From Macrostomum lignano (taxonomy: Eukaryota), in the NCBI GenBank assembly GCA_002269645.1, contig NIVC01002574.1:96805-160804 (forward strand): a DNA stretch of 64,000 nucleotides, written 5' to 3'. The notes under the pieces were generated by a model. It searched no databases. It was not told where the DNA came from and saw only the letters and a list, made by a program, of their open reading frames with translations. Position 1 is the stretch's first letter, and the number at the start of each line of letters is the position of its first letter. Both the position numbers and the translations under genes were made by a program. Of the stretch, positions 1 through 64,000 are shown one piece after another.

Positions 1-185
1 TGTTTGATGAAGCAATGTCTAGCAGCAGTGGCAGCTCTGCAACAGAACTGAGCTGCGTTCTGGGCGAATGGGATTAATGGCTTGAGTCAGTCAGTTTCTT
101 GGGTTTGAATACATCTGCTAATGGGCTGAAGTTAAATGTTTGTTTAATTTAACATTATACCAAGAGTTTAGTGATGTCACCTCTT

Positions 186-601
186 GTGCTGGCGCCTCTG
201 GTGCTGGCGCCTCTGGTGCTGGCGCCTCTGGTGCTGGCGCCTCTGGTGCTGGCGCCTCTGGTGCTGGCGCCTCTGGTGCTGGCGCCTCTGGTGCTGGCGC
301 CTCTGGTGCTGGCGCCTCTGGTGCTGGCGCCTCTGGTGCTGACGCCTCTGGTGCTGGCGCCTCTGGTGCTGGCGCCTCTGGTGCTGGCGCCTCTGGTGCT
401 GGCGCCTCTGGTGCTGGCGCCTCTGGTGCTGGCGCCTCTGGTGCTGGCGCCTCTGGTGCTGGCGCCTCTGGTGCTGGCGCCTCTGGTGCTGGCGCCTCTG
501 GTGCTGGCGCCTCTGGTGCTGGCGCCTCTGGTGCTGGCGCCTCTGGTGCTGGCGCCTCTGGTGCTGGCGCCTCTGGTGCTGGCGCCTCTGGTGCTGGCGC
601 C
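186..601. repeat. 15-bp minisatellite (GGTGCTGGCGCCTCT)n, about 27 near-perfect copies
   Basis: Direct reading; explains the GASGA/STRGA/LAPLV pseudo-ORFs. Confidence 0.97.
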
Positions 602-1184
602 CAACCCAGTCAAATAAAACGACGCTCCCTCAATACGCAACCCATCCACTGAAGAATCCCAAGCTACGACCCTTGAGTACACAACCTGTAGTCTGAATTA
701 TCACATGGCTCTTGACATCGGCGGAACCGATGCAATGATTGAATGTCTGGAAGGTTTCCTAACAACTTGAAAGTTAATTGCTTTATTTCAAACACGGGTC
801 AGGCATTCTTGTCGCAGGAAATTTGCATGTCAATCTACTTTAAGTAAAAGCAGAGCCAGCAAAGCAGTCGCACTGCCGCCTTCGCCCCCCTCGCTTAAAC
901 CCCCGTCCAGTTTGAAAAAGTGCGGCAAAGAGGACCAACAGGAGGAAGGCAATCGCTACCAGAAGGACGACCGGATGTGAGGCGTGAAGGCAGCTCAAAA
1001 TCGCGGCATCGAGTACTCAATAGACTCTCGTATTTGTAGACGGCTTTGCCTGTGGTGTCCAAATAGTGCAAATTTTATGTCTGGTTTGAGTTTTCGTTGA
1101 AGAATGCGATTGGTGAGGTGGGAATGTATGGGATCCTCTGAAGTATAATTGAAGAAAGTGTGAGCCGGATCCGAGGTTTGTAAC

Positions 1185-1645
1185 TTGTTCAGTTTGATTC
1201 CGTTTGAGTTAATCCATTGTAACGTAATCCAGTTCAAGTTAATCCAGTTCGAGTTAATCCAGTGCGAGTTAATCCAGTTCGAGTTAATCCAGTTCGAGTT
1301 AATCCATTGTAAGTTAATCCAGTTCGAGTTAATCCAGTGCGAGTTAATCCAGTTCGAGTTAATCCAGTTCGAGTTAATCCATTGTAAGTTAATCCAGTTC
1401 GAGTTAATCCATTGTAAGTTAATCCTGTTCAATTTAATCCTGTTCAAGTTAATCCAGTTCAAGTTAATCCAGTTTGAGTTAATCCAGTTCGAGTTAATCC
1501 ATTGTAAGTTAATCCAGTTCGAGTTAATCCATTGTAAGTTAATCCTGTTCAATTTAATCCTGTTCAAGTTAATCCTGTTCAAGTTAATCCTGTTCAAGTT
1601 AATCCTGTTCAAGTTAATCCAGTTCAAGTTAATCCAGTTCAAGTA
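1185..1645. repeat. 15-bp minisatellite (AGTTAATCCAGTTCG)n with variants
   Basis: Direct reading. Confidence 0.95.
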
Positions 1646-2395
1646 CATATAGTTTCGCACCTGCCTCCAATAAAGTAATATTCTGCGAGCTAATCTTATA
1701 ATTTTAGTCCGGTATTTACATGTACATGTCACAAAAATATGCACACTTTCTAGTAGTAATTTACGTCTTCTGTTACAATATTATCAACTCGTTCCGTTCC
1801 TTCAATTCCAAGACTTAATTTGCACGACATTTTTAAGTTTTAAATTTGAGTTTTAAAAAAACTTAATTACGTATTCTTCAAGTCTGCAACAGCATACATG
1901 AAGACGTTGCAAATACTCTGCACTCTCCTGCTTTCGTAATATTTTTTAAACAGAATTATAACCATAATTATTGCAGGTGAAACTGGCCCTGTACTTCTGG
2001 CTAATTCAATAACAGTGGGCTAGACATTCATTCCGTTTGCTCTCGCCCCTGATTGGTTGAACTGTTAAGCCAATCAGCAGTAGCCTCAGCCGATTTGCTA
2101 GCCCAGTTTTAATTGGTTAAAAACTCTCAACCAATTAGAAATGAGTATGCATACACGAACTTTCTGCGTGGCACTGTTCTAATCGTTAACAGAATTTTTT
2201 TTAACTTAAAGATTGGACGTTGGAAAGTCCGATGTATTTTTACTTGTATTTTAATTGCTGATTCTGTTGCCATGTTTCTCTATCAGACTATATGTTGCAT
2301 AGCGTTACATATGCAACTTAACTACTTCTTCAGAAATATACTATAGTAACTGTTGATACTTTAGCAGGCGCTTTTTTTGTCTAAGTAGTGTAGGC

Positions 2396-3063
<668 letters not shown>

Positions 3064-4786
3064 CCTTATACAGATTATACAATATTTAAGCTACGAGTCG
3101 AAAATTCCTAAATTAATTGCCTTCTCTTGAAGCTGCTGTTTTGAAGTTCAGCTACATGTACTTTCTGCTACTACTCGTACATGTATAGCTGGATGCTCGT
3201 TAAGCGATATATAGCAATGAATTTCAGTCAAGAATTTTCGGAGAGCGAAAAATTTATTTTATGCAGCTAATTATATTTTGCATGTAGAAGTTAGAAGCTA
3301 AATTGTATAATTGGAAATTGATCTGCATGCTACAGAATTAATGCAACCAAACTGTCCTGGCCTAATCGTATCAAATAATAACTGGCGTAAAGAAAATAAT
3401 TAATTAAATGGGTAAAATGCTGAATCATTCTTACATCTAGTATTGCCTGTGATGATGAAGCGATCCGTTGGCTTGCCGGTCCCATGGCTTACGCCTAACT
3501 AAGGACCACTATAATCAAGGACTAGTTTATAAAGAAGTATTTGTCATGCTTAGCCCTTGGCTAAGCGATTCGATCCATACAAGCTTGTACATGTATATCG
3601 TTTAAGATGTCGGATTTTCGGTGCTACATGTATATCTGAAACTACTACTCAAGTGTTTTAATTCAGAGTAGTCTGCATACATCATTAGGTCTGAAATTCA
3701 ATGCATTATGGGTATGCACATTATGATGCACTGCAATAGTGTGGTCGGAGATTTGTGCCACCTGCACGGCCTGTTGATCATAATTGTGAAAGGTTGGCTG
3801 ATGGTAAGTACGATTGACGGTGAGTACATTGACGGGTACGGTGAGGGCAAATATGTGTCATTTAATAGCACGAAGTGCGCATGTAGAATTTGTGTCAGGA
3901 TGACAATTATTCAAGGACCATTGAATATACTGTACATGTACGCTCGTATATACATTTATGTAGTCAGTGGTCCTATGGCAATTATCTTAAGACATATTCT
4001 GCAGGTAGTGCGTAAGAAATTAACTAAAGAAATGGTCATTGGTTGAAACTGTGTTGTATATCTGCCGCCGTTTTTCTCAAGAAATCTATGAGTACATGTA
4101 CATGCAGCTACTTGCATGACATGTTACTCTGGTTGGGATAGGAGCTTAACATAATAAATGCAAAAGCCTCCATTTTTTTTAAAACCAATGCCCATTTCCG
4201 TACCCTGTGACACAGAGGCATCATTGCATCAATCATACATGTTAACATGTACACATTATACACATAGTTTGTTCTGTACCGTTACAGTTTCTAAATATTT
4301 TTTATTTTTCATGCATATTTAAAATATGAGCTTACTTTGCATAAAAAGTCACGAAAATATGTTTATTTTTAAGGTTGATTTTTTTCATTCTACTAATGCT
4401 GCTATACCCTTTAAGTTATATTTGATTTAGTATTTGAACTCGTGTTAAAGACGATAATTCTATAATTTAATTTATCAACGCTTTCCTGTCGACTGACGAC
4501 TTCTTGTTCTTGTGCTAGCCAGCCTTGTAGCAGTCCATAAGTCTGTATAGCCCAGAACGACAGTAATAGCAATAGGAACAGAAAGACTGCATTTGTGAGC
4601 TGCGGCAGTTGGTATTTCGTTAGTTTTAAAGTGTAAGTTATACCTGATTTTTAATTTCAAATCGGTGCATCCCGTCCAGGACCAGGCCGTCCTCTGTTCA
4701 TTGGAATTAACAGAAGTGTTCCTGCGATACGTTAATCTGTGTTTTGCATTCACCTTCTTTTTAAATTACTATTATTACATTGTAAA

Positions 4787-7511
4787 ATGGCAGCTACTTC
4801 CTGTCTGTTTCTGATAACTGGTGAATGTCTTACAGACGATGATATTGGACCCTTGTCTGAATTAATTATACTAGGTAAGGTGATACAACTTTGCTTTTCA
4901 GCTTAAAATTCTTTGTTAATTGGCCTTGGTTTAAGTATATTTTATTTTCTAGGAATGGATTGTTTCTATTATAATGTTGACATCGAAATCAAAGTTAGAC
5001 CCAGGGCCAATGCCTTCTAAGTTTAAAAAATAGAAAATTAAAAATTCAAATCAAATGTTCATTTATCAATGTTGTTTAGTAGACTTGTATGTATATTATA
5101 TTTCAACATTTAGGTCTAGATATATTAATTGAATTTAATATTATACATGTTTAATAATTCAACTTACCAAAAAAATAATTGAATAGGCTCTAGTCAAAAG
5201 ATTGATAGTTATTTTGTCTGCTGCCAGTTCATCTGCTATTCTTTTGTCTAGAAAAATATGATGCATTCATTTTGTTTGCTATATAATATTAAATATAATA
5301 TCAGTATTTATTGTGTATATAATAATATTAAAATAGAGAAAATTGAGTGCTATATAATATAGAATGCCAACCACTAAAGGAATGCATAAGGCAAAAGTGA
5401 AACTGATTTCACTGCAAAGTAGGTCACTCTCTTTTGGCCTTAGACAAATATTTTCCTCAAAAAGCAGATACATATGCAACAATTCTCTCAATAATCTATT
5501 TTGAGCTTAGTAATTTGCCATTGCTTTCAGCAATTATTCATTAGATTCAAATTACTGTTTCTGGTCTAAAGGCAAGTGACCAGATAAAAATATTGCATGC
5601 AAAAATGGGCTTTATTTTCTCATTGCTCGTTGGCATTTTATGTATAGTGCTCAATATTCTCTATATTAAAAGTAAATATCTATATATCTTAAAACGCATA
5701 AAATATTTAAGATAGTAAATTCATTTTGTTAGAAGTATAAACAAATCTAGAAATAACATTTCCCAAACATTCAAAATGTAAAGTCATCAATATTATATGG
5801 CTATACAACTATAGTGTAACTTTTGTTTATAATGAATAAATTTTGCAATTGGGATATCAATGCATTTATCAGTAGATAAGGCCTAGGCTTATATTAATGC
5901 TTATAATAGTTAGCCAATTTTATTGAACTCAAGAATTGCAATTGCAAATTTAGCCTTCAATATATATATTTATACTGTCTAGTCTAAATTTGTCAAAAAT
6001 ATTAACAAATGTTCAAATTTTATATTAAATTTTTTTGAATTTAAAATATTGCAATAAACAAAATTACACATACAAAAAGTAATATCTCAATGTAAATCTT
6101 TGCATGACTCAAAATATCTTATAGAAAATTAGCTTTATATAAGTTTTGTAACTGATTTTATTCTTTTTTAAAGTCATTTTATCTGCTAGCAGACAAAAAA
6201 GTGGCAAACAAAATGACTGCACACCATCAAAAGTAGGAAATGATAATACTTATTCCTAATTTATTTTTTGAATTAAAGCCTAATATGAAGTCTATTATTA
6301 AATAATATAGGCTATACTTAAAAATTTATAAACTCCAAATTTCTCACAACTATATAATATTATATAGGATACTAGTTGTTTCAGTGACGTCTTTTAAACA
6401 AGAGAAATTTTAGTAACAAATAGTTATAAGTTGAAGGTCCAAGCAAAGGGTTTGATTCTCTTGACTCCATCTACTTAGAATGGTTTGTATATTTGAACAA
6501 AAAATGACCATATTGCTTTAGTTCACGTAGCTATAAAATTAATATAGGTCAGTATTAGCTAAGATAATTAAGGATATTATATGGCAACCCTCTTAGTCCT
6601 TAGACTAAATAGCCATATATAGCTTTTAGATACACTATGCAGTAGCTTTACCTAAACTACTATTTATTGCACATCTTATGGTTATGATTAGGGTAAGTAT
6701 AATCAATTATTGTTATTATTTGTCAAGTATTTCTATAGTTTAAACCCATTACTTATTAACAGTGTTTTAGTTAGTATTATACAAAAATAATGGCCATGAC
6801 TGAATTTGTATGAACTTTAGCCCCCCTCCCACTACACAATGTGCACATGGCATTTGAACTAGAAATGTTGAATGTGTTCCCATAACCATATTTCATATCT
6901 GTATGTTCTGCCTAAAACCTCTGTATCTGTAACCACCCATATCTATATCCACAGCTACAGCGAAAGTTTAGAGTTTTGTTTCAGATTAATATTTGACGAT
7001 CCTAATAAGGGTACTTTACATTACTATTAGGGAGTACTGCTTGTACTTGTGGACAATTAGCATAGTTTTGACTAGTCTCGCAATCCTCCAACAGGTGTGC
7101 ACGCTTGGGACACCAGCTCCTTGGGATTGGACATTAATGAAGAATTGAAAACATTCGTTTCGTCTAACCCCAGCCCGCAGAGCTACAATCAGAATGAGAA
7201 AGGTAAGCTAAAAATTGTTTTGTTTATTTCCTGTTCCCAGCGCTGCCAAAGGTGTCAACATGGACTGATATCTGTGCGCAATGTATAATATGGAAAGAAA
7301 CAAGGCGTTTAATTTGCATTGCACACGCATCGATTAGCTTGGCTTGTGTACAGAATCCAATGTATATTTTTACAAGCCGTTATTGCTTCACAGAGATATT
7401 ACAGAGTTCAATAGAATTCACACGAAATCTAAACAGCTGTATATACAATCTGTACCAGCTAAGGGTGCGTTTTATTATAGAAGACTAACAGAGCGGCTTG
7501 AGAAAACGTGA

Positions 7512-7560
<49 letters not shown>

Positions 7561-10500
7561 AGCATTTGGCGAGGGGAGTGTTGCCTTCGGCAAAACTCTG
7601 GCTTGCTTATATCGCCTCAAATGAGTCATTCGTATAATTGTTTACGGCCCGCCGAGAGTTCGCTTCGATGCATTTCTATGTTGTTCTTCTTTTTCCTTAC
7701 ACTATGCATGTATGAGTGCCTAGTGAAACTGCGTATGGCTGTGTATCGCACTGCAGACGAGATGTCTGTGTACAAGTAGAGACTCTCATAGTGCAGTACT
7801 GTCGTAGCTCTTATTCTCTCGCCTTACCATATTGCCCTCTATTGTGGTGGCTCTGCTATCTGTCTGGGGCCCGGCTCTGACAGCAGGTGACCCCGACTGT
7901 GTTTGCCAAGGCAATGCCCGACCTGACTCTGTGTAGCTCAGTGTGCTTAGTCTAATAGGTATATTAACCTCTGATAAAAACACACACATATGCATACAGT
8001 CCTGCGAGTTAAAGAAGTATTGTTCACACAGCAATGATAATGATCTCTTTAATCAGATTATCGCTTTGTATGAGTTATTTGAAACTAAATCTAGTTTAAA
8101 TATTCTCTTTGTGCGGCCAAAGCATTTTCACAGCTCAGTGCCTCAGCCGAGAGCAAGTACAGGAGAAAAAATCAATGATTTCTCTTAGAATTATGGCATT
8201 CTCCACATACTCAACTAGAGGTAGAGAAGTGAGGATTTATTGTGCGTGTTAAATCCCAAATCCCATGATTTAGGAAAATACTTATTTTCAACTCTAGCTG
8301 ACACAAGTGCATTTGGTTCCAAGCTATAGTTTTTGTTTTGTAAGTTCGAGGGTAAAGTTGGAAGTTCAGCGTTTTGAGGCATGGATTTCTAATGATTAAA
8401 ATCTGGATTGGAAATCCAAGACTGGTGCATTTTAACATGGAGGCTTAATCTTATTTGTATTTGGGCTTTAAACAACTGCTCACGGGTTGAGTTGAGTTCA
8501 TTGATCAACTTTGAGTCTTTGACCCTGGAGTTTCCTCTCCAGAGTGTGGGTTTAGAATGCTTTCATTCAAGCAATGTGCTAAGTTTGGGGTTGAGTGAGT
8601 CAGCTTGCTTGTCTGACTGTTTGCAAGGATTAATTAACTCGGAATGAATAAGGCCAGGTGTTTTTCTTACTGACTTTTTTGGCGTCCAATCAGACTTTTT
8701 GAAAGACTGCTGTGCTCACAGCCTTTGAGCAGGATTAGAAATTCCATGTCTATTGTTTCTTTAACTGCTGGCTCCAACAGTCTCATCGAAGTTCTTTCCA
8801 ATGCGGGGGTCGCTTTCACCCCCTTGCTGGTCACGCCAATGTCAAGGCTTGTGAAGATTCGAGCTTGTGAAGATTCGAGCTTGAGTATTCGAGCTTGTGA
8901 TGAAGTTTCGAGCTTGTGAAGATTCGAACTTGTGATGAAGTTTCGAGCTTGTGGAGATTCGAGCTTGTGATGAAGTTTCGAGCTTGTGAAGATTCGAACT
9001 TGTGATGAAGTTTCGAGCTTGTGATGAAGATTCGAGCTTGTGAAGTTTCGAGCTTGTGAAGATTCGAGCTTGTGAAGATTCGAGCTTGTGATGAAGTTTC
9101 GAGCTTGTGAAGATTCGAGCTTGTGAAGATTCGAGCTTGTAAAGATTCGAGTTTGTGAAGATTCGAGCTTGTGAAGATTCGAGCTTATGAATATTCGAGC
9201 TTGTGAAGATTCGAGCTTGTGAAGATTCGAGCTTGTGAAGATTCGAGCTTGTGAAGATTCGAGCTTGTGAAGATTCGAGCTTATGAATATTCGAGCTTGT
9301 GAAGATTCGAGCTTGTGATGAAGTTTCGAGCTTGTGATGAAGATTCTAGCTTGTGAAGTTTCGAGCTTGTGAAGATTCGAGCTTGTAATGAAGTTTCGAG
9401 CTTGTGATGAAGTTTTGAGCTTGTGAAGATTCGAGCTTGTGAAGATTCGAGCTTATGAATATTCGAGATTGTGAAGATTCGAGCTTGTGAAGATTCGAGC
9501 TTGTGAAGATTCGAGCTTGTGATGATTCGAGCTTGTGAAGATTCGAGCTTGTGAAGATTCGAGCTTGTGAAGATTCGAGCTTATAAAAGTAACAAGCAAG
9601 ATTTTTCACGATTTTGAAAATTAACCGCAGCTGTGAGAGAAAACAGGTGCATACGGAGTTTAAAAAGAAATTTACAGTTTTAACGAGAATTTTTTTCATA
9701 CACCGATGAGAATCCAGAAACTTTGCGAAACCCAGATCTGCATTCGCCTCATTTTTAACGAAAGTAACTTGATAAAGATTCAATCTTGTGAAACAACCCT
9801 CTTCCGTGACGCAATTATTACGATGAGATAATGAGAGTTTGTATTGTAAAATGTTTCTACTTGAAAGTTTGTAGCGATTTGAAGATTCTCACTGGGGTGA
9901 GTTTGATTCCGCCTGAGTTTGTTTTGCTTGCTAGACCGACTCTGTTAGTTCTTTAATTAGCTGTTTTTTTCAGTTTTAATTTGCCCCAAGCATCGCAGGT
10001 AGTTGGTGCCGGAGTTTTGTGTGCTACTTTTTTCTCAAAGTTTCATAAGTCTGGCTTTTCTTTTGTGGGTCAGTGTTTTTTTGCTAGTCGGTAAATAGGC
10101 TGTTTTCCTATGCAGAGCTGTTCAGTGTCACCTGCTGCTCTTGTCTAATCTATAGTCTAGAACTGTTTCGTCTGCATTGGGCTTTATTATCGCTAACTGG
10201 TTTGCTAAGCAGAAAAACAGTGCAACTTGAAATGAAGAAAGTAAATTAACACCGTGTGTCTGCTTCCCAATCTACAAGGCTTTTAATTTACCTCTAAACT
10301 GTTTATGATCAATATCTGACAGATCCCATTTGATTTGATCCCTACAGCAGATCCCAATCTCATTTGATCCCTCCAGCAGATCCCGATCTCATTTGATCCC
10401 TACAGCAGATCCCGATCTCATTTGATCCCTACAGCAGATCCCGATCCCATTTGATTTGATCCCTACAGCAGATCCCGATCCCATTTGATTTGATCCCTAC

Positions 10501-13500
10501 AGCAGATCCCGATCTCATTTGATCCCTACAGCAGATCCAGATCCCATTTGATTTGATCCCTACAGCAGATCCCGATCCCATTTGATTTGATCCCTACAGC
10601 AACAGCAGATCCCGATCCTATTTGATTTGATCCCTACAGCAGATCCCGATCCCATTGATTTGATCCCTACAGCAACAGCAGATCCCGATCCTATTTGATT
10701 TGATCCCTCCAGCAGATCCCGATCTCATTTGATCCCTACAGCAGATCCCGATCTTATTTGATCCCTACAGCACATCCAGATCCCATTTGATTTGATCCCT
10801 ACAGAAGATCCCGATCTCATTTGATCCCTACAGCAGATCCAGATCCCATTTGATTTGATCCCTACAGCAGATCCAGATCCCATTTGATTTGATCCCTACA
10901 GCAACAGCAGATCCCGATCCTATTTGATTTGATCCCTACAGCAGATCCCGATCCCATTTGATTTGATCCCTACAGCAACAGCAGATCCCGATCCCATTTG
11001 ATTTGATCCCTACAGCAACAGCAGATCCCGATCCTTTTTGATTTGATCCCTACAGCAGATCCCGATCCCATTTGATTTGATCCCTACAGCAACAGCAGAT
11101 CCCGATCCCATTTGATTTGATCCCTACAGCAACAGCAGATCCCGATCCTTTTTGATTTGATCCCTACAGCAGATCCAGATCCCATTTGATTTGATCTGTA
11201 CAGCAGATCCCGATCCCATTTGATTTGATCTCTACAGCAGATCCCGATCTCATTTGATTTGATCCTGACAAGAGGGTTTAAAATTAGTTGTCAAGGACAA
11301 GCCCAGTTACATATGATCGAACCAGGGACACAGATCCCCACTCCCCATCCTCTTTGATGAAATTTTCGTGTTTTCATTCAAAGCTAGCATCAGTAGTTAC
11401 TGTTAGCTCAATTATCCTTCATGCACAGGATTTATGCCAGAATCTCTAATCTGCCAATTCCCAGGCGAGTCCGTCATCCGCGTATTCTCCGACAAGCTCT
11501 GCGTTGCCGCTCTCATCAACCCGGGCCTGTTCACCTTGGCCAGCCAGCTCGAATGGCTGCTGCAGACGCCATTCATCAACCGGCATCTGGTGTTCGCCGG
11601 CCGCCAGTCCGACGAACTTGGCGACTGGCTGCTCAAGGATGCCAGCGTGTCGCCCGCTCGCCTCGGCCAGATGCTGCGCTCTGCACCCGACGCTTCGCTG
11701 CCGCCAGATCATCGGTGAGATGCAGTTGGATGCGATAGATTGGTAGTTGGATGCGGTAGATTGGTAGTTGGATGCGATAGATTGGTAGTTGGATGCGGTA
11801 GATTGGTAGTTGGATGCGATAGATAGTAGTTGGATGCGATAGATTGGTAGTTGGATGCGGTAGATTGGTAGTTGGATGCGATAGATTGGTAGTTGGATGC
11901 GGTAGATTGGTAGTTGGATGCGATAGATTGGTAGTTGGATGCGGTAGATTGGTAGTTGGATGCGATAGATAGTAGTTGGATGCGATAGATAGTAGTTGGA
12001 TGCTGTAGATTGGTAGTTGGATGCGGTAGATTGGTAGTTGGATGCGATAGATTGGTAGTTGGATGCGGTAGATTGGTAGTTGGATGCGATAGATTGGTAG
12101 TTGGATGCGATAGATTGGTAGTTGGATGCGGTAGATTGGTAGTTGGATGCGGTAGATTGGTAGTTGGATGCGATAGATTGGTAGTTGGATGCTGTAGATT
12201 GGTAGTTGGATGCGATAGATTGGTAGTTGGATGCGGTACATTGATAGTTGGATGTGGTACATTGGTAGTTGGATGCGGTAGATTGGTAGTTGGATGTGGT
12301 ACATTGGTAGTTGGATGTGGTACATTGGTAGTTGGATGCGATAGATTAGTGGTTGTTGATGTGCAGCAGTCTGGTAGATGGGAGGTGAGATTAACAGCCA
12401 CCCCCGACTCCGCTCCCATTCCAGATTCAGCATCTCCTGCGCTCTGAACGCGGCCGGCTCAAGCTGGAAGTCGGCGAAGCCGCCTCTGACGGAATTCCGC
12501 GCCCACGCCCAGCAGTCGGAATTGGACCAATCGGCCGTGCCTGGCGCCGTCCAGCTGGCCGGATTCCTGGCCGGCAAGCAGTGCGGCCTGGCCAATGTTG
12601 AGCAGCGACTCCGGCCAGCCGGCACAGTGGGTAACATTCGAATCGCCAAGCCCACGCTGTACGTGTTCCCGGCCGGCCTGGGCGACTCCTGCTACCTGGG
12701 CGTGGACGGGTTCGGCCTGCTGGTGAACACCGGTGCCGGCAGGACCCCCGCCTTCTGGCCCTTCCTGGCCCATCTGGATCGGGTGAGTCCTGGCAGCTGT
12801 TATCCATACTGTCCGTGAACTCATCTGGGGCTTGTACATGCCTGGCGATTAGAAAGTCAGGGCCGCTGTGCACCCTCCCGACCGAAAATAATTGCCCTCT
12901 CAAAAACAGTAAGTGTGCCAGTTGTGCCGCAGCTATACCATTTAGCACAGTTATAAATGTCTTTGTATGTCCTATTTGGCTTTTTACGCTGCATATTTTT
13001 ACAAATCATAAGTCCAGATTGTCTCATTTCCTAGAAAGTTTGAAGCCCTTGCTAGAAATCAGCTGCTCCTTCTTAGAATTGGAAAATCGGTTTTATATAA
13101 GTCTGCAGATTGCCCAGAATTAGATGTCTTTCTTAGAATCTTACGTAAGATTCTTTCCTACCGTACATCAGTTTGACTTCTTTCCCTATCGAAGAATTCT
13201 GGTTTTGAATGTTGAAGGTTGAAGTTAAAGTTCGAATATCGAATAAGTGTAGAGCTCGGCCCCCGACCGCAGGTGGACGGCCTCCTACTCAGCCACTGGG
13301 ATCACGACAACCTGCCCGGCCTGCTGGCTCTGCTAGAGCGCCTATCGGTGAAGGAGGCCGGCGGCGGAGCCCCGGTCCTCGGCTGCGCCCTGCTGCCCTG
13401 CCGGCCACGACTGGCCGACGAAGCGGCCTCCGATGCGGCTGCCGCAAACGGCGGCCAGCACCGGCTGGAGGCGAGCATCCGCCGAGACGCCGTGTCGGCA

Positions 13501-16075
13501 ATGCGGCTGTTCCGCAGCCTCGGCGTCCATCTGGAGGAGGTGCGCAGGCTGGGCACCGGTCAGCCGCAGCCGATGACGCTGTACAGCAAGCTGGGCAACG
13601 GCTCGCTGGATCTCTACCCGCTGCAGCCGGTAGCCGACGCCAAAGAGTTCAAAGACTTTTTCAACCAGCTGCTGCACTCGCAGGCCTCATCGGCCGGCGG
13701 CAAGCCGTGGCCACTGGCCAAAGTTGGCAACTGCCAGGCCAGCCCGGCTCACGCCAACTCGCTCTGCTGCCTGCTGGTCTGGCGGCCCAGCGATCCTAAG
13801 GCGGCTTGGACTCGCCTGCTGCTGCCCGGCTGCTGTCCGCAGCTGCGCGTCATTGAAGGCTTGGAGAAGGTGATTGTTGCATGAATCTGTAGCTAGACCT
13901 ATGTTAGACTCTTTGTTCTCTAAATTAATAAATCATTCTTCTTACCAAAGATCTTAAAAGTCATTGAATCGCCCTCAGAATGGTCATTAAGGCGCCCTCA
14001 GAATGGTCATTGAAACGCCGTCAGAATGGTCATTGAAGTGACCTCAGAATGGTCATTGACTCACCCTCAAAATGGTCATTGACTCACCCTAAGAATGGTC
14101 ATTGAAGCGCCCTCAGAATGGTCATTGACTCACCCTCAGAATGGTCATTGAAGCGCCCTCAGAATGGTCATTGACTCACCCTCAGAATGGTCATTGAAGC
14201 GCCCTCAGAATGGTCATTAAATCGCCTTCAGACACCTGACTGCCACCCGACCGGCTTATTCCCATTCATTCAGGTGCGCGGCCTGGACTGCTTGAAGACG
14301 GCTGAGTATTCACCCGCCGCCGCCGCCGCCGCGGCTCACAAGCCGGCCAGCGCCGCGGCCAAGAAAACCGCCGCCGCTTCTGGCGACCACGCCGGCCCGA
14401 CTGCTGCCGCCGCCAAGCCCCGTCCAAAACCGTCGTCGGCCACCGCCGCCGCTCCCGCCGCCAAGAAGGCCGCGGCTGCTGCTCCTATCGTGAAGAAGCC
14501 GGTTGCCTCGGCTGCAGATCCCGGCAAAACTGCCGCCCCAGCCGCTTCTGGCAAGTCGACAAACGCCGCCTCCAAGTCTTCCATGTCCGCTTCGGCCTCG
14601 GCCAGGCCAACCGCTGCTGCCCCGAAAAAGGAGCCGGCCAAGGCTGGCGCTGGCGTCAAGACCGCGGGCGCGGCGGCGTCCAAACCAACTTCTGCTGCCG
14701 GCCGGAAGGCCGCCGCAGCTCCGGCCTCGTCCAAATCCTCGGCGACTCCGGCTGCTCCGGCGGCGACTCCGGCTGCTCCGGCGGCAACTCCAGCTGCTCC
14801 AGCGGCAACTCCGGTCGCTGATGCCGCTGCCGCTTCACCGCCAGCTGCTGCTGAGGAGAGTCTGGTGACTGAGCAGCACCAGCCAGATTCTGCTGCCGCT
14901 GTTGAAGAGATTCCGCTGGCTAGCGGCGACGGCGGAAGCGGCAATGCCGCTCAGGAGGCCGCCTCGGAGGTCAAGGAAGTCACGGTTAGTGAGATTCAGG
15001 ATGTGGGTAGCAGACACACCTGATATTCAGGATGTGGGCAGCAGACACACCTGAGATTGAGGATGTGGGCAGCAGACACACCTGAGATTGAGGATGTGGG
15101 CAGCAGACACACCTGAGATTGAGGATGTGGGCAGCAGACACACCTGAGATTGAGGATGTGGGCAGCAGACACACCTGAGATTGAGGATGTGGGCAGAAGA
15201 CACACCTGAGATTGAGGATGTGGGCAGCAGACACACCTGAGATTGAGGATGTGGGCAGCAGACACACCTGAGATTGAGGATGTGGGCAGCAGACACACCT
15301 GAGATTGAGGATGTGGGCAGAAGACACACTGAGATTGAGGATGTGGGCAGCAGACACCTGAGATTGAGGATGTGGGCAGCAGACACACCTGAGATTGAGG
15401 ATGTGGGCAGCAGACACACCTGGGATTCAGGATGTGGGTAGCGCAGACACCTGATAACGAAGAAGTTACTTTAGATAGTGGAAGCCCAACCGCACCCTTT
15501 ACCTGCAATGTGCCGCCCACTAGGAGCAGCTAGGCGCGCAGCAGCAGGAGCAGCAGGAGGCCTGGGCTCTGAACGCCAACAACACAAATAGTGCCGAGGC
15601 GTACAGCGCCGAGCTGATTTCAGCCGATCAGCCGCTGGGGTTGCCAGCCCCGGCCCCAATAAGGTCGTCCAAACCGTCCGGTGGCGCGTCGGCCGCCGCA
15701 GTGAACTACGGCCCGGTGCACCCGCTGCACTTTGACCTGGCGTACGTGCCCGGCCACGGCGAGCGCCAGTTCGCTGACTCCGAGTACTTCAAGCGGGTCC
15801 GGGCTCGCTACTACGTGCTGAGCAGCTGCGACCCTCAGCCAGCTGTACTGGACTCGCTGCTCGAGGGCAAATCGGCCTGGCCAGAGCTCGAAGTCACGCT
15901 GATCCCTACGCATAGCAACCAGCTGCTGAGCACCTGGCTAAGCCAGAACGCCGTACGGATGCAGCAGCTGCACGTGACGGTGGCGCCGAGCGCCTCCGAT
16001 TGCCGGATCCGGCTGCAGCAGCAGGGCGACGAGGCCGACGAACAGGCCTGCACCGCTTACCGCGTGGAGTTCTGA
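4787..16075 (+). CDS. futsch: MAP1/Futsch family microtubule-associated protein, about 887 aa; exons 4787-4874, 7095-7202, 11465-11714, 12425-12782, 13273-13869, 14274-14984, 15524-16075
   Basis: GT-AG junctions with consistent phases sum to 2664 nt. MAP1 N-terminal motifs (WDTSSLGLDINEELKTFVS, KPTLYVFPAGLGDS, FWPFLAHLDRVDGLLLSHWDHDNLPG, LEGLEK-like IEGLEK); light-chain C-terminus (DLAYVPGHG, EYFKRVRARYYV, VLDSLLEGK, VTLIPTH); Lys/Ala-rich middle. Confidence 0.92.
7514..7556. repeat. (AG)n microsatellite
   Basis: Direct reading. Confidence 0.95.
8850..9585. repeat. 16-bp minisatellite (TTGTGAAGATTCGAGC)n with longer variants, MAP1 intron 2
   Basis: Direct reading. Confidence 0.95.
10318..11270. 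repeat. 30-40-bp minisatellite (CAGCAGATCCCGATCCCATTTGATTTGATCCCTA)n, MAP1 intron 2
   Basis: Direct reading. Confidence 0.95.
11720..12345. repeat. 21-bp minisatellite (GATGCGATAGATTGGTAGTTG)n, MAP1 intron 3
   Basis: Direct reading. Confidence 0.95.
13965..14225. repeat. 23-bp minisatellite (GCCCTCAGAATGGTCATTGAAGC)n, MAP1 intron 5
   Basis: Direct reading. Confidence 0.9.
14990..15452. repeat. 31-bp minisatellite (GAGATTGAGGATGTGGGCAGCAGACACACCT)n, MAP1 intron 6
   Basis: Direct reading. Confidence 0.95.
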
Positions 16076-17214
16076 GCAACAGCGGAGGTTTTCAGGCGAA
16101 ACAAGAACACAATGCGCGTTTTTTTACCGACACTGACTGCTTACTGCTACTATTAGTTTAGTAGCTAATTGTGATTTTTATATTATTAATTATTATTATT
16201 ATTTTATAAACCAGTTCGGCTTCGCTGTTTTTCATGTGCCCTAATTCCAGTTTTATTTGCGAGGCAGTTTAGCTATATTAATTAGAAATATTAGAAGCAC
16301 TGCTAGCTATTTGCATAAGTGCCATCTGAACTGTTCCATGTTATGCCATACAGTCCCCCTCCCATCCTGATTCTGCTCTCTTTTATAATCCCACTTTTGT
16401 TGCTAAGCTTGCGCTAAATTAATAGTACAGGATGCACTTTTCTGAACTTATAAATTGCCCGCTTCACGGTAAATTGGACCGTTCCTCTATCATAACATTT
16501 TTATTGATCTGCGCGCCCTTTAGCTTTATTTCCTCTTTATACTACTAGTACTGGCCTACACGCTCGTGAGTAGTCGATACGCGTTTTCTTCTATTTTAGT
16601 CCATTTCTTCGAAAATCGACATAGGAAATCCGTTCAAATTGCGCAACAATTCCCACTGCACACAGGGCGTTTCTTTGTTTCATTTTATAGACATCCGGTG
16701 GCTTGGCCTGCAGCTTCCAATCTGTTTTTTTTGTCTCTTCAACAATTCTATAGCCTAAATTTTAGTTCCAATTGCTTATTTATATTGTCCAGACGTATTT
16801 GAAACCTAACAATAGGTGGAACGGGAAACACAAATCTGCGTTTTTTGCTTTGCAAACCGAGCAGTTTTTTTCACTCGCAAATTTCAATTAACATCGTGAT
16901 TCGTTGATCCTCATCATAATGCCCTTTGTTGTCCTCTGCTTCAAGCGCACAGCCTAGCAACAAAAAAACTAATTTATTTTCTCGAACAATCTTTGATGCA
17001 AGTCCGCTGTTCTCTCGACTATATTTATATTTTCTTGCGCCTAATTATTAAAATAATCATTTACGAAATTACGATATTTATTGTCTTTAATTGCAAAATA
17101 AACGAAGACAAAAAAGCTTAGTAACTCCCTGCACTGTCGTGTTGCATCAAACCACTTTGACACGTTTCAAACTGCTGACTGCATCATTAGATGATGCTTA
17201 GTGAGATGCTTGCT

Positions 17215-18150
17215 AAGTGAGTAGCTGAGTGGGATGGTTGAGTGGCGGTTGCTGAGTGGGGGTTGTTTGCTGAGTGGGCAGAATCACTGAGTCGAATGGT
17301 TGAGTGGGCAGGATTACTGAGCGGGATGGTTGAGTGGGGAGGGTTGCTGAGCGGGATGGTTGAGTGGGGAGGGTTGCTGAGCGGGATGGTTGAGTGGGGA
17401 GGGTTGCTGAGCGGGATGGTTGAGTGGGGAGGGTTGCTGAGCGGGATGGTTGAGTGGGGAGGGTTGCTGAGCGGGATGGTTGAGTGGGCAGAATTACTGA
17501 GCGGGATGGTTGAGTGGGGAGGGTTGCTGAGCGGGATGGTTGAGTGGGCAGGATTACTGAGCGGGATGGTTGAGCTTGTGCAGGATTGCTGAGCGGGATG
17601 GTTGAGTGGGCAGGATTACTGAGCGGGATGGTTGAGTGGGCAGGATTACTGAGCGGGATGGTTGAGCTTGTGCAGGATTGCTGAGCGGGATGGTTGAGTG
17701 GGCAGGATTACTGAGCGGGATGGTTGAGCTTGTGCAGGATTGCTGAGCGGGATGGTTGAGTGGGCAGGATTACTGAGCGGGATGGTTGAGTGGGCAGGAT
17801 TACTGAGCGGGATGGTTGAGTGGGCAGGATTGCTGAGCGGGATGGTTGAGTGGGCAGGATTGCTGAGTGGAATGGTTGAGTGGGCAGGATTGCTGAGCGG
17901 GATGGTTGAGTGGGCAGGATTACTGAGCGGGATGGTTGAGCTTGTGCAGGATTGCTGAGCGGGATGGTTGAGCTTGTGCAGGATTGCTGAGCGGGATGGT
18001 TGAGTGGGCAGGATTGCTGAGCGGGATGGTTGAGTGGGCAGGATTACTGAGCGGGATGGTTGAGTGGGCAGGATTACTGAGCGGGATGGTTGAGTGGGCA
18101 GGATTGCTGAGTGGAATGGTTGAGTGGGCAGGGTTGCTGAGTGAGTGGGG
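17215..18150. repeat. 30-bp intergenic minisatellite (CTGAGCGGGATGGTTGAGTGGGCAGGATTA)n
   Basis: Direct reading. Confidence 0.95.
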
Positions 18151-18899
18151 TTTGCTGAGTGGCAGTTATGGTGTACCGGTATATGCGTTGAGTCGTGAAA
18201 AGCAGCAACACCGCCCCATCAAAATTAAAAGTCAGAAGTTTAGCTTTATTAAATGTGGGTTAGATGTGAACGAGCCTTTAATTTAAGATGAATCTATGTT
18301 GATGGATTCATAAATTCATGTCGAGTCTAGCATAGCAACAAAGAATTCGCAGTTCAACTGCCACGCCAATATTTTAATCTGGGCTATGAAACCAAGGTGA
18401 AGAACCATCGCTTCAAACAAAGTATGTATTATATATGTACAAAACAAGGCAAAAGTACATTACATTAGAATGAATAATGTGGCCACTAAATAGCTATACT
18501 AGTTACAAAGCTACTACTACAAGTAGGCAACGCACATACAATAAGAAAGAGCCTGACAAATCAGAAAAATCAGCAATTAAACTACGGTAAAAAACTCTGG
18601 GTGTATCGTTAAAGCGAGAAATTCTGCTACAGAGGGGCGAGTTGTCGTTAGCAGTAATGCAAACAGTAGCAGGGAAGGGCATCACAGATAAGGTGGCCTC
18701 TAGCCGAGATTAACTCCGGTTGGGGCAGAGAACGGATGACGATTAAATGAGTTTGTGTACAGCGCCAACTCTAGCTACGAGTAATTTCATATTTACTATA
18801 TACAATCAAAGCAGTGAAACTCGAACCATTCAAAATATAGAGGGTTCAGGGTTAATGTGTACGTAACATAATTGCAATCTGGCCAACGCTCACTTGGGC

Positions 18900-21800
18900 T
18901 TATTCAGTCATTAAATAGTCCTCAGCTTCATCTTCGGGATCGGAGATTGCAGCAGCACCTGCTGATGCCTCGATGGCGGCGGACGAGGCGGCGGTCAAGC
19001 GAATTGGCAAATTGCCGCTGTGAACCCCGGCGATGACCTGGGAGCTGGTTTGGCCCGGATCCGTCAAGATGGAGGTGGTCACGCACAGCTGGGTCAGGGC
19101 GCGGTGAGCAGCTGGGGTGCAGGGTGGAGGGCTGTCAGTAACTGATTGGCTGCTATTTGATTGGCTGTCAACTGATTGGCTGCTATTTTATTGGCTGTTA
19201 GCATGGCTGCTATTTGATTGGCTATGAGCTGATTGGCTGCTATTTTATTGGCTGTCAGCATGGCTGCTGTTTGATTGGCTATGAGCTGATTGGCTGCTGG
19301 GTTATGTGCTATTTAATTGGCTATGAGCTGATTGGCTGCTGATTAGGTGCTATTTGATTGGCTATAAGCTGATTGGCTGATATTCGATTAACCTGCTTAT
19401 CTAACTGGTCGGACAATAACATGCTTATTTGAAACACAGCAACAAACTCGGCAAGCAGGGACCCGTTCGCTACTCACAAGGCCGCAGTTTGGTCAGGCAG
19501 AAGTGCTGGTCGGCCCAGTTCAGCACAGTCCTGGCGAAATCCTCAATCGAGCACGTGGAAACGTTGCTATTGTAAGCGTCGAATGCGTCTGAGACCATCA
19601 GGCTGAACTGCAGGGAGGGGTTGGCAGGGACAGTTTTGCTAAAATCATTCTCATACTCATTTCTCACTGTCGCATAATCGATTCTTCTTTTTCGGGCTAT
19701 AGGAGTACTTTTATTACGTTTTAATGTCTACTTACTCTGAATCTCACCGTCTACTCTGAATCTCTCAGTCTACTTACTCTGAATCTCACCGTCTACTCCG
19801 AATCTCACAGTCTACTTACTCTGAATCTCAAAGTCTACTTACTCTGAATCTCACAGTCTACTCATCTGAATCTCACAGTCTACTCATCTGAATCTCACAG
19901 TCTACTTACTCTGAATCTCACAGTCTACTTACTCTGAATCTAAGTTTACTTTCCAACCTTTCCACTCCCTTGACACAGCACCCATTTCCAACACAAACAA
20001 CTGGCTGAACTCACAAGATAAAACTTCCAGTTGTTGAGCACGCCGGGCCCGGCGTAGCTGTCCTCAAACCAGCGCCTGCCGTCCAACTGCTGCCTCTGCT
20101 GGCCGTGCGCCGACCCAGCGGTCGACGCCGCTGTAGCCGACGAAGCTGCGGACAGGTGCTCACAGGCTGTGCCGATTTCAGCGCGCAGCCGGGCGGCCTC
20201 GGCGCGAAGCAGCTCGGCCTGACGGCGGCTCTCGGCCCGCTCTGAGCGCAGCTGGCGGAGCCGGTCGGCCGCCTTGTGCAGCAGGGCGGCTTTGGCGAGC
20301 TTCTGGGAGCCGCTCACTGGCAGCAGCGCCTGCAGCGTGTCGAAGGCCGAGTTGATGGACACCCGTCGGGCCTGCAGAAGGGGATGGCACGTCCGGGTTG
20401 GTCTGTTTTCTGGCACTCCTATTCTGTCACTCTATTAGCTGGCACTCCGATTCTGTTACTCTATTAGCTGGCACTCTGGTTGGTTCTGCCACTCTATTAG
20501 CTGGCACTCTGGTTGGTTCTGTCACTTTATTAGCTGGCACTCCGATTCTGTCACTCTCAGCTGGCATTACGATTCTGTCACTCTATTAGCTGGCACTCCG
20601 ATTCTGTCACTCTTAGCTGGCATTCCGATTCTGTCACTCTAAACGCTGGCACTCAGATTCTGTCACACTATAAGCTGGCACTCTGGTTGGTTCTGCCACT
20701 CTATTAGCTGGCACTCCGATTCTGTCACTCTTAGCTGGCACTCTGGTTCTGTCACTCTATTAGCTGGCACTCTGATTGTGTCACTCTATCTGCTGGCACT
20801 CTGATTGTGTCACTCTATCTGCTGGCACTCTAGAATTCTATCTGCATACTAGTTGCCACCCGAAATCCTAGTTAAAACAACAAGTATGCAAATATGACCT
20901 CATCAATAAGGTAAAAACAGGAAGCAGATGCAACAGGCAAGCACAAACCTGTTCAGTTTTCAATGACATAGCCATGGACTGCTTGTGAAGCAGGTAGCTC
21001 TCCCTATGCCTGTTCATTGACGGCTGTAAGCGGAGGAAAAATTGAAATTGCTTCAACTAATATTAACCATCTTCATCACAAACACATGAGTCTACATTGC
21101 CAGGATAGCAAAATAATGAAGATTTAATAAACTAACCAACTCAATTCTGAATCCATCGCCAGACAGGGAGGAACAATCCATGTCGGATTTTGGTATAGCT
21201 GTAGGCAATTGAACTTCTGGCTGCTGCTGCTGGGTGTGCAGCTTCCTTTGTTGCTGCTGCTGATGATGGTGCTGCAGCGGAGGCGGCGGCGGCGATGGCT
21301 CGGGCAGAACCGGGGCCCTGAGAATCCTGTAAAGAGTCTCCGAGCCGGCTATGCTGAAAGCTGGAGCTGGCGGTGGCAGCGGCGGAGGCGGCGTTGGAGT
21401 CGGCAGCTGTACATGAATGCCGATGCCTCTCAGGTAGTCTAGCAGAGCGCTGACCACAGCGGGTGGCTGGTTAGTGCGGGCCAGGAGACCCTGCAGAGTG
21501 CTTACAATTCTCTGGTACTCCGCTGGGCTGAGATTCACCACGGGAGTCTGCTGGAGCGGCGGCGGCGGCGGCGGCGGCTGCGGAGTCAGCGGCGGAGGCG
21601 GCGGCGGCGGCGGGGGAGTCGGCACTACGAATGTAGTCGCAACCGAAGTCGCAGTCGATGGCATCGGCATCGCGGCGGTGGCCGAGACGGAGACAGCGGC
21701 AGAAGAGGTCAGCAAAGCCAGCAGCTGGTCACCGCCAATGAAATCGTCAATGCTGGGCTGCAGCTGCTGCAACCCCGGCTGGATGAAGTCGGAGTTCACC

Positions 21801-23651
21801 CCGCCGCCGATACCGCCGCCACTGCCGCCGCCGCCGCCGACACTGCAGTCGACAATGCCGACACCGTTGACGTAGCCGGAGCCGCAGACCGCGGTGTCCG
21901 CGCCGCCGAGCAAGCCTCCAAAGCTGAATCCGTCGCAGGCGGCCAGCAGGCTGTCCAGATTCGGGTCCAGCTGGAAATCGGCCAGCAGATCGTCCAGCAG
22001 GTGGACGCTCGGCGCCCGTGGCGGCTGCGACTCGCGCGGGCTCATCGGCCAGTCGGTGCCGGTGGCGCCAACGCCACGGCGCTTGATGTCTAGCTCCGTG
22101 TTCTGCGCCAGCCAGTCGCTATCGTACACAATGTCCATTGGCTCCTGGCAGCGCGATGTTTTCAACCTGTGCCGGTTCTGCCTGTAGAATGTGCGCCAGC
22201 TGTGGTACTCGTTGCACACTGTGTCAAGCCGGCGCTTCCAGTACTTGCCTTCCATGATCACGGACTCGGCCCTGGAGTGCGCCTGGGCCGGCGAGGACAG
22301 GCAGGCAGTGGTGAGTGAATACCAATCTCAGACGGCCAGCTGAAGCATCGGGGGGAGGGCAGCAGCGGCCAGCTGAAGCATCGGGGGGAGGGCAGCAGCG
22401 GCCAGCTGAAGCATCGGGGGAGGGGAGGGCAGCAGCGGCCAGCTGAAGCATCGAGGGGAGGGCAGCAGCGGCCAGCTGAAGCATCGAGGGAAGGGCAGCA
22501 GCGGCCAGCTGAAGCATCGGGGGGAGGGCAGCAGCGGCCAGCTGAAGCATCGGGGGGAAGGCAGCAGCGGCCAGCTGAAGCATCGGGGGGGAGGGCAGCA
22601 GCGGCCAGCTGAAGCATCGGGGGGAGGGCAGCAGCGGCCAGCTGAAGCATCGGGGGGAGGGCAGCAGCGGCCAGCTGAAGCATCGGGGGGAGGGCAGCAG
22701 CGGCCAGCTGAAGCATCGGGGGGGGGAGGGCAGCAGCGGCCAGCTGAAGCATCGGGGGGGGAGGGCAGCAGCGGCCAGCTGAAGCATCGGGGGGGGGGAG
22801 GGCAGCAGCGGCCAGCTGAAACATCGGGGGGGGGAGGGCAGCAGCGGCCAGCTGAAGCATCGGGGGGGGGAGGGCAGCAGCGGCCAGCTGAAGCATCGGG
22901 GGGGGGGGAGGGCAGCAGCGGCCAGCTGAAGCATCGGGGGGGAGGGCAGCAGCGGCCAGCTGAAGCATCGGGGGGGGGAGGGCAGCAGCGGCCAGCTGAA
23001 GCATCGGGGGGGAGGGCAGCAGCGGCCAGCTGAAGCATCGGGAGGGCAGCAACTCACCTCGTCGGCAAGCGGGTTGGCGAACTGCACAATCCGCGGCCGC
23101 TGCTGCCGCACGAACTGCAGATGATACTCCCGCCAGATAATATTATTCAGCCGAATTTTCTCTTTCACTTTGAATCGCATGCCGCGGAAGTCGTTCCACT
23201 TCGGATTGGTGATCTTGCCCGAGTAGGTGAGCTTCAGGTAGCACAGCAGCTTTGTCAGCGACTGGTCGAAGCTGATTGCGGCGGCACCAGCCGACTGCTC
23301 AGCGGTGCCGGCGCCAGTCGAAGCGGCAATGGCCGCCGTCGCAGCAGCCGCGGTTGACGCGCTAGCAGCGGCGTCAGCTGAGGAAAAGTTCACCACGATT
23401 GGAGCGTCGGGGACAACGGCAGCCGGTCCGGAGCCTGCTGCCAGCATCGAGCGCTTCTTGTCAGTGTCGGAGAAATCGACGGGAAAGTCGGACAGAGAGT
23501 TGGAATCCGAGTCGGCGTCCTCCAGGTTGCTCATCATGAAGTGGCCGGAGTGGATCTGGGCGGACTCGGCCACTCCGGCAGCTCCCACTCCCACTGGCTG
23601 GCTGCCAGAGCCAGATGGGCGGCGCTGCGGCTGCTTGTCTGTCATCACCAT
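18900..23651 (-). CDS. MLXIP: Mondo family bHLH-ZIP factor (MondoA/ChREBP-like), about 837 aa; exons 23651-23058, 22282-21137, 21023-20949, 20371-20015, 19607-19478, 19111-18900
   Basis: Mondo conserved regions IHSGHFMMS, SLTKLL..LTYSGKITNPKW, KIRLNNIIWR, EGKYWKRR, IQPGLQQLQPSIDDF; bHLH-ZIP EQARRVSINSAFDTL..KLAKAALL; C-terminal NWKFY..FSL and TTSILTDP. GT-AG phases sum to 2514 nt. Confidence 0.93.
19140..19380. repeat. Degenerate TGATTGGCTG-based repeat, Mondo intron 5
   Basis: Many ATTGG units. Confidence 0.85.
19735..19942. repeat. About 23-bp minisatellite (TCTACTTACTCTGAATCTCACAG)n, Mondo intron 4
   Basis: Direct reading. Confidence 0.9.
20405..20832. repeat. About 29-bp minisatellite (CACTCTATTAGCTGGCACTCCGATTCTGT)n, Mondo intron 3
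   Basis: Direct reading. Confidence 0.9.
22330..23050. repeat. 30-35-bp G-rich minisatellite (GGGAGGGCAGCAGCGGCCAGCTGAAGCATCG)n with variable G run, Mondo intron 1
   Basis: Direct reading. Confidence 0.95.
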
Positions 23652-26600
23652 GGCAACAGCAGGTCACTGTTTGGTTCCTTTGATCGCTTCGGTGCTCACT
23701 GTTAGTTAGTTTGCAAAGAATAGAGAGTAAAACAATGATTTACAGGTCGATTACAATGGCACGTGGCATCGAAAATCTCTGCTGCTTGAGTCTCCAACTC
23801 CAAGGGACTTAAAGAGTTCACCCTGCTTTGAAGCTGGCAAAATTAATTTATTCATACTGCCCTTACCGACCCCACCCATCAAATCAACATTGGTTTCTGC
23901 TTTAACACACTTTTAAGATAACTTACAAACATGAGACTAACATAATATTTAGTTTTATCAGTTGCATTTTATTAGCAAAATGTTTTAGAAACAAAAAATA
24001 TATTCTTTCAAAATAGACTATATACAAAAAAATAGCAATCTTAAGATACATGTATATCTTGTGTGGAAATGTACCCTTATAAGTTTTTACAACTTATTTC
24101 TATCAAAAAACCCTATTTGTCTATATAGCCCAAAAATGATAATAATAAATAATTTTTATACCTTACTCATTATAATATAAATAATAAATACCAATAACAT
24201 TAAACAAAGTATCAAATTATGTAATACAAATTATAGATCATTTATTAAAATAGAATTGCAAAAGGCAACAAAGCCTAAAGTTTCTAAATATCTAAATATT
24301 GGGGCTTATAAAAGTTAGAAAAGATCAAAACTTGTAGTTTAAGTAAAATTTTAAGTTTTTGCTAAGATCTCATGATTTTAGGATTGGGATATTGAACATT
24401 TGACAAGATAATTTTTTTAATCCATCTTACCGTATAGATAGTTTTTTAATTAAACACTGAACATGGCTATGGCCATAAGGGCCAAAATATCACATTACTA
24501 TTTTTCACTGGCATCAATTTTGTTTTTTTTTAAAGGTCATAGGACAATGTGGTAAATGCTTATATTAGCATTAAAATAGGTGACATTGCCCCTTTTGTCA
24601 AATTTGTAACCTCAATAAAAGAAATATCTAGAACTAAATTGAAGATCAGATAGTATAGCTTATATTATAAATTTTGGCTAGAAATAGTAAGTTGGTATAG
24701 GTTTAGCACATTTTGTTTAATAAATAGGGAATAGCAAGGAATCAGACAAATTATCTTACTTTTAAACTGTCTCACAAAAAATATTTAAATAAGAAAATTA
24801 GACAAAATTTTCTAGATAAAGGGCTTAGGACAAATTTCTATATAACTTTGTAATATGACATTTATACAAGTCCAATGTTTAAATATAACAAAAAAGAAAG
24901 TCTGGTATAAACAAAAATATAATTATGATTTATGCCAACTGCTTTTTTTTTCTTGTATACACTTAATGCAATATTAATTTTAGATCTGGATCAAAGAAGT
25001 CAAATACCTTTTTTTAAATAAAAAATAAACTAAAATATTGTCTATAACACTAAATCTAATAGGCCTATTCTAATATAAAAAATAAACTAAATGAATGTTA
25101 AAAAATAGGTTTATTTATATACAATAGGGTTCGATACTCTAGGCCTATGCATATACATTTGCAAGCAGAAAAAATATAAGCTTTTTTGTTTACAAATCTT
25201 ATTTTGATCTCTTGGTCTATAGGCCCTTACTATTCTAGTCTAGGCTTATAGACTATGCTTGATTCTTGGCCCCTTGGTATATAGTCTATAGACCATGGTT
25301 TAGAATATGTATTTTATACTAGAAAATTCTAGAATATTTTGCCCTTCGTTAACAATCTTGGTATACACAATTGGGCAATCCTCTAGTTTTGCATGTTTAA
25401 TTATTTTTTTAAACTTTAACAAAGTTTTTTCAGACATTTTAGTATTGCCCTCCCAAAATATGATATTGCCAAAGGTGTTGCATAGATGGCAATGGCGCCA
25501 CAGAAACTTATTGAAGTAAGTGTTGAATAGCAAGGTGTCTAACCATTATTGAAAAAGAGTTATTGATCAAGGTTGACAAAGCAAGCAAGGCAAGAAATCT
25601 TTTAGATAATTGTATAATCAGATAATCCCAGACTCTCCTATCCTTTTTAAAAAATGGAGCAATTGCAGGTTTTCACCAGGCCTATAGATATATTTTGACA
25701 ATAGATTATAGACATACAGACGCACCTCCAAAATTTGGTTGGCCATGCACCTTAGTTTTAACAAAAATGCATCATAGTTTTTTGCCAAAAATGCGAGTCC
25801 TTACATGTAAAAAAACCCTAAAGCAAAAATAATGCAACTTTGGGTAAACAGAAGGAGTAATTATGACTGTCTTATTAAGCCAAAATGCCTTGTCAGCTAC
25901 TTAGTACTACTACTTGGGTAATTTTTTGGGTAGGTATTTTTGCGACTTCCTTGGTTGGCTGCCAAATCAGTTGGCCGGATCGGCCGACTCGGCCAACTGT
26001 TGCGCATGTATGATTATAGATATAGACATAAAATTGGCACATTGCCATGTCATAAACTCATGCAAATATTTACTCTCTGTTGTTAAAAATTCATTAAAAT
26101 TTTAATAAATCATTAAATGTGTAAAATTAGAAGATTGCCTACAATTGATGTAAACCTATAAAAAATAGCTATTTGATTTAGCAATTGAAAACCTATCTAA
26201 TAAAACTTATTAGAGGTCTAATCTATCCATTGAATCTATTAATCTATTATGGTATTATGGTAAATAAAAACTATATTAATGTCACTTTTTACTGACATTG
26301 ACAATGATCAAAGACTTTTGCCCCTAGCAAACAAATTGTTTTATAGTGCTAATGCCAAGCTTTTCTCTTTAAACATTTTTGTGCATATGCAATGCAAAAT
26401 AAACAAATTATCAAAAAATATTTTTATCCCTATACTAAAAATGATCTGTCAGTAGGTAGGTATGGTATGTGTGTGATCGATTCTAGAAATTATTTCTAAT
26501 ATTATACTTATACTTTAGGCTTTAGGCTTAGTTAGGTTAAGGCCTATATAGGAAGATTGAAAATATTGATATTAGCTTTAAGTTATTTTTATAGTGGTAT

Positions 26601-27659
26601 AGGGGCTTAATTATTATTTGATTGCCATTACACAACACATTTAAGATCCTGTCTGACATTTTTTGTCTATAATCTTAAGTGTCAAAGCACAGCTTTCATA
26701 TAATATAGAATAGCATTATTATTACTTTCATATTTATTACTATTTTATCTAAGGCAATATTAAACTATAGGTCTATAAGTTGATTGAAGTAAAAAAGCAC
26801 AAAAAATTATTCAAGCATCATCAGATTTATCGCTACAATTTTTTCATAAAACTACGTTGTAAAAACACAAAGACAGTTAAGACCTAACCCTAACCAATTT
26901 TCATAGAAAACAAGATATTTAAAAATCGCGGTCCCACCTTTACGTTAATCTTGTCAACATCAACTTACGCGTATTTTATACACAGCGTAGACGCGTGTCA
27001 ATCAGAGTCATCGGCTCATTTAGGATGGCCGCTCTTAGTCTGTGCCACAGAGTTTTGTGCATCGCGCATAGACGGCTGCAGTAGCCATTGGGAAATTAAG
27101 CGTGTTGCTAGACGTATAGAAATTAACGGTAGCCAGCCAGAGGGAAAATGCACCTCCAACTTTTGATAAGATATCCTATATTCCTATGTTTTTTTAATAT
27201 GGTATAATCGAATTAAGCTTTAACTTTTTGTCTTGACTCGTTCCACCAAGCCTCCTCGGTTCTGGGCTTTAGCCCACCATTTTTTCGAACATGAATCCTA
27301 TACATATGGCTACATCCAGCTACGACGTACATGTAGGCGTTTACAGTTGCGAAAAGGCCCGAAGAGTAAAAGACATGTCGTCAGAGGATATCGTCAAGAC
27401 TACGAGTAATTTTGAACAAAGTAGATTCATGAGGAGTGTAAAGTGACCCAGATCGAGATACGTGTACTCCTCCATTGCTGCTACATGTATTTTTATGACT
27501 TATATTTAGCGCAGGGCACAAATCTCAGTGCTGGGGATGGGCAATATACTTTTTCATATACTAACGAATGTCGTTGAATAAAGCAAGTTTTCCCAACCAT
27601 TCCCAACAACCAAAAAACAACAAAATTCATTGTTTGCCAGTCAAGAAGCGAGTCATTTG

Positions 27660-29640
27660 AGAGGTAGGACAACGTCACAGGGCACGTGGGCTGCACAGCC
27701 GGCAGTGTCCTGGGGAGTGCGCACCTAGCTGTCCACGCCAGTAGGGTGCCTGTGCAGCGTCAGCAGCAGCCTGCAGCTAGCACCGGCTGCAGACAGTGAC
27801 TCGGCTCAGATGAACGGGACAGGCCGGTGCGGTGATAGAGTGCCACATTGCTGACGTGCTCGTAGTCGATCGTGAAAGCGCGGGGCGCCGCAGGCCAGCA
27901 TGCGCCGCATCGACCTGCTGTTCGAGCGAGTCTGTCCAGGTCTCGGCGTTGCACAACAGGACCGTCTCCATCACCGCCTGGAACAACTCCGCCCTCTATC
28001 GTTCGGAAGTGCCTCGTCGGACTGCAGGACAGCCCTCACAGAACGGAAGGCAGCCCAAGAAAGTCCACGGCGACGTCGCAGATCCTCGTAAACGTCATGG
28101 ACACCATATTGCCGAGTTAGACGAACTACTGACAGTGCGCAAGCTTCCTCACCTGCGCGTCAGCGCCGTCGACGATCGAGGACAGCCGGGCGAGATCATG
28201 CATCGGTGTAGCCAAGCACGCTGAGCCGCCTCTCCGGTTGGCGGCGACCCACGTCGCTGCAATAGGAAGCGGTCGTCGTTAGAAGGTAGAGTAGTCCACA
28301 GCACCCAGTCAAGCATCAGGACGAACAGGAACGGCGCAAGCGTATCTCCCTGAAGCACCCAGAGGATTCTAAAAGAAATCCGACAGGCCGTCCGGTGTCA
28401 GCACAGCAGCGCTCGTGCCTTGATACAGCGCCATGACGGCGGAATCAGCTGCTCTGGCACGTTGTACGCACGAAGCACCATTGGTAGCACGGCCCTCACG
28501 ACCGAGTTGAAAGACTTCCTTAAGTCAATAAAGAGAGCAATCAGGCTCGACTGGCGAGTCCGCGCTTCTTCGATGATCCGGCGAAGAGCCAGGATCTGCG
28601 CCACTACTGTGCCGCGATGGGGCCGGAACCCGTTTTGCTCAGGCCGCAAATACGCATCCACGGGCAGAAACTGTGATAGCAGCATCCGGTTGAACAGCTT
28701 CGCAGTGCAGGACTGCAATCAGAACGCTCGGTGCTCCTCAAGCCGCGTGGTGCCCTGCTTCTTCGGAATAGCGACGATGTGGGCCGCGGTTCATTCGTTG
28801 GGTGCCGCCTCACCGAAAAGCACGCGGTTCGACATCACACTGGCGACCTCGCTGGCCACACAGTGGAGTCGCAGCGTCTCGATGGGCACCTCGTCCGGAC
28901 CCAGCGCTTTGCCGCCCGGAGTCTCCGCAGGCAACGACGTCCCCGGCGGGCAGCCTCAGCTCGTCAAGCGGCCTCTCTAGCTGTCCTCGGTTGCCGAATC
29001 GCAGGGTCATCCTGCCACACCGGCTGCCTAGGTCGGGTACGTACGGAAGGAGGCGCGTACGCGCAGAACAGGCGAGCGTTCCGCCGCCGCGAAGCCGGAC
29101 GTCGACCTGAAGCAGCTGGTCAGACGGAGATGTAGCGACAGCTCTGCTGCAGCCTCGGTCCGATCAGCACTCCAACTCCTCCACGGCCTCGTTGGTCCGC
29201 CGACGTGTACAGAGGGTCCAACTGGACTGGACTGGACTGGACTGGACTGGACTGGACTGGACTGGACTGGACTGGACTGGACTGGACGGGACTGGACGGG
29301 ACTGGACTGGACTGGACGGGACTGGAATTCCCCGCCAAATTCTAAATGATGTACATATACAAGGGGTGAAAAATCGAACTGCGACAAATGCAGTTCTGGG
29401 AGTTGTTGAAAACTTTTTCTCAAACTGAGAGCCAGGCAGGCAAGGCAGCCCTTCAGCGGCAGCAACATGCACCTGCTCCATGTCTGTCCACAAACGCGCA
29501 TATGTTGCGTCCATGCAGCTTCTAATTTTCTGGCACAGTAAACGTCAGTATGCAGCAATGACTGGTGGGGCTCAAATGGATTCCGGACCACCACAGCAAT
29601 CCTGAGGCCGAACGTCCTGGCGAAGGCCGGTCAGTCTACA
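27660..29640 (-). mobile_element. Degenerate RTE-like non-LTR retrotransposon (endonuclease + RT fragments, frameshifted and internally deleted)
   Basis: Fragments GRGGVGVLIG, AKLFNRMLL, LRPEQNGFRPHRGT, IALFIDLRKSFNSV, LQGDTLAPFLFVLMLD, FQAVMETVLLCNAETWT; boundaries approximate. Confidence 0.85.
29218..29325. repeat. (GGACT)n microsatellite inside the LINE
   Basis: Direct reading. Confidence 0.95.
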
Positions 29641-31191
29641 GCTGTTAATACAGTTTAGAATTATATCATTCGATATAATTTATTTTAGAAATTTACCAAC
29701 CAAAATGCGAGATGCTATACCGCAAAGTGGGAAACCGATCTTCAAACTTTTTTTAGACTGATTTTGTCATATTTGTCTAAATGGAAAAATCTCAAAATAA
29801 CGCCCCAATAATAGTCTAAAATATTTAGTTTCAAAATCTTAGAAGTTCAACTCTTAAAACTCCGTTCGTTATTTTTTCAGAGAATTCAAGTCAGAATAAA
29901 AGCAACAAAAAATGCCGTAACGCGCAGATAACAAGCAATTCAAATTAACCAAGGACATAAATATACAGTTATTTCTGTATAGTAAGATAATGGCCGGTCC
30001 CAACTGAGGCCATAGACAACAGTAGAAAGTGCATCCATTGCACGAATCCATATATTAAGCATGTACGAGCTGTATTGATCGCTTGAAGATCGAAAAACAA
30101 TCAACCATGCAGTGACACGAAACTCTGAAGTACTTCAGCAATTAGTTATAAGTTATTATACTGATAAGAATCCTTACAAATTAATGCACACATATCTGGG
30201 GTCAGGGTAGGGGGTTCAGCTCCGACGCTCACTGCACCCCTGTGCGCATTGCGGTGGCACTGCGGTGGGACCTCGCTGTCAAAATACATTTGCGTCTTGC
30301 CAGCCTGCCAGCAGCAAATGTATTTATTAATTTAGAGGTGTCAATATATAATAGCATATATGGCACTCGCAATGCAACTACAATGCAGCACGGTCAATAT
30401 GATGCATGGCTCACTGATGCAGTGATTCGGGTGCAGTATGTGGTTGGTTTTAAGCAGCTGTAAGCATCAGCATAAGGGTTGCAGTTACTTACAACTGATA
30501 TGGCGATAATGATGACAGCTTAATTCCGGCTTTTCCAAGGAGGCTGGATGCAGCGTATGATGAAGCCACTAGCTTATGCTCTTTAAATCAGTTTCGTTAT
30601 ATCATCGTTTTGTCTTCTTCTTTTCTTGTTACTGTTGCTGCTGCTATTAGCTATTAACGTGCTTCCGGCTCGAGTCAGAGACAGATATGGGGGGTTGAGC
30701 TCGGAGTCAGGCCTCTCACAGCAAGATATATAGCTCCGCCTGCGTCTCACCTTGTCTCAGATTGTCACCAATTACCTGCTGCGCTGGGACTCAAGAGCGT
30801 GCATAGCGACTACTGTAGCTACTACTGTATATATACACATTAAAGTGAAACACCGGCTAGCAGCAGTGTGGCGCCGGCTTGAACGAGGCGCACAAGACAG
30901 AGAGAGGCGCGTACAAGACCTGCTGCTGTTAGAGCTGTGGCCGTGAGATAGGCCAATGAGGCTTTACCGTTCTTGGTGGCTAATTCTCTCTCTTTATTCC
31001 CAGCTCTCCTCCTCGCTAGCCGGAGTGCCATTCGCCTAGAGATACAGCTTTGAGCAGTCAGCTCCCTGCCTGCCCCAGCCTATGCTCACTCACGACAAGC
31101 TGCTGTCTCTCTCTACTGCAGTGCCATTCCGCTGCATAATTTCTGACAGCGGCAGAGAGTCGTATATCAAAACCGCATTTGACAAGCGGTG

Positions 31192-31194
<3 letters not shown>

Positions 31195-31258
<64 letters not shown>
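31195..31258. repeat. (CT)n microsatellite
   Basis: Direct reading. Confidence 0.95.
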
Positions 31259-31263
<5 letters not shown>

Positions 31264-31914
31264 GCACATACCCCAGTTGCGATATGATTCAGTACAGCGG
31301 CCTGCAGTTGCAGGAGTCGGTATTTGAAGAGTCAGAGGAGGTGGCAGCTTCTCCAGACGTTACTGCAGCCACATGGCAGGCAAGCCCGCGACTGAGCTCA
31401 AACTTCACAAGCTGCCGCCAGCTCACTCCGCAATTGTTGAGTTAAAAAGCTTACCGCCTATCCTAACTTCTCTCTCACTGCCTCTATAGTACTAGAGCTA
31501 TAAGCCATAGCTGTTAGAAAAGCAATACAGAAAATTTACAACGCATGCAGAGTGGAGAGCCACCGTATGCGCCCACTGCAGGCAAATTGGCGCACACGCG
31601 CACAAATCTACTGAACTCTGTTAGCGTTTGGAGTCCGGCAAACTGATTAATTAGTCTGGTTACTGGCCGCACCGAGGCTAAACTGCAGCTGTTAGCTGAG
31701 TTCAGTTCTGGCAAGATAGAGAGAGGGGAGAGAGAATGGAGGAGCCGCTAAAGGTTTGTTTAAAGTAACTTTATGTGGCAGTCGGTGAGTCAAAAGAGCA
31801 GCAATTCTGTATCCAGAGAGAAGAGAGATTTATGAGCACCCATTGCCCAGGCCCATCTCGCAGCTTGAGGCAATCCTATAGCAAACCGAAAGCAATATTT
31901 TACAAATTAGTGTA

Positions 31915-32900
31915 AGGACTCCTAATTTGGTGTCAGGACTCCTAATTTGGTGTGAGGACTCCTAATTTAGCGTCAGGACTCCTAATTTGGTGTGAGGACT
32001 CCTAATTTGGTGTCAGGACTCCTAATTTGGTGTGAGGACTCCTAATTTGGTGTGAGGACTCCTAATTTGGTGTGAGGACTCCTAATTTGGTGTGAGGACT
32101 CCTAATTTGGTGTCAGGACTCCTAATTTAGCGTCAGGACTCCTAATTTGGTGTGAGGACTCCTAATTTGGTGTGAGGACTCCTAATTTGGTGTGAGGACT
32201 CCTAATTTGGTGTGAGGACTCCTAATTTGGTGTGAGGACTCCTAATTTAGCGTCAGGACTCCTAATTTGGTGTGAGGACTCCTAATTTGGTGTCAGGACT
32301 CCTAATTTAGCGTCAGGACTCCTAATTTGGTGTGAGGACTCCTAATTTGGTGTCAGGACTCCTAATTTGGTGTGAGGACTCCTAATTTGGTGTGAGGACT
32401 CCTAATTTAGCGTCAGGACTCCTAATTTGGTGTGAGGACTCCTAATTTAGCGTCAGGACTCCTAATTTGGTGTGAGGACTCCTAATTTGGTGTCAGGACT
32501 CCTAATTTGGTGTCAGGACTCCTAATTTGGTGTGAGGACTCCTAATTTGGTGTGAGGACTCCTAATTTCGTGTGAGGACTCCACATTTAGCGTCAGGACT
32601 CTATTTTGGTTGTCACAACTTTACAGCTAGCATCAGGACTCTACAATTAGAGTCAGGACTCTACATTTAGTGTCAGGACTCTACATTTAGTGTCAGGACT
32701 CTACATTTAGTGTCAGGACTTTAAATTTAGTGTTAGGATTCTACATTTAGTGTCAGAACTCTGCATTTAGTGTCAGGACTCTATTTTGAGTGTCAGGACT
32801 CTTCATTTAGTGTCAGGACTCTACAGTTAGTGTCAGGACTCTACAGTTAGTGTCAGAACTCTCTACAGTTAGTGTCAGGACTCTACAGTTAGTGTCAGGA
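31915..32900. repeat. 20-bp minisatellite (GGACTCCTAATTTGGTGTGA)n, degenerating toward the 3' end
   Basis: Direct reading. Confidence 0.95.
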
Positions 32901-33664
32901 CTCTACTTTGAGTGTCAGGGGTGCTAAATTGAGTATCAGGGGTTCTGTTGCGATTCGTGACTGCATTGCTTGAGGGTATAACTTGTGTAAAATTAGCTAT
33001 ATGGACTAAAAAGTACACTTTTGAGTACTAAGAAAGACACGCCATTTAGAGAACTAGCTAGCACTGATATGGGCCTTATCGTACACAGGCTGGCAGAGAG
33101 AGGACCCAGCCCCCAGATACGAACGCACAGCCCAGCGCGATAGCACAGGCCCAATGCTGCTGCTGTTGCTGCTGCTGTAAGCAGTAGTGCGCCGAATCAG
33201 CGCTGATTGGAAATTGAACCGCTGAGTCGCCAAGTGTGCCTGATTAATTCCAGCTGTAGTTATGCCAAGGTGCCTTGCCGTCTGGTGCTGGATAATCTCG
33301 ATTGCTTGCATGGCTCTTGATTAATTAGTTATTACGCCTGTTCTCTGCTCTGTTGTCTGTTTGTCCATCTGACTTGTTGTTTAAATGCACAGGCAATGTT
33401 GAGGAGCAGCAGAGATGGGCGGCTCAATAGCTAAAGTCAGCTTAATTAGTTTGCAGGGTCCCGCGCCCATTCATTCCCATTTATCGCGGACCCCTAAGCA
33501 CGCACCGACAACAGATTAGCGACACGCGGACGTACACACGCTCACTCAGGGTGTACAGCAGCCCTGACTTTCTAATCGTCAGGCATGTACACTGTCTGTG
33601 CCTGGGGGTTGGTGAGAGGCACATGTATGATGGAGGCGCTATACAGAGTTCCTGAAGACACTCA

Positions 33665-34425
33665 ACTGTCGAGGGCGCCCAGTTGCTGTTGCGGCGAGTG
33701 TCGGCCTGGTGGTCAACACGCAGAAGGCCGTCGTGCTCTGTGTGCCGAACGACATCGAGGCTGCGATTTTGTGCCGAGGCGCTGATGGACAGGCGACAGA
33801 GCTTCCGCGTTGTCAGCAGTTCGTCTACCTCGGCGGTCTGGTTCCCGGTGTCCGCGAGGATTTGCGGCGTCGCCGCGGGCTTGCCTGGGCTGCCTTTCGT
33901 TCTGTGAGGGCAGTGCTGTAGTCCGAGGCCCTGCCTGACCGCCAGAGGGCGGCGCTGTTCCAGGCGGTGATCGAAACCGTCCTGCTGTACAACGCCGAGA
34001 CCTGGACGCTGACGGAGTCGCTCGAGCAACAAGTTGACGCGGTGTATGCTGGTCTGCTGCGCCGCCTTCAAGATCGGCTACGAGTGAGTGAGCAACGCGG
34101 CTTTGTATCGCCGCGCCGGCCTGGTCCGTCCAAGCGACCTGTTTCGCCGTCGGCGACTCCAGTTGGCAGGCCACATCATCCGCGCCGAGTCCTACTGCCC
34201 AGAGCCGGTGCAGGAGGTGCTGCTGCTAACGCTGCAGGCAACCTACCGGCGGGGGCAGGCGCGCACTCGGCGTTTCGTCGACTGCCTGGTAGCTGACGCC
34301 GGCGCCCCGGACACTGCCGGCGGCGTGGCGATCATTCGCGACCTGTCCCTGAGGCTGGCCTTGTGACGCTGAACGCGTATTCTGTTGTGTGTTGTTCCTG
34401 AAGAACGGCGGGGTTTGTACTATAA
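33665..34425 (+). mobile_element. 5'-truncated RTE-like LINE fragment, same family as 27660-29640
   Basis: GLVVNTQK, QFVYLGG, RRRRGLAWAAF, FQAVIETVLLYNAETWTLT, RRRRLQLAGHIIRAE; in-frame stop and frameshift; TATAATAA tail. Confidence 0.85.
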
Positions 34426-34427
34426 TA

Positions 34428-34857
34428 ACTGGATGGGTCACTCAGGCATATATACTCGTACTTAGTAGTAGTAAAACAGCTTTCTACTTTCAGTTCAGTA
34501 GCAAAGAATACGTAAGCTAATTTTATAAAAATAAAGTCAGCTGAAATGACTTTGATAAGTTTAGAAGCCCCAAGCTTGCAGGCGTAAACAACTTGCTAAT
34601 TGGTTCAGCAATAATGCACATTGGCCAGTCCACTGAAATGTACATGGCAGCTTTAAGGTGTAATTCCGAGAAAGCCATAAAAATTGGGGCGGGACGGGGG
34701 GGGTGTGTGGAAAGGCGCGATTGGAGGGTCTAAGCTGGGTTGGGGGTAAGAGGCGATAAATGAGCCTTGGCGTTAAAATATACATTAAAATGCTTTTTTA
34801 ACTTACTACTGAACTAAAAGTAGCTAACACGCAAATGTGCTGAGTGGCCCATCTAGT
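34428..34857. mobile_element. MITE copy A, 430 bp, TIR ACTRGATGGGYCACTCAG, TA flanks (Tc1/mariner-type)
   Basis: TIRs at both ends; inverted homologue of 37819-38243. Confidence 0.8.
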
Positions 34858-35800
34858 TATTTTAGTCTTTGGCTTGGCCCTGTGAATGTTAGTGACCACA
34901 GAATATATTCTGTGTTAGTGACCGTCTTCTGAAGTACGGAAGGCACAGGTTCATCGAATTACCAGTACGTCTGTTTCGCACCAGGCAGCCTGATAGTCAA
35001 ATAGCCTATAGTGAAATGCACGCTTGTAATGAATAAAGTAGTAAATTTTATTAAATCGCGAGCTTGACAGATGCGTAACTGCCATCGAGATTCTTTTATT
35101 GATGTACATTTTTCATCGATCAGGGTGGGTTTCTTATGCATGTATGCCAACGCAAAAGTAAGACAAACAGTGACCCGCACTGAGCAGTGACCCGCACTGA
35201 GCAGTGACCCAACTCTGAGCAGTGACCTGCACTGAGCAGTGACCCACGCACGTTTAACAGCCACGCTGAAGAGCTGACGATAAACAAGCAATCCAACGGT
35301 GCACAATTTCAATACAATACATTAGAATGCACGGCTGAGGGGTTGAAAATATGCAAAAACCGTTTTTGTTAAATAATTCATTGTTTAATATCTATATGTG
35401 ACACTTCTGTACTCGTACACATTAATTATAATAAGACATTAGAAGACTAACTGAAGATTAAGGCACGCTATTTATTGCGAGGAAAATATGGCTTTAGAAT
35501 TCTGTGCAACAAGGCTGGAATGCGTAGGACCTACGCTAGCACTGCATACCGAACACTGTGCACGCAATGTCTAAAAATAGCATCAGGGAATCCCCAATAG
35601 AAAAACCTGGGGCAAACGTAGCGCCGACGCTGCAATTCGTGTCCGATGCGCAGCGAAATCGTGGCGGCCCGGCCAGCAGCATAAAAAGCCGCAGCAAAAG
35701 CCGCAGCAAAAGCCGCAGACAAGTCAGCTCACTTCAGCCTCAGCTGAGACTTTGAGAAGGCATCCAAGAGTCCCCAGCTTCAGACCAGACAAGCTAAATC

Positions 35801-36658
35801 ATGGCCTCATCGGTCGTACCGTTCAAGTGTTACTATGGCAACGAGATCCGGCGCCTCAGCCTTGCGGGCCAAGCCACCTACGCCAGCCTGGTGGAGCAGC
35901 TGCAGGCCGTCTTCTCCATCGCGCCAACGCAGCAGCTGCGGCTCCGCTGGCAGGATGAGGAGGGTGACAGGGTCACCATGACAACCAATGCCGAGCTGCA
36001 GGAGGCCATCCGCAGCCTCGCCGCCAGACGGGACGGCGGCTCCGGCGACGCTGTCAAAGTCTTCATCAGCGTCGGCGACCCGACGGTCGTCCACGAGGGC
36101 GTCGTGTGCGATGGCTGCGAGTCCGGCGTGACGGGCCAGCGGTTCAAGTGCCTCCTGTGCCCCGACTTTGACCTCTGCTCGGCCTGCATGACAGGCGGCA
36201 GCCACAGCCAGCATCCCATGCTCCTCATCAGGCGGCCTGACGACCTCCCGGCAGCTCGCTGCTTCCGCCGCGGTCCCTGCGGCCGGGGACGATGGGGCGG
36301 CCCGCGGTTCCGCGACTTCTTCGCCAAGGCTGCCGAGGCCGCTGCAGCCGCCGCCGCGGACTTCGAAGGAGCCGCCACCGCTGCCACCTCCCAGCAGGCC
36401 GCTCCGCCACCGCCGCCTCCGCCCGCCGCCACCTCCGCCGAGGCGATGGCGACCGACGAGCGGCCGGAGGAGGCCGCGGCCGCTGCCGCCGGTCGCCATG
36501 ACAACAGCGGGGAGATGCCGGACCCGCGAGTGGCTCGAGCGCTGGAGCACATGCAGGCCATGGGCTTCAGCGATGACGGAGGCTGGCTGACCCGTCTGCT
36601 GCTGGCCAAGGAGGGCGACATCTGCGCCGTGCTGGACGCCATCCGGCCCGTCAAGTGA
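35801..36658 (+). CDS. SQSTM1: Sequestosome-1/p62 homologue, 285 aa, intronless (PB1, ZZ, UBA)
   Basis: PB1 (FKCYY..EIRR..WQDEEGDRVTM), ZZ (HEGVVCDGC..RFKCLLCPDFDLCSAC..H..H), UBA (DPRVARALEHMQAMGFSDDGGWLTRLL..GDI..VLD). Confidence 0.93.
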   Translation: MASSVVPFKCYYGNEIRRLSLAGQATYASLVEQLQAVFSIAPTQQLRLRWQDEEGDRVTMTTNAELQEAIRSLAARRDGGSGDAVKVFISVGDPTVVHEGVVCDGCESGVTGQRFKCLLCPDFDLCSACMTGGSHSQHPMLLIRRPDDLPAARCFRRGPCGRGRWGGPRFRDFFAKAAEAAAAAAADFEGAATAATSQQAAPPPPPPPAATSAEAMATDERPEEAAAAAAGRHDNSGEMPDPRVARALEHMQAMGFSDDGGWLTRLLLAKEGDICAVLDAIRPVK

Positions 36659-37208
36659 CGGCCCAGCATCTGAGTGCAGGCTTTCGTGGTGAACTGCAAC
36701 TTCGCACGGCTTTGATGCGAACTCCTCATGCTAATCTGCTCGAAATTTGACCTTCTCGCCAGCTGTCATATCCAGCAATATTGTACTGTACGTGTACTTA
36801 AGTACATATAGCTATCAAGTTAGCTTCTGCAATGCCTTCTGTTCTGCGTTAGCACATGTGCGAGCGTACAATGCAAATTTGCAGACCGCGATTTTTTAAT
36901 GTTTTGACATAGTGGTTTTCATCCAGTTACTCGTAAGATGAATGCTATTATTATTTTAAGATCAATTTGAATAAGTACAGGATATGCTGTGTGCCTGTAC
37001 ATGTACCTAGTACCTAGAAGCAAAAAACTTTGGATCAAGGAAATATACGAGACAGTAATTCAAATTGGTTTACATTCGAAAACCTTTTGCCCTATTGATT
37101 TTTCTTTTAGAATGTAACACATGTACATGTACGAGCTCGTAATGAGTTTTCACTTCTATATAAAAATCTGAGAACTTTTTGAAAAACTGAGAAAAACACA
37201 ATGCAGGA

Positions 37209-37558
37209 CAGTGGCGTAGCCAGGAATTTCAATTGGGGGGGGGGGCGGTTGGCCTGGCTGGCCATGCCGTATGCCATTGCCACTTTTGGCGCCGCAGGCA
37301 CTCATTTTGGCGCCGCAGGCACTCATTTTGGCGAAGCAGGCACTCATTTTAGCGCTGCAGGCACTCATTTTAGCGCTGCAGGCACTCATTTTAGCGCTGC
37401 AGGCACTCATTTTAGCGCTGCAGGCACTCATTTTAGCGCTGCAGGCACTCAATTGCCTCATGGTTTTTGGTACGCTCGTACCCGCCGCGCCCAACCCCAC
37501 CCCCCAGGCGATGAGGGGGGGGCGGGGCGGCCCCCCCGCCCCCCTGGCTACGCCACTG
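37209..37558. mobile_element. hAT-type MITE, TIR CAGTGGCGTAGCCAG, 8-bp TSD ATGCAGGA, internal 21-bp tandem repeat
   Basis: Perfect 15-bp TIR; ATGCAGGA at 37201-37208 and 37559-37566. Confidence 0.9.
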
Positions 37559-37818
37559 ATGCAGGACGTATTACTGTTGGCTTATTTACATGTACCTTGT
37601 GTGCGCGCACGCTCACCAAATATTGTCACTGCCAGCTATACGTTCATATGTTATACATGTACCAATTGTTGTACATCATGCTTTGTCTCGCGTTAAAACT
37701 TAAACTGAGTCGATTCTGGGATTTTAAGAAACTAGAAAAAAACAAAAAAATATATACTGTCAATATGTCTTTTTGCTAATAAAAATGGTTCTTAATTGAA
37801 ACCACAGATACTAGAATA

Positions 37819-38243
37819 ACCAGATGGGCCACTCAGCACATTTGCGTGTAAGCTACTTTCAGTTCAGTAGCAAGTTAAACAGAAGCATTTTAATGTATTT
37901 TTAAAGCCAAGGCTCATTTATTGCTCTTACCCCCCTCCCCCACTTAAACCTCCAACCGCGCCTTTCCACACTACCCCCCTCGCCCCGCCCACCCTAATTT
38001 TTATTGCCTTTCTCGGGATTCCAGCCTAAAGCGGCCACGTACATTTCAGTGGACTGGCTAATGTACATTACTGCCGAACCAATTAGCAAGCTGTTTACGC
38101 CTGCAAGCTTGGGCTTCTAAACTTATCAAAGTCATTTCAGCTGCCTTTATTTTTATAAAATAGCTTATGTATACTTCCTTGCTACTGAACTGAAAGTAGA
38201 AAGCTGTTTTACTAAGTATATATGCCTGAGTGGCCCATCTAGT
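37819..38243. mobile_element. MITE copy B, 425 bp, inverted relative to copy A
   Basis: TIR ACCAGATGGGCCACTCAG...CTGAGTGGCCCATCTAGT, TA flanks; internal sequence is the diverged reverse complement of 34428-34857. Confidence 0.8.
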
Positions 38244-39511
38244 TATTTTAGTATCTGTGATTGAAACTAATGAATTTGATGCATACAAAAAATTAAATTT
38301 TGTTAAATTACAAAAGCTTATTTTACCGATCATTAATTTGCGGGCCACCTCTAATGTACATATACACGCAGTTACTCAACTAAAATGTACTTGACAGTGA
38401 CCATTGTACTTTGTACGCTGGGAGAACTACGCACACATATGTATAAAAAATTAGGTCCGGTCAACAAATGCCTAGACGCACAGATAAAAGAACAACTTCG
38501 AAAAAACTTGCAACAAACAAAACTTTGTTTTTTTGTCGCCGGATTGACTGTCGCCGGATCGTCTTCTTGTCGCCTTTTTGACTAGAAAGCCCAATAGTAG
38601 AAAGTACCAAATATTAACTAGAACTGTTTCCAACTCAAGCAGGCCAAATAAAATTCAGAAAAATTCTAGGCTTAAGTAATCAGAATCCCCAAATTTACTT
38701 ATTCTCACGGATCTTTTTTAAGGTTAATTGTTTGTTTAAATGTGTCACTACTGACTCGATTATTTTAAAAGCTTTGTAGCAGAAAACTTTATAAAGATCG
38801 AGTAAGCTGCATTTATAGTAAATTAAAATTACAAATGGACAAATTCGCATTTAGTATTGACTTTTAATGCTAGTCTAATTTCTACAATAATTGCGAACTA
38901 AAGACAATTTTGCTCCCCGTATAAATTTACCAAACAACGTCTTTCGTTGACATTAATTGCGTAGAAAATTAAAAACAAATAAAAATTTGAAAGATTATCA
39001 TGAAAATTATTTTCCTGAAAGTGACAGTGTGGAGAATGTCTGTTCAGTATGCATTTTTTTGCTTTTTTAATTTATTCTTTTTTAAGTTTAAATAAATAAT
39101 TACGGTAGCAGTTTTTAACCATCTGCTGTATAAATCCTGGCCAGATTCATTTGTATTTAATATATCAGTAGTCATGTCAAGCAAATGAATTAGTATTTAT
39201 TTCTTCTTCTTAACTTTCCCAAATGTCCATAGAAATTATTGTAGCTTATTGTATTTAGCTTAGACTCAGACAATATGTTTTAATTGACTAAAATTTTCAC
39301 TAAAAACTCTTCAAAAATGAAACTTAAAAAAACAATAGGAACTATCAACTATCAAGAAAGTTAATCAACTTTCTTGCTTAGTTGATGCATCCTGAATTTA
39401 TTGGAAAACTCTGCTAAATACAGAATTAACCCAAAAAGAGGTTCAGATCAACAAGCATCAGTGTAAAAGATACAATACTTTCATGCTCCACCGCACTGCT
39501 ATCCGTCTCGC

Positions 39512-45943
<6,432 letters not shown>

Positions 45944-45944
45944 A

Positions 45945-46699
45945 GGTGTGACAGTGTGGCCATAGACTAATGATGTGTGAGACAGTTTGGCCATAGAATA
46001 ATGATGTGTGTGACAGTGTGGCCATAGACTAATGATGTGTGTAACAGTGTTGCCATAGACTAATGGTGTGTGTGTGACAGTGTTGCCATAGACTAATGAT
46101 GTGTGTGTGTGTGACAGTGTGGCCATAGACTAATGATGTGTGTGACAGTGTTGCCATAGACTAATGGTGTGTGTGACAGTGTGGCCATAGACTAATGATG
46201 TGTGTGTGACAGTGTGGCCATAGACTAATGATGTGTGTGTGACAGTGTGGCCATAGACTAATGATGTGTGTGACAGCGTGGCCATAGACTAATGATGCGT
46301 GTGTGTGACAGTGCGGCCATAGACTAATGATGTGTGTGTGTGACAGTGTGGCCGTAGACTAATGATGTGTGTGTGTGACAGTGTGGCCATAGACTAATGA
46401 TGTGTGTGTGACAGTGTGGCCATAGACTAATTATGTGTGTGTGACAGTGTGGCCATAGACTAATGATGTGTGTGTGACAGTGTGGCCATAGACTAATGAT
46501 GTGTGTGTTACAGTGTGGCCATAGACTAATGATGTGTGTGACAGCGTGGCCATAGACTAATGATGCGTGTGTGTGACAGTGCGGCCATAGACTAATGATG
46601 TGTGTGTGACAGTGTGGCCATAGACTAATGATGTGTTTGTGTGTGACAGTGTGACCATAGACTAATGATGTGTGTGTGTGTGTGTGTGACAGTGTGGCC
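45945..46699. repeat. About 30-bp minisatellite (GTGTGACAGTGTGGCCATAGACTAATGAT)n, interrupted by the Polinton
   Basis: Direct reading; last unit stops at GTGGCC. Confidence 0.95.
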
Positions 46700-47008
46700 A
46701 GTAGTATAGAAATAGACGCTTCTAGACCCAGAGCACTTTTTTAATGACCGTTTTAAGGGTCTAGAGGGGGGACACGGGGGGTAAATAAAAAAACACATCT
46801 AAACACCATTAATACATCTAATCACCCATAATCACCCCTAACAATAAAAATCACTTCCCAACACTTCCAAAACACTCCCCAACACTCCCCTCGCGTCCCC
46901 CCTCTTAAGACCTTACAAACGGTCATTAAAATAAGGTCTGATCTAGAAGCGTCTTTTTCTATACTACTACTCTATAACCCCTTGCCCGCGCCGCAGGCGC
47001 GAAGGGTC
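46700..47008 (+). repeat. Left terminal inverted repeat (about 309 bp) with an internal foldback
   Basis: 46981-47008 is the exact reverse complement of 63973-64000; starts AGTAGT. Full TIR length is inferred. Confidence 0.8.
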
Positions 47009-47025
47009 TTTTTCTGTTACTAAAA

Positions 47026-47340
47026 ATGACCCGAGTTTACACCTTTTCTGTTAGTGATACTTTTGAGACTGTTGCTAAAAATGCAGAGATAATAAAACAA
47101 CATATTTTGAATGGAATAATTGATGAAGTTTATTTAAAATATGACGACAAGCACGACCTAAAACTTTATCCATTAGAGCTAGATGAGATGTATGATTTAG
47201 AACAAGAGGGTGAGTTAATATTTCAACTTGGAGATTATTTAAATTCGGATGATTGGGAGGTTAGATCAACAGATTCCGAATCAACAAATAGTTCATATGA
47301 AACCAGTGATTCAGAGAATGAAAGTGAAATTTTTATGTGA
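47026..47340 (+). CDS. Polinton hypothetical protein, 104 aa, acidic C-terminus
   Basis: Open ORF with TAAAA-ATG start; family not recognised. Confidence 0.6.
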   Translation: MTRVYTFSVSDTFETVAKNAEIIKQHILNGIIDEVYLKYDDKHDLKLYPLELDEMYDLEQEGELIFQLGDYLNSDDWEVRSTDSESTNSSYETSDSENESEIFM

Positions 47341-47356
47341 AAAAAATATTTAAAAA

Positions 47357-47611
47357 ATGAACTATTATTCTATAACAGAAACGACATTTATTGTGAAAAA
47401 TATATATAAAAAAATGAAGGTAAATCGAACCCATGGTTCGCGTGCTTTGCACGATTACTCCTACATCGGAAATGTGCCGATTAATGAACTTAATGAAAAT
47501 TTAAGTTTGATAACAGTTGAACAAATGTCAATAATAATATTAGTAACAATTATAGTAATAATATTGTTTTTGTTTGTTATAAAAAATTTACTACCATGTT
47601 GTCTCAAGTAA
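47357..47611 (+). CDS. Small membrane protein, 84 aa, C-terminal hydrophobic helix followed by PCC
   Basis: IIILVTIIVIILFLFVI; carries an in-frame 30-bp hairpin insertion. Confidence 0.55.
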   Translation: MNYYSITETTFIVKNIYKKMKVNRTHGSRALHDYSYIGNVPINELNENLSLITVEQMSIIILVTIIVIILFLFVIKNLLPCCLK

Positions 47612-47621
47612 TTGTTCGAAC

Positions 47622-49229
47622 TTAGTTCGCTGATATTAGTTGGTTCTCATAAAACGAACCCAATATTTCTTCACCGTCCTTATCAGCAATTATATAGGTT
47701 GTAGGATTGGTATTTAAAACTTTACTGATAGTAAATTTCTCACTTATCTTCCAATATCCTTTTCTTCCTTTTTCAAACTTATCTTTCCATTTATAGATAT
47801 AAACAGAATCACCAACCTTAAAAGATTTCTTTTTATTTTTTTCAAATTTTCCAAAAGTAACTTTAACGTTTTCAGGATTGTTATAAGCTTGTTGAGGAGT
47901 CATCTTTATCGCCGAATGATATGAATTGTTATAATCTTTCACTACGTCTGGTAATATTTTTACCCATTTTTGGTTACCATTAAGACTAAACTGAAACCAT
48001 AATTTCTTACCTAAAGTTCTATTAAATCTTTCTATTAATGCGTTTTTACTCTCTCCATAAATAGAATAAATTTTATTAATATACTCCCCATTCGCGTCTT
48101 TTTTCCTTTCTTCTCCTTTTTCAAAATGATATAATTTATACATATGAGGATTGTAAAATTCTTTTCCTTCGTCAACACACAACCTTTCACTTTTTTCTCC
48201 AAGACTTCTAAAAGCAGCAGCAACCTCCTCTCCCTTTTTGGATTTTAAAGGAACAGCCCACGCGTATCGAGTAAAACCATCTAATATGGTTAAGATATAT
48301 TTATATCCTCTTTCGTTCGGCATCGACATTAAATCAGCATACCAAATTTCATTCTTTTTGAAGTTCATGATTTTTCTATAAAATTTCGGTTTTCGATATT
48401 CTTTATGAAGAATCTTTGCCTCATCAGAACTTAACCCACCACCACTTAACAACAAACACTCAACACAATTATTTCCATGTTGATTATAATTAATTCCCAA
48501 ACCAAATTTAACTTTAGACTGCAAGATCTTTTTAACCATCCACCTAGTTAATCTTTGCCCTACCGATAATCCCTGCAAGTTATCTAATCCTTGAATCATT
48601 TTTTGATCGGCTTCGTGTTTTAATCTTAGCGCTTCCTCGGGCGGGTTCTTATCAGCATCTCTGTATGCTAAGTCATGATAGTATGCCAACCAATCAATTC
48701 CATTTATGGGAATTGAATCGGCTTTTGGAGTGTCATCAGGATTTAATCTCAAATCTAAGCGAGTGCCGGGTAGTTTACCCCCAATCTTTCGAAAGAGGCT
48801 GGAGCACACCTTAAGCGGCGATAATTACCGCCCATCTCCGTCTGCTCTCTGAACCTTCTCCTTATATTTAAAATACTTAGGAGCTTGGCTGCGCATTGCC
48901 ACCGTGTCTTCAAGCTTTTTACCATCGAACCATAGGTTCGCGTGCAAAGCACGATTGGGAAGAGGAGTTACCTCTGTTCCTTCAAAAGATTTCTCAATTG
49001 AAGTGGTACTTGAAGCTGTATGACGGGTTTCACGCAATTTGGAGATGTCGCCACAAATAGTGACTAGCAAGGACATTGCCTTCCTCACTCAGGCCACGGG
49101 TTAACCTGTGAAGTTCATTGATGGTAGGTGTAGTTCCCCTGTATATTTACCAGTAGTAAAGATTGGTGGTAAGCTTGTTAATCCTTTTTGAACATCTAAA
49201 AATCCTCCTTCAAATACTATTTGGTTCAT
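47622..49229 (-). CDS. PLA2 (parvovirus VP1u-like)-integrase fusion, 424 aa after splicing; exon 1 49229-49104, exon 2 48770-47622
   Basis: TAAAA-ATG at 49229. Spliced junction GELHLPSMNFTG|PGTRLD, catalytic YYHDLAY and EADQ; rve triad WYADL / CVDEG / IERFNRTL; Polinton-type C-terminus FKVGDSVYI..FYENQL. Confidence 0.9.
48771..49103 (-). ncRNA. Group I self-splicing intron, IC1-like, 333 nt, no internal nuclease
   Basis: P1 U.G wobble (exon CAGGU with IGS GCCUG); P3 CAUCUCC/GGAGAUG; P AAAUUGCGUGAAA; Q AAUGCGCAGCCAAG; R GUUCAGAGAGCAGACGG; S AAGGUGUGCUCC; P7 G(A)GAGCA/UGCUCC; P8 and P9 hairpins. Removal restores the ORF and the GPG motif. Last base is A, not G. Confidence 0.88.
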
Positions 49230-49713
49230 TTTTAATGTTTAAAAAACATGTTTCTATCAATTTAATAATTTCTAAATATTGGCCACCATATAAAAAATTT
49301 AAAGCAAATTCCCCAGTTAACAAGGTAACTCCATTATCAAATACTTTTTGTACGGGGTTTTTAGTAGTATTATTAATGCAAATATAATATAAATCAAATT
49401 CGGGATTAACATATTTAAATTCTAATAACTTTTGAATATTTCTAAATCGACTTGATGAATTATCTGTGTTATCAGAAGATTTTAACTCTAACGCAACTTT
49501 TCTTTCTGTATGAATTAAATCAATTTTATTTACTTTTTCAAAACCAAAATGTTTAATAGCTAATAATTCATAAAGAGATCCAAGTCTCATTTGTATTGTT
49601 TTAATATGGTTTGAAATTATTAATTCATCTTGAAATATTTTATTTAGTATTCTGTCAGAACCAACTTTATCACAAATAGGCTTACAAAGGTGGTCTTTTA
49701 TTGTTTCATCCAT
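49210..49713 (-). CDS. PD-(D/E)xK nuclease, Eco47II/Sau96I restriction endonuclease-like, 167 aa
   Basis: KTIQMRLGSLYE, IDL..KVALELK, NTDNSSS resemble the Eco47II family pattern (from memory; needs an HMM search). Confidence 0.7.
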   Translation of the reverse strand: MDETIKDHLCKPICDKVGSDRILNKIFQDELIISNHIKTIQMRLGSLYELLAIKHFGFEKVNKIDLIHTERKVALELKSSDNTDNSSSRFRNIQKLLEFKYVNPEFDLYYICINNTTKNPVQKVFDNGVTLLTGEFALNFLYGGQYLEIIKLIETCFLNIKNEPNSI

Positions 49714-49740
49714 TTTATAAAAAATAAATTTAACAATTAA

Positions 49741-50424
49741 TTAAACACCAGTATGTCCAGCAGCTTTCGCAGCAGCTAAAACAAGTTTTCTAGGAGTTTT
49801 AAATCCATCACCAACAGCTGGTTTGTTATTTATAGAATTAACAATCCATTTATACAAGCTGGTATTTTTAACAGCTCCTCCTAAATCATCATAAAAAATT
49901 CTAGCACTTACTAAATCATTCTTAGTATAAAAATCAGGGTTAAACTTAACCCTAGGGTTAGTAATAATTCTATATGCTCCGCCCAATTCTCTATATAGTT
50001 CATTTCGATCTTTATCAACGTTACCAATTCGGTAATTATTATTACCTAAATCTGTCACAGCAATACTAGCTGGTACTCTTGGAAATTGTTTAACTTCTTC
50101 ACCCCTTTCTGCAGCCCTAATCTCTGCACGTCTAATCTCTGCAACTCTCAATTGAGCTTGATCAACATCATAAGCAGGCGGCTCATCCAAAATTTCATCC
50201 TCTTTTGGCTCAGTATTTGTAGCAATTTTTTCCAGAAGATCTTTATCTGTTTTTTCTAGTTCACTAATTTTCCCAGTAATAGGATTAACAAAAGGAGCAG
50301 CAAATCTTTCGCCAGCTAATTGTATTCCTAACTTTCTTTTTTGTAAATTTCTAACAAAATCAGAATATCTTTGCTTCTCTTTATAAATCGCTAACTCTCC
50401 ATCAACGTCCATAAATTGACTCAT
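49741..50424 (-). CDS. Polinton hypothetical protein, 227 aa
   Basis: Intact ORF, TAAAAA-ATG start, divergent from the capsid gene. Confidence 0.65.
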   Translation of the reverse strand: MSQFMDVDGELAIYKEKQRYSDFVRNLQKRKLGIQLAGERFAAPFVNPITGKISELEKTDKDLLEKIATNTEPKEDEILDEPPAYDVDQAQLRVAEIRRAEIRAAERGEEVKQFPRVPASIAVTDLGNNNYRIGNVDKDRNELYRELGGAYRIITNPRVKFNPDFYTKNDLVSARIFYDDLGGAVKNTSLYKWIVNSINNKPAVGDGFKTPRKLVLAAAKAAGHTGV

Positions 50425-50458
50425 TTTTTAACATAAAAAACTTTTTTAACTTAAAAAA

Positions 50459-51931
50459 ATGGCTGAAACAAAAACTATGTGGAGTGATAAATTTCATTTC
50501 AAAAAGCACCGACAGTATATTAATGAGGTCAGAGCAAGAGATTTAAATTATACCCTACCAACAAGTGATAATTCAAATAACTTTACTACTGGAACGGTAA
50601 CTTTTGACATCGGCGCAACCAACACTATATTGGATATGAAAAATGCGTTTTTCCGCGTTAGATGGTTGTATACTAGAAATGATGGAACTGCTCTTGCAGC
50701 CGGAGATATCGCAGATCGATCCGGAATAATAATAGAAAATGATTGGTTTTATAAATGTTTTTCCCAAGCTCAACTAACTGTTAATGGTGCTGAGGTTGAG
50801 ACATCATCAAACCCCGCAGAGATTAATGGAGTTTTGAAACATTTAAATTATACTTATTTATCAAAACAAGTTGGTGATAATGTTGGGTGGATGCCGGATA
50901 AAGGTAACGGTCAAGCAGTAGTTTTCCCTAATGTACAAAACGCAGCCGGTGCAGATACTGCAGCGCTAATTGTTTACCTTAATACAAACATAGTTCCAGT
51001 TGTAACCACTATGACTAATACAAAAGATATTAATACTGGTTTTATAGATCGTCAGAATAAATTCCCAGTCGCGGTTTTAACCACAGCAACAGCATATGAG
51101 CAGGACTTTTCAATCTTTCCACTATTTGGGTTTTTCTCACCAAATCGGGTATGGAAAGGATTAAAATTTGGGATACAGTTGCAAATATCTGGTGGATATC
51201 AGCCTAGGATACTTTATGGAACCTCAATTTCAACCGATATAGCAGTTCGTATAGATTCAATTCAATTAGTCGTACCAACTATTGAGGTAACAGCCCCACT
51301 TTTAAAACACATCGATAATCAGTTAACGCATGATCAGGAAATATTTTATTTGAATCGTCGACATTTTATGCGAACCATTAATAATAACCAGGATTCATTC
51401 CAGTGGCAAATACTGACATCAAAACGTCGGGTGAGATATATTTTTGTTTGGTTTAAGATAACAAATAGAAGGAGTAAAAGAGCAAATGGGGATTTATATT
51501 GGCTTCAATCCGGTGCCATAGCAGAACAAGCAGCCACCGCAACAGACAATGCGGCTGCAGCTATTAACGAGTTTAATGTTCAGAATATCCGCCTGCAGGT
51601 TGATGATCAATATTATCCGGTTAAAGACCCCCTAAATTTAAATATAGCAAATAATAATGTTAATGATTTTATAAAATATTATCAAGATTATGCCAAAAAT
51701 GAAGCGTATGCCGTCCCTCAGTACACACCCACAGAGTTTCTAAACATTCATCCAGTGGTTGTTTATGATCTAACGGCACAGAAAGAAAACGTAGCCAATA
51801 TTGGACTTAATTATATGTTAGAGATTAATAAAACTGGTAATCAGGCAATAGACGCACACGTATTGTTTCTAGAGGAATATATGTCAATTGCTAAAGCTGA
51901 TGGCACGATTGTTCGGGACGCGCCACTTTAG
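50459..51931 (+). CDS. Major capsid protein (double jelly-roll, Polinton PY-like), 490 aa
   Basis: Size, beta-rich pattern (TVTFDI..LDMKNAFFRV, FSQAQLTVNGAEVE, HPVVVYDLT, AHVLFLEE) and position before ATPase, penton and protease. Confidence 0.8.
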   Translation: MAETKTMWSDKFHFKKHRQYINEVRARDLNYTLPTSDNSNNFTTGTVTFDIGATNTILDMKNAFFRVRWLYTRNDGTALAAGDIADRSGIIIENDWFYKCFSQAQLTVNGAEVETSSNPAEINGVLKHLNYTYLSKQVGDNVGWMPDKGNGQAVVFPNVQNAAGADTAALIVYLNTNIVPVVTTMTNTKDINTGFIDRQNKFPVAVLTTATAYEQDFSIFPLFGFFSPNRVWKGLKFGIQLQISGGYQPRILYGTSISTDIAVRIDSIQLVVPTIEVTAPLLKHIDNQLTHDQEIFYLNRRHFMRTINNNQDSFQWQILTSKRRVRYIFVWFKITNRRSKRANGDLYWLQSGAIAEQAATATDNAAAAINEFNVQNIRLQVDDQYYPVKDPLNLNIANNNVNDFIKYYQDYAKNEAYAVPQYTPTEFLNIHPVVVYDLTAQKENVANIGLNYMLEINKTGNQAIDAHVLFLEEYMSIAKADGTIVRDAPL

Positions 51932-52015
51932 TGTCGCAGTGCAAAGCACGTCGCGCCATTGTAAAATGAGTGCAGGTCTCCGACCGTCGCGCCTATTTAA
52001 ATTATTTCTTTAAAA

Positions 52016-52809
52016 ATGGTAAAGGCAAAACACAATAAAATATTTCCAAATGATCCTTTTCTTTGTTTAGTAATCGGAGGATCAGGTAAAGGAAAAACAC
52101 ACTTTGTTACGATTTATTAACAACAGATGGAATGTTAGACTATAATAATTTAATAATTTATACTAATAAACCTAGAATAAAATATTATGAATTTCTTAAA
52201 CATGGATTAAAAAACAAATTAAAAAAAGATGTCTTGTTTAGAATGTTAAGAGCATATGAGCAATATGAGGATGATGACGAACCGCGATTTAATCTAGCAG
52301 ACATTGAGGATTTATGTAAAACAATGGCACAACAGCCAGAAAACATCACCGATCGCCCCGAAGGGTCGCGGACTTCGTCCGATCGAGCCCCAACAATTAC
52401 AATATCAAACCGATTAACTTATGACAAAATTCCAAAAAATGATAAAACACTAATTATATTTGATGATTGTATTAATGACGGAGATCAAGAATTGCAAAAG
52501 GAAATTTTTGTTAGTGGTAGAGGAGATGGAATTGGAGCTTTTTATCTTACTCAATCCTTTAGAGAATTAGAATCGATTATAAAAAAGAATGCTAGCTGTT
52601 GTGTAATGTTTGATTTAGATAACTATGATCTACAAAATATTCACGCGAGATTTAATCCTGGGTTGGATACAAAACCATTTAAAAGTATGTGTAAAAAAAT
52701 TTGGGATGATAGCCAATACAAACATATTTATATCAATCCGAGGTTAGAAAGGAAACATAGAATTTTAACAAATTTGATAAAAGAAGATAATGAGGAAGAA
52801 GAGACATAG
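52016..52809 (+). CDS. A32/FtsK-like packaging ATPase, 1-bp frameshift near 52108
   Basis: Walker A GGSGKGKT from ATG 52016, Walker B LIIFDD, FYLTQS and IIKKNA motifs. Confidence 0.85.
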
Positions 52810-52829
52810 CACAATTTCCCACTATAAAA

Positions 52830-53628
52830 ATGACTACAAATTTAGATACTATAAAACAATTGGTAGATCGAACTAATTCAAAATTTAGTACAACCTTACA
52901 GTTTATAATGACAACCAGTGAACAACGTATTCAATTGCGCGACCCGTTACAACTTGATCAAAGCCTAAGTTATCAAATAGGTTTGATACTATTTTCGGTT
53001 TTTAACATGCCTCAATTAATTAATGCAACAAATAATCAATTTAGATATTCTAAAGATTCCGGAGCCAATTGGACAACATTTAGCGTTAACCCAGGAGCGT
53101 ATAGCTATACTGATTTGAATGCTTATATAGAATGCTTATATAGAAGGAGAATTAACATCTAACGGCGATTGGGTATCAGGCGCAATTGTTATAGGTGTTG
53201 ATTTACCATCTGGCAGATTCACACTATCACTAGGATCCGGATATCAGGTTGATTTCACAATTGCAAATTCACTCAGAACCATACTTGGATTTAATTCTCG
53301 AATAGTTACCACATCAAGCACCGGCGATACAGTTGGAAATATTGAGGGTGGTGTTAATACAATTAATATAACAACCGACATATCAAACGGCGGTTATATA
53401 ACAGATAATAATGGAGTTTTGGTTCAACGTGGAATTATTTATTCCATCCCATTTCTTGCTGTTCCAATTGGAGAGAAAATGATTGTATCACCTCAAACCC
53501 CAATATATTACCCATTAAATCAATATAATGTTCAATCAATTTATATTAGGATTGTAGATGAAACCGATAGATTAATAAGTTTTGGTGGGCAATCAATAAC
53601 AGTAATTTTACGTATAAAACAGGTTTAG
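52830..53628 (+). pseudogene. Minor capsid protein (penton) disrupted by a 13-bp tandem duplication GAATGCTTATATA near 53117-53142
   Basis: Removing one copy joins the two ORFs; C-terminus IIYSIP..PIGEKMIVSP..IYYPL..IYIRIVDETDRLISFGG is penton-like. Confidence 0.8.
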
Positions 53629-53672
53629 CCGAACCAAAGGTTCGAGGACATCGTCCGTTTCCCATAGTAAAA

Positions 53673-53882
53673 ATGGGTAATCGAACAACATGTTCGCGTG
53701 CAAAGCACGATAATAATAATAATTTACTAAAAAAACAATCAGAAAAAGTTAAAAAAGCTGAAGATAATTACGAACTAGAACTAGCAAAATTAAGGCAGTT
53801 ACAAGCTGATAAAATAAGAAAGGAATTGTTAAAACCCACACCTACGAAACTAACTAAAACCAAGAGTTTTTCAGGAACATAA
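53673..53882 (+). CDS. Small basic protein, 69 aa, possible N-myristoylation (MG)
   Basis: TAAAA-ATG start; in-frame hairpin insertion. Confidence 0.45.
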   Translation: MGNRTTCSRAKHDNNNNLLKKQSEKVKKAEDNYELELAKLRQLQADKIRKELLKPTPTKLTKTKSFSGT

Positions 53883-53883
53883 A

Positions 53884-54327
53884 ATGACCATGACGTGGGA
53901 TGATTTTAAACAAAGATATGGAACAGACACAACAAGCAATATCGAATTAACAAATTGGGCGCGGCAGTTAAAAATAAAACCATTCAGATGTGTGATGCGG
54001 GATGAGATAAAAGACTTACCACAATATGGATCTTACATTGTCAACATCGAAACTACAAAAGAAAACGGGGCTCATTGGTCGGCAGTTTATTCCAAACCTA
54101 AACTTGTTTATTTTTTTGATTCATACGCGCTTCCTCCGTTACAGGAAATAAAAGATAAATTTAATCATACTAAAAATCGTTTATGTGGAGATCATCACGA
54201 ACAGTTTCAAACCTTTGATAAAAGTTATTGCGGACAAGCAGCGTTATATTTTTTATATCGACTTTCGAATGAAGCTCGTGTAAACCACAAAGTATTTAAG
54301 ACTATCATGCAAAGCATGCGAACCTAA
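53884..54327 (+). CDS. Adenain-like cysteine maturation protease, 147 aa
   Basis: GAHW (His), FFDSY (Asp), QFQ (Gln), YCG (Cys). Confidence 0.9.
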   Translation: MTMTWDDFKQRYGTDTTSNIELTNWARQLKIKPFRCVMRDEIKDLPQYGSYIVNIETTKENGAHWSAVYSKPKLVYFFDSYALPPLQEIKDKFNHTKNRLCGDHHEQFQTFDKSYCGQAALYFLYRLSNEARVNHKVFKTIMQSMRT

Positions 54328-54364
54328 GGTTCGATTTTAGACTCTATAAAATAGACAGTAAAAA

Positions 54365-56236
54365 ATGATATTTTCTGGAACACCCTCATGGAACGGAACA
54401 ACAAGTACTGGTGGTGGTACGTCTGGTGGAATAAGTGTTACCTTCGGAGATAATCGATATATTAATGAAGATGAAGGTTATAAAAAAAGTGAAGTTGATA
54501 CTAAACTAAATTTGAAACGGAATGTTGCAGATTCCTATACCAAAACTGAAATCGATACTTCATTAAATCTTAAAAGAGATATTAGCGATTCATATACAAA
54601 ATCAGAGGTTGACACTGGGTTAAATTTAAAAAGAGATATAACTGATTCTTATTCTCGAACTGATTCTGATTCGCGTTATGTTCAAGCCACCGCAACCGGA
54701 ACTTTAGATATGGATAACAATCGAATTATAAATGTTGCAATTACAACGAATAACTCGGTAGTTGATAAGAACTATGTCGATAATCAGGTTGGTAGTCGTA
54801 ACGGCAATATCAATATGAATAATTTTAAATTAACAAATTTATTATTTGGAACAGAGGCCACAGACTCGGTCAATTTAGGGCAGGTCAACGCTCGAGCTAA
54901 TGTAACCGACGCCGATATTTTTGCCACGCCGCTTACATCAAATACTTCAAATCCAGATGTTGTTCTTACAGCATCCGAAAATACCAACGATGCTTTTCGA
55001 GTTGGAGATGGAAGCCTTGCGACACAATGGTCACCAAATACCGGAACCACAACCAATATGGAAATTCAATTTGAATTTTTAGGTTATAATCGAAGAATAA
55101 ATGAATTAAGAATCACAGGCAGCGCAACTATTGATATTCCATCGGGATGGTCGGTTCGTGCAAAAAATGTTGCTACCGATGCATGGACGGTATTACGAAC
55201 GTCGGGATCACCAATTCAAGCAACTTCATTTGCGTTAACTAATTTAACGGTTAATTTTTGGAAATATTATAGCGTTTTATTCCCAACTGGTGGCACCGCT
55301 ACACAACCTATCGAGGTTCGTCTAATACAATTATTTGAACACCGAGTTGAAATTCAAGATCTTAATTGGCCAAATGAAATACTATCTGCTACCCCGCGAG
55401 CGTACGTAGATCAGGTAGCAACTCCAACTTCAAATGGTAGAATGTCTGCCGGTGATAAAAATAAATTGGATAATATTCCCGCGATTGATGCCGCATTATT
55501 CGAGCCAGTAATTTGTAATTGGACTGGATATCAAAATCCAACAACCGCTGGAGATATATATCCAGTTGGTTCTTTAATTGGCGACGCTTCTTATATCGAT
55601 TATCAAAATGGAGCTAGAATTACTCGTGAAACTGGTGGAGTAAGTGGGGCATTACAATTCAATTTCACACATTTTCAAAATATATCTGCGTCTTTCTATT
55701 TCCGAGTCGCTAATTCTACAGGAGATGGTGCAGATGCGGTTTGGTTTTATGCATATTGTCACGAACGCCCAACAAGTGAAGGTGGGACTGGATTAACAAC
55801 CGACGCCGGATTGATAGTTTTTGCAAGTGAGTGGCATGATAAATTTGGCGTTGTATGGAGTAATAAAAAATCAGACGGATCAAGCCGCGCGGATGTTAAT
55901 ACTGACGCAGATCAAACGGTAGATTATGCAAATATTGATAACGGCGATTGGCATTTATTTGAAATTAATATTTTAAATCAAAGGGTTTGGTATCAATTAA
56001 ATTCATACAATGTTTCGGCCGATTCTTATACCCTCATTGGGCAGAACGTTTTCACATATGATAGTGGCACTTGGGGAACGTTGGATAAGACTGGAACCCT
56101 TATGGGTTTTGGTGCTCGAACTGGAGGATCGGATGCTGCACATTTTATTCGTGGCGCTGGCGTTTGTGGTAGCACATCGTTTGGTTATGTTTTTCCCTCT
56201 ACTGCTTATTTGGAAAAACCTCCTACTCAAATATAA
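54365..56236 (+). CDS. Fibre/receptor-binding-like protein, 623 aa
   Basis: SYTKxEVDT repeats, NMNNFKLTNL and MSAGDKNKLDNI fibre motifs, discoidin-like segment, C-terminal L-type lectin-like GDGADAVWF..GFGARTGG..H. Confidence 0.7.
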   Translation: MIFSGTPSWNGTTSTGGGTSGGISVTFGDNRYINEDEGYKKSEVDTKLNLKRNVADSYTKTEIDTSLNLKRDISDSYTKSEVDTGLNLKRDITDSYSRTDSDSRYVQATATGTLDMDNNRIINVAITTNNSVVDKNYVDNQVGSRNGNINMNNFKLTNLLFGTEATDSVNLGQVNARANVTDADIFATPLTSNTSNPDVVLTASENTNDAFRVGDGSLATQWSPNTGTTTNMEIQFEFLGYNRRINELRITGSATIDIPSGWSVRAKNVATDAWTVLRTSGSPIQATSFALTNLTVNFWKYYSVLFPTGGTATQPIEVRLIQLFEHRVEIQDLNWPNEILSATPRAYVDQVATPTSNGRMSAGDKNKLDNIPAIDAALFEPVICNWTGYQNPTTAGDIYPVGSLIGDASYIDYQNGARITRETGGVSGALQFNFTHFQNISASFYFRVANSTGDGADAVWFYAYCHERPTSEGGTGLTTDAGLIVFASEWHDKFGVVWSNKKSDGSSRADVNTDADQTVDYANIDNGDWHLFEINILNQRVWYQLNSYNVSADSYTLIGQNVFTYDSGTWGTLDKTGTLMGFGARTGGSDAAHFIRGAGVCGSTSFGYVFPSTAYLEKPPTQI

Positions 56237-56252
56237 AATATTTCTATATAAA

Positions 56253-56552
56253 ATGGCTTTTAGTAGAACTCCATCGATGCGGCAAAATAATGTTATTATT
56301 CCTATTCCTAAACAAGAATCAAATATAAAAACATTCAAATCTCATACCAAATTTTTATTTAGTACTGTAAATGTTCAGGATAATAAGAAGCTTCAAGAAT
56401 TAATTAAGTTATTAAAAAATCATATTATACTTCAAGAGTTTTGGAAAATTGGATTTAAATGGGAGAAAAAAGAAAGAATCACTCCAATACAATACCTATT
56501 AAGCTCCGGGCAAATACCAAAGAGCGTGGGGAATTCATTTTGGTGCTATTAA
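56253..56552 (+). CDS. Hypothetical protein, 99 aa (ATG at 56253)
   Basis: TATAAA-ATG start within the listed ORF. Confidence 0.5.
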   Translation: MAFSRTPSMRQNNVIIPIPKQESNIKTFKSHTKFLFSTVNVQDNKKLQELIKLLKNHIILQEFWKIGFKWEKKERITPIQYLLSSGQIPKSVGNSFWCY

Positions 56553-56564
56553 AAATAGACGAGA

Positions 56565-57204
56565 ATGTCGGTATCTGAAGCAGATAAATGGGAACGCGAC
56601 CGGTTCAACCAACGTAAAGGTCACATGTTAAGTAATGTTGATCGAATAAATTATGATTATGATTTATATAGTAAAAAAGTAAGAAGAGTTTCAAACCATA
56701 TAAGAAATATGGACTTTTTCAATATTGGATTTGGAAGCTTATCAATGTTATGTGTAATCGTTTTAGGTATTTTACAATCTATTCCAACTCTTAATTTATC
56801 TCAATTATTTTTAGGTATTTCAATTGGGTCAATATCAGGTTTTGAATTGATCAGGAACTTATCAATACTTTTAGCAATTAAATTATATCTTAAAAAAAGA
56901 AAGGAAAAATATAAATCATTAAGAGATGTTGCCAAGCAATATAAAAATCAATTATATTTATATGTGCAAAAAAATATTGGATGACGGAGAGATAACGATT
57001 CATGAATTATCAACCGCGGTTGAATTATATGAAAAATATTTAAAAGATAGAAATAGAATTTTAGATGTTGAAACTTTTACCGATATGGAATTAAAAGAAT
57101 TACGTTTGGACAAACCCAAAGCTCCACCTATAGAAACATTAGGTATTTACGAACCTGAAACTATTGCTACTGGGCACAAAGCCCGCGGTCAGGAAGTGCT
57201 GTAG
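56565..57204 (+). CDS. Two-TM Polinton accessory protein, frameshifted in an A-run near 56970
   Basis: Two hydrophobic helices, then KEKYKSL..LDDGEIT..YEKY pattern. Confidence 0.6.
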
Positions 57205-57238
57205 AACTTAATGTTGTTTAATTTATTTAATGCATATG

Positions 57239-57700
57239 TTATATATTCTTCCCAAAGTGGTAACTCTCTTCTGATCTAGGTTTAAATTTTTTATCAATAC
57301 ATAAAAATTCCAATGACTTTTTCAATAACATTTCGTTAGGTATGTTACCTATCCTTATAAACTTTGTATTCTCTCGAATAAGAAAATTGAAATAATATCC
57401 AACTAAAATTAAAATCCTTTCAGAGTCTTTCGAACTTAATCCCTTTCCTTTATTTAAATGGAAAAAGTTATTATATAAATAAACATTATTTCCGGGAATT
57501 AAAATTGGATCAGAAATGTCTCTTGTAAGATTTCTTAAAATTGTGTTTTTAAAATAGTAATATGAGTTTTCAATCTTTTTTGTTTTTTCAAATTGATATA
57601 TTTTAGAACATGAATAACACATATGATATATATCTCCGTTTGCTGTTTGCCCTCTGTGCATAGTCACATTACATTTATTACAAACATAAATGTCTTTCAT
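57239..57700 (-). CDS. Hypothetical protein, 153 aa, N-terminal CxxC..CxxC zinc ribbon
   Basis: CNKC and CYSC. Confidence 0.55.
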   Translation of the reverse strand: MKDIYVCNKCNVTMHRGQTANGDIYHMCYSCSKIYQFEKTKKIENSYYYFKNTILRNLTRDISDPILIPGNNVYLYNNFFHLNKGKGLSSKDSERILILVGYYFNFLIRENTKFIRIGNIPNEMLLKKSLEFLCIDKKFKPRSEESYHFGKNI

Positions 57701-57726
57701 TTTTTTGTTATTTTTTTAGATTAAAA

Positions 57727-58054
57727 ATGGAGAGCTGGTTCAAAACCGATTCTAATGTGATTAATTATCTCACACCCAATATGTTGGAGAATAAAGAATA
57801 TAATATTGTATGTTTGAGACAGGTTAAATTTATTGGACTTCAATCATATTTTTACAATTAGATGGGCAAAAAATTTTATGTCTAAGCGGAGATGATGTTA
57901 AAAATTTTCCTGTTTTAGTTATTAATAAACCTAAAGCGTTTGTTATGAAATACAGCAACGAGGGTGGATTGCAATTTAAACTAAAACAAACAAATAATAA
58001 AAAGAGTGATAGGACTGTAAAATTGGCGGCTGTTTGGGAGGATGACCGAATAAG
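57727..58054 (+). CDS. Probable small frameshifted ORF (MESWFKTDSN...)
   Basis: TAAAA-ATG start; continuous only with indels. Confidence 0.3.
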
Positions 58055-58073
58055 TTAAATTTTTTATAAGAAA

Positions 58074-58412
58074 ATGGATACGATAAAAATCCTTATCACT
58101 AAAGAGCGTGAACTTAATGATATTAATAAAAAAATAAATATAATTATATCTCAGAAATATCATGAGTATGGGGACGATATGTTTCCCATCCGATATGAGA
58201 TAGATAAAAGAAAACGTTTTTTAAGACAAGATATTGTTTATGCTGAAATAGTAATTGAAATTGAAATAGATAGATTGGTTAGAAAAATAAAAAAACTTAG
58301 GAAAAAAATAAAGGATTGTTTAAGTTACCCTGCCGACTGTGAGGATAATTGGTGCTCAATAATATATGAAATTGAAATGTTAATGATTTGCTCAAACAAT
58401 TACATGCTTTAG
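58074..58412 (+). CDS. Hypothetical protein, 112 aa
   Basis: Intact ORF. Confidence 0.5.
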   Translation: MDTIKILITKERELNDINKKINIIISQKYHEYGDDMFPIRYEIDKRKRFLRQDIVYAEIVIEIEIDRLVRKIKKLRKKIKDCLSYPADCEDNWCSIIYEIEMLMICSNNYML

Positions 58413-58538
58413 TTTTTTACAGACCGATAAGTAATTTTTCTGTTAATCTCTTCCAGTTATTCAAGACTTTTTCCTTATTTAATTTTTTAAGTTCTTTTGG
58501 AAATGTTGAATAATAATTATCTATATCTTTTTCATATT

Positions 58539-61500
58539 CTAGAAATGTATTATATTCACAATCACATTCGATTCACAATCACAATCGTAATAATAATTAT
58601 TTATTGCCGCTTTGTATTCATTATATTTGCTTATTATATCTTCTTTTTGTTTTTTATCTTTTATCATATTTTTTATCTCTTCTTTTAAACCATATGGATA
58701 TGTTTTAATTTTATCATCTAAATACTTTTATCATCAAATGGACTTAATGTTTTTTTATCTGTCTCGATGACAAACATCTGATGCTTATCTGAATTTAATC
58801 GATATTGTGGAGCATGATAATTTTCAATTGTATTAAGGTAATCTAAAAGTACGTTTTTATAATCATCAAATGTTATCTTTTTTACTGCTGCTCTTGATAC
58901 CCCTTTTATTTTTTTTACCTCTCCCTCCTGTCCTAAAACCTTAAATGCATAGCATTTTGATCTTATTGCTATAAACTCGGTTATGATTTTGCTATTTAAT
59001 TCATCTTTCATTTTAAGTACAACTTTTTTATTTTGATCTGATTTTAAAGGATGGTTATCCGGATAGTCGGAGGTATCCAATGTATCCTTAATTTTTTCCA
59101 TATCTTTATAGACATCGAACCTTTGGTTCGCGGACTCCGTCCGTCATCTGTTTCAACCTTAAATACCAAACTGTCGGTGTCTGCATATATTGGATAGTTA
59201 TCTGGCCATGTTTTATTTATAACATCATAATAATATTCATACATTACCAGCTTTGCATAATCTAAAACAACCATTCCAATAAATATTGGTTTAAGAAATT
59301 TTGTTGTTTTATTTCTCATATGAATACCCATAAAGTTATCATCAAATTTTATAAAGTCTTTAAAGTTAGGTTTTGAGAAATATTTCTTTGCTTTATCAAT
59401 ATCCTTTTCTAAATGGAATTGGGTTCTATCTCTAATATTTTCAACCGTTTTTCCATAAAAAGCATTATTCATTAATTTCCAATAATCTTTCTCAAAATTT
59501 GTTTTTGACATCTGTCTCTGATTTGAATTAAAGTCAATATATTTAGCTAACCAATCTTCCTCAATAAACGATATTGTTCGATGTACTTTAGACACTTTTA
59601 ATCCCTGCTTTTTCATAAAATTGTAGAAGCTTATAATGCACTACATAGTTTTTCTTATCATGTAAATTTAATATTAATTTTTTTGTTGCTAGATGTTTTG
59701 CATTATCTACTTTAAGATAATCTTTTTGTGTTTGTGATAAATCATCTTCATTAACTGAACAATGCTCTGGAGCTAAAGGATATTTATATGTTTTTGCTTT
59801 TGCTTCCCGAGTATATTGCAAATCCACTTCTACGATACAGCCCCTTCCTTCGGGAATATTTTTGTAATAATCGGGGTCATCTTCCCATTGGAAATCAGCT
59901 ATTGGTAATTTTTGTTTCATACAACCACCGTATAAATTGTTTGCATCTAGATATAATACATATGATGATTTTTCTTTTTTATTATAATTTGGTAGATATT
60001 TATTATTTACTTTAGTATATCTATCTCCTAGTACACCCGAGAATCCGCCGCGAATTCCTCTCTCAATCATTAACAACATATCATGATCAGTTAGTAAATC
60101 AATCTTAACATCTGTATGTTTCAAACCACAAGCCCATGTTAATCCGGTGCACTGAAACAATATGCGGGATCAATTTTAAAATTCTCATATGTATGATTCC
60201 TAAAGTTTTCAAATGCATCAGCTAATAGGAGAACATCTGCTTTAAGATATAGATTATGATAATCTTTAAATGTTTTACAATTAAAGTATTTCCATACTTT
60301 TTGAGCGTGTTCATAATCCGATTCACTTATGTTTGTTTGTGATAATGTTGAATAAAACTTTTCAATTGGGGGTAATTCGGTATGAAAAAATACGTCTTCA
60401 GATGTTACATATTCATATGGGTAGATGCCCTTACGAGTTAATAGCATTAGTTCTTCCTCGGATAGTTTTTCTTTTTGAAACGATTCAATAGATTGGAAAG
60501 TTTTTTTTACTATTTCTAAATCCCATGGTTTTGGAACTAATGATGAAACAACATTTGCTAAAGATGTTGATAAGAATCTCAAGGAATCTAGAAAAACTAG
60601 ATGGGAGTATTTCTTACCATATGTTATTGATATGTAATTTTCTGATGTTTTAGGTAATATATTTATTTCATATTCATCCTTTCCTAAATGAAGCAATTCT
60701 CGAACTAAGAAATGAAAATCATATCCGGAACCATTATGAAAAAATACTGGTATTTCCTTACATCCTTTTCCTTCTTTTGCATTACATGATCTACATGCTG
60801 CCCCTCGATAATTTCCTGTTAGATGACAATGTTCTCGTATCTTATTATTCTTACTTAAATGTCTTTTGCACATAAAACAATTTGTTGCATTTTTATAATT
60901 GTCTCTATCCTTATTTGTCATATTAATATTTTTTGATAATTTATCATATTGATTTTGAATATATTCAAATACATTTACTAATGATTCTGCCATGTGCTTA
61001 GCTGCATCATTACCGTGGTAAGTAATCATCCTTGATTTAAATATATGATCAGCTACGAGTGTACATATATACAATAACTATTCGGAAACTGTTGTGCCAA
61101 TTTTTTTGTGCATTCACCGTCATCAGATACCGTCTGTGATTCTTTTAAGGGAACATTTGTTGCTTCAAAATCAGCATATATTACTATTGGTTTTTTAACT
61201 GCCATATAATGTTGTTGGAACTTTAGGGTTGCATCTTCAGATGCTGGCATTATAGCATTAGTAAATTTGTGATCTAAACAAAATCGTTGATGATTTTTAA
61301 GAGCTGTTTCATCCTTTTTAAATGTAAACAATTTCTACATAGTGGATATCTATTTCTATTTTCTCTTAAAAAGAACTAATATCTTTTATGTATATATAAT
61401 GTGTTTCATTTTCGCGCTGCATGTACAAAAGATCGATTTGATCTGGTGCTGTTATATCAGTTGCTGGCTTAACAAGATAACAGTTTTCTTATACCATTCT

Positions 61501-62354
61501 GGATCGACTTGAATTTCTTCTAGATCTTTGGTTCTTCAATTGTAAACACATTAATATTTAAACCATTCATTTTTTCAATCTTATATATATCATCTATTGC
61601 TACTGGGTATGATATGTTTTTCATTATTATTTCATCCTCATATTGTCTATAATTATATATTTTATTAATGTGTGATTCTACTTGATTGTGATATTTATGA
61701 ATTAATAAACACCATAATAAACATTTATTATCTTTATTGTCTGGATTTATAATCATAGGTGATTTAAATTTGAGCTTCATATGTGATCGTCCTTTAAGAA
61801 TTTCTATGGTGCAATCTTTACTATTGCTGAATTACAGGATACAAATATAAACCCAGATCCGTTTTCTGTCATCTTATCTATCCATTCATCAAACTCAGCT
61901 TCTATTTGATCGAATTGATTGTTGTAATTTCCCATTGATAAATGTTTTATATGATTCTTGTGAAAAGTTATTTATTACTTCAATTTCTGAATTTGCATTA
62001 AGAATATTTGGTTTTTTAAATTCTGTTTCAACTTCTATTTTATACTTAATTGGCTGTCGTTTGTTATTTGGCCTTATAGTATAATTGTTTAATATGGTCT
62101 TTAATTTATCTTTCATTTGTTTAAAATATTCTTTATAATTTGTATTTATATCTATATCTATATATATTACTTCAGCTCCATTTTGTCCTTGTGGTTGGGG
62201 GTTATTAATATCATTTAATTGTCTTTCTAAACGTATCTCATTTTCTGCCCTAATTCTTGCTTCTATTTCAGCCCTATCTTCGTTGTGCATCGATTTGAGC
62301 TATTAATTGTGCTCTAAGTTCAGGGTTGTCGATTTGAGCTAAAATTGCTTCCAT
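58539..62354 (-). pseudogene. polB: Protein-primed family B DNA polymerase split by many small indels
   Basis: IYADFEA (ExoI), EHCHLTGNYRGAAC (endonuclease VII-like insert), FHNGSGYDFH (ExoII), YLKADV (ExoIII), YLDANNLYG, KLMNNAFYGK, YADTDS; ends approximate. Confidence 0.9.
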
Positions 62355-62399
62355 TTTATAGAATAAATTTATATAATGTATTTGAATTATTGATTTTTT

Positions 62400-63760
62400 A
62401 ATTTGCGTTTTTGGTGTCCAGACCCTCCCCCCAGGAGCCTATTCGAGATCTGCTTTTGGTAATAGCAATCCATTGCCCATAACGTTTGAATTTAAGAAAA
62501 TTCCTGAACCTGCTTTTGGTCTCATTTCGAGATATAATCCGCTTCCGTCGTGTTTTTCAATGATGTTAAAATCTTTTCCTAATTATAAAAATCTTTCTGA
62601 ACTGCTGGCTAAAATTGGATCCAATATTGTCAAAAAATCCTTTAGCTTTCTCACCCGTTTTTTCTAAAGTTTGACCAAATTCATGTAGTTTATCTGCGAC
62701 AACTCCACTTCCTTGGGTTGTTCCTTTTAGTACCAAACCATGCCATTTAAAGTAAACCTTTTCCTGCTAACCTAGCTTCTGCATTTCTTTTTTGCTCTGC
62801 TGTTGCTGAACTACTATTAATGGTGTATCATAAGTTTTCTGTTTGAATTGTGCGTCCTGCGTTATTTGCTGTCTTTGAAATTCGCCTCTCTTTAGCTTTT
62901 TCATCCGCAGCTTTTTCATTTACTGCTTTTGTGAATTCCAGCTGCGCCCCGCATCCACTCCAGCTGCTCCAATTCCTGCAAAAATTATTGGGAGCAAAGC
63001 TTGCAAGGCAAGATTCCCCTGTTTTGCTTAATCTCCTAGCTGTTTTCATTATCATGAATTCTTTTCCGGCTAAACCGACTGCTCCAGCTGCCCAGTCCTA
63101 AAAGAAGGTAGAATGGGTAAATCCGCCGTCCTTTTTAGTGTGAGTCTCCATAAAAATTTTACATCGGAGTCTGTCAACCTATAATTTCTGCCGCGATTCT
63201 TAAAGGATATTGGCCTTCCTTCTTGTGCATATTTTGCTGCGAGTTTAAATGTATCGATGTCGTAGTCAAACTTTTTACCTAATCGATCCAATCTTTTTAA
63301 CATTGTGTGGCTATGTTTATTATCATCTAGATCTAAAGTATCTACAATTTCTCCTATAAAATATAAGCGGTCGTTATCTGTGTCCATTTTTATATTGTTA
63401 AAATTTTTTAATCCTTTTCCGCCTTTAATTGTGTTAACATTTTATTAAAATCCTGAATATCTTTATTACTTATTGGCGTGCTTTTCGTGGGGGTTTCTGT
63501 TGGTTGTGCGGCTTGTGCCAGCTTTAAATCTTTTATTGCATTTATTTGTGAGAGGGTGTCGTTAAATCTCTCAATTTCTTTAGTTCTTCTGCCGCTCTAG
63601 CTGCTTCAATTCCTCCTTTTACAGCATTTGTTATAGAACCTGCTGCAGAGCCAGCTTGCCCTATAAGCCCATATTGTCTTTAACGAAAATTTGCTGCTGT
63701 TCCAACCACATCAAAAAGCCCCTCACCTCGGTATTCAACTGGTCTCCTACCTGCAATTCA
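62400..63760 (-). other. Cluster of frameshifted small Gly/Ala-rich Polinton ORFs (putative core or membrane-active proteins), including intact 63070-63387
   Basis: LLPIIFAGIGAAG..TKAVNEK, GEGLFDVV, GSGLYL, GSGIFL across frames. Confidence 0.45.
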
Positions 63761-63972
63761 TTCAGATTTTGCATATGTGTAACGTGTGTCATTTTTTGTT
63801 CTATTTTTAGTAACAGAAAAAGATTGTCTGCATTCCATTTAGACCAGATTTTAGACCAAATTTTGAAAACGAAAAACCAAAACGATAGTCTAGTTTTGTT
63901 TGGTCTAAAATCTGTCTAAATGGAATGTTGGGTGGGTAGGTTGAGCTGACTATAAATAGCTTCTATCTTTCC

Positions 63973-64000
63973 GACCCTTCGCGCCTGCGGCGCGGGCAAG
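63973..64000 (-). repeat. Inner start of right TIR (truncated by window end)
   Basis: GACCCTTCGCGCCTGCGGCGCGGGCAAG is the reverse complement of 46981-47008. Confidence 0.85.

Follow-up and report, generated by a model that had tools for sequence, protein, structure and literature searches.

Why does a stretch of about 17.3 kb in the genome of Macrostomum lignano contain no copy of the motif GGNCC? The window, by which we mean the whole stretch of DNA analysed, is 64,000 nucleotides long (GCA_002269645.1 NIVC01002574.1:96805-160804). A sequence-only reading of it had claimed that the motif is completely avoided from position 46700 to 64000 and took this for the self-avoidance expected from a long-active nuclease. 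The exact count bears out the absence: GGNCC occurs 0 times in 46700-64000, compared to 96 times in the remaining 46.7 kb of the window, where the host flank has about 1 site per ~490 bp and the last site on the host side lies at 45691.

A Polinton/Maverick element and its missing motif

The GGNCC-free region is a Polinton/Maverick element (Table 1). It appears as an AT-rich insert that opens with AGTAGT at 46700, where a tandem repeat of the host ends, and the arms of its terminal inverted repeats are perfect over 28 nt and 21 nt (partial values, since the window ends there). The protein-primed DNA polymerase B scores 27.1 bits against PF03175 (cut-off 25.8), the segment 60142-61074 matching DNA_pol_B_2 (E 2.4e-6) and Endonuclease_7 (E 1.3e-7), and the rve integrase scores 32.4 bits against PF00665 (E 1.2e-7; cut-off 32.6). 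The major capsid assignment is a lead, with an Atlas recognition value under the threshold of the tool and no useful Pfam match. The element extends beyond the end of the window, and its final few hundred bases lie outside our counts and gene scans. The genes for the polymerase, the ATPase and the probable minor capsid protein are frameshifted, which may reflect decay or assembly error, while the nuclease, the integrase exon, the major capsid gene and a 623-aa ORF are open. MicroRNA matches in the element were rejected as hairpin look-alikes far under the cut-off. The host flank contains exons of MAP1B-like, PB1-ZZ-UBA (p62-like), bHLH and kinase genes, a set that most likely marks an animal host.

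Table 1. Features of the element, in window coordinates.
Feature	Coordinates	Strand	Basis and remarks
Polinton/Maverick-type element, GGNCC-free	46700..64000	.	AGTAGT start, GC drop, rve, pPolB, weak A32, terminal inverted repeats
Left terminal region, internally palindromic	46700..47027	+	Inverted repeats I1, I4, I7, I23
Exon 2, 382 aa, first codon Pro, PLA2-like + rve integrase	47622..48770	-	P0158 match from residue 33
Group I intron, 333 nt, ORF-less, IC1-like (subgroup by eye)	48771..49103	-	RF00028; protein-fixed ends
Exon 1, 42 codons, final Gly codon GGT	49104..49229	-	72% identical to P0158 residues 1-32; frame
Eco47II/Sau96I-like PD-(D/E)xK endonuclease, 167 aa, open, free-standing	49713-49210	-	PF09553, fold, catalytic residues
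Probable double jelly-roll major capsid protein	50459..51931	+	Atlas look-alikes 0.97-0.98, Preplasmiviricota/DJR clusters
A32-like packaging ATPase	52016..52809	+	Pox_A32 E 0.005, P-loop by reading; frame broken near 52090-52130
Probable minor capsid protein, two overlapping open frames	52830..53628	+	Position alone; no family match
Probable adenain-like protease	53884..54327	+	Presumed from motif resemblance seen by eye; 0 Pfam families
Protein-primed DNA polymerase B region, several frameshifted pieces	58718..62290	-	DNA_pol_B_2 and Endonuclease_7 matches
Start of right terminal inverted repeat	63803..64000	-	I4, I23; ~150-nt hairpin-bearing insert inside; window edge cuts arm

The absence of GGNCC is real. 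Markov models of orders 0-3 predict 12.2, 19.3, 15.4 and 10.1 sites in the element, and 1000 dinucleotide shuffles in 500-nt blocks gave a mean of 19.5 and a minimum of 6, with zero reached in 0/1000. At orders 1 and 2, no other of the 136 one-gap 4-mer classes has so low a ratio of observed to expected counts as GGNCC (runner-up 0.31-0.37); when motifs are ranked by p-value, a few non-palindromic ones equal or surpass it at orders 0 and 2. The seven CCNGG sites that had been listed for comparison (48766, 51388, 52657, 53091, 56506, 57492 and 62431) are exactly those that counting recovers, and CCNGG is itself low (7 vs 19), as are CANTG (29 vs 55) and CTNAG (20 vs 36), all at 0.4-0.55 of expectation. 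Moreover, GG..CC pairs are scarce at spacings 0, 2, 3 and 4 as well (8, 10, 11 and 6 vs 19), for which reason we also adopted a cautious local baseline of ~9 expected GGNCC; on this baseline zero has a P of about 1e-4.

The deficit has two layers. In the proteins, the Gly-Pro dipeptide is missing, just as the sequence-only reading had stated for the unspliced ORFs of the element: it occurs 0 times vs 7.0 expected in 4359 aa from 23 ORF pieces, whereas Pro-Gly occurs 4 times. When codon order is shuffled, 12.5 GGNCC are expected and zero is found in 0/1000 shuffles. The second layer persists when the protein sequence is held fixed, with 0 observed vs 4.9 expected and zero in 7/1000 shuffles. 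At fixed protein, the GGNCC deficit is not stronger than that of CANTG (11/1000) or CTNAG (8/1000). Both halves of the motif are missing, namely GGWCC (0 vs 10.5) and GGSCC (0 vs 4.7-8.7 expected), and the longer RGGNCCY contributes just 3-4.7 of the expected sites. This pattern points to a predicted target of 5 bp rather than a longer site, and the 7-bp RGGNCCY was rejected as the sole cause of the deficit, since it would explain only those 3-4.7 sites.

The nuclease and its relatives

The last codons of the nuclease gene overlap the start of exon 1 of the PLA2-like/integrase gene. Taken alone, the protein scores 18.1 bits against PF09553 (Eco47II; E 0.0022), which is below the cut-off of 25.9; in the alignment of its family, 98 of 104 rows match PF09553 at E<=0.01, the best at 7e-15. 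The family profile aligns with an annotated Eco47II protein at an hhalign probability of 94.9%, with the motif that follows the catalytic lysine also aligned, and the Eco47II family accounts for 20 of the 30 Atlas matches to the nuclease. The catalytic residues D65, E76 and K78 are found in 103, 101 and 103 of the 104 rows, respectively, and are intact in the window protein. The structural model (pLDDT 95) is a single compact domain whose best fold match is EcoO109I (Z 9.9, rmsd 3.7, 164 residues aligned), the sole chain with Z>=8 among 48,161; AvaII is a weaker match. EcoO109I and AvaII recognise sites with a GGNCC core. Searches with the nuclease found no match in PDB sequences or NCBIfam, those with its model only weak matches in a viral fold library, and neither nuclease nor capsid matched phage records. 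In one study, GGNCC is assigned to Eco47II homologues, with the methylated base given 'without certainty' (PMC10305163). By profile, fold and residues, then, the nuclease belongs to the Eco47II-like PD-(D/E)xK family, for which GGNCC is the putative target. Its own specificity may have drifted from that of the family, because the Pfam score is below the cut-off and the identity to characterised enzymes is 19%. We nevertheless infer, from its family, the absence of the site and the position of the intron described below, that it cuts GGNCC.

The locus is not a restriction-modification system, for the window lacks a cognate methylase: tblastn with two related methyltransferases gave no match in the window at E<=1, and none was found among the 26 window ORFs scanned. 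C5 methyltransferases do accompany distant relatives of the nuclease. P0024 and P0142 are methyltransferase fusions, and at locus L002 a methyltransferase adjoins the nuclease relative; these methyltransferases share 48-51% identity with one that neighbours an annotated Eco47II gene. L002, the sole locus from the GTDB scan, is methylase-linked and without an intron, and with 1 GGNCC vs 2.1 expected it is too short to be telling. The bacterial locus L001, which includes a methyltransferase, has 0 vs 4.4 expected, so the absence of GGNCC is not unique to methylase-free systems.

The group I intron at a Gly-Pro codon pair

The PLA2-like/integrase gene is split by an intron that scores 60.8 bits against RF00028 (gathering threshold 50, E 1.6e-13), although a fast whole-window Rfam scan missed it. 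Its boundaries were set by alignment to the uninterrupted relative P0158 and by P9.0, and the pairings P1 (with U.G at the 5' splice site), P2, P2.1, P3, P7, P8, P9 and P9.0 can be drawn by eye from the single sequence. It is the single RF00028 match in the element, and a second intron was rejected. Splicing would rejoin the frame in the RNA. The last base of the intron (48771) is non-canonical, however, which is why the present copy may be unable to splice; together with the frameshifts in several genes, this means that the element copy may be dead or mis-assembled.

In exon 2 a PLA2-like domain of the parvovirus type is fused to an rve integrase, and relatives carry PF08398 and PF00665. The intron junction GGT/CC corresponds to the Gly-Pro pair of the PLA2-like motif and splits a GGNCC. 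Conditional on GGNCC being the target, the intron would therefore interrupt the predicted site of the adjoining nuclease. P0158, P0160 and P0161 have one Gly-Pro each, at the position of the junction, so that it is kept in 3/3 relatives that cover it, whereas the fourth relative, P0159, begins downstream. Since every pair of a Gly and a Pro codon spells GGNCC, such a site is immune to silent change. The chance that a junction ending in U in the element forms GGNCC is ~1e-3, a value that overstates the coincidence, because group I introns and homing sites prefer conserved codons anyway.

In the present copy the nuclease ORF stops short of the splice site, with 162 nt between its end and P3, and hence lies outside the intron; the nuclease is not an intron-encoded endonuclease here. 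Relatives differ in this respect. Among cluster representatives we found 167 nuclease relatives; by BLAST, 6 of 157 show a match to the translated intron, and P0003 and P0015 show one in motifs identified by eye. These eight enter the intron core 19-23 residues past the last nuclease motif, and because an exon plus P1 would not fit into so short an interval, their nuclease ORF probably sits in a 5' loop of an intron. A search for longer proteins with the translated intron core found none, but it also missed known read-through proteins. In a tree of 59 rows (the window protein, the members of at least 140 aa among the first 60 ids, P0142, L001 and L002), the window nuclease is sister to three intron-reading relatives (98/89), and the enclosing clade of 12 rows holds seven; with midpoint rooting and 2 changes, the tree favours neither entry of the ORF into an intron nor its exit from one.

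Competing readings and comparison with known systems

The reading that we favour, and consider probable although by no means secure, is that the element encodes a GGNCC enzyme without a methylase, is immune through purging of sites plus the intron, and spreads by homing or by cutting rivals. The nuclease would derive from a GGNCC restriction-modification system like that of its distant relatives, with subsequent loss of the methyltransferase. Immunity would then have come from the loss of all GGNCC through synonymous and amino-acid changes; that the sites are absent is seen directly, and selection by the nuclease is the proposed cause. The exception would be the Gly-Pro pair that is conserved in the PLA2-like domain, the one site that could not be lost. 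Here the group I intron would split the site in the DNA while splicing restores the frame in the RNA, so that at this one indispensable position the intron would take over the role of a methylase. Where relatives without the intron co-infect the cell, the enzyme would cut them: in purged close kin a single cut at the intron site would lead repair to copy in the intron and the nuclease gene (collaborative homing), and in an unpurged competitor many cuts would result in exclusion. A 5-bp cutter could thus act like a single-site homing enzyme, as the genome and not the enzyme would supply the specificity.

This reading has in its favour the 0 vs 10-19 sites, the family of the nuclease, the missing methylase, the GGT/CC junction, the adjacency of nuclease and intron-bearing gene and the intron-reading relatives. 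Against it count the partial depletion of other motifs and the danger that an active enzyme would pose to host DNA, with a site every ~490 bp, unless its expression is confined or lytic. The self-avoidance that the sequence-only reading had proposed is supported as the best reading of the absence, which it explains well: the missing motif is the target ascribed to the nuclease family, no methyltransferase is present and the one obligatory site is split by the intron. That the nuclease is active, that its specificity is exactly GGNCC and that it has been active for long are what this reading would imply.

The same specificity and self-avoidance might also belong to what is mainly a weapon, aimed at the chromatin of the host in the course of lytic growth or at a giant virus in the same cell, with the intron only as armour and homing incidental. 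The 5-bp site is common in host DNA (96 in 46.7 kb), distant relatives resemble viral restriction-modification genes, and antiviral roles have been proposed for nucleases of such elements (10.64898/2026.10.13.758929). We regard this as unlikely, though it is the strongest of the alternatives: it predicts neither the adjacency of the nuclease to the intron-bearing gene nor the eight relatives that run into an intron core, a layout typical of homing elements. It is rather improbable that the avoidance was imposed from outside, by giant-virus GGNCC systems or rival homing enzymes, with the intron again as armour and the resident nuclease a recent passenger. GGNCC-type systems with methylases do occur among the relatives, and CCNGG, CANTG and CTNAG, which are low without a matching enzyme in the element, may reflect outside pressures; yet a zero count is unique to GGNCC, the motif of the resident enzyme's own family, and the catalytic residues of that enzyme are intact. 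Very improbable, in our view, is a conventional homing endonuclease with a long site, the GGNCC deficit being due to compositional or codon-pair bias plus chance. The scarcity of GG..CC pairs at several short spacings and a synonymous-only deficit no stronger than that of two control motifs would fit it, and I-Ssp6803I, a PD-(D/E)xK enzyme with a 17-bp site, provides a precedent (PMC3424549). However, even the cautious baseline puts zero sites at ~1e-4, the 167 aa of the protein form a single compact domain, and the missing motif, the site of the family and the intron junction coincide. Finally, a former GGNCC methyltransferase, such as relatives had, might have led to decay of the sites through deamination of the cytosines it methylated. 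This is disfavoured to the point of being scarcely credible, since the products of such decay are at expectation (GANCC/GGNTC 70 vs 70.7; AGNCC/GGNCT 42 vs 44.0) and the position of the intron would be left unexplained.

How does the GGNCC enzyme with its intron, as we read the locus, compare with known systems? It resembles the type IIP enzymes Eco47II/Sau96I (PF09553) and the EcoO109I fold in profile, in D..ExK, in the NT(D/M)NSSS motif that follows, in fold and in the matching missing motif. It differs from Eco47II/Sau96I in lacking a methyltransferase, in its smaller size (167 aa, against 280 aa in the enzyme of L001), in residing in a eukaryotic virus-like element and in being tied to a group I intron. 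Solitary restriction enzymes of the PacI type likewise have no methylase and a host without the site; they differ in their HNH fold, 8-bp site, bacterial chromosome and lack of an intron.

As in phage collaborative homing (PMC3984707), a free-standing nuclease lies beside an ORF-less intron that breaks its predicted target at conserved codons, and relatives have the ORF apparently inside the intron. Most characterised homing enzymes recognise >14 bp (PMC3984707); here, in contrast, the predicted site is 5 bp, uniqueness would come from genome purging and the host is a Polinton in an animal genome. I-Ssp6803I also uses a restriction fold in homing, but belongs to the PF11645 family, has a 17-bp site and is bacterial (PMC3424549). 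RF00028 introns of 309-376 bp are described in Polinton-like viruses of protists (PMC12220804); unlike the present intron, those are reported in protist hosts only, in another gene and with no annotated nuclease, and 'Eco47II' has 0 occurrences in two supplementary files of that paper. The nuclease gp210 of phage PhiPA3 is likewise intron-linked and acts against co-infecting viruses, but it is a bacteriophage enzyme, an HNH nickase that has one specific target (PMC11620839). Nucleases and possible restriction systems have been noted in general terms in the group of Polinton-like viruses (10.64898/2026.10.13.758929; PMC11296320), and spliceosomal introns of Mirusviruses contain PD-(D/E)xK enzymes (PMC12768974). 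In openly searchable full texts and selected supplements (including those of PMC12220804 and PMC10120064), no report was found of an Eco47II-like nuclease accompanied by an intron or encoded by a Polinton.

There is a fair chance that the locus represents a distinct system in its own right. More tentatively, and leaning slightly against rather than for it, we suggest a 'restriction-intron' system, in which a 5-bp enzyme would have been domesticated by eukaryotic Polinton-type viruses and made harmless to them by purging and a ribozyme, would home to a single site in purged kin and shred the genomes of others, would belong to a family seen in two states, outside the intron and within it, and would have carried the intron into an animal nuclear genome. 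If true, homing-type nucleases would gain a family from ordinary short-site restriction enzymes, and an intron could stand in for a methylase in self-protection. The purging would also be sequence evidence for competition of animal Polintons in co-infected cells, since purging selection acts only where DNA meets enzyme. Moreover, with the ORF outside the intron in some relatives and inside it in others, a eukaryotic virus would offer the means to test collaborative homing as a route to mobile introns. In a 2025 database, animal group I introns are recorded in placozoans, corals and sponges only and are mostly mitochondrial (PMC11835236); the present one resides in a provirus amid spliceosomal animal genes.

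Terminal and dispersed hairpins of the element

The left terminus of the Polinton/Maverick-type element is a nested palindrome in itself, as revealed by an inverted-repeat search, and its two arm pairs are arranged as if two termini stood face to face. The right terminal repeat is broken by a hairpin-bearing insert of about 150 nt, possibly a host MITE, which the left terminal repeat lacks.

The inverted-repeat search also revealed a family of double-hairpin repeats of about 30 nt, scattered through the element, which looks like a small mobile palindrome. One copy lies in the group I intron, at exactly the position of a 10-residue gap of P0001 and P0002, two relatives of the Eco47II-like nuclease. 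Another is contained in the ATPase frame, and a further one is found close to a polymerase frame break. The P7 helix of the intron shows compensatory changes relative to the Rfam consensus, and the read-through tail of P0001 suggests that the same variant is present in a relative.

Features in the window
Feature	Positions	Remark
Left terminus	46700-46968	
Left arm pair 1	46700-46726 / 46942-46968	
Left arm pair 2	46739-46781 / 46889-46931	
Right-terminal insert	63824-63972	
Double-hairpin repeats	47424, 48924, 52352, 53628, 53680, 54304-54337, 59114	
Intron P7	48843-48849 and 48801-48806	minus
PLA2-like/integrase	47622-49229	minus
Polymerase piece	60142-61074	minus
Host exons/remnants	1-46699	MAP1B-like; p62-like; STE20-like kinase; reverse-transcriptase remnants
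Host exons	1-46699	MondoA/ChREBP-like, assigned by eye

Domain fusions

The PLA2-like domain is joined to the integrase, and the same fusion is found in the relatives P0158, P0160 and P0161, whereas PMC8502044 describes PLA2 as joined to a pX-like domain. A Pfam profile search detects an Endonuclease VII-like domain on the polymerase piece (E 1.3e-7), a possible second nuclease of the element. An HNH domain is described for nematode and oomycete pPolB2 in 10.1101/2023.08.22.554363.

Motif counts, host flank and a distant locus

Within 46700-64000, CCNGG (7 observed vs 19 expected), CANTG (29 vs 55) and CTNAG (20 vs 36) are partially depleted, GCNGC is over-represented (45 vs 18) and CpG is not depleted. 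No enzyme matching any of these four gapped motifs was found in the element. The host region has GC-rich exons and introns packed with tandem repeats.

The distant locus L002 (1-3912), a contig assigned to a bacterial MAG, carries its nuclease-methylase pair in convergent orientation. It combines low GC with a long perfect hairpin, and our impression is that it may be giant-virus DNA.

Follow-up and report, generated by a model that had tools for sequence, protein, structure and literature searches.

A free-standing Eco47II-like nuclease gene adjoining a group I intron in a GGNCC-free Maverick/Polinton element of Macrostomum lignano

Introduction

Long, rare sites are the defining trait of homing nucleases, and a protecting methylase that of restriction enzymes, with PacI as a methylase-free precedent. 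The nuclear genomes of animals are not known to contain group I introns. Among the type IIP restriction enzymes with a GGNCC core, EcoO109I cuts RG^GNCCY and AvaII cuts G^GWCC, and residues N167, T168, N170 and S171 of AvaII are described as readers of G:C pairs (PMC7337904). The GGNCC specificity of Eco47II homologs has been stated "without certainty" (PMC10305163). Restriction-modification (R-M) pairs have been suggested for Polinton-like viruses (PLVs) and reported in marseilleviruses (PMC7253447).

Here, we describe a locus in a 64,000-nt stretch of Macrostomum lignano DNA (NCBI GenBank assembly GCA_002269645.1, contig NIVC01002574.1, positions 96,805 to 160,804; hereafter, the window), in which a first-pass annotation made from the letters alone had picked out an orphan restriction-endonuclease-like gene. 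We propose, with a probability of roughly two in three, that the product of this gene is a type IIP restriction enzyme of giant-virus origin turned short-site homing nuclease, whose carrier would protect itself by site loss and an intron. Our literature search, which covered main texts in mostly open journals, returned no report of this nuclease-intron combination. The features of the locus are collected in Table 1.

Table 1. Features of the locus, in window coordinates.
Feature	Position	Strand	Remark
Maverick/Polinton element, 17.3 kb, 0 GGNCC	46700..64000		Right end just beyond the window
3' exon: rest of the phospholipase A2 (PLA2)-like domain from the Pro codon, fused to rve integrase	47622..48770	minus
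Group I intron, ORF-less, 333 nt	48771..49103	minus	Rfam RF00028
Double-hairpin insert, about 30 nt, inside the intron P5 extension	48924..48955
PLA2-integrase gene, 5' exon of 42 codons, last codon Gly	49104..49229	minus	Read directly
Endonuclease gene, free-standing, Eco47II/EcoO109I/AvaII-like PD-(D/E)xK, 167 aa	49210..49713	minus
490-aa ORF	50459..51931	plus	No significant Pfam match
A32-like packaging ATPase	52132..52809	plus	Weak match, E 0.005
Protein-primed DNA polymerase region, 7 frames	58718..62299	minus	PF03175, E 2.5e-06

Results

The nuclease gene lies in an AT-rich element that starts at position 46700 and has the terminal inverted repeats, rve integrase, protein-primed DNA polymerase B and A32-like ATPase (the last a weak match) of a Maverick/Polinton. 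The 490-aa ORF is presumably the major capsid protein, given its size and the gene order. The 227-aa ORF between it and the nuclease gene (49741-50424) matched no Pfam or PHROG family. Phage tail-fibre-like matches were obtained for a 623-aa ORF (54365-56236), and an Endonuclease VII-like domain was detected in the polymerase piece at 60139-61077 (E 1.3e-07). This copy of the element is partly decayed. The host flank contains MAP1B-like, p62-like (PB1-ZZ-UBA), bHLH and kinase frames.

Several hairpins were observed in the element. The left terminal repeat (46700-46968) is in itself a 270-nt imperfect palindrome. The right terminal repeat region contains a strong hairpin (63829-63929) that has no counterpart in the left arm; it drew weak miRNA-family matches, of which the hairpin alone is probably the cause. 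A shorter hairpin, CGAACC-NNN-GGTTCG, occurs in six copies (at 47424, 48924, 53628, 53680, 54319 and 59114), none of them in the host flank, and five of the six have a second hairpin of varying sequence beside them. One copy is the intron insert, one is located at a polymerase frame change and one at the end of a putative protease ORF. These repeats look like a tiny mobile double-hairpin element.

The intact 167-aa ORF and its three motifs (IDL..ELK, NTDNSSS and KTIQMRLG), pointed out in the first-pass annotation, are all present on the minus strand. The size of the product fits that of tail-less relatives (160-175 aa), and the start context of the gene is A-rich, as in the other genes of the element. 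The ORF had also been contrasted with many frameshifted neighbours. That is accurate for the polymerase (seven frames) and a putative minor capsid region (two to three), but the immediate neighbours of the nuclease gene are open too, so its intactness is weak evidence of selection.

The family to which the nuclease had been assigned from sequence patterns, Eco47II/Sau96I with a GGNCC site, was assessed by profile and by fold. PF09553 (Eco47II) was the best family match (E 0.0022), but its 18.1 bits do not reach the gathering score of 25.9. This cut-off was passed by one of nine close homologs and, at 38-43 bits, by homologs linked to methyltransferases (MTases), and 108 of 115 aligned homologs matched the family at E<=0.01. 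We therefore file the nuclease as Eco47II-like, outside PF09553 membership. A search of NCBIfam returned no family, one of PHROGs only weak matches of unknown function, and a single-sequence PDB search nothing useful.

An AF2 model of the nuclease (pLDDT 94.7) has a restriction-enzyme fold. EcoO109I (RGGNCCY) was the best structure in both fold searches (E 7.4e-4, TM 0.69; Z 10.0, rmsd 3.6, 164 aligned). The next structure in the Z-ranked search had a Z of 7.2, and AvaII ranked 17th there (Z 5.9); in Foldseek, AvaII was the next restriction enzyme after EcoO109I. In the viral fold library, even the best hit to the model (TM 0.53) was not a clear match. With the core fold, a catalytic D and the (D/E)xK motif, the protein belongs to the PD-(D/E)xK superfamily.

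Alignment and fold comparison identify E49, D65, E76 and K78 as the catalytic residues, and N82-T83-x-N85-S86 as the base-reading loop. D65 is conserved in 113, E76 in 110 and K78 in 114 of the 115 aligned homologs, and both catalytic and base-reading residues are intact in the window protein and conserved. In a non-significant PDB profile match (E 0.27), D147 and K163 of AvaII align with D65 and K78. In the same sub-significant alignment (E 0.27), AvaII N167/T168/N170/S171 align with N82/T83/N85/S86, at an equal offset from the catalytic Lys. By this analogy, GGNCC is the likely site of the nuclease, and its size and modelled fold argue for a short recognition site. What survives of the original family call is the restriction fold, the Eco47II-like kinship and the likely site, with the protein below the Pfam gathering score.

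The absence of a cognate MTase from the element, already noted among its ORFs in the first-pass annotation, was borne out by three kinds of search. Pfam MTase families matched none of 90 further stop-to-stop frames (>=50 aa) at E<=0.05, nor either of two other frames scanned separately. With a related C5 MTase as the tblastn query, none was detected in the element, the best match (E 0.27) being in host DNA, and a motif scan of the element yielded no PC motif and no DPPY-type motif. The window reaches into the right terminal repeat and includes its inner end, so these searches covered the coding part of the element. Having no cognate MTase gene, the locus is not filed as a type II R-M system. 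"Orphan" is apt as regards the MTase but incomplete, for a group I intron goes with the gene: it splits a GGNCC site, and it houses the nuclease genes of relatives.

This intron was identified with Rfam after homolog tails were found to resemble a small frame beside the nuclease ORF. It starts about 100 nt downstream of the nuclease gene and matches RF00028 at 60.8 bits (gathering 50, E 1.6e-13); the fast mode of Rfam did not report it. Helices P1, P3, P4, P7, P8 and P9.0 are fully paired and P10 is paired at four of five positions, so that a group I core (P3, P4, P7 and P8) accompanies the above-gathering match, and P1 has its U.G at 49104, the 5' splice site. The last base of the intron is A, where G is usual; on its sequence, we class it as group I by descent. 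P7 (48802-48847) differs from the Rfam consensus by two compensatory pairs, and the translated tail of the homolog P0002 suggests the same variant there. P0002 and P0003 do not have the 10 codons of the P5-extension insert. Phage records matched the intron only weakly, at 15% coverage.

The interrupted gene belongs to a common family of PLA2-integrase fusions. Its 5' exon, whose start overlaps the end of the nuclease gene by 20 nt, matches the N-terminal end of an intronless relative (P0162) with 72% identity over 32 aa. The exons are contiguous in this relative, which places the insertion point in the PLA2 loop, between a conserved Gly codon and a conserved Pro codon. Since every Gly codon followed by a Pro codon spells GGNCC, the intron splits such a site. 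Among 121 PLA2/integrase relatives, a Gly-Pro in the loop could be parsed in 59. Three other gene structures were rejected: the nuclease ORF is not inside the intron here, as the PLA2 5' exon lies between them, and neither a 5' exon formed by the 227-aa ORF nor an earlier 3' splice site agrees with P9.0, P10 and P0162.

Relatives link the nuclease to the same intron. There were nine close nuclease homologs (49-63% identity) among 26 candidates, and a profile search yielded 282. The intron core was detected in the C-terminal tails of six of 157 nuclease homologs at E<1e-5, and of eight by motif. The nuclease frames of these eight run into intron P3-P4, so that, on protein-level evidence, they are encoded inside the intron. 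From the other side of the insertion point, five of the 121 PLA2/integrase relatives have their first residue at the loop Pro or slightly ahead of it, and two of them start with a translated intron end. A called start codon near the Pro suggests a terminal G in the intron of three such relatives. The longest contigs of P0002 and of the PLA2/integrase relative P0163 are equal in length (4853), and the two abut in intron sequence, which suggests that they represent one locus. In P0168 and P0188, replacement of the loop Pro (Gly-Ala/Gly-Thr variants) is, as far as the sequences tell, another route to site loss; as automatic parsing of the loop went wrong in several rows, such variants are cited for these two only.

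Distant homologs are found beside C5 MTases or fused to them. At locus L001, the nuclease gene is located between a C5 MTase gene and a nucleocytoplasmic large DNA virus (NCLDV) capsid gene, and at L002 it adjoins an MTase gene; P0027 and P0121 are nuclease-MTase fusions. The best plasmid matches of P0027 are pairs of dcm with an Eco47II-family gene. The homolog profile matched a bacterial Eco47II-family protein at 27.8 bits; the MTase of this protein shares 44-51% identity with those next to the viral homologs. The genome scan (27 candidate stretches) yielded three loci, all of them distant (28-36% identity), with L003 truncated at a contig edge. No phage record matched the nuclease or the integrase of the element, a piece of its polymerase, or the nuclease of L001. 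L001 (1-7737) and L002 (1-3912) are filed under an archaeon and a bacterium but look like giant-virus DNA; L001 carries a double C5 methyltransferase besides its NCLDV capsid gene, and GTNAC is strongly depleted in it (1 vs 20.5 expected).

A midpoint-rooted tree was built from 62 of the 157 homologs, namely the best-scoring and the MTase-linked ones, 49 of them without genomic context. The window protein nests among intron-tailed homologs (support 99/95), and the four MTase-linked homologs are separated from it by a 100/96 branch. With this root, the tree favours an order in which R-M came first and the intron later, and the free-standing state of the nuclease is probably derived.

The element contains no GGNCC in 17,301 nt (15.4 expected), the lowest count of all 256 NN.NN patterns. 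None of 200 Markov simulations of the element got down to zero, and shuffling synonymous codons with the proteins fixed gave an expectation of 5.8 (P=0.002). The 12 one-mismatch neighbours of GGNCC occur 10-36 times each. Both GGWCC and GGSCC are absent (4.6 expected for GGSCC), as are sites outside RGGNCCY (12.4 expected). The host DNA of the window does have many GGNCC sites, as claimed earlier: there are 96 in the 46.7-kb flank, and AT-rich host stretches have 17 in 11 kb. Other patterns were also skewed in 46700-64000: CCNGG is low (7 vs 22.3 expected), which fits no simple story, and GCNGC and CGNCG are about 2.5-fold enriched.

Avoidance was also assessed in proteins and in other loci. 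The element encodes no Gly-Pro (8.3 expected), and the nuclease homologs have four (26.7 expected). Outside the loop, Gly-Pro is similarly scarce in integrase relatives (2 vs 23.7 and 10 vs 57.7 expected), most of which keep the loop site, and it is absent from the 22 integrase relatives on long contigs (15.4 expected). E. coli has about half of the expected Gly-Pro and GGNCC. Since these controls are depleted as well, the Gly-Pro counts of the element and the nuclease homologs are weak evidence, and we lowered the weight given to Gly-Pro depletion as a specific sign. GGNCC is absent from a plasmid stretch that bears an MTase (4.6 expected), and two MTase-bearing viral-type loci retain it (4 vs 5.9 and 1 vs 2.1 expected, both small numbers). 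The absence of GGNCC from the element is far beyond chance and beyond the twofold background, but depletion is not unique to the element.

Discussion

We propose the following history. The ancestor would have been the type IIP enzyme of a giant-virus R-M pair that lost its MTase and was then recruited by a group I intron of Maverick/Polinton viruses as its nuclease. A dimer of the nuclease would cut GGNCC and, as AvaII and EcoO109I suggest by analogy, leave 3-nt 5' overhangs. The carrier would be immune without methylation: all dispensable GGNCC would have been lost, and the one conserved site, in the Gly-Pro codons of the PLA2 loop, would be interrupted by the intron at the DNA level and made whole by splicing in RNA only. 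An intron-free relative co-infecting the same cell would be cut at its Gly-Pro junction and at its other GGNCC, and would be either destroyed or repaired from the carrier, with the intron and the adjacent nuclease gene copied into it. The layout would have changed along the way, from a nuclease inside the intron, as in the relatives, to one free-standing just upstream, as in collaborative homing. The cutting of rival viruses that the first-pass annotation had envisaged fits such an intron-nuclease system. An active enzyme may also degrade host DNA; with 96 sites in the flank, a 5-bp cutter would be harmful in the nucleus, and its expression would need to be limited to lytic replication or shut off while the element is integrated.

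The strongest alternative, which we regard as unlikely, is a long-site homing endonuclease on a restriction scaffold, reading GGNCC plus flanking bases and cutting the PLA2 junction only, with the lack of GGNCC reflecting clade-wide avoidance of giant-virus R-M enzymes. Such an enzyme would avoid host toxicity, the junction also matches RGGNCCY, Gly-Pro is low across integrase relatives, and I-Ssp6803I, with its 17-bp site, is a precedent (PMC3424549). However, the whole 167-aa chain is aligned to the EcoO109I core, which leaves no room for an extra DNA-binding domain, and the element lacks GGNCC even outside RGGNCCY.

Less probable by about half is a restriction enzyme serving competition or degradation of host DNA, as the first-pass annotation supposed, with the intron an unrelated passenger at a conserved site. 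The nuclease gene is free-standing here and has its own start context, and giant-virus restriction enzymes have been proposed to exclude co-infecting viruses (PMC7253447). A passenger intron is, however, at odds with the eight relatives that read into the core of the same intron, with an insertion point inside the predicted site and with the overlap between the nuclease gene and the 5' exon; moreover, the Marseillevirus R-M system did not degrade host DNA (PMC7253447). Marginally less probable still, and concerning this copy rather than the system, is that nuclease and intron are dead relics whose activity lay with their ancestors: the polymerase is in seven frames, the putative minor capsid gene in pieces, and the intron ends in A and holds an insert, but the catalytic and base-reading residues are intact, the intron helices pair, and a coral group I intron is reported to splice without a terminal G (PMC6545197).

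If the short-site homing reading is right, the window nuclease looks like an intermediate between the two enzyme classes: its site would be short, and the small genome that carries it would be safe through the loss of that site. A single nuclease family is found next to an MTase, within an intron and free beside the intron, and these three states make a restriction-enzyme origin of homing nucleases testable. It would also follow that animal Mavericks co-infect cells and recombine with one another as active viruses. More tentatively, and at somewhat less than even odds, the locus may represent a methylase-free restriction system of animal Mavericks, in which a 5-bp cutter, genome-wide site erasure and an intron as obligatory antidote combine so that the pair acts as a gene drive and a weapon among co-infecting viruses; the same claim takes in a group I intron that an endogenous virus brought into an animal nuclear genome, and a traceable route by which an R-M enzyme turned into a homing nuclease.

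Compared with known systems, the window nuclease has its fold, catalytic residues and N-T-x-N-S loop in common with the Eco47II family (PF09553), AvaII and EcoO109I, but it is much shorter, scores below the gathering threshold, has no MTase, belongs to a eukaryotic virus and is tied to an intron. In its layout, a free-standing nuclease gene beside a gene with an ORF-less intron, the locus resembles the collaborative homing described for F-CphI, which likewise adjoins a gene (psbA of cyanophage S-PM2) whose ORF-less group I intron masks the target (PMC6083498). From the Gly-Pro junction, we predict that the intron-bearing allele is spared and the intronless one cut. F-CphI is encoded by a phage gene and has an Endo VII motif, whereas the window system combines a short-site restriction scaffold with a site-free genome and intron-internal relatives.

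Restriction-type folds serving group I introns, as here, are described for I-Ssp6803I (PD-(D/E)xK; PMC3424549) and I-Bth0305I (EDxHD). The former is bacterial and has a long site, and neither was among the fold matches listed for the window nuclease, which EcoO109I topped. Introns of protist PLVs also match RF00028 (309-376 bp) and interrupt a short gene that lies upstream of the one for the capsid, but, as reported, they are confined to a few protist groups, the host gene is unannotated and no nuclease is assigned to them (PMC12220804). Finally, R-M pairs of the kind reported in giant viruses and suggested for PLVs are also seen among distant homologs of the nuclease, which stand beside C5 MTases or are fused to them, whereas the window system has no MTase and is apparently protected by site loss and an intron.

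What the first reader, a model, noticed from the sequence alone, without database searches (positions are those of the whole stretch)
48771..49103. Group I self-splicing intron inside a Polinton integrated in an animal-like nuclear genome
Seen: a 333-nt minus-strand insert with three in-frame stops separates ELHLPSMNFTG from PGTRLD. It has group I core elements in the right order with complementary pairings: P1 with the U.G splice-site wobble (IGS G at 49094), P3 CAUCUCC/GGAGAUG, P4 UGCGUG/UGCGCA, P6, P7 G(A)GAGCA/UGCUCC with the G-C guanosine-binding pair, P8 and P9. P7 differs from the usual GACUA/UAGUC by compensatory changes, which implies selection on structure. There is no GT-AG solution at this junction. 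Established: group I introns occur in fungal/protist rDNA, organelles (including sponge and cnidarian mitochondria), phages and some giant viruses. I do not know of them as established in bilaterian nuclear DNA. Inference: the virus carries a ribozyme into an animal nucleus.
Basis: partly seen in the sequence, partly recalled or inferred. Interest (0 to 1): 0.97.

Follow-up and report, generated by a model that had tools for sequence, protein, structure and literature searches.

The report
Group I intron in flatworm Polinton
A real group I (self-splicing type) intron interrupts the integrase gene of a virus-like element at the end of a flatworm genome contig; the intron belongs to that virus lineage, and this copy lacks the end nucleotide such introns need, so it looks more like a carried-in relic than a working ribozyme of an animal.

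Summary
Rfam RF00028 matches window 48780-49113 (minus strand) over its full length at 60.8 bits (cut-off 50, E 1e-14). I re-derived P1 with the U.G wobble and P3 to P9. The insert is 333 nt with three in-frame stops.

Other relatives, 88-94% identical to intron-less ones, lose homology exactly there. Some of these carry the same 13-residue read-through of the intron's 3' end as the window. The intron is therefore a polymorphic, homing-type passenger of a Polinton-like virus lineage whose integrase has an N-terminal PLA2-like domain.

The host is the flatworm Macrostomum lignano. A homeologous contig lacks the insertion.

Three cautions apply:
- P9.0, P10, the protein junction and the relatives all fix the same 3' end, and the intron's last nucleotide there is not a guanosine. 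Exon ligation is doubtful in this copy.
- The polymerase and ATPase genes are frameshifted.
- The contig ends inside the right terminal repeat, so only one host junction exists.

RF00028 hits in Polinton-like viruses of protists were published in 2025. This is a new member of a known kind in a new host setting. No splicing evidence exists. DNA of relatives was not fetched, on purpose.

The parts
48771..49103 (-). Group I intron, 333 nt, no ORF for a homing endonuclease; 47% G+C inside a 28-33% G+C element
   Evidence: RF00028 at 60.8 bits, E 1e-14, full model. Bounds come from intron-less relatives and from P1, P9.0 and P10. Composition.
49104..49229 (-). Exon 1 of the PLA2-like/integrase gene, 42 codons from ATG, ending in U49104
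   Evidence: 72% identical to residues 1-32 of P0121, ending exactly at residue 32; alignment.
47622..48770 (-). Exon 2 of the PLA2-like/integrase gene (382 codons plus stop): rest of the PLA2-like domain with the HD motif, then the rve integrase core; open throughout
   Evidence: 71% identical to P0121 from its residue 33 onward. Pfam rve E 1.6e-7; PF08398 weak on this piece alone but clear in full-length relatives. 457 relatives.
49090..49108 (-). P1 hairpin: 5' exon end plus first intron bases paired with the internal guide; U49104.G49094 wobble at the 5' splice site
49048..49089 (-). Two hairpins between P1 and P3 (P2 and P2.1 by position)
   Evidence: Folded alone, -14.5 kcal/mol; also present in the full fold.
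48858..49047 (-). P3 5' strand (49047-49041), then the P4-P6 domain: P4 49036-49031/48895-48890, P5 49026-49022/48903-48899 enclosing a branched 118-nt extension (49021-48904), P6 48883-48879/48862-48858, P6a
48801..48849 (-). Catalytic core: P7 5' strand 48849-48843 with bulged A48848, P3 3' strand 48839-48833, P8 48832-48817, P7 3' strand 48806-48801. G48847-C48802 sits at the position of the guanosine-binding pair.
   Evidence: The assignment of the binding pair is by analogy (inference).
48771..48800 (-). 3' end region: P9.0 (48800-48799 with 48773-48772), P9 (48798-48791 with 48786-48779, GAAA loop, two internal mismatches) and a short tail. The last nucleotide does not meet the terminal-guanosine rule.
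   Evidence: P10 between 49100-49095 and exon 2 bases 48770-48765 pairs at 4 of 6 positions.
46981..64000 (.). Polinton-like element as delimited by its terminal inverted repeats. It runs to the end of the window, which is the end of the contig. Homology to the homeologous host locus already stops at 46700.
46981..47027 (.). Left terminal inverted repeat, at least 47 nt
   Evidence: 100% match to the right arm in two blocks.
63803..64000 (.). Right terminal inverted repeat arm, cut off by the contig end and interrupted once by an insertion of about 150 nt that holds a foldback
50459..51931 (+). Probable major capsid protein (double jelly-roll), open, 490 aa
   Evidence: Three relatives cover 100% of it. 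Foldseek against viral models gives E 1e-13 to 1e-8 to capsid proteins of virophages, MELD virus and giant viruses. The model is low-confidence (pLDDT 51) and TM-scores are 0.2-0.33.
52016..52809 (+). Packaging ATPase gene, broken: one frame change between the Walker A part and the main ORF
   Evidence: Weak Pox_A32 match, E 0.005, below cut-off. Walker A lies in a short ORF ahead of the main ORF.
54365..56236 (+). Open 623-aa ORF with weak phage tail-fibre-like matches
58727..61926 (-). Protein-primed family B DNA polymerase with an internal Endonuclease_7/HNH stretch, broken: about seven frame changes against the best comparator (three to seven by comparator), no intron-like insertion
   Evidence: Pfam; 12,472 relatives, full-length ones of 1000-1300 aa; tblastn counts and outer bounds only.
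49210..49713 (-). 167-aa ORF directly upstream of exon 1 and overlapping it by 20 nt; possible PD-(D/E)xK nuclease
   Evidence: RE_Eco47II E 0.002, below cut-off. Nothing in PDB sequences, NCBIfam or PADLOC. Motif read.
46700..46968 (.). Foldback of about 270 bp between the host minisatellite and the left terminal repeat. It is either the outermost part of the insertion or a separate small element.
   Evidence: Absent from the homeologous locus.
26733..46700 (.). Flatworm host DNA collinear with a second contig of the same assembly. It includes a PB1-ZZ-UBA gene (35801-36658) and ends in a minisatellite (45946-46700).

Best explanation
The 333-nt insert is a genuine ORF-less group I intron. 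It sits between codons 42 and 43 of the gene for a PLA2-like/rve integrase fusion protein of a Polinton-like virus element.

The intron belongs to the virus lineage, not to the flatworm. The same codon boundary is occupied in a minority of environmental relatives and empty in their near-identical kin, which is the pattern left by a homing-type mobile intron.

By the standard mechanism (inferred, not shown):
- The internal guide pairs with the end of exon 1 (P1, U49104.G49094).
- A free guanosine bound at P7 attacks after U49104.
- P9.0 and P10 bring the boundary 48771|48770 into the site for ligation.

Because this needs no spliceosome, such an intron can be tolerated by a virus wherever it is transcribed.

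In this flatworm copy the whole catalytic core is intact, but the last nucleotide is not a guanosine. The second step (exon ligation) is therefore predicted to be poor or misplaced. Two other genes of the copy are frameshifted. The most likely reading is a carried-in and probably decaying passenger, not a ribozyme working for or in the animal.
For: - Covariance model: 60.8 bits, full length, E 1e-14.
- All core helices pair, and two P7 pairs are changed on both sides relative to the family consensus.
- 54 of 120 relatives read through ...G|PGT... with no extra residues.
- Exon 1 and exon 2 abut at residues 32|33 of P0121.
- P0002, P0045, P0124 and P0125 start with a 13-residue lead-in that matches the window's own read-through of the intron's 3' end at 10 of the 12 residues after the start codon.
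- P0008 and P0131 have a different lead-in at the same boundary, and several relatives start with M directly at the boundary.
- Homology between interrupted and uninterrupted forms, 88% and 94% identical, begins exactly at the boundary.
- P9.0 pairs at 2 of 2 positions and P10 at 4 of 6 at that boundary.
- Only one RF00028 match exists in the window.
- The polymerase has about seven frame changes and the ATPase one.
- RF00028 matches of 309-376 nt are published in Polinton-like viruses of protists (PMC12220804).
Against: - No splicing data of any kind exist, and no spliced or near-identical protein is on record. The best relative is 71% identical, but the element's own ORFs are not in that collection either, so this absence says little.
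- Sharing of the intron by relatives is inferred from proteins only. I did not look at their DNA, so there is no covariation test.
- P9.0 and P10 are short. By my own estimate, chance would give each about one time in seven.
- The Rfam alignment itself ends at a G nine bases upstream (48780). Using that G as the 3' site would keep the frame and add three residues.
- The odd terminal base and the frameshifts could be errors of a long-read assembly.
- MFE z-score of the whole intron is only -1.9.
Confidence: 0.7

Rival explanations
1. The intron is fully active in this copy and is removed from a nuclear transcript in the flatworm. Either the terminal base is an assembly error or the ribozyme ligates at the in-frame G nine bases upstream.
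For: The core is intact and scores above the family cut-off. The integrase frame is open on both sides. The terminal repeats are 100% identical over 47 nt. The Rfam alignment ends at G48780, which is in frame.
Against: P9.0, P10, the protein junction and the relatives all point to 48771|48770, not to 48780. G48780 lies inside the P9 helix. None of 54 uninterrupted relatives has residues at that spot, which is in the glycine-rich loop of the PLA2-like domain. Substitution errors are the rarer error type in long-read consensus (own knowledge). No transcript is on record.
Confidence: 0.18
2. The element is not in the flatworm genome. The contig end is a chimeric join, or the element comes from a protist or alga in the worm culture, so the intron is in an ordinary Polinton-like virus of a microbe.
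For: The contig stops inside the right terminal repeat, so there is no second host junction and no target-site duplication to read. Nearly all relatives are from metagenomes and none is from an annotated animal. The join lies at the end of a minisatellite next to a foldback, a place where assemblies can go wrong. The only published group I introns in such viruses are in protists (PMC12220804).
Against: The element is on a 160.8-kb contig with 47 kb of flatworm DNA in the window. That DNA is collinear at 91-98% with a second flatworm contig up to 46700. The homology breaks inside a repeat unit, as an insertion would. Contigs commonly end in repeats of multi-copy elements (own knowledge). The frameshifted genes fit a resident, decaying copy.
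Confidence: 0.2
3. The insert is removed by the spliceosome as an ordinary nuclear intron, and the group I likeness is beside the point.
For: Two GT-AG pairs starting at 49105 keep the frame open.
Against: Both delete conserved residues of the loop that every uninterrupted relative keeps. No pair restores the conserved junction. The RF00028 match is far beyond chance.
Confidence: 0.03
4. The intron spreads with the help of the neighbouring 167-aa ORF. That ORF would be a free-standing nuclease that cuts intron-less integrase genes of co-infecting relatives, as in the collaborative homing known from phages. This adds to the best explanation and does not replace it.
For: The intron has no ORF of its own, yet it is polymorphic among close relatives. 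The ORF abuts exon 1. It has a weak RE_Eco47II match (E 0.002) and a D...ExK motif.
Against: The Pfam score is below cut-off, and nothing was found in PDB sequences, NCBIfam, PADLOC or PHROGs. I have no data on whether the ORF travels with the intron in relatives.
Confidence: 0.12

Closest known systems
RF00028 group I introns reported in Polinton-like viruses integrated in protist genomes (Rhodomonas lacustris cluster C3/GKS1, Paulinella micropora, Desmodesmus armatus; PMC12220804)
   Same: Same Rfam family, same size range (309-376 nt there, 333 nt here), same kind of carrier (an integrated Polinton-like virus with rve integrase), no recognised intron-encoded endonuclease. In Rhodomonas the introns lie in a gene called as a protein of about 50 aa, which is what exon 1 here (42 aa) would look like to a gene caller.
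   Different: The host here is a bilaterian animal assembly. The interrupted gene is identified here as the PLA2-like/integrase fusion. Presence/absence at one codon boundary is shown here. I could not compare sequences, so common descent of the introns is untested.
Group I introns in genes of giant viruses, for example the RNA polymerase large-subunit gene of integrated and free giant viruses (PMC10675990) and chloroviruses (own knowledge)
   Same: Group I introns in protein-coding genes of eukaryotic DNA viruses, sometimes seen inside host assemblies.
   Different: Those often carry endonuclease ORFs and sit in much larger viruses of protists and algae. This one is ORF-less and sits in a 17-kb element.
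Nuclear group I introns of rDNA in eukaryotic microbes (PMC3679873)
   Same: Same ribozyme class and two-step mechanism with exogenous G and terminal G.
   Different: Those are only in rRNA genes of microbes. This one is in a protein-coding gene of a virus-like element in an animal contig, and it does not meet the terminal-G rule.
ORF-less phage group I introns that move with a free-standing neighbouring endonuclease (collaborative homing; Bonocora and Shub 2009, listed in the references of PMC11296320; content from my own knowledge)
   Same: An ORF-less intron, polymorphic among close relatives, with a possible nuclease gene next to the interrupted gene.
   Different: The nuclease assignment here is below threshold, and its linkage with the intron is untested.
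Polintons of nematodes and oomycetes with pPolB2 carrying an HNH domain (PMC10748475), and adintovirus PLA2-like genes (PMC8502044)
   Same: A protein-primed polymerase with an internal HNH/Endonuclease_7 stretch, and a PLA2-like domain of the parvovirus VP1 type in a Polinton-type element.
   Different: Here the PLA2-like domain is fused to the integrase, not to a virion-core-like protein. No intron is described in those elements.

Membership tests
Group I intron (Rfam RF00028) | Covariance-model score at or above the family's gathering score | tested here: met
   60.8 bits against 50, model positions 1-253 of 253, E 1e-14.
Group I intron (Rfam RF00028) | P1 formed by the 5' exon end and an internal guide, with a U.G wobble at the 5' splice site | tested here: met
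   49108-49102 with 49096-49090; U49104.G49094.
Group I intron (Rfam RF00028) | Core helices P3-P9 in order, with the P3/P7 pseudoknot and a G-C pair next to a bulged A in P7 (guanosine-binding site) | tested here: met
   All helices pair. Order is P3, P4-P6, P7, P3', P8, P7', P9. The binding-pair assignment is by analogy.
Group I intron (Rfam RF00028) | Terminal guanosine as last nucleotide of the intron at the 3' splice site | tested here: not met
   At the boundary fixed by uninterrupted relatives, P9.0 and P10, the last nucleotide is not G. In relatives with the P0008-type lead-in the last in-frame codon is Met, which ends in G.
Group I intron (Rfam RF00028) | P10 and P9.0 pairings that place the 3' splice site | tested here: met
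   P9.0 at 2 of 2 positions, P10 at 4 of 6. Both are short and weak on their own.
Group I intron (Rfam RF00028) | Compensatory changes across related copies | not tested
   This needs the DNA of relatives, which I did not fetch. Only two P7 pairs differ on both sides from the Rfam consensus.
Group I intron (Rfam RF00028) | Removal from RNA with exact exon ligation | not testable with these tools
   No transcript data are at hand, and no spliced product is among the protein hits.
Mobile (homing-type) intron | Same insertion site filled in some and empty in other closely related genes | tested here: met
   P0002 against P0123 (88%) and P0008 against P0132 (94%): homology starts exactly at the boundary. 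Protein-level inference.
Mobile (homing-type) intron | Intron-encoded homing endonuclease | tested here: not met
   No meaningful ORF in 333 nt. This feature is not required for group I membership.
Polinton/Maverick or Polinton-like virus | Protein-primed family B DNA polymerase | tested here: met
   DNA_pol_B_2 and thousands of relatives. The gene is frameshifted.
Polinton/Maverick or Polinton-like virus | Retrovirus-type (rve) integrase | tested here: met
   PF00665 at 31.9 bits here, just under the 32.6 cut-off; over it in two of three relatives scanned (P0123 39.2, P0005 37.8; P0001 31.6 is under). 457 relatives.
Polinton/Maverick or Polinton-like virus | Double-jelly-roll major capsid protein | tested here: inconclusive
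   Foldseek gives E 1e-13 to capsid proteins, but on a model of pLDDT 51 with TM-scores of 0.2-0.33.
Polinton/Maverick or Polinton-like virus | FtsK/A32-type packaging ATPase | tested here: inconclusive
   Pox_A32 E 0.005, below cut-off. Walker A and B motifs are present but on two reading frames.
Polinton/Maverick or Polinton-like virus | Terminal inverted repeats and a 6-bp target-site duplication | tested here: inconclusive
   Repeats of at least 47 nt are found. The duplication cannot be read because the contig ends in the right arm.
Polinton/Maverick or Polinton-like virus | Adenain-type cysteine protease | tested here: not met
   No Pfam match in any ORF of the element. Divergent forms could be missed.
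Spliceosomal intron | GT-AG (or GC-AG, AT-AC) ends that restore the conserved reading frame | tested here: not met
   Eleven open-frame pairs exist, and each removes conserved residues.

The most novel reading that the evidence does not exclude
A Polinton-like virus has delivered a group I intron into the nuclear genome of a bilaterian, and copies of it are transcribed and spliced there. That would be the first group I intron working in an animal nucleus and the first nuclear one outside rDNA, in a protein-coding message.
Probability: 0.1. Interest if true: 0.85.

Novelty: new member of a known kind. Interest (0 to 1): 0.6.

Why it matters
Group I introns are known from organelles, bacteria, phages, some large eukaryotic viruses and the rDNA of eukaryotic microbes (PMC3679873). 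A 2025 survey added Rfam hits in Polinton-like viruses of protists (PMC12220804).

This case adds three things:
- It names the interrupted gene, an integrase with a PLA2-like entry domain.
- It shows the filled/empty polymorphism that marks a mobile intron in this virus group.
- It shows that such an element, intron included, can end up in an animal genome assembly.

That gives a concrete route by which catalytic introns could reach animal nuclear DNA. It also gives a marker for tracing these viruses between environmental samples and animal genomes.

It also carries a practical warning. A whole-window Rfam scan at default thresholds missed an intron that scores above the family cut-off.

Tried and rejected
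- The whole-window Rfam scan at gathering threshold found nothing. I rejected this as a negative because smaller queries give 60.8 bits.
- A permissive Rfam scan of 1-45200 found no further RNA family. The microRNA-like hits at the element's ends are foldbacks far below cut-off.
- Spliceosomal models were rejected.
- blastn of the intron against 50,697 phage records gave only a 48-nt core match at 81% in Brochothrix phages, with no close relative.
- The single-sequence structure model of the 490-aa ORF was useless (pLDDT 30). The four-sequence model was only fair.
- PDB sequence searches with four ORFs found nothing.
- PHROGs, NCBIfam and PADLOC gave nothing firm for the small ORFs.
- The 623-aa ORF has only partial weak relatives.
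- The foldbacks at the ends do not recur in the host part of the window, so they give no proof of residence.
- Cluster look-ups gave no sample names for the relatives.
- I considered intron-like insertions in the polymerase gene as an alternative to frameshifts and rejected that: the junctions are plain frame changes.
- I did not assign a group I subgroup. The layout (P2 and P2.1, large P5 extension, nothing between P7 and P3') is described only.
Full report
**1. What is in the sequence**

On the minus strand an ATG at 49229 opens 42 codons that end ...NFTG at 49104. Then come 333 nt (49103-48771) with three stops in that frame. From 48770 an open frame of 382 codons starts PGTRLD... and runs to 47622.

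**2. Is it a group I intron?**

- Rfam RF00028 matches 48780-49113 (minus) over the whole model at 60.8 bits, above the gathering score of 50. E is 1e-14 in a 1.1-kb query and 1.8e-13 in a 19-kb query.
- The 64-kb scan at gathering threshold returned nothing. That is a filter loss, not a negative.
- I re-derived the helices from the sequence:
  - P1 (49108-49102 with 49096-49090) has U49104.G49094 at the splice site.
  - Two hairpins lie between P1 and P3.
  - P3 has 7 bp, P4 has 6 bp, and P5 has 5 bp around a branched 118-nt extension.
  - P6 and P6a pair.
  - P7 has 5 bp plus one more pair beyond a bulged A.
  - P8 pairs, and P9 has a GAAA loop.
- The intron is 47% G+C in an element of 28-33%.
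- It has no room for an endonuclease gene.
- The MFE z-score of the whole stretch is only -1.9. I give this little weight because the fold contains a pseudoknot.

**3. Where are the splice sites?**

I searched exon 2 alone, by reference. It has 457 relatives, nearly all from metagenome assemblies. The best is 71% identical, and they carry PF08398 (PLA2-like) followed by PF00665 (rve).

- Of the 120 listed, 54 read straight across ...G|PGT... with no extra residue.
- Exon 1 matches residues 1-32 of P0121, and exon 2 matches from residue 33.
- P9.0 (48800-48799 with 48773-48772) and P10 (4 of 6 pairs between 49100-49095 and 48770-48765) fit that boundary. Each is short enough to arise by chance about one time in seven, by my estimate.
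- At that boundary the intron's last nucleotide is not a guanosine. Group I introns use a terminal guanosine in the second step (PMC3679873).
- The Rfam alignment stops at a G nine bases upstream (48780). That site is in frame and would add three residues. However, it lies inside P9, it has no P9.0 or P10, and no uninterrupted relative has residues there.
- No spliceosomal pair restores the junction.

That step was left out.

**4. The intron is shared and polymorphic**

- The window's own ORF 47622-48809 starts 13 codons inside the intron.
- P0002, P0045, P0124 and P0125 begin with a 13-residue lead-in that matches this read-through at 10 of the 12 residues after the start codon. They then continue with PGT.
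- P0008 and P0131 have another lead-in that ends in Met directly before PGT. Several relatives start with M at the boundary.
- P0002 is 88% identical to the uninterrupted P0123, and P0008 is 94% identical to the uninterrupted P0132. In both pairs the homology begins exactly at PGT.
- I read this as the same insertion site being filled in some and empty in other close relatives, which is the signature of a mobile intron.
- This is inference from proteins. I did not fetch the DNA of these relatives because I cannot tell whether they are viruses of animals, so there is no covariation test. The terminal nucleotide of the relatives whose lead-in matches the window's own read-through is also unknown.

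**5. The carrier**

- Terminal inverted repeats of at least 47 nt (46981-47027 and the arm 63803-64000) are 100% identical. The right arm is interrupted once and cut by the end of the window.
- The integrase fusion gene is open apart from the intron.
- A 490-aa ORF is probably a double-jelly-roll capsid protein (low-confidence model).
- The packaging ATPase is split by one frame change.
- A 623-aa ORF is fibre-like.
- The protein-primed polymerase has an internal HNH stretch. It is broken by about seven frame changes against the best comparator, and three to seven by comparator. I give counts and outer bounds only.
- No protease was found.
- The polymerase architecture recalls pPolB2 of nematode and oomycete Polintons (PMC10748475). 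The PLA2-like domain recalls adintovirus PLA2X (PMC8502044), but here it is fused to the integrase.

**6. The host**

- A host gene (PB1-ZZ-UBA, 35801-36658) places the window on NIVC01002574.1 of GCA_002269645.1. By the coordinates, the window is the last 64 kb of that 160,804-bp contig.
- Papers name this assembly as Macrostomum lignano.
- A paralogue more than 90% identical is annotated as an M. lignano protein on a 730-kb contig.
- I fetched that host locus (L002). It is collinear with window 26733-46700 at 91-98%. After the shared minisatellite it continues into unrelated DNA, with neither the foldback 46700-46968 nor the element. No element sequence was fetched.
- This fits an insertion in one homeologue.
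- The contig ends inside the right repeat, so there is one host junction only and no target-site duplication. A chimeric contig end cannot be excluded.

**7. Comparison with what is known**

- Reviews state that nuclear group I introns are found only in rRNA genes of eukaryotic microbes (PMC3679873).
- RF00028 matches of 309-376 nt were reported in 2025 in Polinton-like viruses integrated in Rhodomonas, Paulinella and Desmodesmus. In Rhodomonas they lie in a 'short protein of about 50 aa' (PMC12220804), which is how exon 1 here would be called.
- I found no report for animals or for Polintons of animals.
- The finding is therefore a new member of a known kind in a new host setting. It adds the gene identity and the filled/empty polymorphism.

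**8. Verdict**

The insert is a group I intron in a Polinton-like element on a flatworm contig.
- Self-splicing is not shown. One defining feature is not met in this copy, integration rests on one junction, and the principle is already published for protists.
- Interest: 0.6.

Noticed in passing
window 1-64000: A 64-kb Rfam scan at gathering threshold missed a match that scores 10.8 bits above the family cut-off when 1-19 kb are searched. Default filters can hide group I introns in long eukaryotic queries.
   Followed up: yes
window 47622-49229 (-): The integrase carries an N-terminal PLA2-like domain (PF08398) fused to rve. It has 457 relatives, almost all from metagenomes. The intron splits the glycine-rich loop ahead of the HD motif.
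   Followed up: partly
window 58727-61926 (-): The protein-primed polymerase has an Endonuclease_7/HNH stretch inside it, as described for pPolB2 of nematode and oomycete Polintons (PMC10748475). Here the gene carries several frameshifts.
   Followed up: partly
window 49210-49713 (-): A 167-aa ORF abuts and overlaps exon 1. It has a sub-threshold RE_Eco47II match and a D...ExK motif. It may be a free-standing nuclease that helps an ORF-less intron to spread.
   Followed up: partly
window 54365-56236 (+): An open 623-aa ORF has weak matches to phage tail-fibre families, in line with the fibre-like proteins reported for Polinton-like viruses (PMC12220804).
   Followed up: no
window 46700-46968 and within 63803-64000: Foldback structures lie at both ends of the element. 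One sits between the host minisatellite and the left repeat, and one sits inside the right repeat arm. They are unrelated to each other and are not found elsewhere in the window. They give spurious plant microRNA-like Rfam hits.
   Followed up: partly
window 45946-46700 and about 44835-45578; L002 17102-20561: The host has a minisatellite of about 33-nt units at the insertion site. It also has 64-nt repeats inside a G+C-rich ORF with a PKK-like match. Both are shared with the homeologous contig.
   Followed up: no
window 26733-46700 against L002 (NIVC01000197.1): Two flatworm contigs are collinear at 91-98% over 20 kb, as expected for this neopolyploid genome. Only one of them has the insertion.
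   Followed up: yes
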